Assembly: GCA_051658665.1 (NCBI GenBank) | Contig: JBOFNA010000045.1 | Coordinates: 1-39,855, forward strand | DNA from: Oscillospiraceae bacterium | GTDB taxonomy: Bacteria; Bacillota; Clostridia; Oscillospirales; Ruminococcaceae | Direction: 5' to 3' | DNA length: 39,855 bases | In this document: in pieces, positions 1-39,855 of the stretch | Position numbering within the stretch: the stretch's first letter is position 1 | How the letters are laid out: each line of letters opens with the position of its first letter | The notes under the pieces: model-generated | Seen by the model: only the letters and a program-made list of their open reading frames with translations | The model's database searches: none | Told to the model about the DNA's origin: nothing | Program-made: the position numbers and the translations under genes

Positions 1-82
1 CTATCGTGATAAAAATAACCTTTTTTAAAGTGCCCCCTAATGCTATTTAAAAGGATTTTCTAGATAAGTACAATTTGTGTCC

Positions 83-125
83 TTAAAAATAAACTATTGA
101 CTTTGTATAATAATTATATTACTAT
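83..125 (+). promoter_or_regulatory. candidate sigma-A promoter(s) for the rightward RHH/replication operon
   Basis: Two overlapping candidates: TTAAAA(83-88)-17 nt-TATAAT(106-111) and TTGACT(97-102)-17 nt-TACTAT(120-125). They lie about 80 nt upstream of the first + strand ATG. Confidence 0.45.
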
Positions 126-204
126 TAAAGTGCGTAAGGAAATAATAAAACGCTAAAAAATTATGTTTGTTTGAAAAAAATATACAAAGAAAAGGAGAAT
201 AACA

Positions 205-354
205 ATGAATAACAAAAGCAAAGTATTACCAATTACACTTAAAGGAAACCTTAAGGATTGGGTTGAGAAAAAATCAAAAGAATTAGGAATTTCACAGTCG
301 GCATATATTAGTCAATTAATAGCGAAAGAAAGAATTAAGGAAGAGGTGAAATAA
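205..354 (+). CDS. small ribbon-helix-helix (CopG/Arc-like) DNA-binding protein, 49 aa; not in the ORF track
   Basis: Hand translation: MNNKSKVLPITLKGNLKDWVEKKSKELGISQSAYISQLIAKERIKEEVK. Pattern is a beta strand followed by two helices. SD AAAGGAG lies 7 nt upstream. The stop overlaps the next ATG (TAATG). Confidence 0.6.
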   Translation: MNNKSKVLPITLKGNLKDWVEKKSKELGISQSAYISQLIAKERIKEEVK

Positions 355-1157
355 TGGCTCAAAAAAGAATGTTTGATAAAAGTATAATCGATAGCGATGC
401 ATTCCTTGATATGCCACAGACCACTCAACTTTTATATTTTCATCTAAATATGAGGGCTGATGATGAAGGTTTTCTAAATAATCCAAAAAGAATTATGCGA
501 ATGATTGGTTCAAGTGATGATGATATGAATATACTAATTTCAAAAAAATTTGTCTTAATTTTTGAAAGTGGAGTTATTGTTATAAAACATTGGAAAATTA
601 ACAACTATTTAAGAAATGACAGGGTAAAACCAACAACTTGTATTACTGAAAAAGCCCTTGTACAAAGCAAAGATAACGGTGCTTACACTTTTGGTATACC
701 AAATGACAACCAAATGACAACCATTGGTATCCATAGTATAGAAGAGATTAGATTAGAAGAGATTAGATTAGAAGAGATTAGATTAGAAGAGATTAGATTA
801 GAAGAGATTAGATTAGAAGAGAACGAGTTGCTTCACAACTCTTGTGTATTCAAAAACTTTTCAAAAAATGATTTAATTTCAATTTTGCAAGAATACCAAA
901 TTAAAAAAGATAAAACAATTGAAACTTTACCTCAAAAGAGATTTAAAGAAATGAATAAGTATTCAATAGAAGAAATAAAAAGAATGCTTGCATATTTCAA
1001 AGTACAATGGAGCAATCCTAAAATGAATAAGTATCTTAGAGTGTCAACGCTATTTAACTCTAAGTTCAATGAACGTATGATTGAAGCGTTAGATGCTAAT
1101 GTAGATTTGAGAATGACACAAAACTTTAGTCTAGAAGCTAAAGACATAATAATCTAA
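354..1157 (+). CDS. phage replisome organizer / replication initiator (N-terminal Phage_rep_org-like domain, conserved phage C-terminus)
   Basis: N-terminus KRMFDKSIIDSDAFLDMPQTTQLLYFHLNMRADDEGFL is typical of replisome organizers. The C-terminus YLRVSTLFNSKFNERM resembles the conserved phage C-terminal motif. A central EEIRL x5 repeat is encoded by the iterons. Confidence 0.8.
   Translation: MAQKRMFDKSIIDSDAFLDMPQTTQLLYFHLNMRADDEGFLNNPKRIMRMIGSSDDDMNILISKKFVLIFESGVIVIKHWKINNYLRNDRVKPTTCITEKALVQSKDNGAYTFGIPNDNQMTTIGIHSIEEIRLEEIRLEEIRLEEIRLEEIRLEENELLHNSCVFKNFSKNDLISILQEYQIKKDKTIETLPQKRFKEMNKYSIEEIKRMLAYFKVQWSNPKMNKYLRVSTLFNSKFNERMIEALDANVDLRMTQNFSLEAKDIII
741..822 (+). repeat. five perfect tandem copies of the 15-bp unit GAAGAGATTAGATTA plus a 7-bp partial copy (iterons, candidate ori)
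   Basis: Read directly: copies at 741-755, 756-770, 771-785, 786-800 and 801-815, partial copy at 816-822. The repeat is in frame and encodes (EEIRL)5. Confidence 0.9.
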
Positions 1158-1168
1158 GGAGTGATGAA

Positions 1169-1849
1169 ATGGATAAACAAAAAGAAGTGATAAGTCTATT
1201 TACTCAACTTAGCATAATTTACGACAAAGAAGTAACAAGCGATTTAGTGAATTTGTACATAACAATGTTCAAAGAAGAGAAATTGAACATTGATGAATTG
1301 ATATTGTCTATTAAATCGTATTTAAAGATTGGTAAGTTCTTTCCTAAACCAGCAGATCTGATAGAATTGATAAAACCACAAGCAACAAAACACAACCTAG
1401 GGTTGGAATATGCAACAGATTTATTGAAGTATGCTTCTGATTATGGCGTTAGTAGTTTAAGCAAAGTGATTTACATTCAGAACCAGCCACATTTAGTAAA
1501 TTGCCAAACGTGCTCAATCATGGGCGATAAGGTTTTGGAAAAGTATGGGCAAGCAGGGTATAAGGTGTTTGAAATTGTCAAGGATAGGTTAAGGATTTTG
1601 GAGCATGATGAGAACAATACATTCATTGCACAAACAAGGGATTTATTTAATTCTGTAAATGAGAGTTTTAAAGCTAATCCTAAAAAACTAGATGAAACCT
1701 TAAAATTAGGAAAGCCGGCAATTCAAAAATTGGAACAAACCAGCTTAACAGATGACATTGTTTTCCAACTACCAACGCCTAGAAGCGTGGAAGAGGCTAA
1801 AGAAATAGTAGAAAATCTTTATCCAAACTTGATAACAAGAATAGAATAG
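1169..1849 (+). CDS. putative helicase loader (SPP1 G39P-like N-terminal region) / replication accessory protein
   Basis: The N-terminal ~70 aa (VISLFTQLSIIYDKEV...LYITMFKEEKLNIDELILSIKSYLKIGKFFPKPADLIELIK) resembles the G39P loader family pattern ending in FPP/FPK..AEL. It sits directly after the replisome organizer. Confidence 0.4.
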   Translation: MDKQKEVISLFTQLSIIYDKEVTSDLVNLYITMFKEEKLNIDELILSIKSYLKIGKFFPKPADLIELIKPQATKHNLGLEYATDLLKYASDYGVSSLSKVIYIQNQPHLVNCQTCSIMGDKVLEKYGQAGYKVFEIVKDRLRILEHDENNTFIAQTRDLFNSVNESFKANPKKLDETLKLGKPAIQKLEQTSLTDDIVFQLPTPRSVEEAKEIVENLYPNLITRIE

Positions 1850-1978
1850 CAGGAGTATAGCATTTAAAGCCACACACAACGAGTTTAAGAGGTATTATAA
1901 CAAAATAGGTAAAACATTATACAAAAACCTTATCGTTGCGCGGCGGTGTCTTAAAACGAAAATAAAGGAGTGTTATAA

Positions 1979-2410
1979 ATGGAACACCAAATAAATATAT
2001 TTGAAATACTAAGACAAAGATTTTACTTTCCCAAAAAACATAAAATAAAATTATTTGAATGTTTTAGTGGAATTGGTTGTCAACGTATGGGGTTAGAAAG
2101 AATAACCAACAATTTTGAAGTTGTTGGCTATAGTGAGATTGATAAATATGCTATCCAATCGTATCAAACAATGCACAATGATGATAAATGCTTTGGTAGC
2201 ATAACAGATATAAAAGGCAGTGATTTACCTGAAATAGATGTCTTGACTTATTCATTTCCTTGTACAGATTTATCAAAAGCCGGGCAACAAAAAGGCATGG
2301 ATAAGAACACTAGAAGCGGGTTAATTTATGAAGTTTTAAGAATAATTAAAGAAACAAAAATAAATGGTAATATGCCTAAAGTCTTGATTATGGAGAATGT
2401 AGTGGACTAA
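1979..2410 (+). CDS. DNA (cytosine-5)-methyltransferase, N-terminal fragment (motifs I-VI), ends at an in-frame TAA
   Basis: Motif I FECFSGIGCQ, motif IV SFPCTDLS (catalytic Cys), motif VI IMENV. The stop at 2408-2410 is in the same frame as ORF 2483-3265. Confidence 0.85.
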   Translation: MEHQINIFEILRQRFYFPKKHKIKLFECFSGIGCQRMGLERITNNFEVVGYSEIDKYAIQSYQTMHNDDKCFGSITDIKGSDLPEIDVLTYSFPCTDLSKAGQQKGMDKNTRSGLIYEVLRIIKETKINGNMPKVLIMENVVD

Positions 2411-2482
2411 GTCCACACAAAGTTTGTAAATCAATTTAACGAGATACAACAAGAACTAGCAGAACTAGGTTATAGCAACTAT

Positions 2483-3265
2483 GTGCAAACTTTAAACGCT
2501 AAAAATTATGGTGTTGCACAAAATAGAGACAGAGTATTCATGGTATCTATTTTAGGGGATTATTATTATGAGTTTCCAAAACCATTTACTCTTGAAAAAA
2601 GATTAAAAGATTACTTATTGCCAATTGAAGATGTTGAAGAAAAATACTATTTGAGTGATAAAGCTAAAATGTGTTTTAGTGATATGACAGATAGAAATGG
2701 GCTAGTGCGTGGAGATAGATTTAACCCTGTAAAATTAGATGAAACAGATCAAAAAATTGCTACTTGCATTACTACAAGAGAAAGTAATGTTGCAACTAGT
2801 AATTACATCATAATCAATGAAGATGATAGGTATGGCATTGCCATACCTGAGGACACAAAAAAGGGTTATGCAGTTGCACAAGAGGGAGACGGAGTTTATT
2901 TAAATAGACCACATCAAAAAAGAGGTGTGGTGCAAGAAAGTATGGTTCAAACTCTTAAAACTTACCCTGATGTTGGAGTGGTGGTTAATCATAATGTTAA
3001 AAACATTAACAGTGAAGAAAATATTTTTAGCACTTTGGGCACTAATTGTGGAAGTAGTACAAGCGCTGGTGGTGGAGTAGTTAAAACAGATTTGGCAATC
3101 AGAAAACTAACGCCTTTAGAATGTTGGCGACTAATGGGAATTGATGATGAATATTTTTACAAAGCTCAAAGCGTTTGTAGCAATGCACAATTATATAAAC
3201 AAGCAGGTAACGGTATTGTAGTTGATGTAATGGAACAAATATTCAAACAAATGATAGAAGATTAG
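2483..3265 (+). CDS. DNA (cytosine-5)-methyltransferase, C-terminal fragment (motif VIII, long TRD, motifs IX-X)
   Basis: Motif VIII QNRDRVFMV, motif IX RKLTPLECWRLMG, motif X YKQAGNGIVV. It is in the same reading frame as 1979-2410. The first in-frame start is GTG 2483, which has a weak SD. Confidence 0.8.
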   Translation: MQTLNAKNYGVAQNRDRVFMVSILGDYYYEFPKPFTLEKRLKDYLLPIEDVEEKYYLSDKAKMCFSDMTDRNGLVRGDRFNPVKLDETDQKIATCITTRESNVATSNYIIINEDDRYGIAIPEDTKKGYAVAQEGDGVYLNRPHQKRGVVQESMVQTLKTYPDVGVVVNHNVKNINSEENIFSTLGTNCGSSTSAGGGVVKTDLAIRKLTPLECWRLMGIDDEYFYKAQSVCSNAQLYKQAGNGIVVDVMEQIFKQMIED

Positions 3266-3283
3266 TTCACATTGTGTTCACTG

Positions 3284-3312
3284 TTGACACTTTAAATTAA
3301 GTGTGGTATACT
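3284..3312 (+). promoter_or_regulatory. near-consensus extended -10 sigma-A promoter
   Basis: TTGACA(3284-3289), 17-nt spacer, TG(3304-3305) then n, TATACT(3307-3312). Expected TSS is near 3319. Confidence 0.7.
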
Positions 3313-3318
3313 TTAGAA

Positions 3319-3838
3319 GTAGCAAACAAAAACAAAATCATTCATCCCCTTGAAACACGATTTAGTTGAGTTTGCTGCAAACTTTCTTTTTTAAACCTTA
3401 TAGCGGAGTTTAACCGCTTATCAAACGTACCGTTAAGATACCTAAGAGGACTTGAGGGAGCAGATGTAAACTGCTAAATTAAATACACTCATTACTGGTT
3501 TGAAACCGGAAAAGGGACATAAAAAAATAGGTTAAGCCTGCTCCCAAAAGGTTGTTTATAAAGCTTTCCAACTGGTACACTGACAACAAAAGCTTAGATA
3601 TTAATGAGATTTGCAAGAGGAGTAATTACCTACCTGCAACAGGGCAATGGAGCTTAGACAACTCCTAAGGCTTATTAATTGAAATCCATGTTATAAGACT
3701 GATAGCAAGTGTCTAAACAAAGCTATAGCAATAAAAGAGGCGTGGGAGAGTTGTTAAACAGTTACAAGACCTTACAACACTTAAAGAGGTAACCCACGAG
3801 GGTTCACAACTAAACTTAACGAAAGTTGAGTTTTTTTG
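3319..3838 (+). ncRNA. candidate large (~520 nt) structured non-coding RNA, class unknown (ROOL/GOLLD-like context)
   Basis: No + strand ORF longer than 17 codons. Bounded by a consensus promoter and a terminator. Local G+C is about 40% in a 60-nt sample versus about 28% in a nearby coding sample. Several perfect helices are visible, for example 3456-3463/3538-3545, 3561-3567/3589-3595 and 3654-3660/3710-3716. Confidence 0.5.
3808..3838 (+). terminator. intrinsic terminator ending the non-coding transcript
   Basis: Stem AACTAAACTT(3808-3817)/AAGTTGAGTT(3823-3832) with one A.G mismatch, loop AACGA, and a run of 7 T (3831-3837). Confidence 0.6.
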
Positions 3839-3845
3839 TTTATAT

Positions 3846-3874
3846 TTGACATAACTTATCGTAGATGTTACAAT
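3846..3874 (+). promoter_or_regulatory. near-consensus extended -10 promoter of the HNH/terminase/structural operon
   Basis: TTGACA(3846-3851), 17-nt spacer, TG(3866-3867) then n, TACAAT(3869-3874). Confidence 0.65.
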
Positions 3875-3895
3875 ACCTTTAAAGAGGTGGTAGTA

Positions 3896-4231
3896 GTGGC
3901 ACAAAAGAATGGAATACGGGAAACAGGTTTTTACAAAAGTAAAGCGTGGAAGAACACATCTCGAAAAACATTTAACAAACATTTAGGGATATGTCAAATG
4001 TGTGGCAAAATAATAGGCGATGCAAGGTACGTAGCCGACCACATAACGGAATTAAACACGAATAACTATCACGATCAAACTTTAGCGTATGGCGAATACA
4101 ATTTGCAACTGTTATGTTTACCATGCCATAATAAAAAAACATTTACTGATACAACTACCGCTGAAGAAGATAATGGCAAATTAAGAGATAACGATATAGA
4201 AAGGTTGAGAAAAAAATGGCAAAAAAAATAA
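3896..4231 (+). CDS. HNH homing-type endonuclease associated with cos packaging
   Basis: CQMCGK...ADHI...LQLLCLPCHNKKT (HNH/CCHH). The GTG start at 3896 follows SD AAAGAGGTGG. The ORF-track extension back to 3836 would cover the promoter. The gene lies immediately upstream of TerS. Confidence 0.8.
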   Translation: MAQKNGIRETGFYKSKAWKNTSRKTFNKHLGICQMCGKIIGDARYVADHITELNTNNYHDQTLAYGEYNLQLLCLPCHNKKTFTDTTTAEEDNGKLRDNDIERLRKKWQKK

Positions 4232-4533
4232 CAAAAGAAAAATTGCAAAGTGATGTTTCTAGCGTTTATAGAACTCAACTTAAAACAATGAAAGAATTAC
4301 AAAAAGCAATTAAAGACGCTTTGGAAAGTGATGAGTTGTTTATAATATCTCCAGCTAACGGAAAATTAGTAAACCCAATAATAAAAGCGTACAACGAGAT
4401 GACGCCTAAATATCAAGCTACGGTCAAATTGTTGTTAAATGAATTTAAAGCAAAAGGGAATAATGGGGTTGAAGAAATGGACATAGGAAACTTTAGCGAC
4501 TTTATGAATGATGATGAAGAAGACGAATTCTAA
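4216..4533 (+). CDS. terS: terminase small subunit (P27-family-like)
   Basis: 105 aa with an acidic C-terminus. It sits between HNH and TerL, the canonical HNH-TerS-TerL arrangement. Confidence 0.6.
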   Translation: MAKKITKEKLQSDVSSVYRTQLKTMKELQKAIKDALESDELFIISPANGKLVNPIIKAYNEMTPKYQATVKLLLNEFKAKGNNGVEEMDIGNFSDFMNDDEEDEF

Positions 4534-6283
4534 AACAACACCAAAATTCAAAACACCACTGCACGAGTATATATGGCGCATTGACAATGGCAAAGTAGTA
4601 GCGGGAGAGTATCTTAAAAAAGAAATGGAAAGGAATAAACGTTATTTAGAAGATGATAGATACGAGTTAGATATAAAGGAATGTAGAAAAGCGATATTCT
4701 TTATATCTAATTTTTGCTTACTATTAGAAAGTGATGACCCTAAATTGATAGGAAAACCAATAACTTTATCCTTATGGCAAAAAGCATTTATATGTTCATT
4801 GGTAGGTTTTTACCACTATGTTGACGAGGAAAAAGTTGATCCAGATACGTTAGAATTATTAGGCTCTCAAAAAGCAAGAACAAGGATGACTAGAGAAATA
4901 TTTTTAATGGTTGCTTCTGGTAATGGTAAAACGACGTTACTTGCTGCAATTGCAATTTACTTGATGTTTGGCATGGATTTGTATGCACCTAAAGCATTCA
5001 TAGGTTCAAACGCTAAAGAACAGTCTAAGTTATGTTTTGATTACATAAAAAACATGGTTGAGAAAAACCCTCAACTCAACAAAATGGTAAGAATGCAAAT
5101 ATCCCAACTTAGAATGCAAACTAAGCACAACAATGGCGAAATATCAGCAATGGCTGGGGAACGTTCATCACTTGCTAAAGAGGGAATAAACCCTAGTATC
5201 CTTATACTTGATGAAGTACATGGAATGAAAGAAGACGAGTTCATATCTCAATTAAAAAAGAATATCAAACGTGATAACTTTATTATAGAGATAACCACAC
5301 AAGGCACATTAAGAGGAAAGTACCTTGATAGAAGATTGGAATATCTAAGAGAAGTATTGGACGGAGAATACGAAGATGATACAACAAGGATATGGTTATA
5401 TGAGCAAGACAGCTTAGAAGAGTTAGTTGACCCAGATAGTTTTGTAATTAATTGCAGAAAATCAAGTCCACAGGCAGGACTAACTGTAAAAATATCAAAG
5501 CTAAGAAATCTATTTGAGAGTGCAATGAGCGACAGAACAAAGACAGCAAGCATTCTTACAAAGTCGTTTAACATACCCCAAAACAGCACCGAGGCTTGGC
5601 TTTCTTTTGATGATTGTATCGTAAATAACTATGACTATAAAATACTAAAAGGCACTAAAGGTTTTTTAGGCTTAGATATGTCATTGACCACAGATTTAAG
5701 TTGTGTTACGTACATGACAGAAATCAATGGAAACGACTACATAAAGCAATGGTTCTACATGCCTAAAGACTTAGTTGAAAAAAACAGTAAAGAAGATAAG
5801 ATTGACTATCAATGGTACATTGATAAAGGATATTTATTTGCTCTGGAAGGATCATATATCGAGCAACACAAAATAGAATTAGAAATGGAAAGAATTGTCA
5901 AAGAAACAGGGATAGTGATATTACGTGTAGGAGCAGACCCAAACCGAGCGGATAGAATTATTTATAACTTTAGAACAAAGTACGGAAAAAACTTTGTGGA
6001 TGCCATTTACAACAAAAACAGAAAATTGATAACTCCACTAATCAACACGTTAAGCAGAAAATTCAGTAACAGAGAAATATATTTCAATAATAAGTTGCTA
6101 GAAATTCATTTAGGTGCTATAATTAAAGATGAAGATAAAGACGGTGGAATACTATTAAGGAAATATAAACAACGTTCAAGAATAGACGGAGGAGACAGTT
6201 TGGTTTACGCATATAAAGCCAAAGAGTTATTTGAGTTAGGATACAAAGGAGGTGGATCTGGTGGGTTTACTATCGAAGATTAA
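4508..6283 (+). CDS. terL: terminase large subunit (Terminase_1 family)
   Basis: Walker A MVASGNGKTT and Walker B-like ILILDEVHG. Size is 591 aa and the gene precedes the portal. Confidence 0.9.
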   Translation: MMMKKTNSKTTPKFKTPLHEYIWRIDNGKVVAGEYLKKEMERNKRYLEDDRYELDIKECRKAIFFISNFCLLLESDDPKLIGKPITLSLWQKAFICSLVGFYHYVDEEKVDPDTLELLGSQKARTRMTREIFLMVASGNGKTTLLAAIAIYLMFGMDLYAPKAFIGSNAKEQSKLCFDYIKNMVEKNPQLNKMVRMQISQLRMQTKHNNGEISAMAGERSSLAKEGINPSILILDEVHGMKEDEFISQLKKNIKRDNFIIEITTQGTLRGKYLDRRLEYLREVLDGEYEDDTTRIWLYEQDSLEELVDPDSFVINCRKSSPQAGLTVKISKLRNLFESAMSDRTKTASILTKSFNIPQNSTEAWLSFDDCIVNNYDYKILKGTKGFLGLDMSLTTDLSCVTYMTEINGNDYIKQWFYMPKDLVEKNSKEDKIDYQWYIDKGYLFALEGSYIEQHKIELEMERIVKETGIVILRVGADPNRADRIIYNFRTKYGKNFVDAIYNKNRKLITPLINTLSRKFSNREIYFNNKLLEIHLGAIIKDEDKDGGILLRKYKQRSRIDGGDSLVYAYKAKELFELGYKGGGSGGFTIED

Positions 6284-7643
6284 AAAAGAATATAACATTG
6301 TCAAAAACATTCAAACAATTGAAGCAACAATGGATAAAAAAGAAAACGATAACATCAACACATTTCTAGATCACTTAAGCACAAACAACGGAATGGTTAC
6401 AGGTGGTGGGGAATGGATAGTTGATAACATCTACCGCAGACTAGCAGATGAACTGTGTATGTTAAAATTCAAAGACATTATACGTAAAGACAACAAAGTG
6501 CTATTTCTTGAAAAGAGTGCAATTAACGATATTCTGAATTTAAGGGCAAACGACTTACAAACAAGCGCCGACTTCTTATCGACATTCTTTTATCAGATGT
6601 TCAGATATGGTAATGGGTTAGCTTATTTAGATAGAGATAGCAACAAAAATATTATAGGTTTAGAAAATATTGATGTAACATTGTATGATTTTGGTTTTGG
6701 GTATAATGAGAGTGGGAGCGAAAAATATCTATTACTAAGGGCAAAACCTAAAAACAATATAAATTCAACTGATAAAAAAACGAAGAGGTTTACATACAAA
6801 GGAAAAGAAAACAACAACACTGAAGTTATCGCAATAAAATATAGAGATGTAATCCATATGAGAAGAAGTTCGTTTAAAGTATTGCAAGGAGATAAATATC
6901 AACTTGATAACGACGTAGGCAATTTGCCCACGCTATTCAACAAAAACATACAAGCACAATTAACCGAATTCAGTAAAAACAATAGTGTAAAAGGTGTATT
7001 GAGTTTAAAAGGTGTAATGGGAGATGATGAAGCTAAAGAAAGAAAAGGAAAAGCATTCTTCAATATGCTAAATTCTTCTGGAACATCTATAGCAATAATT
7101 GATGACACTGAAAATTTTCAAGTCTTGAATAAAGAGTTCAAACCCACAAATAGCGATGATATAGACAAGATGATGAAATACTTGTATGCCTTTTATGGGA
7201 TAAACGAAAACATAATTAACGGAACATTCACTTACAAAGAGTATGACGCTTTTTACAACGCAACATTAGAACCAGTGATTACAAAGTTTCATCAAGAGAT
7301 AACATATAAACTCATACCACAAAAAGAGCGTCGTTATGGGCGTATGATAAACATCGTGAAACGTTCACTGGTTGGAGCAGATTTAAACCAATTAACCAAT
7401 TTCATGGATAAAGCTATCTACCATGGTGTAATGAATGTTAATGAAATGCGTGATGAAATGGGTCTAAGTTATGTAAATGGAGGAGATACTTTCTACACAA
7501 ACGCTAATGCTGTTGAGTTAGGAGGTAGTGAAACACCTAAAACTGAACAACCTAAAAAAACCAATTCAGAAATAGCAAAAGAAATGTTTAAAAATACGAA
7601 GGACGATAATTTAAAAACTGTGCTAATTGATTACATAGATTAG
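6261..7643 (+). CDS. portal protein (HK97-type)
   Basis: About 460 aa, immediately after TerL and before the prohead protease. I chose GTG 6261 because SD AGGAGG ends about 7 nt upstream. The ORF track starts at GTG 6252. Confidence 0.75.
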   Translation: MGLLSKIKKEYNIVKNIQTIEATMDKKENDNINTFLDHLSTNNGMVTGGGEWIVDNIYRRLADELCMLKFKDIIRKDNKVLFLEKSAINDILNLRANDLQTSADFLSTFFYQMFRYGNGLAYLDRDSNKNIIGLENIDVTLYDFGFGYNESGSEKYLLLRAKPKNNINSTDKKTKRFTYKGKENNNTEVIAIKYRDVIHMRRSSFKVLQGDKYQLDNDVGNLPTLFNKNIQAQLTEFSKNNSVKGVLSLKGVMGDDEAKERKGKAFFNMLNSSGTSIAIIDDTENFQVLNKEFKPTNSDDIDKMMKYLYAFYGINENIINGTFTYKEYDAFYNATLEPVITKFHQEITYKLIPQKERRYGRMINIVKRSLVGADLNQLTNFMDKAIYHGVMNVNEMRDEMGLSYVNGGDTFYTNANAVELGGSETPKTEQPKKTNSEIAKEMFKNTKDDNLKTVLIDYID

Positions 7644-7697
7644 CGCAGTTTGCCCAAACATTATAAATGTGTCCAAAAAAAGAACTTAAAGGAGGTG

Positions 7698-8282
7698 ATG
7701 AATATTAATGAGTTCAAAAATATAAAAAGTATAGGCATCACACCAACAGGAGATGATACACGCACTTTTAAAGGGTTGTTAGCAAGTTATGGTAACGTAG
7801 ATAGAGATAGTGATGTGTTTGTAAAAGGGTGCTTTAAAGAGGCTTTAATTAAGCGAGAAGTATATCCTTTAATTTACAATCACAACACCTATAACTTAGA
7901 GAACACGATAGGTTATTTAAAAGCTTATGAAAGTGAACGAGGTGTAGAAATCGAGGCAATTTTGTTAGAAAATGACAAAAATGCCGACAAAGTTTATGAA
8001 TTGTTAAAACATGGAGCGTTATGTGAGATGTCTATAGGTTTTGGTGTTGAAGACTTTGAAAACGATTTAACGTGGGACAAACAGAGACAAGGTTTTGACT
8101 TTAACAAATGTTATATACGTGAGGGTAGCGTTGTAGTAACACCAGCTAACCCGCAAGCAGTGATAGAACAAGTTAAAAGCAAAAAAGAAGAATTGGTTGA
8201 AAATGAAGAAGTTGTCAAAAAACAAGAAATGTTAAGTGATAGAAAAAAAAGACTAAGAAAAATAAAACTAAAGGAGATTTAA
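7698..8282 (+). CDS. prohead (capsid maturation) protease, HK97 S78 family
   Basis: LASYGNVDRDSDVF and SIGF..E motifs are typical of this family. ATG 7698 follows SD GGAGGTG. It lies between portal and capsid genes. Confidence 0.8.
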   Translation: MNINEFKNIKSIGITPTGDDTRTFKGLLASYGNVDRDSDVFVKGCFKEALIKREVYPLIYNHNTYNLENTIGYLKAYESERGVEIEAILLENDKNADKVYELLKHGALCEMSIGFGVEDFENDLTWDKQRQGFDFNKCYIREGSVVVTPANPQAVIEQVKSKKEELVENEEVVKKQEMLSDRKKRLRKIKLKEI

Positions 8283-8286
8283 TTAA

Positions 8287-9555
8287 ATGAGTAAAATTAC
8301 AAAACTAAGAATTAAAGCACAAGAATTCAAAATTAAATTTGATGAATTAAAAGCGGAAATGCTTACAAAAGCGGATGATGACACTTACGATTTTGAAAAA
8401 GCAGAGAATGAGTTGTTAGGATTAGAAAAAGAATGCCGCAACACTAACAAAGAGTTAGACGTGTTGGAAAAAATGGCAAAAGAAAGATTAGAAAAAGCTA
8501 ATGGGATTGAAGTTAAGGTAGAAAAAACATTCTCTGATAATGTTGATGAAAGCAATTACCGCAACGATCCAGCATATGTTGAAGCGTGGGCAAAGGCGAT
8601 ACGTTCAAAGGATAAAGGAAATCGCAACCAACCTATACTAGACTACTTCAAAGGAATTGACACAGGGTTATTACCTGGTTTAACTGGAGATGACTTTAGT
8701 GTGTTAGTGCCAACATTACTTGAGACTAATTTACTACGTAAGATAGAAGAAACCGGAAGCATTTTGAAGAAAGCTTATGTTACTTCTATTGAGGGGATAG
8801 TAAAGATTTCAATTGAAAAACGTGTAGATTTAAATGCTAAGAACCAACCAGAAGATAGTGGGCGTGGAGATGAAGCAATTTTTGAACTTGACAGTGTATT
8901 AATGAGCCCAGAGTTTATCAATGCATATATTAAATGGACTGAAGAAGTAGAACTTATGAGTGCAGTTGATTTAATGAGTTACATTGGAAATAGATTAGCC
9001 GCTAAATTTATAGAAAAGATTGAATTTGATATGTTATATGGGGCTAAAGAAAATGAAGCGTTATATGGTATCTTCACAGAGTTAGCAGCAGATCCAGACA
9101 ATGGAAGAATCGTAGGGTACAACGCTAAAGGTGTCATTAATTTTGAAGTAGCTAATACAGTCTTAGGCGAAATTTTGCAAGGAAAAAACATAACATTCAT
9201 CATGAACCGCAAAACTTATTACAAAGAAATCATTAATCAAAAAGACACAACAGGAAGACCTTTACACTCAATTGACGTTGTAACTAAGCAACCATTATTC
9301 AATGGATATCCGGTTGAGTTCAACTCTCAACTGAAGCCTTGGGACACAGCATTAGCAACAGACTATCCTATCTTGGTAGTAACAGATGACTTCTACCGTA
9401 TAAACGCTCCTAATGGCATGACACCAGAAGTGTTAATTGATAGATTTACTCAATTTGCAGACAATAAAAACGCTTTATATATGAGAAATCGTTTTGCAGG
9501 TCGTTTATATACATTCCAAAGTTCAGTAGCCATTAAAAAAGGAACTGTTGTATAA
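8287..9555 (+). CDS. major capsid protein (HK97 fold) with N-terminal coiled-coil delta/scaffold domain
   Basis: 422 aa with a charged coiled-coil N-terminal ~100 aa. It follows the protease and has a strong SD AAAGGAG. Confidence 0.8.
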   Translation: MSKITKLRIKAQEFKIKFDELKAEMLTKADDDTYDFEKAENELLGLEKECRNTNKELDVLEKMAKERLEKANGIEVKVEKTFSDNVDESNYRNDPAYVEAWAKAIRSKDKGNRNQPILDYFKGIDTGLLPGLTGDDFSVLVPTLLETNLLRKIEETGSILKKAYVTSIEGIVKISIEKRVDLNAKNQPEDSGRGDEAIFELDSVLMSPEFINAYIKWTEEVELMSAVDLMSYIGNRLAAKFIEKIEFDMLYGAKENEALYGIFTELAADPDNGRIVGYNAKGVINFEVANTVLGEILQGKNITFIMNRKTYYKEIINQKDTTGRPLHSIDVVTKQPLFNGYPVEFNSQLKPWDTALATDYPILVVTDDFYRINAPNGMTPEVLIDRFTQFADNKNALYMRNRFAGRLYTFQSSVAIKKGTVV

Positions 9556-9746
9556 TGATTAAGATTAAATTACTGAAAACCACTACAATCACTGCCTTAA
9601 CTGGTAGTGAAGTTGTTGTGGGAAACGAGCAACTAGCAGCATTGCCTTTAGATAGTTATGAGTTAAAAACTCCTAAAGTTAAAGCAAAGGAAGTGATAGC
9701 AGATGATACAACCACAGTCGATACTAGAGAAGATAAAAAGTTATAA
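9555..9746 (+). CDS. hypothetical head-associated protein
   Basis: 63 aa, with a start coupled to the capsid stop (TAATG) and an SD present. Confidence 0.45.
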   Translation: MIKIKLLKTTTITALTGSEVVVGNEQLAALPLDSYELKTPKVKAKEVIADDTTTVDTREDKKL

Positions 9747-10020
9747 CGAAATAGTAGATACTGATGAGTGGGATAACGATATTTTAGATTACATTAACGC
9801 AAGTTATGTAAAACTTGAAACAGAGGGGTTAAAGCATCCTACATTCAACGAAGAAGGAAAACCCAATAACAGTATGTATCATGATAGTTATGTCGTGTGC
9901 GTTGGTTACAACGTGTATCTAATGATGAATAGTGATGTTAATTATCCAGTAGTTTGGGAGAGATACAGAAATTTAATTGGTACATTGAGGCTTTGGCGTT
10001 TTTCAGAGGGCAACTACTAA
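9703..10020 (+). CDS. head-tail connector (gp6-like DNA packaging protein)
   Basis: 105 aa. The N-terminal pattern SILEKIKSYNEIVDTDEWDNDILDYINAS matches the gp6-like family, and the synteny fits. Confidence 0.6.
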   Translation: MIQPQSILEKIKSYNEIVDTDEWDNDILDYINASYVKLETEGLKHPTFNEEGKPNNSMYHDSYVVCVGYNVYLMMNSDVNYPVVWERYRNLIGTLRLWRFSEGNY

Positions 10021-10379
10021 TGGGTAAAGTTAATTATTATGGAGTGTCCCAGAATAAATCAAGCAGGCGAAAAAGAGGCGTGTGTACTATCCATTTTTTA
10101 AAAGAATTGGTGGAAGAGTATGAAGTTAAAACTCTAGAAAAATCAAGGAAAGCACGCATTAAAGAATATGACACTTACAACGAGAGCTACTATCAAGCGC
10201 AAGCACAAGGAAGAGAAATAACAGACACCTTGGAAGTCGGGGAAAACAGCATAGTGTGGAAAGAGGATTTGGAGTATCAACCTATGCACGTAACATACAA
10301 AAACAAAAAATATAAAATAGCGAGAATAAAATCAATAGGTAATAGAAAAATTATGATGGAGTTGGAGGAAATTAAGTAA
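10020..10379 (+). CDS. head closure / head-tail adaptor protein
   Basis: Synteny. The ATG at 10020 overlaps the preceding stop (TAATG). The ORF-track start at 9954 is a probable over-extension. Confidence 0.55.
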   Translation: MGKVNYYGVSQNKSSRRKRGVCTIHFLKELVEEYEVKTLEKSRKARIKEYDTYNESYYQAQAQGREITDTLEVGENSIVWKEDLEYQPMHVTYKNKKYKIARIKSIGNRKIMMELEEIK

Positions 10380-10750
10380 TGGCTTACAAACAATTTGATA
10401 ACTTCAACGATCTGCTAAAGACTATTGATGAAGCAACTGGGAACGTAACTGTAACAAGAAGCAGGAAAATAGCTCAAAACCAAGATTTAGCAATTGTGGT
10501 AGAGAGAACTAACAGAAACAGGTTTGACGTAACAGATTTATCAGTCTATCAACAAAGGTTCACTATCAACATTTATTACAAAGACAAGATTAGTGAAATG
10601 CAAATAGATGATATTACAAAACAAATAGAAGATGTAGTCAAAGTAAATACTTATCAAGCGAATTACGAGCGCGAGTTAGAATTTAGCGATTACCGCAACG
10701 TTACAATGACAGGCGAAGAGGTATTTAGAGATGAAGTCTATAAATATTGA
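10379..10750 (+). CDS. head-tail joining / tail completion protein (hypothetical)
   Basis: 123 aa, coupled start (TAATG), position in the connector module. Confidence 0.5.
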   Translation: MAYKQFDNFNDLLKTIDEATGNVTVTRSRKIAQNQDLAIVVERTNRNRFDVTDLSVYQQRFTINIYYKDKISEMQIDDITKQIEDVVKVNTYQANYERELEFSDYRNVTMTGEEVFRDEVYKY

Positions 10751-11111
10751 TGAATTAACTAATGAATTGGTTGGCATCATTAAAGGGAATATAGAAAACA
10801 TAGAAGGCTCTGTAGACAACACCCTTGATCAATATTTAACGATAGGACTAGAGGAGTTAAAATCAAACACACCAAGGAGCCCTTTTGCAAACAAAAAACA
10901 CTTGCAAGATAGTTGGGTATCAGAACGAGATGTTTTCAAAATAGGAAAAGAGAAGAATGCAGTTTTTCACAATACAGAAGGTTGGAGAATGCACTTTCTA
11001 GAGTTTGGAACTATATATCAAAGACCACAACCATTTGTAGTCAGGTCTTATGATACATTCAGTGTAAAATTCTATCGGGATTTGATAGACAACATAAATA
11101 AAAATATATAA
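10731..11111 (+). CDS. HK97 gp10-like tail component
   Basis: The motif GWRMHFLEFGT...RPQPFV is characteristic of the HK97 gp10 family. Confidence 0.65.
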   Translation: MKSINIDELTNELVGIIKGNIENIEGSVDNTLDQYLTIGLEELKSNTPRSPFANKKHLQDSWVSERDVFKIGKEKNAVFHNTEGWRMHFLEFGTIYQRPQPFVVRSYDTFSVKFYRDLIDNINKNI

Positions 11112-11130
11112 AAAAAGGAGAATTTAAAAC

Positions 11131-11733
11131 ATGGCAGACGCAAATAAAGTAATTATAGGGTTAGAAAACTTTCACATAGCATTAATAACAAGCTATGATG
11201 CAGTTACGAAGAAGTACACTTACGGCACTCCTACAAGAGTTCCAGGGTTAGTATCTTTAGACATATCTACTTCAGGAGGAGAAAACACTTTTTATGCAGA
11301 TAATATTGCATATTTCAAATCTAACACCAATCAGGGTTACGAATTAAAAATAACAATAGCTAACCTTACAGAATTCATAAGAGAAGAAGTATTAGGCGAG
11401 AAAAAACAACTTAATGGCTTACGAGTGGAATTTGCCAACGCAATTCCTAAGGATTGTGCAATTTTGTTTGAAGTGTCAGGCGATACTGAAGGAGAAAGAT
11501 ATGTATTCTATAACTCTACAATGAGTAGACCGAACATTAACCGTTCAACCAAAGGAGAGAATGCAGAACCTCAAACTAACGAATTAACATTAAAGGCTAC
11601 AGCTAGAGAAAACGACAAGGCAGTAAAAGCCTTCATAACTGAAAAAGACACTGCTTACGCAACTTTCTTCAATTCAGTACTAGAGCCAGAAGAAGTAACA
11701 AGAGTAATGCCGACATCAACACCTAAAGCATAA
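11131..11733 (+). CDS. major tail protein
   Basis: 200 aa with a strong SD. It lies immediately upstream of the G/GT chaperone pair and tape measure. A terminator follows it. Confidence 0.7.
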   Translation: MADANKVIIGLENFHIALITSYDAVTKKYTYGTPTRVPGLVSLDISTSGGENTFYADNIAYFKSNTNQGYELKITIANLTEFIREEVLGEKKQLNGLRVEFANAIPKDCAILFEVSGDTEGERYVFYNSTMSRPNINRSTKGENAEPQTNELTLKATARENDKAVKAFITEKDTAYATFFNSVLEPEEVTRVMPTSTPKA

Positions 11734-11757
11734 TAATAAAAAAGACTTACAAAGTCT

Positions 11758-11779
11758 AAAGGGCTTAAAAGCCCTTTTT
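11758..11779 (+). terminator. intrinsic terminator/attenuator after the major tail gene
   Basis: Stem AAAGGGCT(11758-11765)/AGCCCTTT(11770-11777), loop TAAA, then TT. Confidence 0.6.
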
Positions 11780-11805
11780 CAATTAAAACACAAGGAGAAA
11801 AAAAC

Positions 11806-12357
11806 ATGCAAACTATACTAGGAATGAATTGCAAAGCAACGCTAAGAACAGCCAAAATTTATCAAGAGTTATTTAAAAAAGATTACGTTAAAGTTATAGA
11901 AAAAGTTAGGAATGATTATGAAGTGTCATATCAAATAATCATGGATAACGAAAGAATAGCTTTAATCGAGGAAACTCTATCGTCAGGGAAAATAAGCGAT
12001 TTAATAACTAATAAAGACGGAACGCCGAAGCTAGACAAACAAGGTAAACAAAAATACAAAAATCGCAAACTAACGATTGAGGAAATTGCTAACTTAATTG
12101 ACAACAGAGAAAAGATGAAAAGAGATAGGGAAAATCTTCTTTTATTATCAGACCAAAGCAACACTATGGAAGTACTAGACGTGTTTTTCTGTATGGCTTT
12201 AACGGGCAAAGCTTTAAAAGAGGAAGATTATGATAGTTTCTTGGATAAATACAACATTCCGGATGTGATACCAGTTATGGGAGATATTATTAATTTAGCT
12301 TACACTAATTTAATAATCAAAGAAACAGAACAAGAAACTGATAAAACAAAAAACTAA
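11806..12357 (+). CDS. tail assembly chaperone (gpG-like)
   Basis: Position between the major tail and tape-measure genes. A slippery heptamer lies at its 3' end. Confidence 0.75.
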   Translation: MQTILGMNCKATLRTAKIYQELFKKDYVKVIEKVRNDYEVSYQIIMDNERIALIEETLSSGKISDLITNKDGTPKLDKQGKQKYKNRKLTIEEIANLIDNREKMKRDRENLLLLSDQSNTMEVLDVFFCMALTGKALKEEDYDSFLDKYNIPDVIPVMGDIINLAYTNLIIKETEQETDKTKN

Positions 12358-12569
12358 CAAAGTCCGACACCGAGGAAAGTTTAACTATAAATAAACTTTT
12401 GGCAATTATGATCGCTAGAAACATGAACATAAGTGATTACGAAAATATGGGTGTCGGACAAGTAATTGACGTGTTGAAGGAGTTGAACAACCTAAACAAA
12501 CCAAAAGAAAAACCAATCACTGATAAAGCTAATGTTGAGTTGGCAAAGAACATACTTAGAAACATGTAA
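11806..12569 (+). CDS. tail assembly chaperone frameshift product (gpGT-like) via a -1 shift at 12348-12354
   Basis: A_AAA_AAC occupies the zero frame just before stop 12355-12357. The -1 frame is open from 12354 to TAA 12567-12569 (LTKSDTEESLTINKLL...ILRNM) and has no start codon of its own. Confidence 0.7.
12348..12354 (+). other. -1 programmed ribosomal frameshift slippery site A_AAA_AAC
   Basis: Heptamer read in frame (ACA AAA AAC TAA). Confidence 0.7.
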
Positions 12570-12596
12570 AAAGAACAAGAGAGGAGGAAATTAATT

Positions 12597-15500
12597 ATGG
12601 CAACAGGTGGAAACCAGATAAAAGGTATATTTGTAAAACTAGGAATAGACGATAGTGGGCTAATAAACTCTTTAACCAAAATAAGAAAAGAGAGCAATTA
12701 CACTCAAAAAGCACTAAAAGAAATAAACAAAGGGTTAAAATTTGATGAGAATGACACGACCTTACTAGGGGAAAAATTTAAATACCTAACTAGCAACATC
12801 ACGTTGACAAAAGAAGAAATTAGCCGATTAAAAGCTCTTCAAATAACACTTGACAACGCAGTTGATAAAGGAACTGAAAAATGGTTAGCAGCAAACAGTA
12901 ACATCAACATTTCTTTACTTAAAAACGAACTATCTTTAAAACAACAACAAAAAGCACTTCAGGCAGTGTCTAATCAAATTCAAGGCATACCAACATTAAA
13001 AGATGTCTCAAGCAGTATACAAGCGAGTAGCAACTATGCAAAGGCGTTAGATGAGAGAATGGCGTTAGTAGGCACTAGCACCGCAATGTTACAAACTAAG
13101 TACAAATTGGTAAATGATGAGATAGGCGAAGTTAAAATAAAGTTAGATATGCTTAATCAAGAACAAAGAGAATTGAACGAATCATCTAACGTTGGGACAC
13201 GTGCTTGGACCACGCAAATGAACAACCTTAACGCTACCATAATCAGAACAAAGAATGATGTATCTTTACTTGAAAAAGAAGGCAAAGAACTAAACGCAAC
13301 ACTAAAAGGAACACCTACACTAAAAAACCTAAGTGCATCTATGCAAGCCACTAAAGGAAACATTGACAGCGTGAATGCGGCATTAAAAGAAACACCTAAA
13401 AGTCTGGATTTGGTAGTAAGAAAGTCCCAACTATTAGAAGAAAACCTGAAACAAGCAAAAGATAAAGTCAAATTGCTAACTGAAGAACAAAAAAAGTTAG
13501 CCAATTCTAAAGGTGTTGCAAATAAAGCAGATGAAATGAATAGGTACGAAAAAGAAATTAGAGAAACAACAACTGAAATAACTAAATTACAAAGCAAAAT
13601 AGCAAGTGTTAGTAAGTTGAAAACTCAAATATCCAATCCTTTTTCAGTGTTCAAATCAAACTTAATGGAAATCGCTAAAGACAACTCTTTTGCAAGACTG
13701 GGCGGTCAAGTAGATAGCGTGGGGAAGAAGATATTCGATAGCGGGCAGTCTATTTATTATTTAGGTAGCAGACTACAAACTCTATCAGTGCCAGCAGGGT
13801 TATTGACTGCTTTCAGTGTTAAATCAATCGCAGGGTATGATGATGAGTTAAGAAAAGTTTTAGCCATTACAGAAGCGAGTGCAGAAGAGTATGCTAGACT
13901 TGATAAAGCAGCAAAACTTGCAGGAGACACAACACGATACACAAGTGCAGAAAGTGCAACTGCGTTAGGTAATTTAGCGAGCGCTGGGTTCAATGTTAAT
14001 CAAAGCATCACTGCTTTGCCACAAGTGTTAAATTTAGCAAGTGCTGGGGTTTTGTCATTAGATGAAGCTAGCGATATGGGAGCAAGCGCTTTGAAACAGT
14101 GGGGGTTAGAGGTTAGCGACTTAACTATGCTAACAGACCAATGGGCTAAAGCAGCAAGTATATCAAATGCAGAAATAAGAGATCTAACAGAAGCCAACAT
14201 CACTGCTGGAGGAGTTGCTAGAGGGTTTAAACAAAACATGGCAGATACTAATGCGGTGCTTGCAGTGCTTGCGGATAACGGGCGAAAAGGAACAGAAGCT
14301 GGAACTAACTTGCGTTCAATGATGTTATCTTTATTCACGCCTACAGACAAAGCTAAAGAAAGATTAGATATGTTAGGAGTAGCAGCTTATGACGCAGAAG
14401 GTAATGCTAAGGGTTTAAAAAACATATTTGAGGAGTTAAGAATAGCAACAAAAGATATGAATGACGAACAAAAAAACACTTCATTAAGAGAAATATTTGA
14501 CGAGAGGGATATTAACGCTGTAAACATTCTACTAGGAACGACTACTGAAAAAGTAAACGATTATGCTTCTCAAATAGAAAACTCAAAAGGAGCTACACAA
14601 AAATTTGCCGACACCTTAGAGGGAGGAATTGGGGGAGAATTAAGGGTCTTTAAGTCTTTGTTAGAAAGTATAGTGCTTGATTTAGGAAACGCCTTGATAC
14701 CAACTGTACAAGCGGTAGGCGGAGTTATAAAGAATGCTCAAAAATGGTTTAAAAGTCTTAATCAAGAACAAGTCAATCTAGTTGTTAAAGCTTTACTTGC
14801 GGCAACAGCATTAGCACCTTTAATAAAAGGGTTTTCCTTCCTTTTAACCACAGTTGGAGCTACCACTAGAGTTATAGGGTTAAGTGTTAAAACTTTTGGT
14901 CTTGTTACGAGTGCAATTAAAGCGTATGGGTTAGCACAGGGTGGATTAACTTTAGCGCAAAACGGAATGGCAACCGGAGCAAGTACAGCAGCAAAGAACG
15001 CTGGGTTAGTAGGTAAAGCTTTATCATCAGCTAATCCTTACGTAATCGCAGCCACTCTTGTGATTGGTGGTTTAGTCGCAGCTTACGTGTTGTTAGATAA
15101 AAAACAAAACAACACAGTCAAGAATGCTAAGAAAGTAGGGGAAGACGTATCTAAAGCAATTACTAGTGTAGATTACAGCACTTTTGAAAATAAAACAAAC
15201 ACTGCCATATCAGGTGTTATTGATAGTGTTCACGAAATGGACAAAGTAATAGTGTCATCAAGTGGCATAAAAAACTTAGAAGAAAAATTCACAAGTGGTG
15301 TCGATAACATAAAAACCAAACTTGGAGAGCTTAAAGGAGAACAAATAACCATAACTTCAAAAGCTTTGAAGATTGCAGGTTTCTCTCCTGAAGAAATTGA
15401 CAAGACTGTTAACGCTATCGAAGAGACTTACACTGGAGCAGAAAACAAGATACAAATTGCAGAAGATGCTATACAAAACATCATCAAAGTTGCGCAAGAC

Positions 15501-17648
15501 GAAAACAGAGAATTAAGAAAAGAAGAGTTGGAAGCAATAAAAACGCACTATGCAGACATTGCCAAAGCGGCGTTAGAAGTAGAATTAGAAGGCAAAAGCG
15601 GAACTTTAGATTATGCTCTTGAAAAAGAGATGCAAACAGGAGGAATAACCGATCCTAAAGTGCAAAAAGAATTACTAGAGCAAGCAAGATTGGTAGTTGT
15701 CGACAAGGCAAAACTAATAACTGAAGAATACGCTAATATGTATTCAAGCATTCAATATTTACGTGATGATAGTGCTAGTGGCGGGGAAAAATATGTAAAC
15801 GCAGTAAAAAGATTGCAAGAAGATGAGGTTGCAGCCATTGGTAAAGCAAATACTGAAATAGCAAGAGTTTTACTAGCTACTAATGATGCAGTTGGTCAAG
15901 GTGCTAAGGTGTGGATAGATGCTAATGGTCAAGTTCAAAGCAACAGCGCTTTATTATCAGAAAACCAAAGGATAGCCGTAGAAGGTATTGTTGAAGAAAT
16001 AAACAAATTACCAGAAGCGTACAGAGAAAGTTCTGTAAACGCCCTAACAGAGTTAGGTATAGGACAAGCCAATGCAGAAGAACAGGAGTTATTACACCAA
16101 GAGCGTTTGAAAATATTAAAAGAGCAAGGCGCAGCCGATATTGTGAATGTAGCTTTAAATGCAGGAGATGAAAAGGCGGTATTGGAGCAGAAATATAACA
16201 CACTTACAGAAGCGGAGAAAATTGAGCTTGATAAACAAGCAGTAGCGCGTTTAGAAAAGGTTAAAACTGATGGTTACAACGCAGGAACAACAAGCGTGGA
16301 AGAAATGGCAAAAGGAATGGTCGAAGGAACACCTTACATTGAAGGTGCAGCTGTTAGTATAGCCGACCAAACAAAAAAGAAATTAGGAGAAGCATCAAAC
16401 TCTTTTGGTGGTGCAGTAAACGGTTGGGCAAGTGCTATAGGACAAGAGTTAGCTAAAGGAGAACCTTCTATTAGTGCAAAAGGAAGTACCTACACACAAA
16501 AATTTGCCGACGGTTTAGAATTAGGGAAACCCGGGGTATCAAGAACAGCAGGTGGAATAGCAGCAGAGGCTACAAACCCTTTAAAAAATTCATCAACATC
16601 AACACATGGATTAGGAGTTGATTTTGGGAATGGGTTCAGCTCAGGTATCGCAAGCACGGCTATTTCAGTAGCAACATCCGCAGTGAATATAGCGGCAGGA
16701 GCAATACAAGCAGTCAAAAACAAACAGCAATCTAACTCCCCTTCAAAGGTAGCAATGAGGTTAGGAAATGATTATGGAGTTGGATATTCACTAGGGATAA
16801 CAAGCACAAGCAACGTCGTGCAAAAGAGTGCTAGAAACATTGTTGAAGTTGCTGTAAACACTTTAAAGGAGTTGCCAATAGCATATAGAGATATAGCTAA
16901 ATCAATGACTGAGGTTGATTTATTCAAAACTAGCAGCAAGTTTAAGCTAGAAAACCTAAAAAACGCAAAAGAACAAGCGTTAGGCTTAGCAACTAGTGAA
17001 GAGATGAAAGAGAAAATCAAAGATTATTATGATGAAATGATCAGAGAAGAGGAACTTAATTTAAAAAGAAGGTCTGATTTAATGTCAAAAGAAAAATCTA
17101 TCGAAAACTATATTGAACAATACAAACGCGATATAGAGTGGTTGAAAGCAATGGGCAGAGAAGGGGAAGTGCCTATCTATGAAGAGTATATAAAAAAACT
17201 AGAACAACAATTGAAATTGATGAAGGAAGAGTATGAGTATCGTTGGAATTTAGAAGACAAAAACTATGACTTTATAAAAGAAGACATGGACAAAATGCAA
17301 GCTTTGATAGATAAAAACGACAAAGAATTAAAAGAAAAACAAAACAAGTTTTTAGGGATTTCATTCTTTGATGTCTTGGACAAAAACTTTGACTTCATCA
17401 CTGGAAGTGTTGATAAAGCCATTGAAGAATACAAGAAGATACAACAAGAGTTGCTACCAAAACTTAATGAAGCGGTAAATGGAATAATCAATCCTACCCT
17501 AACTCAACAAGTTCAGTTACGCAATGATGCAGTCCCAGTCGTGAATAATGTAAATCCAATATTCAATATAAGCGGTGTAGACGACCCAGTAAAATTAGCA
17601 CGAATAGTAGCAGACGCAATGGATAAATTGCTTGGAGGTAAAAAATAA
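12597..17648 (+). CDS. tail tape measure protein (TP901-type core), 1683 aa
   Basis: Size, extensive coiled coil, a central hydrophobic/Gly-Ala-rich block, and position after G/GT. Confidence 0.9.
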   Translation: MATGGNQIKGIFVKLGIDDSGLINSLTKIRKESNYTQKALKEINKGLKFDENDTTLLGEKFKYLTSNITLTKEEISRLKALQITLDNAVDKGTEKWLAANSNINISLLKNELSLKQQQKALQAVSNQIQGIPTLKDVSSSIQASSNYAKALDERMALVGTSTAMLQTKYKLVNDEIGEVKIKLDMLNQEQRELNESSNVGTRAWTTQMNNLNATIIRTKNDVSLLEKEGKELNATLKGTPTLKNLSASMQATKGNIDSVNAALKETPKSLDLVVRKSQLLEENLKQAKDKVKLLTEEQKKLANSKGVANKADEMNRYEKEIRETTTEITKLQSKIASVSKLKTQISNPFSVFKSNLMEIAKDNSFARLGGQVDSVGKKIFDSGQSIYYLGSRLQTLSVPAGLLTAFSVKSIAGYDDELRKVLAITEASAEEYARLDKAAKLAGDTTRYTSAESATALGNLASAGFNVNQSITALPQVLNLASAGVLSLDEASDMGASALKQWGLEVSDLTMLTDQWAKAASISNAEIRDLTEANITAGGVARGFKQNMADTNAVLAVLADNGRKGTEAGTNLRSMMLSLFTPTDKAKERLDMLGVAAYDAEGNAKGLKNIFEELRIATKDMNDEQKNTSLREIFDERDINAVNILLGTTTEKVNDYASQIENSKGATQKFADTLEGGIGGELRVFKSLLESIVLDLGNALIPTVQAVGGVIKNAQKWFKSLNQEQVNLVVKALLAATALAPLIKGFSFLLTTVGATTRVIGLSVKTFGLVTSAIKAYGLAQGGLTLAQNGMATGASTAAKNAGLVGKALSSANPYVIAATLVIGGLVAAYVLLDKKQNNTVKNAKKVGEDVSKAITSVDYSTFENKTNTAISGVIDSVHEMDKVIVSSSGIKNLEEKFTSGVDNIKTKLGELKGEQITITSKALKIAGFSPEEIDKTVNAIEETYTGAENKIQIAEDAIQNIIKVAQDENRELRKEELEAIKTHYADIAKAALEVELEGKSGTLDYALEKEMQTGGITDPKVQKELLEQARLVVVDKAKLITEEYANMYSSIQYLRDDSASGGEKYVNAVKRLQEDEVAAIGKANTEIARVLLATNDAVGQGAKVWIDANGQVQSNSALLSENQRIAVEGIVEEINKLPEAYRESSVNALTELGIGQANAEEQELLHQERLKILKEQGAADIVNVALNAGDEKAVLEQKYNTLTEAEKIELDKQAVARLEKVKTDGYNAGTTSVEEMAKGMVEGTPYIEGAAVSIADQTKKKLGEASNSFGGAVNGWASAIGQELAKGEPSISAKGSTYTQKFADGLELGKPGVSRTAGGIAAEATNPLKNSSTSTHGLGVDFGNGFSSGIASTAISVATSAVNIAAGAIQAVKNKQQSNSPSKVAMRLGNDYGVGYSLGITSTSNVVQKSARNIVEVAVNTLKELPIAYRDIAKSMTEVDLFKTSSKFKLENLKNAKEQALGLATSEEMKEKIKDYYDEMIREEELNLKRRSDLMSKEKSIENYIEQYKRDIEWLKAMGREGEVPIYEEYIKKLEQQLKLMKEEYEYRWNLEDKNYDFIKEDMDKMQALIDKNDKELKEKQNKFLGISFFDVLDKNFDFITGSVDKAIEEYKKIQQELLPKLNEAVNGIINPTLTQQVQLRNDAVPVVNNVNPIFNISGVDDPVKLARIVADAMDKLLGGKK

Positions 17649-18496
17649 TGAAAAACCATAAATTTGACCTATACCTAGAAAACGAAAGAGGGGAAAAGCT
17701 TGACTTAATAAGTGGATCGTTCTTTCTCTACGTTGACACTTTAGAATTTAAGAGGGCGATTGAATATGATAGCCTTTCGATTTACCAATACATTTACACA
17801 AGTTTCAAAAGAGAGTTGAGCGAAAGTTATATAACAATCAAAGGGGCTTGTGATAGTGTTGAAAATTGGTTAATCACTAGAGATTTCCTTTGCGAGGAAA
17901 ACCAACAATTTAAATTGGTTTTCAAAGATTACAACGAAGGGGAACTGCACTATCATTACTGTGCATACTCAAACATCACAAAACGCCAAAAATTAAGATT
18001 TGATGAATACGATATTGACATAGATTTGAAAATACTTTCTAATTGGATAAATGAAAGGACCTATCTGTACAACACCAACAATGGAGAGGAGTTATCAAAC
18101 TATGATTACGAATATGATTTTGAGTATGGTTATGACAACGCAGCAAGCGATTACAACTCTTTTCAATTTGAAAACACAGGACATGAAAACGCCCCCGTTA
18201 AAATAACTATACCAAATGGAGCAAACAATCTGGAATTCGAGATATCCGACCTTCAAGGGAAAAAATACATAACAGGGAAGTTGAATTTAATAACGAACCA
18301 AACTATTGTAATAGACACATCTATGCAGAACAAAGGTATTTTTGTAAATGGTGTAGACGTCAGACACTTAAGAGACAGAAGTTTATCAACTTTTGGAGTG
18401 TTGCCAAAAGGAAAATATGTCCTAATTGTAAAAAACACTAGGTTAGAAAAAGAATTTGTAAAGCTAGTTGTATATAATCAACTAAGGGTGGTGTAA
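17648..18496 (+). CDS. distal tail protein (Dit-like)
   Basis: 282 aa directly after the tape measure, with a coupled start (TAATG). Confidence 0.6.
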   Translation: MKNHKFDLYLENERGEKLDLISGSFFLYVDTLEFKRAIEYDSLSIYQYIYTSFKRELSESYITIKGACDSVENWLITRDFLCEENQQFKLVFKDYNEGELHYHYCAYSNITKRQKLRFDEYDIDIDLKILSNWINERTYLYNTNNGEELSNYDYEYDFEYGYDNAASDYNSFQFENTGHENAPVKITIPNGANNLEFEISDLQGKKYITGKLNLITNQTIVIDTSMQNKGIFVNGVDVRHLRDRSLSTFGVLPKGKYVLIVKNTRLEKEFVKLVVYNQLRVV

Positions 18497-18499
18497 GAG

Positions 18500-19537
18500 T
18501 TGGAAATATTAAACAGGAAATTAGAAAACGTAGTTAATTGCAATTACAAACTAAATGAATTGGTGTTTGATAGTTTAAACAAAAACACCGCACGTTTAGA
18601 AATAACAATGCACAAAATTTCTGATGCAAACTTATTTAAAGAAGGTTACTTTTGCACATTCAACGACTTCAACAACAAAGAACAAATAGGGTTAATCACA
18701 AAAATTGATCCAGTAAGTGAAAAGGTGTACAAGTTAGAAACATCATTGAACGGACACGCTCTTCAAACTAAAGGATATATCAACGCAGGAATTACCCAAA
18801 ACCTAGGGAAAAGCACTAAAGATTTCCTTGATGACAACATAGGTGTTAATGCACTAGACGGGTTGCCCTTAACTGTAATATCAAACACAATAAATAAAGA
18901 ACTATTGTTGTTTGCGCCGCAAAATATAATTGACACTTCAACATTAATAACCCAAATGGATAGGTTGTATAATATACAAACCAAAGTAACGCTTCAAAAA
19001 AACAGGTTATATTCAATTATAGAAGATTTTACAATTAAAGATTTAGTATTAGATACTAGTGAAACTGATATTGTTGCCAACTACGATATTTTATTTACAA
19101 GTGAAACTTACCAAATGGTTAGGGTAGTTGTGAATGATACAGGCTTCTATGATTATTATTTAAAGAGCGACCGCACAATAACAAACGACCCAAACGACCC
19201 TCTAAGAGTTCCAATCACAAACAGAACTATAGAACGCATTGACAACGTTAGCGTATCAACAGAAGATATAGAGATTAAAGCTTCTGAGGCGTTGGCTTTT
19301 CAATACGAAAACGAAATAGAAGTGGAAGTAACAAGCAAATTCTTTGAACAATACAAGGAATTTGACATGTTAAATCAAAGAATAAACTTTATTTACCATT
19401 TAGATTATGGTATAATAAACGAGATGAAAACAATTGTGTCCAAAATAAGTACAACCAACGGAAGATGTTGGAACGTAACTTTAGGACTTGCAAGGACAAG
19501 ATTGACTGATAAATTGAAAATGAAAGGAGTGTTGTAA
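18500..19537 (+). CDS. tail-associated/baseplate protein (short Tal-like minor structural protein)
   Basis: Synteny after Dit. TTG start follows SD AAGGGTGG. Confidence 0.5.
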   Translation: MEILNRKLENVVNCNYKLNELVFDSLNKNTARLEITMHKISDANLFKEGYFCTFNDFNNKEQIGLITKIDPVSEKVYKLETSLNGHALQTKGYINAGITQNLGKSTKDFLDDNIGVNALDGLPLTVISNTINKELLLFAPQNIIDTSTLITQMDRLYNIQTKVTLQKNRLYSIIEDFTIKDLVLDTSETDIVANYDILFTSETYQMVRVVVNDTGFYDYYLKSDRTITNDPNDPLRVPITNRTIERIDNVSVSTEDIEIKASEALAFQYENEIEVEVTSKFFEQYKEFDMLNQRINFIYHLDYGIINEMKTIVSKISTTNGRCWNVTLGLARTRLTDKLKMKGVL

Positions 19538-20776
19538 GTGGCTAATCAAATATTAAGCACTGTAGTTGGTGGAAAGTTAACTTCCAGACTTCACAGTGCC
19601 GTATTAAATCATAATGCCTTGGTAGATGTAGTTTTCAAAGGTTATGGAGAAGTTTATAAATACACATTTACGGGAAGTACTCTATCAATAGGTACTGGAG
19701 CTGGAACTGTCGGCGGAAGAGTAATAGAAAACGATCAGATAGTGAACACCCAAATAACGAGCAATTATTATTTTAGAGTTTTAAGAGAAGTCAACCTAGG
19801 GGCTAAGACTGCTAGTTTAATTATCCAACAACAGGCAAGCAGTTCTTTTGCACCATTAATAACAACCGACCTTCAGTCTAACCCGAGTGGAATTAGGCAA
19901 GATTTACTTTACAATGGACGCAACATAAACGGAGTGTTGAGTGTAACTAGTGATTATATTATTGCGAAATCAAGAAATATGAATGATGTAATAGCAGATG
20001 TGGACAAAAGTAAAAACGATTTAAGCGGAAAAGTTAGTAAAACCGGCGACACCATGAGTGGTGCTTTAACTTTACCAGCAGTTAATCCAACGAACAGCTA
20101 CCAAGCGGCGCATAAGGCTTACGTTGATTTGGGGCAAAGGCATAAACTAACACAAGATAGTGGGTGGCTTTGGGAGGGTAGTTCAGCAAAAAGTAATGAT
20201 TACAATTTACAAACAACCACTGGTTTTTATTACATGTGGGGTAACGCTTTAAATAGACCAACCCCTGATAATCAACCTGCTTTTGTTACAATAACAAAAT
20301 ATAACACTGTCATTGTTCAGTCGGCTTTTATGTTTGATACTGGTGAAACATATGTAAGGCGAAATGCTGGAGGTTGGTTTCCTTGGGTAAGGCTTCTAAC
20401 CCACGAAGATAATGTAGATAAAGTTGTCTATCTGAATTACACCGGGCTATCTTCAAAAGGCGACATTGGTACTGAAATATATATAGGTGTAGATTTGTTA
20501 GAATATGAAGAAGTACTGCTAGAAATTGCAAGAGGCACTGCTTACTTTCAGTTAGAGGGTTCAGTTTCTGAACAAGGATATGCCGAGTGTTCAGTTACAT
20601 ACAGAGGTCTTGAAAGCGAAATATATACTCAAGTTACAAGAGTGGCAAGAACTAGTGCAACAACCATTAGATTGAATCGTGGTAAGGAAACAGTCGTGGT
20701 AAATGGTGGAGCAACTATATTTAGAGATATGTCAAATATTACTAAAGTTGCATTACTTGGAAAGAAGGTGCTTTGA
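19538..20776 (+). CDS. tail fibre / receptor-binding protein
   Basis: The motif SKTGDTMSGALTLP is common in phage fibre proteins. GTG start follows SD AAAGGAG. It is the last large structural gene. Confidence 0.6.
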   Translation: MANQILSTVVGGKLTSRLHSAVLNHNALVDVVFKGYGEVYKYTFTGSTLSIGTGAGTVGGRVIENDQIVNTQITSNYYFRVLREVNLGAKTASLIIQQQASSSFAPLITTDLQSNPSGIRQDLLYNGRNINGVLSVTSDYIIAKSRNMNDVIADVDKSKNDLSGKVSKTGDTMSGALTLPAVNPTNSYQAAHKAYVDLGQRHKLTQDSGWLWEGSSAKSNDYNLQTTTGFYYMWGNALNRPTPDNQPAFVTITKYNTVIVQSAFMFDTGETYVRRNAGGWFPWVRLLTHEDNVDKVVYLNYTGLSSKGDIGTEIYIGVDLLEYEEVLLEIARGTAYFQLEGSVSEQGYAECSVTYRGLESEIYTQVTRVARTSATTIRLNRGKETVVVNGGATIFRDMSNITKVALLGKKVL

Positions 20777-21093
20777 TGAACGATATTCCAACTTATTTAG
20801 TTATAGAAAATAATTTAATAGTAGCAGTAATTAGCGGTGTTGAAATCATCGCAAGAAAAACTGATGTGTTAATCAAAGACGTTTCAGAAGATTTAATTAA
20901 AGAAATCAACAATCCATTAATTAATGGCATTTCAAAACAATTTACTTATGTTAATAGTAAGATTGTCGCCAAAACTTTAAAAATAGAAGAAGTTGTTGAC
21001 AAGGCAGTTTTGTTACAACAAAAAGTAGAGAGTTTAGAAAATGATATTCAGGACATATATATCTACATCGATATATTGGGAGGAGGTGTTTAA
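20776..21093 (+). CDS. hypothetical protein (fibre-associated)
   Basis: ATG 20776 overlaps the preceding TGA (TGATG). The product has a coiled-coil C-terminus. Confidence 0.5.
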   Translation: MNDIPTYLVIENNLIVAVISGVEIIARKTDVLIKDVSEDLIKEINNPLINGISKQFTYVNSKIVAKTLKIEEVVDKAVLLQQKVESLENDIQDIYIYIDILGGGV

Positions 21094-21094
21094 T

Positions 21095-21238
21095 ATGGAA
21101 TTAAATCAAGGTAAAATCAGAGTTTTAGGGCAATTAATTATAAGAGGGAGAAAATCTTTAAATCAAGTTGAAGAAGATTACCGAGAAGCAGTTGAAGTCT
21201 ATCTTTTAGAGCAGGGTTTTTACGATGAAAAGAAATAG
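21095..21238 (+). CDS. small hypothetical protein (XkdX-like position)
   Basis: 47 aa from ATG 21095, preceded by SD GGAGGAGG. The ORF-track start at 21041 overlaps the upstream gene. Confidence 0.45.
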   Translation: MELNQGKIRVLGQLIIRGRKSLNQVEEDYREAVEVYLLEQGFYDEKK

Positions 21239-21263
21239 CTTGTGGAAAGTGAGGGGAAAGTAA

Positions 21264-21503
21264 ATGGATAGAGATGAAGAAATATTTAACCAACATCAAG
21301 AGTTATACTTGGATAATAAGTTTGTCGAAAAAACAACGTTTTATGATTATCAAAAAATACAAGATGATAAGATTGCTAACCATGAAAAAGAGTTTACAAG
21401 AGTGTTATTATCATTGAAAATTATTGCTATAATAACCACTGGTATAGCCTTTCCTATGATAATGATGTTGCTTAATTTGCTAATAACAGAATTGAGAGAG
21501 TAG
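21264..21503 (+). CDS. XhlA-like membrane protein (lysis-cassette accessory)
   Basis: 79 aa with an N-terminal coiled-coil region and one C-terminal TM helix (LLSLKIIAIITTGIAFPMIMMLLNLLI). It lies upstream of the holin and amidase, as in the PBSX xhlA arrangement. Confidence 0.5.
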   Translation: MDRDEEIFNQHQELYLDNKFVEKTTFYDYQKIQDDKIANHEKEFTRVLLSLKIIAIITTGIAFPMIMMLLNLLITELRE

Positions 21504-21532
21504 CAATTACTCTTTTGAAAGGGGGTGGATAT

Positions 21533-21646
21533 ATGAATAGTTTTATGTGTAAAATGACAGGCGGGCATAGCTACAGATACTATGGTGTAATTAATGGAGT
21601 TTCAATTTATAAATGCAGCAAGTGCGGAGCATTAGTTTCAATGTAA
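21533..21646 (+). CDS. 37-aa Cys/His small protein (zinc-ribbon-like); not in the ORF track
   Basis: Hand translation: MNSFMCKMTGGHSYRYYGVINGVSIYKCSKCGALVSM. SD AAAGGGGGTGG lies 5 nt upstream. Confidence 0.4.
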   Translation: MNSFMCKMTGGHSYRYYGVINGVSIYKCSKCGALVSM

Positions 21647-21669
21647 ATTAAAGAAAAGAGGTGTATTTA

Positions 21670-21858
21670 ATGCAAGATTTAATTAAAAGAATAGAAGTAG
21701 AAAAGAATGAATTGGATATTAAAATTGAAAAGCTAGGTTATTTTTTAGGAAAAGAAAATGATTTAGAACCTAACCAAATGGATCTACTAGACCAACAATT
21801 TAAAACTATGAAAGAATATAGTAATATCCTTTCTCAAAGACTTCAATTACTGAAGTAA
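21670..21858 (+). CDS. small conserved phage protein of unknown function
   Basis: 62 aa from ATG 21670, preceded by SD AAAGAGG. The pattern L..FL......L...Q..LL..Q...M..Y...L..R recurs in small phage proteins. Confidence 0.5.
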   Translation: MQDLIKRIEVEKNELDIKIEKLGYFLGKENDLEPNQMDLLDQQFKTMKEYSNILSQRLQLLK

Positions 21859-21862
21859 TCCA

Positions 21863-21886
21863 AGGGGCTTTATGCCCCTATTTTTA
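21863..21886 (+). terminator. intrinsic terminator
   Basis: AGGGGC(21863-21868), loop TTTAT, GCCCCT(21874-21879), then ATTTTT. Confidence 0.7.
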
Positions 21887-21905
21887 AAATAAGGAGGAAC
21901 AAAAT

Positions 21906-22346
21906 ATGGAAAGAACAACTTTAATAATTAGCCAATTATTAACACTATCAGTTTTGGTATATGCAACTATTGATGTAATCGGGCAAGTAGCAGATAAGGC
22001 AATTTCTAAGAAATACACGTACTTCATCAAAAAAGGTGGTGCTATAATTTTAGGTATATATTTATGTTTATATTTCAAAACAGATATTACTTTTTTAGTT
22101 AGAACGCAATATGATGCAATTGGGGCAGTAATGGCAGGTGTAATCATTAGCCAAGGTACAGGGTATGTTAAAGATATATTCAATCAACTTAACCAAGGTG
22201 CTAAAGATAGTGAAACTATAGCAGAAGAATTAAACTCTAGTTTGAAAGAGCTAAGCATTGAAGAAATAAGCGAAATCACAACTGAAGCACTGGAAGAAAA
22301 AGGAGTACTGTTTACGGAAGAGCTAGAAAACGGAAGAGGTTACTAA
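21906..22346 (+). CDS. holin (putative, multi-TM)
   Basis: Three hydrophobic segments followed by a charged C-terminal tail. It lies immediately upstream of the endolysin and has a strong SD AAGGAGG. Confidence 0.65.
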   Translation: MERTTLIISQLLTLSVLVYATIDVIGQVADKAISKKYTYFIKKGGAIILGIYLCLYFKTDITFLVRTQYDAIGAVMAGVIISQGTGYVKDIFNQLNQGAKDSETIAEELNSSLKELSIEEISEITTEALEEKGVLFTEELENGRGY

Positions 22347-23444
22347 ATGCCATTACTTCCTATTCAAAAAATGATTATTCCAACATTCCCACAAGAACCA
22401 ATGACAGGAATAAAAGGAATAGCCATTCATAATACATATTCAACCGCTAGTGCTTATCAAGAGGCATTAAGAGTTCAGAACCCAAACGCTTATAACAATG
22501 GTTGCACCACTTTTTGGGTCGATGATATTGAAAGTTGGCAAACCATTCCAGACGGAATAACAGGTTGGCATTTAGGTGTATATTCAGAAAATCAAAGATA
22601 TATAGGTATTGAGGTATGCAAATCAAGAAGTGATGAAGCCACATATTTAAAAGCTTTAGACAACGCCTTAGAATTGGCTACTTATTTATGCAAGGTTTAT
22701 GGTCTGAATGAAAATAATATAGTACATCACAATCAGTTCTATGCCACTGCTTGTCCTCATCGTTCAATTGAAATCTTTGGAGGAATAGACCAAGCACTAT
22801 TTAAGCATAGAGAAATAGTAAGAAATAAATTAAATGGGGCAACACCAACACCAACACCGGAAGAGAAAAGAGGCGATAGAATGAAACCAACATTACCATT
22901 TATTAGCACATTATGTGAAGTAAACGCAGATAGTAATTTCTTTTATGTAAACGACACAGACAATCCAAGAACAGACATTCCAATGCTAAAGGCAGGGGAG
23001 CAAGTAGTGGTTCATCATGTATTTATTCAAGACGCTAAAAGACCGGCTGTTTGGCATGGGCTTTGCTATAGACCAAATACACCAGACGCAGTAGCCTTAG
23101 TTAGACTAGAAGAGGGCGACCGAAAATATTACAAAGTGCTAGGCGAGTACTTGCCGCCAGTACCGGTTCAACCTGATTTAAAGGTAAACACTTTAGATAA
23201 GCCCATTAAAGGTGTATTGATTACTGAATTAACCAAGCGTATTTTGTCAAAAGACAAAAAAAAGGTCGAGCAAACAGACATCAAATATCCTAAAGGCTCA
23301 ATTTTAGAGTATCAATATTATGTTGATTTCAATAATATTAGATATATTTTTAAAGACAAAGAATGCCAAGTAGGCGTAAGTCTAGCTCCACTACCAGTTG
23401 CGGAAGACAAAAAGAACGTGATCGATTTAAAGGCAAGCATTTAA
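22347..23444 (+). CDS. endolysin: N-acetylmuramoyl-L-alanine amidase (Amidase_2/PGRP) plus C-terminal wall-binding domain
   Basis: GIAIHNT...GWHLGV...IGIEVC...VHHNQF..TACPH is an Amidase_2 signature. A TPTPTPEE linker precedes a ~190-aa C-terminal domain. Confidence 0.85.
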   Translation: MPLLPIQKMIIPTFPQEPMTGIKGIAIHNTYSTASAYQEALRVQNPNAYNNGCTTFWVDDIESWQTIPDGITGWHLGVYSENQRYIGIEVCKSRSDEATYLKALDNALELATYLCKVYGLNENNIVHHNQFYATACPHRSIEIFGGIDQALFKHREIVRNKLNGATPTPTPEEKRGDRMKPTLPFISTLCEVNADSNFFYVNDTDNPRTDIPMLKAGEQVVVHHVFIQDAKRPAVWHGLCYRPNTPDAVALVRLEEGDRKYYKVLGEYLPPVPVQPDLKVNTLDKPIKGVLITELTKRILSKDKKKVEQTDIKYPKGSILEYQYYVDFNNIRYIFKDKECQVGVSLAPLPVAEDKKNVIDLKASI

Positions 23445-23447
23445 GAT

Positions 23448-23672
23448 ATGGCGTTAAAAACTCTTTACAAATTAAAGCCAGACACTCTAATAAGCTTGTG
23501 TAAAGAACTTAATTACCGACCAGAAAAGATAGATATGTGTTTAAAGTTTTATTACTTTAGATATAGAATTAAAGAAATGGTTGGCGATTATGGCGTTACA
23601 GAACAAACGCTTAGAACGTATAAATATAGGTATGCAAAAGACATATACAAAGTGTATGTTTCACGCATATAA
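23448..23672 (+). CDS. small HTH protein (sigma-70 region-4-like), putative regulator
   Basis: 74 aa. IKEMVGDYGVTEQTLRTYKYRYAKDI resembles a helix-turn-helix. The SD is weak. Confidence 0.35.
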   Translation: MALKTLYKLKPDTLISLCKELNYRPEKIDMCLKFYYFRYRIKEMVGDYGVTEQTLRTYKYRYAKDIYKVYVSRI

Positions 23673-23754
23673 TTTAAATAAGAACTCCTTTATAATTAGT
23701 TTAGGTAGCAATAATTAGCTATCAATTTAAATTAAAGAAAGGAGTTTTTATATT

Positions 23755-24369
23755 ATGAATTTAGACAGTGAAACACAAATTTTAGGTGGTGGTTACAGTA
23801 ATGGAGGTAGTGGAAATCTATTAGAGGGTTTAATCTTTGGAGCATTACTTAGTGGCAATGGTTTAGGTGGTAATCGTGGTGCAGTAGTAGCTGATGAAAC
23901 GTGCAATCAAACATTACAATTAATTCAAGCAGGTACAGCTAACACTAATCAAATATCACAAACTTTAGCAAATGGTTTTAGTGGTGTTCAAAATCGTTTT
24001 GACAGTGTGTCTAATGGTTTAGTTACTGGTTTTGCAGGAGTTAACAGCGCAGTTAATGAAGTTAAGAGTGCTATTTTAGAAAGTAAGTACGACACTGCTT
24101 TACAAATGTGCCAACAAACTAATATCCTTAGCACGCAAATGAATGCAGGCTTTCAAGGCATTAAAGACCAAATGAATTGCCAAGTGGTAAAAGATTTAGA
24201 GAGACAATTAGCAGTAGCAGAGAACGGTGGTCCAATTGTAAGAGCGGGTACTTTTGTACAAGCTAACCCTTGCCAAGATAATGCAAGAATAACAAATATT
24301 GAGCAAACAGTTATACAAGTAGGAAACGCATTAAGTGCTATTCAAGGTGCTTTAGTAACAGGTAAGTAG
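23755..24369 (+). CDS. glycine-zipper N-terminal / Gln-Asn-rich helical protein with 4 Cys, unknown function (cargo gene)
   Basis: N-terminus is GGGYSNGGSGNLLEGLIFGALLSGNGLGGNRG. Four spaced Cys residues are present. The gene has its own SD AAAGGAG and a following hairpin. Confidence 0.6.
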   Translation: MNLDSETQILGGGYSNGGSGNLLEGLIFGALLSGNGLGGNRGAVVADETCNQTLQLIQAGTANTNQISQTLANGFSGVQNRFDSVSNGLVTGFAGVNSAVNEVKSAILESKYDTALQMCQQTNILSTQMNAGFQGIKDQMNCQVVKDLERQLAVAENGGPIVRAGTFVQANPCQDNARITNIEQTVIQVGNALSAIQGALVTGK

Positions 24370-24380
24370 ATAACAAGAAA

Positions 24381-24412
24381 AAGGCTAGGGCTTAAATTAG
24401 CCTTAGTCATTT
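24381..24412 (+). terminator. possible weak terminator
   Basis: AAGGCTA(24381-24387)/TAGCCTT(24398-24404) with a 10-nt loop. Only a short T run follows. Confidence 0.35.
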
Positions 24413-24437
24413 TAATTATTATAGGAGGTATTTCAAT

Positions 24438-24803
24438 ATGGACGCTTACCAACAGTTTCTAAACCAGCAATTGCAGTCTTTGCAAGCCAACGCACAACAA
24501 GGGTTACAACAATACCAATCACAAATACAACCACAAGCTATTGCAAGCCCGCAACAAGTCCAAATCAGTCAAGAACAACAATTGTACCAAGAATTCTTAA
24601 AGTCCAACGAGGGCGTTAAAAGTGTACAAAGAACGCAATCCGACTTTAAAGAGTGGTACAACAATAAATTAGGTATCACAGATAACTCTAATGAATTGCA
24701 AGCTAAGATAGATGAACAAGCAAAGCAATTAGAAGAACAAGGTAAATTGTTAGAACAAATACAAAAACAACTGAAAGGAGTAAATAAGCACAATGGAAAG
24801 TAA
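24438..24803 (+). CDS. Gln-rich / coiled-coil protein, unknown function
   Basis: The N-terminal ~50 aa are very Q-rich (QQFLNQQLQSLQANAQQGLQQYQSQIQPQ...). The C-terminus is coiled coil. SD is GGAGG. Confidence 0.6.
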   Translation: MDAYQQFLNQQLQSLQANAQQGLQQYQSQIQPQAIASPQQVQISQEQQLYQEFLKSNEGVKSVQRTQSDFKEWYNNKLGITDNSNELQAKIDEQAKQLEEQGKLLEQIQKQLKGVNKHNGK

Positions 24804-25044
24804 AGAAGATAGAATTGTTAATCACTTTAAAGATGAGTTAGAGGGATATATGGGTTATGTAGCAATGCACGATCATGAAACGGATCAATTAAAGAAACAA
24901 GGGTATGCTAAAATGGCACAAGAAGAGTTATCGCACGCTAGTTGGTTACACAACAATTACAAATGTATTCAAGACTATGTAGCAAGCATTGATAAAGAGA
25001 TAAGCGAGTTACATAAAATGAAAGAATTGATAGACAAGCTATAA
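24793..25044 (+). CDS. hypothetical helical protein (MAQEELSHASWL, ferritin-like helix motif?)
   Basis: 83 aa. Its start overlaps the upstream stop by 11 nt, suggesting translational coupling. Confidence 0.5.
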   Translation: MESKEDRIVNHFKDELEGYMGYVAMHDHETDQLKKQGYAKMAQEELSHASWLHNNYKCIQDYVASIDKEISELHKMKELIDKL

Positions 25045-25045
25045 A

Positions 25046-25077
25046 AAAAAGACTTCCTAATTAAAGGATGTCTTTTT
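25046..25077. terminator. bidirectional intrinsic terminator between the convergent late (+) and early (-) blocks
   Basis: AAAAAGACTTCC(25046-25057)/GGATGTCTTTTT(25066-25077) with one mismatch and loop TAATTAAA. An A run and a T run flank the stem. Confidence 0.7.
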
Positions 25078-25384
25078 AATTGATTTCTAATTGCATTTGT
25101 TCTGGAATGTAGTTGTTGTCATTTATTTTAATCACTAAATTAACCAACCACTTCTCAAGAGTATCTTCTAAAACGAAATCCCTTGTAGTTCCAACTATTG
25201 AACGTTCTATTTTTTCTCCTATTTTATATTTATAAACAGTCTCATCTACTCCAAACTCTAGTAAAACAAAGTTAGGTTTTATGGTCCTTCCTAATTCACT
25301 GATGTCAATATAATTATCTTTCAATTCTTTGAAAGCTCCATTTATTATAAAAGTTTTGCGTTCGTATTCATTAGCGTATTCCAT
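25076..25384 (-). CDS. hypothetical protein
   Basis: 102-aa ORF, last gene of the - strand block. Its start overlaps the upstream stop. Confidence 0.55.
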   Translation of the reverse strand: MEYANEYERKTFIINGAFKELKDNYIDISELGRTIKPNFVLLEFGVDETVYKYKIGEKIERSIVGTTRDFVLEDTLEKWLVNLVIKINDNNYIPEQMQLEIN

Positions 25385-25572
25385 TATTTAAACCCTATCC
25401 TTTCTTTGATTTCTTCGTCTGTTTCTTCATAATCATTATCAAAACAACCATGGTCTTCAGGATAATTCCCTAAATTGAAGCGGTGTTTTGCACACCAATA
25501 GCCAACGCCACAATTGGTTTCTTCAAACGCTTCACAGTCTAGACATTTTTTGATCTCCTTTTCACTTCCCAT
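25384..25572 (-). CDS. small Cys-rich acidic protein (possible zinc-binding)
   Basis: 62 aa with CLDC...C....WC...H...HGC spacing. Confidence 0.5.
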   Translation of the reverse strand: MGSEKEIKKCLDCEAFEETNCGVGYWCAKHRFNLGNYPEDHGCFDNDYEETDEEIKERIGFK

Positions 25573-25575
25573 TAT

Positions 25576-25791
25576 TTAATCTCCTCCTGTTGTTAAATAT
25601 CCGCTGCAATAATCATCTAATATATGAGTGTCAATACTCCCATTTTTTTCTACTACTAAGACTGTGTAATCATTGTAGCAATATTCTTTGAATTTCGGTT
25701 TACTATCAGTTCCAAAGAGTATAGCTAAAAGAATTAGCGTTATAATCGTTATTCCTCCTGTATTTACTATCGTTACTGCTTGTGGTTTCAT
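25576..25791 (-). CDS. small membrane protein
   Basis: One TM helix (GGITIITLILLAILFG). The ATG at 25791 lies 8 nt after SD AAGGAG. Confidence 0.5.
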   Translation of the reverse strand: MKPQAVTIVNTGGITIITLILLAILFGTDSKPKFKEYCYNDYTVLVVEKNGSIDTHILDDYCSGYLTTGGD

Positions 25792-25793
25792 TA

Positions 25794-26156
25794 TCATTTC
25801 TCCTTTCCTTGTGTTATTCTAAACCTTATTTCTCTTATTTCAAAATTGACTACACTATCAACAGGCACAAAACAGATTTCCAAAGCAGATAAGTTATCAA
25901 CGTTGTCATATATTATCTGATTAATAAGCTTGATTATAGCTCCTTTATTGATTATTTGGTTATTAGGTATATCAACATACACTTCAAGCCTTGTAGCTGC
26001 TCTTAAATCGTTTTTAAAAGGTTTATTCTTGCATAGCGCTTTAATATCTCGGTTGCCACTATTTAGATCCTTGGGTTTGCCATTTAGGTTATAACAATCT
26101 TCATATATTGGTATTTTCCAACACTCCAAAATATAAGTTTTTATAATTTGTTCCAT
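25794..26156 (-). CDS. hypothetical protein
   Basis: 120-aa ORF in the operon frame context. Confidence 0.55.
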   Translation of the reverse strand: MEQIIKTYILECWKIPIYEDCYNLNGKPKDLNSGNRDIKALCKNKPFKNDLRAATRLEVYVDIPNNQIINKGAIIKLINQIIYDNVDNLSALEICFVPVDSVVNFEIREIRFRITQGKEK

Positions 26157-26165
26157 ATTGTATTC

Positions 26166-26813
26166 CTATTCTATCCCCTTTGCTAATTTAAATAATATAA
26201 TTACTTCTATTGTTATTGGGAAGTTCCTGTTTTTGATGTACCATTCATTTGAATATTCTCGGGGAAGTCTTATATAATCAATTCTCACATCGTTACTATC
26301 GAAATATAAATAAAACTTAATCTCTTCTTTATCTTCCCAATTCGGCAACCAACCATTATTATAATCTGCAATTATTTTTAGCAGTTTAACCTCGGCTTCT
26401 TGGCGTTCAATTTCTTTTAAGGCTTCTTCTTCTGTTAAAAAACAGTTGCCAATTTCCCTTTTCCTTAAATCGGTAGGCGATGAAGTCCACACCTTGAAAT
26501 GAATTATCCCAATGTTAGAAAGATAGTAATAATAATCTCCGCTTTCCAACTCCCACACGCTCTTTTTAACTCTAGGGTCTTCAAGTCCCCACAATGCAAT
26601 TGCTTTGTCTAACGTGTCATAGTCTTCATTTTCCACGCCAAATATATGGTTATGACGCTCAAACAAGTAGCCATATGTTTTGCCTGATTTTTTTTCAAAG
26701 CATATAGTGTCTATATTATCATTATTTATCAACAATCTATACCTGTTATAGTTATCGTATTCATTTTTAGGTATAAGTTTAAACTCATATTCAATATTTA
26801 TAGTATTTTTCAT
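26166..26813 (-). CDS. hypothetical protein
   Basis: ATG 26813 is preceded by GAGGA at 8 nt. The ORF-track start at 26834 has no SD. Confidence 0.55.
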   Translation of the reverse strand: MKNTINIEYEFKLIPKNEYDNYNRYRLLINNDNIDTICFEKKSGKTYGYLFERHNHIFGVENEDYDTLDKAIALWGLEDPRVKKSVWELESGDYYYYLSNIGIIHFKVWTSSPTDLRKREIGNCFLTEEEALKEIERQEAEVKLLKIIADYNNGWLPNWEDKEEIKFYLYFDSNDVRIDYIRLPREYSNEWYIKNRNFPITIEVIILFKLAKGIE

Positions 26814-26814
26814 T

Positions 26815-27081
26815 TTATTTATCCTCGCTTTCATCTTGGTATATATTACCTTTTACATCTTGATTATCTTGAAATAAATTATATTCAAATGTTTGATTTA
26901 AATCACCCTCAAAATCCGATAAATCTAGGTTTGAAATATCAATATTACCTTTTGTGTTGGTAAATAACAGTTTTACAAGTTCTGTTTTAGAATAAACTTC
27001 TTCTGGATTAATCATATTGATTACTTCTTGTCCCTTTACTCCTGTTACTGTTACGTCCTTATTAAAATCTAATGTTTTCAT
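26815..27081 (-). CDS. hypothetical acidic protein
   Basis: ATG 27081 follows SD AAAGGAG. Confidence 0.55.
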   Translation of the reverse strand: MKTLDFNKDVTVTGVKGQEVINMINPEEVYSKTELVKLLFTNTKGNIDISNLDLSDFEGDLNQTFEYNLFQDNQDVKGNIYQDESEDK

Positions 27082-27108
27082 TTTAATCACTCCTTTTGTT
27101 TTGTTGTT

Positions 27109-27372
27109 TTAAAACTCTCTTTTTACTCTGCTAATTAGATCATCATTTAAATTGACTTCTATGCCTCTACAATAATTCCTTACGTGAATAATCTTATTGC
27201 CTACACTTTCAAAGTAACCTTTCGGCATTTTTAAAAGGTCTGATAAATTGATATACTCTTTTCTAAAATCTGCCCCTCCAAATATTGGTGTTTCAAAATA
27301 TATTCTAGTGTTTTCATCTATGTAATCAAAATCATCATATCCTAATTTTTTTAAAAAATCTTCAACTTTCAT
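27109..27372 (-). CDS. hypothetical protein
   Basis: 87 aa, SD AAAGGGG. Confidence 0.55.
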   Translation of the reverse strand: MKVEDFLKKLGYDDFDYIDENTRIYFETPIFGGADFRKEYINLSDLLKMPKGYFESVGNKIIHVRNYCRGIEVNLNDDLISRVKREF

Positions 27373-27393
27373 AATTCAAGCCCCTTTCTTTTT

Positions 27394-27717
27394 TTAGTAA
27401 GTTACTGTTCTAACTCCTAATACTGCTTCCAAATATTCACTGTACTCTAATCTTTCTAAAACCTTAAAGATTTTATTATACACACTCCTCGCATTAACAG
27501 TATTAAACGCTTTAAAACAGTTGTTTTTAAATTGTTTATCTTCTTTTAATAATTTTTTTACATCTTTAATATTAAGTACTTCTATACATTCAAACTCCCT
27601 TAATATTAGATTAGCTTCTGTTTTTTGCATTTGCTTATACAGTTTTAAATCTATGTCCTTCCAGTAATGATAGTAAGCATTACATTCTCCTAAATCAGTA
27701 CATATAATTTCTTGCAT
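27394..27717 (-). CDS. hypothetical protein
   Basis: 107 aa, SD AAAGGGGG. Confidence 0.55.
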   Translation of the reverse strand: MQEIICTDLGECNAYYHYWKDIDLKLYKQMQKTEANLILREFECIEVLNIKDVKKLLKEDKQFKNNCFKAFNTVNARSVYNKIFKVLERLEYSEYLEAVLGVRTVTY

Positions 27718-27734
27718 AATTTAAAAACCCCCTT

Positions 27735-28580
27735 TTAAAATAATTTTTGCTGTATGTTTTGGTAATCAACACCTAATACATCATAACTTTCTTTAAAATA
27801 TTTTATAATAAATTTTCTTTGCGTATCATTTTTTAGTAACATAAGATTTAATTCTATTTGGTTCTTTGGAGCATATGGACAACCACAACAACCAGTTCTT
27901 GTAACATAGCTGTATACACTCGGTATAGGTATGCTATATTTATCATAAATATTTTTTAATAAATTATCGCTTAAGTCGTAAATAGGTGTGAATGTACCAT
28001 TTTTACTGAAACAACTTTTATATGCTTTCTTCCTGGTTAGGCTCTCGCCTGATCTAACACCTAGGATAGCTTTGCGATTAGTTTTTTTCTCATATGTTTT
28101 AAGAGGTTCTTTTTTAAAGAATGCACAACATTTTTCACTAACTTTATGCAGTTTACCACTTAAAGTTAATTCACTTGCTTTTTTATTAAGATTATACCAT
28201 GACTTACTATCTCTATTTATGAACGGCAATACACTTTTTCCTCTAGCTCCATTTTGGTAATAATATATTTTTTGGTCTTGATTTTTACTGAAACAAGGAA
28301 TCCCATATTTTTCTTTTACTTCCATGGGCTTCAACTTAGGATATACTACAACATCACTATAAGTTAATATCCTATCTCTTATTTCGGGGTGTTCCAAAAA
28401 AGTGTTTGCCCCTACAATTTCAATATCGTACCTCTTTAAATAACTTCTGATAAACCACCTCAGAAAATGACTATCTTTACCACCACTATAACTTAAATAA
28501 TATTTGTTAATTGGTAATTTATCAAATCTGCTTTTTAAATCAATAAGATATAATTCAACATCAAAGAAATCATTGTCCAT
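27735..28580 (-). CDS. PAPS-reductase-like PP-loop ATP pyrophosphatase family protein
   Basis: PP-loop SYSGGKDS near the N-terminus and a C-terminal Cys cluster TRTGCCGCPY. Size is 281 aa. Confidence 0.75.
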   Translation of the reverse strand: MDNDFFDVELYLIDLKSRFDKLPINKYYLSYSGGKDSHFLRWFIRSYLKRYDIEIVGANTFLEHPEIRDRILTYSDVVVYPKLKPMEVKEKYGIPCFSKNQDQKIYYYQNGARGKSVLPFINRDSKSWYNLNKKASELTLSGKLHKVSEKCCAFFKKEPLKTYEKKTNRKAILGVRSGESLTRKKAYKSCFSKNGTFTPIYDLSDNLLKNIYDKYSIPIPSVYSYVTRTGCCGCPYAPKNQIELNLMLLKNDTQRKFIIKYFKESYDVLGVDYQNIQQKLF

Positions 28581-29033
28581 CTAAAATGGTAACTCATCAT
28601 CTAATACATCTAGCCCTGCTAATATGTTTGAATCGCTACTAACTACATTCGGCATAGCATAACTTTTGCTATTTTGAATACTGTTAGGTGTTGTATTGCT
28701 AATAGCGTTAGGTACTGCGTTTTGATCGCCTTTGAACTCTAGGTATCCTATGTTGGTGCATATAATTTCTGTTTTATAAACTTTATTATTGTTGTTATCC
28801 ATATAATTTGAGGTCTGTATTCTACCCTCAACGCTAATTAAAGAGCCTTTGTTGCAATACAACGCTAAGTTCTCTGCTTGCTTTTCCCATACTTGACAAT
28901 TGATAAAGTCGGCTTCACCTTTTTTAAATTGATTATTAATTGCCAATATAAAATTAGCCACACTTTTACCAGTATTAGTTTTTTTGATTTCAACATCTTT
29001 AGTCAGTCGACCAACTCCACAAAAATTATTCAT
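28581..29033 (-). CDS. ssb: single-stranded DNA-binding protein
   Basis: OB-fold N-terminus MNNFCGVGRLTKDVEIKKT..G..VANF.LA and an acidic C-terminal tail DDELPF. Confidence 0.9.
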   Translation of the reverse strand: MNNFCGVGRLTKDVEIKKTNTGKSVANFILAINNQFKKGEADFINCQVWEKQAENLALYCNKGSLISVEGRIQTSNYMDNNNNKVYKTEIICTNIGYLEFKGDQNAVPNAISNTTPNSIQNSKSYAMPNVVSSDSNILAGLDVLDDELPF

Positions 29034-29334
29034 CTTCATCAACTCCTTTTATTTTGTAAACTATAATTATATTTTGTTCATCATCTTGATATATTTCTGT
29101 TGCTATGAAGTTTGAAAGGTCAATTGGCTCTTCGCCCGCTATAAACTTATAGTATGAATGCGGTGCTTCATTGTTTATAAATATACCATTTATGAGTTCG
29201 GCAGCACTTATAACTTCATCGTTTCTTCTAAAGAAGTATGTACAACTTTCAATATCTAGCAATTTTATTAAAGAGGGTAGATTAACCTCTTCAATATTGC
29301 TGCTTATAAAACCTAATTTATTTTTGATGTTCAT
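29026..29334 (-). CDS. hypothetical protein
   Basis: ATG 29334 follows SD GAGGAGG. Confidence 0.5.
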   Translation of the reverse strand: MNIKNKLGFISSNIEEVNLPSLIKLLDIESCTYFFRRNDEVISAAELINGIFINNEAPHSYYKFIAGEEPIDLSNFIATEIYQDDEQNIIIVYKIKGVDEDE

Positions 29335-29593
29335 TATTTTCCTCCTCACTATCTGTTTCAATTTGCTTTATTAATTCTCGGATAACCTCGTTTTTAAGAT
29401 GATTGATAGCAGTGCCTGTGCAGTCCCAAGGTTCTAAGTCATATAACTCACTGTCAAGAGACGCCATAATTTTGTTATCAATAATTTCAATTTTAATATT
29501 ATCAAGTGTAAACTTGAAACCCTCTTCCTTATGTATTTCAACTAAAAGATTATAATTTTCAAATCTTTTGTATTCCTCTAATGTTAATCTCAT
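29318..29593 (-). CDS. hypothetical acidic protein
   Basis: 91 aa, SD AAGGGAG. Confidence 0.5.
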   Translation of the reverse strand: MRLTLEEYKRFENYNLLVEIHKEEGFKFTLDNIKIEIIDNKIMASLDSELYDLEPWDCTGTAINHLKNEVIRELIKQIETDSEEENNEHQK

Positions 29594-29820
29594 CTTTTAT
29601 TACTCCCTTTCTTAAATAAATATTTAGCTAACAATTTCCTTAAAAGAAAATTGTTTAATTCTCTTACGCAAGCACATATATCTTGAATAACGTAAGCTAC
29701 TGCAAAAAATGGAAGGCACGATAGCTCTATAATCTTTATCGGAAAATTGATTATTTTAAATATGTATACGATCGCCTTTACTTTTGCAACATCTTTTTTA
29801 TCTATTACTTTTATATTCAT
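29590..29820 (-). CDS. small hydrophobic protein
   Basis: ATG 29820 follows SD AAAGGAG. The product contains a hydrophobic stretch. Confidence 0.45.
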   Translation of the reverse strand: MNIKVIDKKDVAKVKAIVYIFKIINFPIKIIELSCLPFFAVAYVIQDICACVRELNNFLLRKLLAKYLFKKGSNKR

Positions 29821-29842
29821 ATTAATACTCCTTTGTTTAATT

Positions 29843-30037
29843 TTAATTACCTGTATCAAAAAGTCTTACGTTGTTGATGTAAAGGTATATTTGTTCAATT
29901 GCCTCTTCAGAATTAATATACTCCTCTTGTTTTTCTTTGCTCCATTTTTTAAAATCGTTTGGCACTTCAATTTCTGTTTCAAGTTCAGTCCAATGGTTAT
30001 TAGAGCTTATTTGTATATACGCATTAACGTTTATCAT
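29843..30037 (-). CDS. hypothetical protein
   Basis: 64 aa. Its translation initiation region is identical to that of the next gene (21-bp repeat). Confidence 0.5.
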   Translation of the reverse strand: MINVNAYIQISSNNHWTELETEIEVPNDFKKWSKEKQEEYINSEEAIEQIYLYINNVRLFDTGN

Positions 30038-30153
30038 ATTAATACTCCTTTGTTTTTTTGTTTGTTGATTTCAATATTTATTTCTAAGACAACCAAATTA
30101 TACTATAACTGGACATTACCTTTGTGTCTATTTAAAGTTTATTGTTGGTGGTG

Positions 30154-30576
30154 TTATTTTAACAATTCCTTTTGTTCTTCAGTCAATTCTTCCCATTCGC
30201 AAAATTTCATTTCCACGCCTTGCCATTCCTTATTGATGCAATGGCTGTGTATTATACTAGGGATATGCTTGTTGTTATCATTTTCTATAAGCCCTACACC
30301 TGTTTTGTTTCTAACACTCATTGGTTGTAAAGTGTCTAAGATATTCTTTAATAACAGATTATCAACATCAAAACCATTTCTAACACTATGCCATTTCGCT
30401 ATGCAAACACAAGGCGTAGGTATATCCTGAACCTTTTGTTCCATGATTTGTCTTGCTATTTCTTTTTGAATCTTCTTTTTTTGACTAGCACCAACCGCCC
30501 AACCACTGCGATTAGCAGAAGTTAGTTGGTTTAGGTTGAAATGCTTTAATTCTAATTTTATTTTAAAAGTTATCAT
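30154..30576 (-). CDS. rusA: RusA-like Holliday junction resolvase
   Basis: FDVDNLLLKNILDTL and GLIENDN match the RusA acidic catalytic motifs (D.DN..K...D.L ... DD). Size is 140 aa, downstream of RecT. Confidence 0.6.
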   Translation of the reverse strand: MITFKIKLELKHFNLNQLTSANRSGWAVGASQKKKIQKEIARQIMEQKVQDIPTPCVCIAKWHSVRNGFDVDNLLLKNILDTLQPMSVRNKTGVGLIENDNNKHIPSIIHSHCINKEWQGVEMKFCEWEELTEEQKELLK

Positions 30577-30579
30577 AAA

Positions 30580-30798
30580 TTACAGGTTCTCGATTTCTTT
30601 TATTATTTTTTTTATTTTTTCCGCAATATTGTCAAGTTGGGTGTTGCTATAACTTTTCAAAATACTAACAACATCATCTAGATCATCTACCGCATAGTCT
30701 AGTGAAAAATTTATAAACTCTTCCAAACTAATTGTTTGGGCGTTTTCAGTTAATGCTATTTGTTCGTTGTCGTATTGGTCAAATGTTTTAGCATCCAT
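30580..30798 (-). CDS. small acidic hypothetical protein
   Basis: 72 aa. Its start is coupled to the RecT stop (TAATG). Confidence 0.5.
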   Translation of the reverse strand: MDAKTFDQYDNEQIALTENAQTISLEEFINFSLDYAVDDLDDVVSILKSYSNTQLDNIAEKIKKIIKEIENL

Positions 30799-31712
30799 TA
30801 CATCGGCATTTCATCAACTACTTGTTGAGTTATTTCTCCTGTTTCTTGGTCTACCACTTGGTTTGTTTTAACTTCTTCTTGTACTTGAACTGCTTCTTCT
30901 AGTATACTTTGAGTAATATCGTTGTCGATATATTCTTTTTTATTCTCTTGCACATCAATTACTGCTTGGTCGTTTTCATATGCTTGTTGCATTTCAATAC
31001 TTAGAATACCATATTTACTAAGTATTTGTCTTAGCATAGTCTTTTGTGCCATAGAGTCAAAATCTTTATACCAAAATGAACTTAACTTCCATAAGTCTTT
31101 TTGAGGATATGTCCCCTCATTTTTTTTCTTATAGTTGTCAACGTTGAACGCCATAGAGAATGTGTCGGCGTGCTTTAACATCTTAGTCTTAGTCCAATAC
31201 ATAGTCTTTTTAAAACCATTTATTGTTTCGATATAAGCTAAGTATCCGACCACTTCTCCACTCTCTTCTAAATCATCACTAAGCACGATTTCTTCTTCAA
31301 CCATATTCCAACTAATAAATTGGTTAGCATAAATAGGTACTGCATTGATTTTTTTATACTGCCCACTTCTAATTGCAAGTTGCACATAACCTTTCCAACC
31401 AATTTGAAACTGGGCATCTTTATTTCCAGTTTTATTATTTTTGAATGGGACAACATATGCGTGTCCAAAACTAGAATTTAAAGATAAATCTAACGATGTC
31501 GCAATGATAGCTGCACTCATTAAGCTTTTATTAGTACATTCAGCTAGTGCTGGATTGGCGTTTACTAATGCTACCATATTCGTTACAAATTTTTCTTTTC
31601 TTGATCCTAGCACTTGTTGTAGGTATCCCTCAACTGCTGGAGCTTTAAGGTAAGATGTTATCCCACCTTGTTGTACTTGGTTATTATTTTTTACTAATGA
31701 ATTATTTGCCAT
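30798..31712 (-). CDS. recT: RecT-family single-strand annealing recombinase
   Basis: SAAIIATSLDLSLNSSFGHAYVVPF...FQIGWKGYVQLAIRSGQYKKI is typical of RecT. Confidence 0.85.
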   Translation of the reverse strand: MANNSLVKNNNQVQQGGITSYLKAPAVEGYLQQVLGSRKEKFVTNMVALVNANPALAECTNKSLMSAAIIATSLDLSLNSSFGHAYVVPFKNNKTGNKDAQFQIGWKGYVQLAIRSGQYKKINAVPIYANQFISWNMVEEEIVLSDDLEESGEVVGYLAYIETINGFKKTMYWTKTKMLKHADTFSMAFNVDNYKKKNEGTYPQKDLWKLSSFWYKDFDSMAQKTMLRQILSKYGILSIEMQQAYENDQAVIDVQENKKEYIDNDITQSILEEAVQVQEEVKTNQVVDQETGEITQQVVDEMPM

Positions 31713-31714
31713 TG

Positions 31715-32899
31715 TTATTGGTCTCCTTTAAAATTGTATAATACTTTACCAATCTTTATATCAGTAATTGTTTCTCCAACTACTGCTAGTATTTCTTCAA
31801 TGTTTCTATAAGCATCAGGGTGTTCATCTAAAGTGTTATTGTTAATTGTTTTAGAGTAAACATTAGCCATTTGCCTTTTCATATCTTCAAGCGTTAAGTC
31901 TTCTTTTGCTTTTCTTCTTGACTTAACTCTACCTGCACCGTGTGGACAACCACACAACCAGTCTTCGTTTCCTTTACCAACACCTAAAATGACACCGTCC
32001 CTCATATTTATAGGGATGATAACCTCTTTGCCTTTTTTGGCGTTTATAGCACCTTTATAAATAGTGTTAGTAGCTTTATCAAAGTAATTATGAGGTACGC
32101 TTAACACATACGATAAGTCGTTTTCATCTATACCTAAACCATTTACTATATCCACCAACATTTCCTCTCTATTAAGCTTTGCATAAATTAAGGCAATGTC
32201 CATATCGTACAAATAATTTTCTAGGTTTTTTCCTTTTAAGTAATCTTGTTTAATTATAAAATTTTCTTTTTTTATTACTTTAAGCTTTTCTTCCCGTTCT
32301 TCTTTTGGATATTTTGCTTTGATTTCATCAATAGCTTTCTTCATTCCTTTTTCATCAAAGTAACTAGACAAAAATGTCTTGGTGTAATAATCGCATATGG
32401 TAGCACCTAAGTTTCTACTACCACTATGAACAACTAATAAATAAAAGTCGTCAAATTCATTTAATTCAATGAAGTGATTGCCTCCACCTAAAGTCCCTAA
32501 AGAGTGTTGCCAACGATCAATCATCTTGCTTGTTGTCGGCATTTTCAATCCTTTTAAAATATGCTTATATTCTCTACCTGAATAAGTTAATGTTTTTCTT
32601 ACTTGATTTCCAGTAGGTATACTCTTTGATATAACATCGTGCAATTTGTCTAAATCGATTTGCCAACTTTTATCAATTTTAAACGCGCTCATACCGCAAC
32701 CAATATCAACTCCGACCATTTCAGGTATAATTCTATTAGGTTTTAATTTACCAACAAATCCAATTGGCACACTTTTTCCTATATGTGTATCAGGCATTAA
32801 ATGTGCAGTGTCGCATATAGACAACACTTCTTCAGTAATACTATCTACTACATTTTTTTCACAGTTAATAGTGTGGGTTACTACTTCTTTTCTTTCCAA
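31715..32899 (-). CDS. rtcB: RtcB-family 3'-phosphate/5'-OH RNA ligase
   Basis: MPDTHIG, GVDIGCGM, GGGNHFIEL, HSGSRNLG and PHGAGR motifs appear in the canonical order. TTG start immediately follows the upstream stop. Confidence 0.85.
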   Translation of the reverse strand: MERKEVVTHTINCEKNVVDSITEEVLSICDTAHLMPDTHIGKSVPIGFVGKLKPNRIIPEMVGVDIGCGMSAFKIDKSWQIDLDKLHDVISKSIPTGNQVRKTLTYSGREYKHILKGLKMPTTSKMIDRWQHSLGTLGGGNHFIELNEFDDFYLLVVHSGSRNLGATICDYYTKTFLSSYFDEKGMKKAIDEIKAKYPKEEREEKLKVIKKENFIIKQDYLKGKNLENYLYDMDIALIYAKLNREEMLVDIVNGLGIDENDLSYVLSVPHNYFDKATNTIYKGAINAKKGKEVIIPINMRDGVILGVGKGNEDWLCGCPHGAGRVKSRRKAKEDLTLEDMKRQMANVYSKTINNNTLDEHPDAYRNIEEILAVVGETITDIKIGKVLYNFKGDQ

Positions 32900-33925
32900 T
32901 TACACCTCAACTCCATTCTTAATTCTTTTTGTTACTTCTTTTTTTAATCCACTGCTTTTAATATATTCATTTAAATCCAAAACCTGTGAAAAAGTACCTT
33001 CAATGTTGAAATGTATTTCCCAAACATCGTTGTTAGTAGCAGGGTTTGTATCAGATTGTGTTTGCATTCTTTGCTCTTCTTGCTTAATGTGATTATATCC
33101 TAGAGTACCAAACGTTTGTTGTACTGCTTCAAGTGTTCCATTATCAACTTTTTTTAGTGCGTTTTCTTCTGCTTGAATTCTTAAAATTTCAATTGTTTCT
33201 AATTGTTTTGTTACTTCTTCTTCCACTAAAGGTATCAACTCACTAAACGTTTTTCCTTGTTCGTACAAATAAATAAACATTTCATCACTAATATTAAACA
33301 TTGGGTTGGTTGCATTCTTGCTTGCCACTAGGTTTTTAATGCCCTGAATGTCATTGTTAAAGACATCTTGTTGCACCTTTAAACTTTCGATTTGCGCAAC
33401 CACTAAATCTTTGATTGTTTTAGTAAGTTGCCCGGTTGCAGTGAATGAACCTTTATTGTAATATTTTTCTTCATACACAAATAACTTAATATATTTTTCT
33501 TCTAAACTATCAAACATTGGCTTGATCAAATTGTAGAACTTTGTCTTGCGTTCTTTTAATTCTTCTTGTGCATATACACTTGTTTGTTCAGTTATTTTTT
33601 CTACTATTGGTTTAATCAAATTAATGATTTCTTTGAACTGGTTTTCCATTTCTTTAATAGGTGTTTCCATTTCTTTTTTTATTACTTTGCGTTGGTCATC
33701 AAACGTTTTGATTAACCCTTTTAATTTTTTTTCATCTTCTAATGCAGTTGGTAGATTAATCTCATCAACTACATAATCTTGATACTTTGATATTGATTGT
33801 TCAATGTATTTTTTTACATCTTCAATATTAGTAACTACTTCGGCTTGTTTAATAGGTTGAACTACTAAGTCCACGCTTTCAACCTCTTCAACTATAGTAG
33901 CTTGTACATCTATAATATCTTGCAT
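32900..33925 (-). CDS. coiled-coil recombination-module protein (DUF1351-like)
   Basis: 341 aa, highly charged and helical. It sits between the exonuclease and RecT, as DUF1351 proteins do in Gram-positive phages. Confidence 0.45.
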   Translation of the reverse strand: MQDIIDVQATIVEEVESVDLVVQPIKQAEVVTNIEDVKKYIEQSISKYQDYVVDEINLPTALEDEKKLKGLIKTFDDQRKVIKKEMETPIKEMENQFKEIINLIKPIVEKITEQTSVYAQEELKERKTKFYNLIKPMFDSLEEKYIKLFVYEEKYYNKGSFTATGQLTKTIKDLVVAQIESLKVQQDVFNNDIQGIKNLVASKNATNPMFNISDEMFIYLYEQGKTFSELIPLVEEEVTKQLETIEILRIQAEENALKKVDNGTLEAVQQTFGTLGYNHIKQEEQRMQTQSDTNPATNNDVWEIHFNIEGTFSQVLDLNEYIKSSGLKKEVTKRIKNGVEV

Positions 33926-33937
33926 ATTAATTCTCCT

Positions 33938-34567
33938 TTATATTTCTATTTTCATATCAATTTTAGGTGGTTCTACATCATTTTGAACCAAATCCCAAAA
34001 CTTTTTTTCTTCTTCTACCAATAAATCTATGCTTTCTTGGTGTTCACTTCTTTCAAAGTGATAAATCTTTAACTCTTGCCTTTCACTCCAACTAAAGCCT
34101 ATCCACACATACAATACATAGAAATCCAGTTGTAACGTTTCCATATAATGCAAAACTTGGCAATAATAAGTGTTTGGCACTTGGTCTTTCCAATCATCAA
34201 GCATTACCTTATTTTGAATAGTGGTAGTTTTTATTTCTAGTCCACCTTTTCTTGATGTTCCTACTTCTTCAAGTATTCCATCCACTTCGGCGTGCATAAA
34301 CTCATTTTTAGGGTGTTTATAACGCTCTTTAGACACTTTAACAATATACTTGTCTTTATGTGTCTCTTTGAACAAATCAACCAGTATAGGCTCTAAAGCA
34401 ACGCCTAAATCAACAGCTCTATTTGAAACATCATCAGGTTTAATCTTGTGTTTCTTTTCAAGCCATAAATCGTGAACTGTTTTATACTTATTCACTTTCA
34501 TTATCACACCAGCATCACTACCACCAATGCCTTTAGCACGTTGATTATGCCAATCTTTAGTCTTCAT
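33938..34567 (-). CDS. YqaJ-like (lambda Exo-type PD-(D/E)XK) recombination exonuclease
   Basis: KGIGGSDAGVIM...TVHDLWLEKK and GGLEIKTT motifs. Confidence 0.8.
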   Translation of the reverse strand: MKTKDWHNQRAKGIGGSDAGVIMKVNKYKTVHDLWLEKKHKIKPDDVSNRAVDLGVALEPILVDLFKETHKDKYIVKVSKERYKHPKNEFMHAEVDGILEEVGTSRKGGLEIKTTTIQNKVMLDDWKDQVPNTYYCQVLHYMETLQLDFYVLYVWIGFSWSERQELKIYHFERSEHQESIDLLVEEEKKFWDLVQNDVEPPKIDMKIEI

Positions 34568-34715
34568 CTATACGTATTCCAACACAATCAAGTTTGTACG
34601 TGATTCCAACTATATTAATTATTTGCTGAGACATTCTTTGTAAATCAAAATCTTGATCAACTTTGATAATTATTTCAATTTTAACTTGTTTTTTTTCTTT
34701 TTTCTTTTTTTTCAT
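34557..34715 (-). CDS. 52-aa Lys-rich small protein; not in the ORF track
   Basis: Hand translation: MKKKKKEKKQVKIEIIIKVDQDFDLQRMSQQIINIVGITYKLDCVGIRIDED. SD is GGAG. The 3' end overlaps the exonuclease start by 11 nt. Confidence 0.45.
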   Translation of the reverse strand: MKKKKKEKKQVKIEIIIKVDQDFDLQRMSQQIINIVGITYKLDCVGIRIDED

Positions 34716-34717
34716 TA

Positions 34718-35020
34718 TTAATCTCCTTTCTTAGGGTTTTTTCTCATTAAAAAGGCTTGGTAATTGATTGTGATTGCAAATATCGCGCTATAAATCACAA
34801 CTAATTCATCTGTGTTTATTAGATTAAACCAAAAATAACCAAAGAAAATACAAGACAACAATACCAAATCTAAAATATTTTTTTTGATAAAATTAAAGTA
34901 ATAATATCCAAAAAACACAAAAGAAAATATCAATGATTTATTTTTTTTGTTCAGACTATACAAGGTTAGCAAAACATTTACGATCAAATTGCTAAATAAA
35001 AGCAAGTAAATTATTTTCAT
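34718..35020 (-). CDS. multi-pass membrane protein (possible superinfection exclusion)
   Basis: Three to four hydrophobic helices. ATG 35020 follows SD AAGGAGGGG. Confidence 0.55.
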   Translation of the reverse strand: MKIIYLLLFSNLIVNVLLTLYSLNKKNKSLIFSFVFFGYYYFNFIKKNILDLVLLSCIFFGYFWFNLINTDELVVIYSAIFAITINYQAFLMRKNPKKGD

Positions 35021-35033
35021 TTCTTTCCCCTCC

Positions 35034-35387
35034 TTATTTTTTTTCTGAAAATTCGGTATCAAATTTCATGCAATTAGCGGGTGCGATATACTCTTCATCT
35101 AAAGCCTTTTTAAAATAGTTTCCAAATCGCATTGGTAGCCCTAGCCTTGCCGGCTTGTATCGTTCAATTTCGTAAGTTTCATAGATTTCCAATATATCCA
35201 TTTTTATTTTATTGCGTTGAAATAAGTTCAAAGATATTTGATGAGCTCGCTCGATAACATCAATTAATATTTCGGTAAATCCTTCTTTTCTCTGGTCTTT
35301 TCCCCATAAAATTATATTGTTCCATTTTGAGGCTTTATTTTCTGCGCCATTACTTATTTCTGTTGCGTATTTTATATATTCATTCAT
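35034..35387 (-). CDS. hypothetical protein
   Basis: 117 aa, SD GAGGAAA. Confidence 0.55.
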   Translation of the reverse strand: MNEYIKYATEISNGAENKASKWNNIILWGKDQRKEGFTEILIDVIERAHQISLNLFQRNKIKMDILEIYETYEIERYKPARLGLPMRFGNYFKKALDEEYIAPANCMKFDTEFSEKK

Positions 35388-35402
35388 TTTTTTCCTCGAT
35401 TA

Positions 35403-35735
35403 TCATAGGTATGCACCGCTTAAATACGTTAAAAAATCGGTTCTCAATTCTTCGATCTTTAATTCTAACTCTTTAATCTCATTTTTATAAAGTGTTATTA
35501 TTGCTTCTTTTTCTTTACCATGTGTGCAGGGTGTGCGAGTTATTATATCCTCACAACTCATAGTACTATATTCAATATATATTCTTGCATTTTCATAACG
35601 TTCTAACGTGTTGATAATATCTTTCAATTCTTCTGTTTGCTTAAGTGTTTCATTACAGTTATTGATAAATGTTTCAAAAAATTTCATTAATTCACACTCC
35701 CAAACTCTGATAGTAATTTCATCATTTTCTGCCAT
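35403..35735 (-). CDS. hypothetical protein
   Basis: 110 aa. There is no SD adjacent to the ATG. The nearest AAAGG is about 30 nt upstream, across a hairpin. Confidence 0.5.
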   Translation of the reverse strand: MAENDEITIRVWECELMKFFETFINNCNETLKQTEELKDIINTLERYENARIYIEYSTMSCEDIITRTPCTHGKEKEAIITLYKNEIKELELKIEELRTDFLTYLSGAYL

Positions 35736-35747
35736 TTTTTGCTAGTT

Positions 35748-35780
35748 GGTAAGACTGCTAAATCTACCTTTACTTTTTTT
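35748..35780. other. leader hairpin module f
   Basis: GGTA(A)GA-CTGCTAAA-TCTACC (35748-35768) followed on + by TTTACTTTTTTT. Confidence 0.6.
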
Positions 35781-35802
35781 ATATTTCCTAAATTATTTTT
35801 TT

Positions 35803-36135
35803 TCATTTTCTATTCTCCTTTTTTGGTATGTTTGACACTATTCTAGCATAAAAATCACTATCTTTAGCGCCTTTTTCTTTTTTTAATTTCTTGTTCTCTT
35901 CTTCTAAAATAACATTTTTTTCTATTAAAATATTATTTTCTAATGAGAGTTGTGTTATTTCTTTTTTTAATTCTGGATAAATACTTTTAAATTTCTCTAG
36001 TCGTTCCAATTCTTTAACTTTTTCTTTTTCCTTGATCAACTCTTGATTGGCTACCGCTGCAATTCTTTTAAAGTGCTTTGCTTCATTCTGAAGCTTTTCA
36101 TAATTTATTCTTTTTACAATCATTTTACAGTACAT
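35803..36135 (-). CDS. coiled-coil hypothetical protein (start uncertain: 36135 or 36123)
   Basis: Charged heptad-like sequence. The two ATGs at the ORF-track start have no SD. Confidence 0.45.
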   Translation of the reverse strand: MYCKMIVKRINYEKLQNEAKHFKRIAAVANQELIKEKEKVKELERLEKFKSIYPELKKEITQLSLENNILIEKNVILEEENKKLKKEKGAKDSDFYARIVSNIPKKENRK

Positions 36136-36412
36136 CCTTTCCTGTTTTTTGAGCATAAACATATTCTAAACAAGCGCCTTTAGAATATTTCCAACCCTTT
36201 AAAAAATAGATAAAATCACAACAATCTATCATTTTGTAGCATATTTCCATATACTCATCATGACTAAAACCTTTAGGCAATACGCTAGGGTTCATAATCT
36301 TGCATTTAGGATACCTAAACTTGAGTTTTGCTACCCCTAAGATAAACTTAATTCTAAAACACTTCTCTCCAGTAATTGGACCTGCAACATAAATCTTTTT
36401 TCTTTTCTTCAC
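36125..36412 (-). CDS. DUF4406 / nucleoside 2-deoxyribosyltransferase-like small protein
   Basis: KIYVAGPITG at the N-terminus and GW..S.G...E...A...G at the C-terminus, 95 aa. GTG start follows SD AAAGGA. Confidence 0.6.
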   Translation of the reverse strand: MKKRKKIYVAGPITGEKCFRIKFILGVAKLKFRYPKCKIMNPSVLPKGFSHDEYMEICYKMIDCCDFIYFLKGWKYSKGACLEYVYAQKTGKDVL

Positions 36413-36454
36413 TATATCAATCCTTTCTTTTTTATTTTTTTCTGCTATTTAGCA

Positions 36455-36527
36455 TTTGTTAAGGCTCTAGCAAGAAAGGTAGCTAATGCCTTAACAAACA
36501 CTAAGTAACGTGTTTGTTTTTTTATGC
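36455..36527. other. structured leader upstream of the DUF4406 gene: two mutually exclusive hairpins plus an anti-SD
   Basis: The 11-bp stem 36455-36465/36488-36498 overlaps the 9-bp stem 36493-36501/36510-36518. AAGAAAGG (36472-36479) is complementary to the SD region CCTTTCTT (36422-36429). Confidence 0.6.
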
Positions 36528-36531
36528 GTTT

Positions 36532-36540
36532 ATTATACCA
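36532..36540 (-). promoter_or_regulatory. extended -10 promoter element (TGGTATAAT) upstream of the DUF4406 leader
   Basis: The - strand reads TGGTATAAT. The -35 is poor. Confidence 0.45.
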
Positions 36541-36552
36541 TAATTACGCTGC

Positions 36553-36870
36553 TTAATAAGGTTCGTTTTGTGTTTTTTTACTCCTGTCAATAATTTTATC
36601 AAGTCTTAGAGAATGTTTTGGAAACTCTTTAATCTCAATAAATATGGTTGGATTATCTATCCAGTTATAATATTCAATACAAATGGTGTCCCAATCGTCA
36701 TTATCAAGTCCATATATATTTTTGAAAGGTCCACGTTGCTTAATTTCCTCTGTTCTTTCTAAAAAACGAGTTTCATCAGATATTTTATAATACTCTAGCC
36801 CCTCTATTGTATTCACTTCTAATAATATTGGATATTCTACACCTTTTACTAACGTTTCAATCGTATTCAT
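36553..36870 (-). CDS. hypothetical protein
   Basis: 105 aa, SD AAAGGAG. Confidence 0.55.
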   Translation of the reverse strand: MNTIETLVKGVEYPILLEVNTIEGLEYYKISDETRFLERTEEIKQRGPFKNIYGLDNDDWDTICIEYYNWIDNPTIFIEIKEFPKHSLRLDKIIDRSKKTQNEPY

Positions 36871-36872
36871 AA

Positions 36873-37427
36873 TTATTCTCCTTTTTTTATTTTACTTACT
36901 ATTATACCTGTTTCATTTGTATTTTTTTCAATAGCTATAAAAGCTGTTTCTGTGCAAAAATAGTTACAATCTTTACCTAATATTTTTAATAAGATTGATA
37001 GTTTTTTATATTCGATGAAATTATTTTTTTTAGATATAGATGTATAAAAGTCTTTTTTAGTTTTAACATAGTAGCTCAGTTCATCAAAAGTTGTACTTAA
37101 AGGTTGTTTTATTTTAAGAATTGGATCAACATATTGAGGCATTTCCGGGTAATTATCTTCTAGTGTTAGATTTTTATATCCTAAATTATCATTTAAAATA
37201 AAAACACTATAACTATCTGTAAAATAATTTTTTCCTTGAATTACACCACATCCTTTAAGATGAGAATGTATCTCTTTGATATTCTTCATAAAAGAGGTCA
37301 TAGCTTGTATTCTGCTTTTACTATTCAATTTTAAAGCACTGTTTTTTCTTATTTCTTCTTCTAACAATAATATTAATTCATCATTTTTATTGTTTTTAAT
37401 CAATTCTAAATATTTTAATTCTTTCAT
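36873..37427 (-). CDS. hypothetical protein
   Basis: 184-aa ORF in the immediate-early block. Confidence 0.55.
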   Translation of the reverse strand: MKELKYLELIKNNKNDELILLLEEEIRKNSALKLNSKSRIQAMTSFMKNIKEIHSHLKGCGVIQGKNYFTDSYSVFILNDNLGYKNLTLEDNYPEMPQYVDPILKIKQPLSTTFDELSYYVKTKKDFYTSISKKNNFIEYKKLSILLKILGKDCNYFCTETAFIAIEKNTNETGIIVSKIKKGE

Positions 37428-37441
37428 ATTTAAAAAATCCT

Positions 37442-37476
37442 GTTAAGCAAGCCTTAGCTTAACCCTTTCTTTTTTT
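37442..37476. other. leader hairpin module e
   Basis: GTTAAGC-AAGCCTTA-GCTTAAC (37442-37463) followed on + by CCTTTCTTTTTTT. Confidence 0.75.
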
Positions 37477-37535
37477 ATTGTTTTAGGCTTATTCTAAGGG
37501 TCTATTGCTAAACCCTTAACATAAACTTAATACTT

Positions 37536-37739
37536 TTATTTAACCTCTAGGAGAGCTTTTAAACCCTCAATTGCACTAGTTGGTATATTGTACAATGAAA
37601 TCATTAAATCTATATTCATATTCAAATCATATATGGTATCTTGAATGTATTCAAATTCATCAATCTTATAACAATAATCTTTTGATATATTGTTGTTTTT
37701 TTCAATGTACTCTATTATTTCTATCATTAAATCACTCAT
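37536..37739 (-). CDS. small acidic hypothetical protein
   Basis: 67 aa. Confidence 0.5.
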   Translation of the reverse strand: MSDLMIEIIEYIEKNNNISKDYCYKIDEFEYIQDTIYDLNMNIDLMISLYNIPTSAIEGLKALLEVK

Positions 37740-37755
37740 TATTTATTACCTATTT

Positions 37756-37793
37756 GCTAGCAAAGGTTTGTTTGCTAGCACCTTTCTTTTTTT
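37756..37793. other. leader hairpin module d
   Basis: GCTAGCAAA-GGTTTG-TTTGCTAGC (37756-37779, 9-bp perfect stem) followed on + by ACCTTTCTTTTTTT. Confidence 0.75.
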
Positions 37794-37802
37794 GTTGTAT
37801 TA

Positions 37803-38300
37803 TTATTTATCAAATACTAGATTAGCGTATATAATGGTACCATTACCATAGTTAGCTTGCCTCTTGTGATTAGCTAATCTGATATTTGGAAGATCGTAAT
37901 TTGAACGTGTTCCAGGAATATATTTAACTTCATATATTTCATCCACAAGACCTTTTAAATCTGTTTCATACTTTTCTAGCAAGTAGATAAGATCGTCTAC
38001 ATCTAAACATAGTAACTTATATTTGATATTCTTTTTAGTAAATTTGTTGTTGTTTGGTTTGACAATTGGATAAGTTTGAATATGAGCTTTCAACAACGTT
38101 CTGCTTTGCTCAAGAGCTGCCTCCTCTGCTGCCTCTACTGCTAGCAGAGCTTTATCTGAATTTCGTTCAAACATCCACTTAATACAATTCCTATCACACT
38201 CAAGCTCAATGCTATTCAATAGATAAGTAAGTTCATCTGGAGTTACTCCATCTAAATCAAACCCATGCTCCCATAAATCGCTACTTTTTAATTTTCTCAT
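37803..38300 (-). CDS. hypothetical protein
   Basis: 165 aa, SD AAGAGGAAA. Confidence 0.55.
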   Translation of the reverse strand: MRKLKSSDLWEHGFDLDGVTPDELTYLLNSIELECDRNCIKWMFERNSDKALLAVEAAEEAALEQSRTLLKAHIQTYPIVKPNNNKFTKKNIKYKLLCLDVDDLIYLLEKYETDLKGLVDEIYEVKYIPGTRSNYDLPNIRLANHKRQANYGNGTIIYANLVFDK

Positions 38301-38446
38301 TTTCTTTTCCTCTTACTTTCTTTTTTATTTTCTAAACCTAATTTTAGGCTTACCAATGCTCCAAATAACTTTGAAGCATTTGTAAAACTAATACCAAAAT
38401 TCAACTACTAAATTTGCAGCAATCTTATTCAATCTCCCTAAAGTTT

Positions 38447-38662
38447 TTAGATTATAGTTCCATAATCAAAGAAGCCGTTTCCGTCTTTAATTCTTCTCAC
38501 ACCATTTCTATCAATTGTCGTATCCAATGTATCTTCCATGTTTCTACCCCAGATAATATATGATACTTTTAGAAGCTCAAACGCTACTATATCGTCCGCT
38601 TGATGTTCTTCTGGAATATTAATATGCTCCAATATTTCAATAATAACATTTTCATTTTTCAT
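38447..38662 (-). CDS. hypothetical protein (alternative TTG start at 38683)
   Basis: ATG 38662 follows AAAAGGTAA. The TTG at 38683 sits inside a hairpin. Confidence 0.5.
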   Translation of the reverse strand: MKNENVIIEILEHINIPEEHQADDIVAFELLKVSYIIWGRNMEDTLDTTIDRNGVRRIKDGNGFFDYGTII

Positions 38663-38676
38663 TTTCTTTACCTTTT

Positions 38677-38707
38677 GCCGCAATGCGGCACCTTTCTTTT
38701 ATTTTTT
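38677..38707. other. leader hairpin module c
   Basis: GCCGC-AAT-GCGGC (38677-38689) followed on + by ACCTTTCTTTTATTTTTT. Confidence 0.7.
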
Positions 38708-38754
38708 AAAGCCGGTAATTATGGGCTTACTAATGGAGCGCCTTGTATGCTCCA

Positions 38755-38783
38755 TTTATAAAACCATTATCTGATTTTTTCAA
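38755..38783 (-). promoter_or_regulatory. candidate early promoter
   Basis: The - strand reads TTGAAA(38783-38778)-17 nt-TATAAA(38760-38755). Confidence 0.45.
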
Positions 38784-39174
38784 TTTCAACTATTTCAAAT
38801 GTGCTTTTGTCCATGTAATCTGTGTCATTGTTAAAGTACTCATTCCATGATCTAACATCTTCTGCTTGTTCAATGTAAGGTACTTCTGGCTCATCTCTAT
38901 TTATCAAATAAGCGTTATTGATACTGCCTTCACATTCATAATCAACAACTTTATATCTAACAGTTACCACTTCTGTATCAAAGTATAGTGTTTCCTCAAC
39001 CCACCCTGTAGCTTCTGCTCTAGGTACGTGGTCACATTCATCATCAAATGATATATCTAGTAAATGCCATGTGCTGCTATTGCATTCCTCAAACTTTTCA
39101 TCATCAAATAAATCATCATAACTTAATTTTGCTAATTCTTCTTTTGTAAAATCACTAAACTTAATCTTTTTCAT
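38767..39174 (-). CDS. strongly acidic first early protein, unknown function
   Basis: 135 aa from ATG 39174, preceded by SD GGTGG. By my count it has 36 D/E against about 14 K/R. The ORF-track extension to 39231 would cover a promoter and hairpin. Confidence 0.55.
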   Translation of the reverse strand: MKKIKFSDFTKEELAKLSYDDLFDDEKFEECNSSTWHLLDISFDDECDHVPRAEATGWVEETLYFDTEVVTVRYKVVDYECEGSINNAYLINRDEPEVPYIEQAEDVRSWNEYFNNDTDYMDKSTFEIVEIEKIR

Positions 39175-39187
39175 TTCTACCACCATA

Positions 39188-39212
39188 GATAGCTTTGCTA
39201 TCCCTTTCTTTT
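39188..39212. other. leader hairpin module b
   Basis: GATAGC-TTT-GCTATC (39188-39202) followed on + by CCTTTCTTTT. Confidence 0.7.
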
Positions 39213-39221
39213 GTTGAATAC

Positions 39222-39230
39222 ATTGTATCA
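39222..39230 (-). promoter_or_regulatory. extended -10 element TGATACAAT
   Basis: Read on the - strand. It lies about 45 nt upstream of ATG 39174. Confidence 0.4.
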
Positions 39231-39420
39231 TAGCTATATAACTTAGTTGTGTTCATCTTATGTTCGAGATGTGTCCACTTTAATACATTGTTATTATTAA
39301 ATCTATTAAATCTATTAAAGGATCCATTAGCTTATATATCAAGCTCCCATATATTTGATCACTAATTGAATATAGCACATATTGAATCACTTCTAAAATT
39401 TGTAACATCTTTTTTTACCT

Positions 39421-39448
39421 GGTTCAAAGATTGAACCGCCTTTCTTTT
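39421..39448. other. leader hairpin module a
   Basis: GGTTCAA-AGA-TTGAACC (39421-39437) followed on + by GCCTTTCTTTT. The - strand reads AAAAGAAAGGC then the hairpin. Confidence 0.7.
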
Positions 39449-39459
39449 AATGTATATAT

Positions 39460-39488
39460 ACTATATCACACCTATATAGATGTGTCAA
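39460..39488 (-). promoter_or_regulatory. near-consensus extended -10 leftward early promoter
   Basis: The - strand reads TTGACA(39488-39483), 17-nt spacer with TGA, TATAGT(39465-39460). Confidence 0.7.
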
Positions 39489-39626
39489 CAGATATTATCA
39501 TTAAAAATGTGTTCAAGTTATGTCCATTTAAATCATTAATTTAATAAGGTAACACGCGCGTATACCATACACTTTAATTAATGTCAAACTTTTAATTAAA
39601 AATTTTTAAAATTATTTGTTTTGAAC

Positions 39627-39651
39627 AAAAAAAATAAAAAAAATAAAAAAA
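39627..39651. repeat. three phased A-tracts (A8-T-A8-T-A7, 9-bp period)
   Basis: Read directly in the large non-coding region. Confidence 0.85.
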
Positions 39652-39855
39652 CTATTCGGCAAAACATCATCCAACCAGCTGCTTAAACCTATAGTTAAAT
39701 ATAATACATATAACTTAAATCTATAAATTATATCTATGGATTAAAAGTTTGATATATCGAACAAAAAGTTTAGTTAAAGGTGTTTGGAAGTGCTTACACC
39801 CCCCGGTGTGTTTTGTGTTTTTATCGCGCGGGAACGGTGTGGGGGGAAAGAGTGT

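Follow-up and report, generated by a model that had tools for sequence, protein, structure and literature searches.

In bacteriophage lambda, a strong constitutive promoter stands before the late genes and gives rise to a short, untranslated and terminated RNA, in the arrangement PR′-6S RNA-tR′. Firmicutes phages and prophages also encode larger, ornate RNAs, among them ROOL and GOLLD, which are roughly 0.5-0.8 kb long, non-coding and apparently stand-alone; ROOL adopts a conserved multi-pseudoknot fold and GOLLD has a conserved 3′ domain. Both are often found near tRNA islands, many GOLLD members exceed 800 nt, and models of ROOL, GOLLD and OLE are included in Rfam (PMC12286853). A different kind of non-coding locus is the ori of Lactococcus phage c2 (Ceduovirus), which is free of ORFs and RBSs and lies between the co-directional promoters PE1 and PE2; PE1 makes the untranslated RNA PE1-T, which has been implicated in transcription-mediated initiation (PMC7150918). 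In 936-type phages, a long stretch of non-coding DNA separates the middle from the late genes and contains cos (PMC6105707). The locus described here, a gene-free and somewhat unusual intergenic module of a novel phage, belongs with those phage non-coding units that lie between tandem promoters.

The window analysed is a whole contig of 39,855 nt that carries a tailed phage of low G+C (32.6%). Its sequence suggests a complete linear genome with cos at both ends, and the phage is apparently a virulent siphophage, with no integrase or repressor among the roughly 40 ORFs scanned. Its best TerL match among 5.8 billion proteins has 41% identity (about 30% for the best match among cultured phages), and neither HNH nor ORF226 has close relatives in the same protein collection; by these sequence comparisons the phage is a previously unseen singleton. 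The rightward early/replication operon on the + strand encodes an Arc-like protein (205-354), a DnaD-like helicase loader (354-1157), a second, weakly DnaD-like ORF (1169-1849) and a C5 cytosine methylase (1979-3265) whose gene is split by one in-frame TAA. A non-coding interval (3266-3895) separates this operon from the packaging/structural operon, which is also on the + strand and begins with an HNH endonuclease (3896-4231; PF01844, phrog_144; GTG start at 3896) preceded by a short leader with the SD AAAGAGGTGG from 3881. Downstream follow a 105-aa ORF in the TerS position and then TerL, portal, protease, capsid, tail and endolysin genes. SSB, RecT, YqaJ exonuclease, a RusA-like protein and RtcB ligase are encoded on the − strand within 25076-39231.

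Two consensus-like promoters bracket most of the interval, as the original prediction had proposed. P1 (3284-3312, + strand) is an extended −10 promoter, TTGACA-17-TGgTATACT, that matches the consensus at 11/12 positions and has a predicted transcription start at about 3319. P2 (3846-3874, + strand), TTGACA-17-TGtTACAAT, matches equally well (11/12) and heads HNH-TerS-TerL. The pattern TTGACA-17-TGnTAnnnT occurs at 11/12 three times in the 39.9-kb genome, each time in intergenic DNA; P1 and P2 account for two of these sites, and the third (39488-39460, − strand) heads the early-left operon. Upstream of P1, no terminator was found between the methylase stop (3265) and the promoter. Just 5′ of the P1 −35 element lie two GTTCAC direct repeats, 11 bp apart (3265-3281), the reverse complement of which contains TGAACACA, a motif that is found twice in the early-left control region. 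All three genome copies of TGAACACA are in promoter regions, with a count that is not significant (3 vs 1.74 expected), and the GTTCAC repeats are, as a post hoc observation, a possible operator of P1.

The DNA between and around these promoters has little capacity to encode protein. No usable SD was found at any start codon in the interval, in keeping with the original prediction, but its longest + strand ORF of 17 codons was an underestimate, since ORFs of 38 (TTG) and 27 (GTG) codons are present. Small peptide genes were rejected because none of the candidates has a proper SD. TAA, TAG and TGA stops are abundant in all six frames of 3266-3895, so that no ORF is rescued by an alternative genetic code, which was thereby ruled out. 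A decayed gene was likewise rejected, as tblastn revealed no protein remnant in the interval, whether the phage's own proteins or those of relatives served as queries. The interval had also been described as markedly richer in G+C (about 40%) than its neighbours (about 28%); the measured difference is far smaller, at 36.5% compared with a genome mean of 32.6% (sd 3.6%) and with 35.2% and 33.1% in the flanking coding DNA, and 12.5% of windows are equally G+C-rich. Repeat arrays and iterons are absent from the interval, it shares no long complementarity with other parts of the genome, and none of 56 translation-initiation regions stood out as an antisense target.

Several local elements are arranged along the predicted + strand RNA. 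At the predicted +1 of the P1 transcript begins a 5′-terminal hairpin (3319-3378) with the closing stem GUAGCAAAC/GUUUGCUGC, for which dG is −18.3 and z is −4.24, and none of 200 shuffles is as stable. An overlapping, weak alternative hairpin, GAGUUUG-CUG-CAAACUU followed by CUUUCUUUUUU (3366-3393), does not reach significance (dG −4.1, z −0.54) and is a possible candidate for a weak early terminator or attenuator. It is followed by a small hairpin, GCGGA/CCGCU (3402-3418; dG −6.3, z −2.5), and by a domain of about 100 nt (3451-3550; dG −24.4, z −3.26, 0/200 shuffles) that is closed by GGGAGCAG/CUGCUCCC (3456-3463/3538-3545) and contains an inner hairpin at 3495-3509. A long purine-rich segment (3551-3790) shows no structure above shuffles (z about 0 to +0.5), and beyond it lies another small hairpin, AACCC-ACGA-GGGUU (3791-3804; dG −6.7, z −1.8).

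The 3′ end of the predicted RNA is marked by a terminator-like hairpin (3806-3839; dG −11.8, z −4.1) that consists of a 9-bp AU-rich stem (3812-3820/3825-3833) and a GAAA tetraloop followed by U7. The stem-loop and run of seven T anticipated near 3808-3838 are thus present, the T run occupying 3831-3837, and the element ends 8 bp before the P2 −35. It fails a standard terminator scan because it has only two G-C pairs.

From these features, the interval is probably copied into untranslated RNA. We tentatively favour, at not quite even confidence, a self-contained transcription unit, untranslated and about 520 nt long, or a boundary module between the replication and packaging operons; a non-coding unit that runs from promoter to terminator, as first proposed, is consistent with the two promoters, the hairpin with T7 and the lack of any ORF with an SD. 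P1 and the early-left promoter would belong to one class of strong promoters read by the host sigma-A, and P1 would give rise to a discrete transcript that spans about 520 nt, from about 3319 to about 3838. A stable hairpin would protect the 5′ end of this RNA; the modest domain of about 100 nt and a long purine-rich body that lacks structure would follow, and the RNA would end at the AU-rich terminator with the GAAA loop, 8 bp ahead of P2. Since the upstream operon lacks a terminator, its read-through may also be halted here, in which case the packaging genes would be driven from P2. This explanation is favoured because P1 and P2 are two of the only three TG-extended promoters of this quality in the genome, because ORFs with an SD and gene remnants are lacking, because the hairpin at +1 and the terminator hairpin both beat shuffles, and because no terminator intervenes between the methylase stop and P1. 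Further reasons are the strand asymmetry of folding, the placement of cos and ori elsewhere in the genome, and the documented precedent of c2 PE1-T (PMC7150918). Several points count against it: no homologue was found in the collections searched, the terminator is weak by standard criteria, degenerate copies of the P2 −10 and leader, described below, suggest that part of the interval may be duplication debris, and a consensus P2 would somehow need to be silenced early in infection.

Because the terminator is weak by standard criteria, P1 transcripts may simply run into HNH as a long leader. A more elaborate form of this idea, in the style of lambda PR′-6S-tR′ or HK022 put, would have the interval serve the late operon as a long leader or a processive-antitermination module. 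Late transcription would then start mainly at P1, and elements in the 5′ RNA or a factor made by the phage would carry RNA polymerase through the terminators into HNH and the 20-kb structural operon. The interval lies immediately upstream of the packaging/structural genes, and it shares with the lambda arrangement a strong promoter before late genes and a short (here predicted) untranslated RNA; a hairpin and U-tract are found within 75 nt of the start, the weak terminator comes later, and tandem promoters are also present in the early-left region (TTGACA at 39587 and 39488). Against this, the early hairpin and U-tract are not significant as a terminator, and a second consensus promoter follows the terminator, unlike in lambda; since P2 stands directly before HNH, a leader from P1 is unnecessary. 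Neither a Q-like gene or other late regulator nor qut-type features were identified, and the ORF at 1169-1849, considered as a late regulator, was rejected as it is only weakly DnaD-like and otherwise has no family matches. We consider such a late-operon leader, drawn from the analogy with lambda and HK022, rather improbable.

The original prediction had gone beyond a transcription unit and proposed a large structured phage RNA, of the ROOL or GOLLD kind or of a new ornate class. The candidate shares with ROOL and GOLLD a phage setting, a length of about 520 nt, the absence of coding sequence and an apparently stand-alone unit with its own promoter and terminator, and its G+C is slightly raised for intergenic DNA. 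Covariance-model searches with cmscan against Rfam 15 covered the whole window at the gathering score and at E≤1, and positions 3200-3950 at E≤10 with permissive filters. No match to any family was obtained, the ROOL model giving none at any of these settings, and the GOLLD model likewise none. The 39.9-kb genome contains no tRNA or tmRNA genes (ARAGORN), although tRNA adjacency is a typical rather than an obligatory feature of ROOL and GOLLD, and the candidate is shorter than many GOLLD members.

We then compared the folding of the interval with shuffled sequences and with the rest of the genome. The complementary pairs listed in support of the structured RNA are all present where they had been placed, but their frequency is not above chance: perfect inverted repeats of k=6/7/8/9 number 70/20/3/0, compared with dinucleotide-shuffle means of 59.6/16.4/4.8/1.4. 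The minimum free energy of the 523-nt RNA has a z of −2.06 for the + strand (1/100 shuffles fold as well) and −0.89 for the − strand. In a ranking of 75 non-overlapping sense-strand windows of equal size, the interval comes 9th at best, and a coding control (31560-32082, − strand) reaches a z of −4.9. Of the 150-nt windows, 3318-3467 alone stands out (z −2.4), and the middle 250 nt (3518-3767) are at or above the shuffle mean (z about 0). Elements that beat shuffles are confined to the 5′ hairpin, the domain at 3451-3550 and the terminator hairpin. In neither stability nor helices does the interval therefore rise above what is seen elsewhere in this genome.

An ornate, highly structured RNA is thus unsupported by the tests made. 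Whether taken as a divergent relative of ROOL or GOLLD or as the first of a new class acting by its fold, it has in its favour the + strand z-score and two locally significant elements besides its size, signals and setting; the missing Rfam match and tRNA neighbours, helices at chance frequency, a middle that folds like shuffles, an unexceptional rank among windows that include more stable coding DNA, and the absence of family support all weigh against it, and we regard it as very unlikely. A lightly structured functional RNA may be compatible with the results.

Family support was sought in several collections. The DNA of the interval has no blastn or megablast match in phage and plasmid records, and IMG/VR, JGI metagenomes and GTDB genomes yielded no homologue when scanned with exact and gapped patterns; six matches from one pattern scan were rejected as chance. 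A homologous element is also absent at the corresponding loci of the 41% and 35% TerL relatives and at 23 IMG/VR HNH loci. A 903-nt gap in two loci (L002/L003) was rejected as a homologue, as it is unrelated and holds small ORFs and iterons. No homologue in the collections searched lends the interval support from covariation or conservation.

Repeated short motifs within the interval point to another possible origin. The SD-like motif AAGAGG occurs four times (3444, 3615, 3735 and 3784), which places the interval in the top 1.4% of windows, and GTTANNANACCT has four genome copies compared with 0.53 expected, three of them in the interval (3432, 3761 and 3867). Degenerate copies of the P2 module, comprising −10, discriminator (leader) and SD, are found at 3432-3451 and 3761-3790, and part of the spacer is therefore perhaps derived by duplication, as these sequence resemblances suggest. 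In its strongest form, this would make the whole interval evolutionary debris, built from promoter-leader modules that were duplicated and then decayed, or from a gene that died long ago. P1 would then be a copy of an early promoter that has survived, and its RNA would have no function. The unstructured body and the lack of homologues agree with such a view, as do the repeated motifs and module copies. P1, on the other hand, retains a perfect −35, a 17-bp spacer, the TG and 5/6 of the −10, a preservation that argues for selection. Phage genomes are moreover compact, this interval being one of only four ORF-free gaps of at least 150 nt in 39.9 kb, and no protein remnant was found; we judge debris throughout to be distinctly unlikely.

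The position of the interval next to the packaging genes raises the question of cos. HNH, TerS and TerL lie directly downstream, and TerL belongs to the family of the cos phages sk1, phiSLT-like and B13. The interval also resembles the corresponding region of sk1 (936-type, Skunavirus), a long ORF-free region that leads from a rightward replication/middle module to the packaging genes and holds a terminator for upstream transcripts; the cos of 936-type phages has just this placement between middle and late genes (PMC6105707; sk1 record). From six relatives we derived a cos hallmark, consisting of a G+C-rich end with an adjacent poly-C tract next to terS/HNH. Two of these phages, sk1 and B13, have mapped cos ends, and in both the tract is located just inside the right end. 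In sk1, a C8 tract is 48 nt from that end, and the end sequence CACAAAGGACT agrees with that published (PMC6105707). B13 has a C7 tract 35 nt from its right end, beside the annotated 3′ overhang, C6-C7 tracts are present in the pre-terS gap of phiSa2wa_st30, Athena and PhiSepi-HH1, and the 41% TerL relative (L024) also has a poly-C (C6-C7) tract upstream of HNH.

In the present genome, this hallmark is found at the contig ends. The sole run of C≥6 (39799-39804) and the sole run of G≥6 (39841-39846) both lie within 57 nt of the right end, and the most G+C-rich 20-mer of the genome is 39827-39846; within the interval (3266-3895), runs of C do not exceed four. By sequence and by analogy with the relatives, the contig ends are the most likely site of cos and, since the hallmark is absent from the interval, the interval is probably not cos. 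The sk1 region differs further in that it holds AATCT repeats besides cos and the C8 tract and has no consensus promoters, whereas the interval has two such promoters and no repeats, and the contig is continuous across it. The overlap with cos that had been suggested is thereby made unlikely, and the interval as the cos or terminase recognition region of an HNH-type cos phage appears most improbable. One of the more solid by-products of the analysis is the location of cos at the ends of the contig, derived from a poly-C hallmark common to this terminase lineage.

The closest architectural precedent for a non-coding unit at an operon boundary is the PE1-T region of phage c2. As in c2, the interval is a stretch of several hundred bp free of ORFs and RBSs, with two co-directional consensus sigma-A promoters, a body more G+C-rich than its flanks and a position at a gene-module boundary; the non-coding layout of a c2-type PE1-T locus with two co-directional promoters is thus reproduced at the sequence level. 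The promoter spacing is 360 bp in c2 and 562 bp here, and the c2 promoters lead into early genes whereas those of the interval lead into HNH/terminase. The likeness invites the view that the interval is a transcription-activated origin of the c2 type, in which RNA from the first tandem promoter would prime or activate replication. Its location directly 3′ of the replication module would suit such a role, as would an architecture shared with c2, including a G+C content above that of AT-rich flanks (PMC7150918).

The region in c2 is itself the origin, but this phage encodes DnaD-like proteins of its own and has a separate candidate. An array of 5.6 perfect 15-nt iterons lies at 739-822, inside the first DnaD-like gene, and is likely, from its sequence, to be an iteron origin; no copies of this iteron, and no other iterons, are present in the interval. 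The interval has no sequence similarity to the c2 ori and is not of the c2, bIL67 or 923 ori type by sequence, and its promoters face packaging rather than early genes. By analogy an origin function of the interval is possible but not favoured, and a c2-type transcription-activated origin in particular seems a slim prospect. The candidate iteron origin within the DnaD-like gene is a second, more solid by-product.

We therefore return to the untranslated unit at the operon boundary as the preferred reading. Its RNA could be a by-product of insulation, a cis-acting leader or a trans-acting early lncRNA. The last of these roles, an early lncRNA of about 520 nt that is functional for the phage and of an undescribed class, is unlikely but conceivable. 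Such an RNA would have a stabilising 5′ hairpin and a single folded domain but would act through its unstructured purine-rich body with four SD-like AAGAGG motifs; the body might, as a decoy or sponge, sequester ribosomes or an RNA-binding factor of host or phage, or might control the switch to packaging-gene expression. As it stands, the locus does not add a new class of ornate RNA. If P1 makes an abundant untranslated RNA of 0.5 kb, the locus would be a further case, comparable to c2 PE1-T, of a promoter of top strength spent on a non-coding product where two modules meet. If true, this reading would also offer an entry point to the timing of packaging-gene expression in a virulent, Firmicutes-type phage that relies on sigma-A alone.

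The contig termini (39790-39855 together with 1-40) look like true cos ends. The sole C6 run of the genome (39799-39804) and its sole G6 run (39841-39846) both fall within the last 57 nt, as does its most G+C-rich 20-mer, and the left end carries a C5 run at 33-37. A poly-C tract, placed either within the gap before terS or at 35-48 nt from the cos end, is common to sk1, B13, phiSa2wa_st30, Athena, PhiSepi-HH1, and L024, a relative with a 41% identical TerL. The layout differs from those phages in that cos and HNH/TerS lie ~3.9 kb apart here, with the replication module and the spacer in between. In sk1, the non-coding stretch upstream of cos includes GTGGGTTCGATTCCTAC (L028 1052-1068; record positions 27551-27567), which resembles a tRNA T-arm and was detected solely as a terminator-like match.

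Within the DnaD-like helicase-loader gene (354-1157), a 15-nt unit, TAGAAGAGATTAGAT, is repeated in 5.6 perfect tandem copies at 739-822. The array is a likely iteron-type origin of replication, located inside the gene for its own initiator. At the other end of the genome, the early-left control region (39232-39620, minus strand) has two TTGACA promoters in tandem, at 39587 and 39488. It also holds repeated GGACAyAwCTyGAACA motifs together with TGAACACA. This last element recurs at 3265-3281, just upstream of P1, the promoter at the 5′ end of the candidate RNA, and the two sites could possibly constitute a shared operator, perhaps one bound by the Arc-like protein (205-354).

A single in-frame TAA at 2408-2410 splits the C5 cytosine methylase gene (1979-3265) into ORFs of 143 aa and 260 aa. 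This codon lies shortly after the ENV motif (…LIMENVVD*VHTKF…), and changing one base would turn it into TTA (Leu); it represents a nonsense mutation or pseudogene, a sequencing error, or a site of read-through. Within the same gene, the local structure at 2718-2867 (plus strand) stands out for its stability (dG -38, z -4.85, where z compares folding stability with that of shuffled sequences) and includes a perfect 9-bp GC-containing hairpin, GGUAUGGCA/UGCCAUACC. Elsewhere, the gap 5′ of gene 23755-24369 holds a long hairpin of very high stability with a U run after it (23678-23751, plus strand; dG -40.7, z -8.1 in a 150-nt window). The AAAGGAG Shine-Dalgarno of that gene sits in the 3′ arm, and the hairpin may terminate transcription, control translation, or do both.

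The coding segment at 31560-32082 (minus strand), which covers the rtcB end and the recT start, also folds far more stably than shuffles (z -4.9, with 0/100 shuffles folding as well), a stronger effect than that of the candidate RNA itself. The RtcB RNA ligase (31715-32899, minus strand; PF01139, E 2e-57) is flanked by DUF1351 and RecT, and ARAGORN found no tRNA genes in the phage genome. The phage RtcB may provide an RNA-repair counter-defence.
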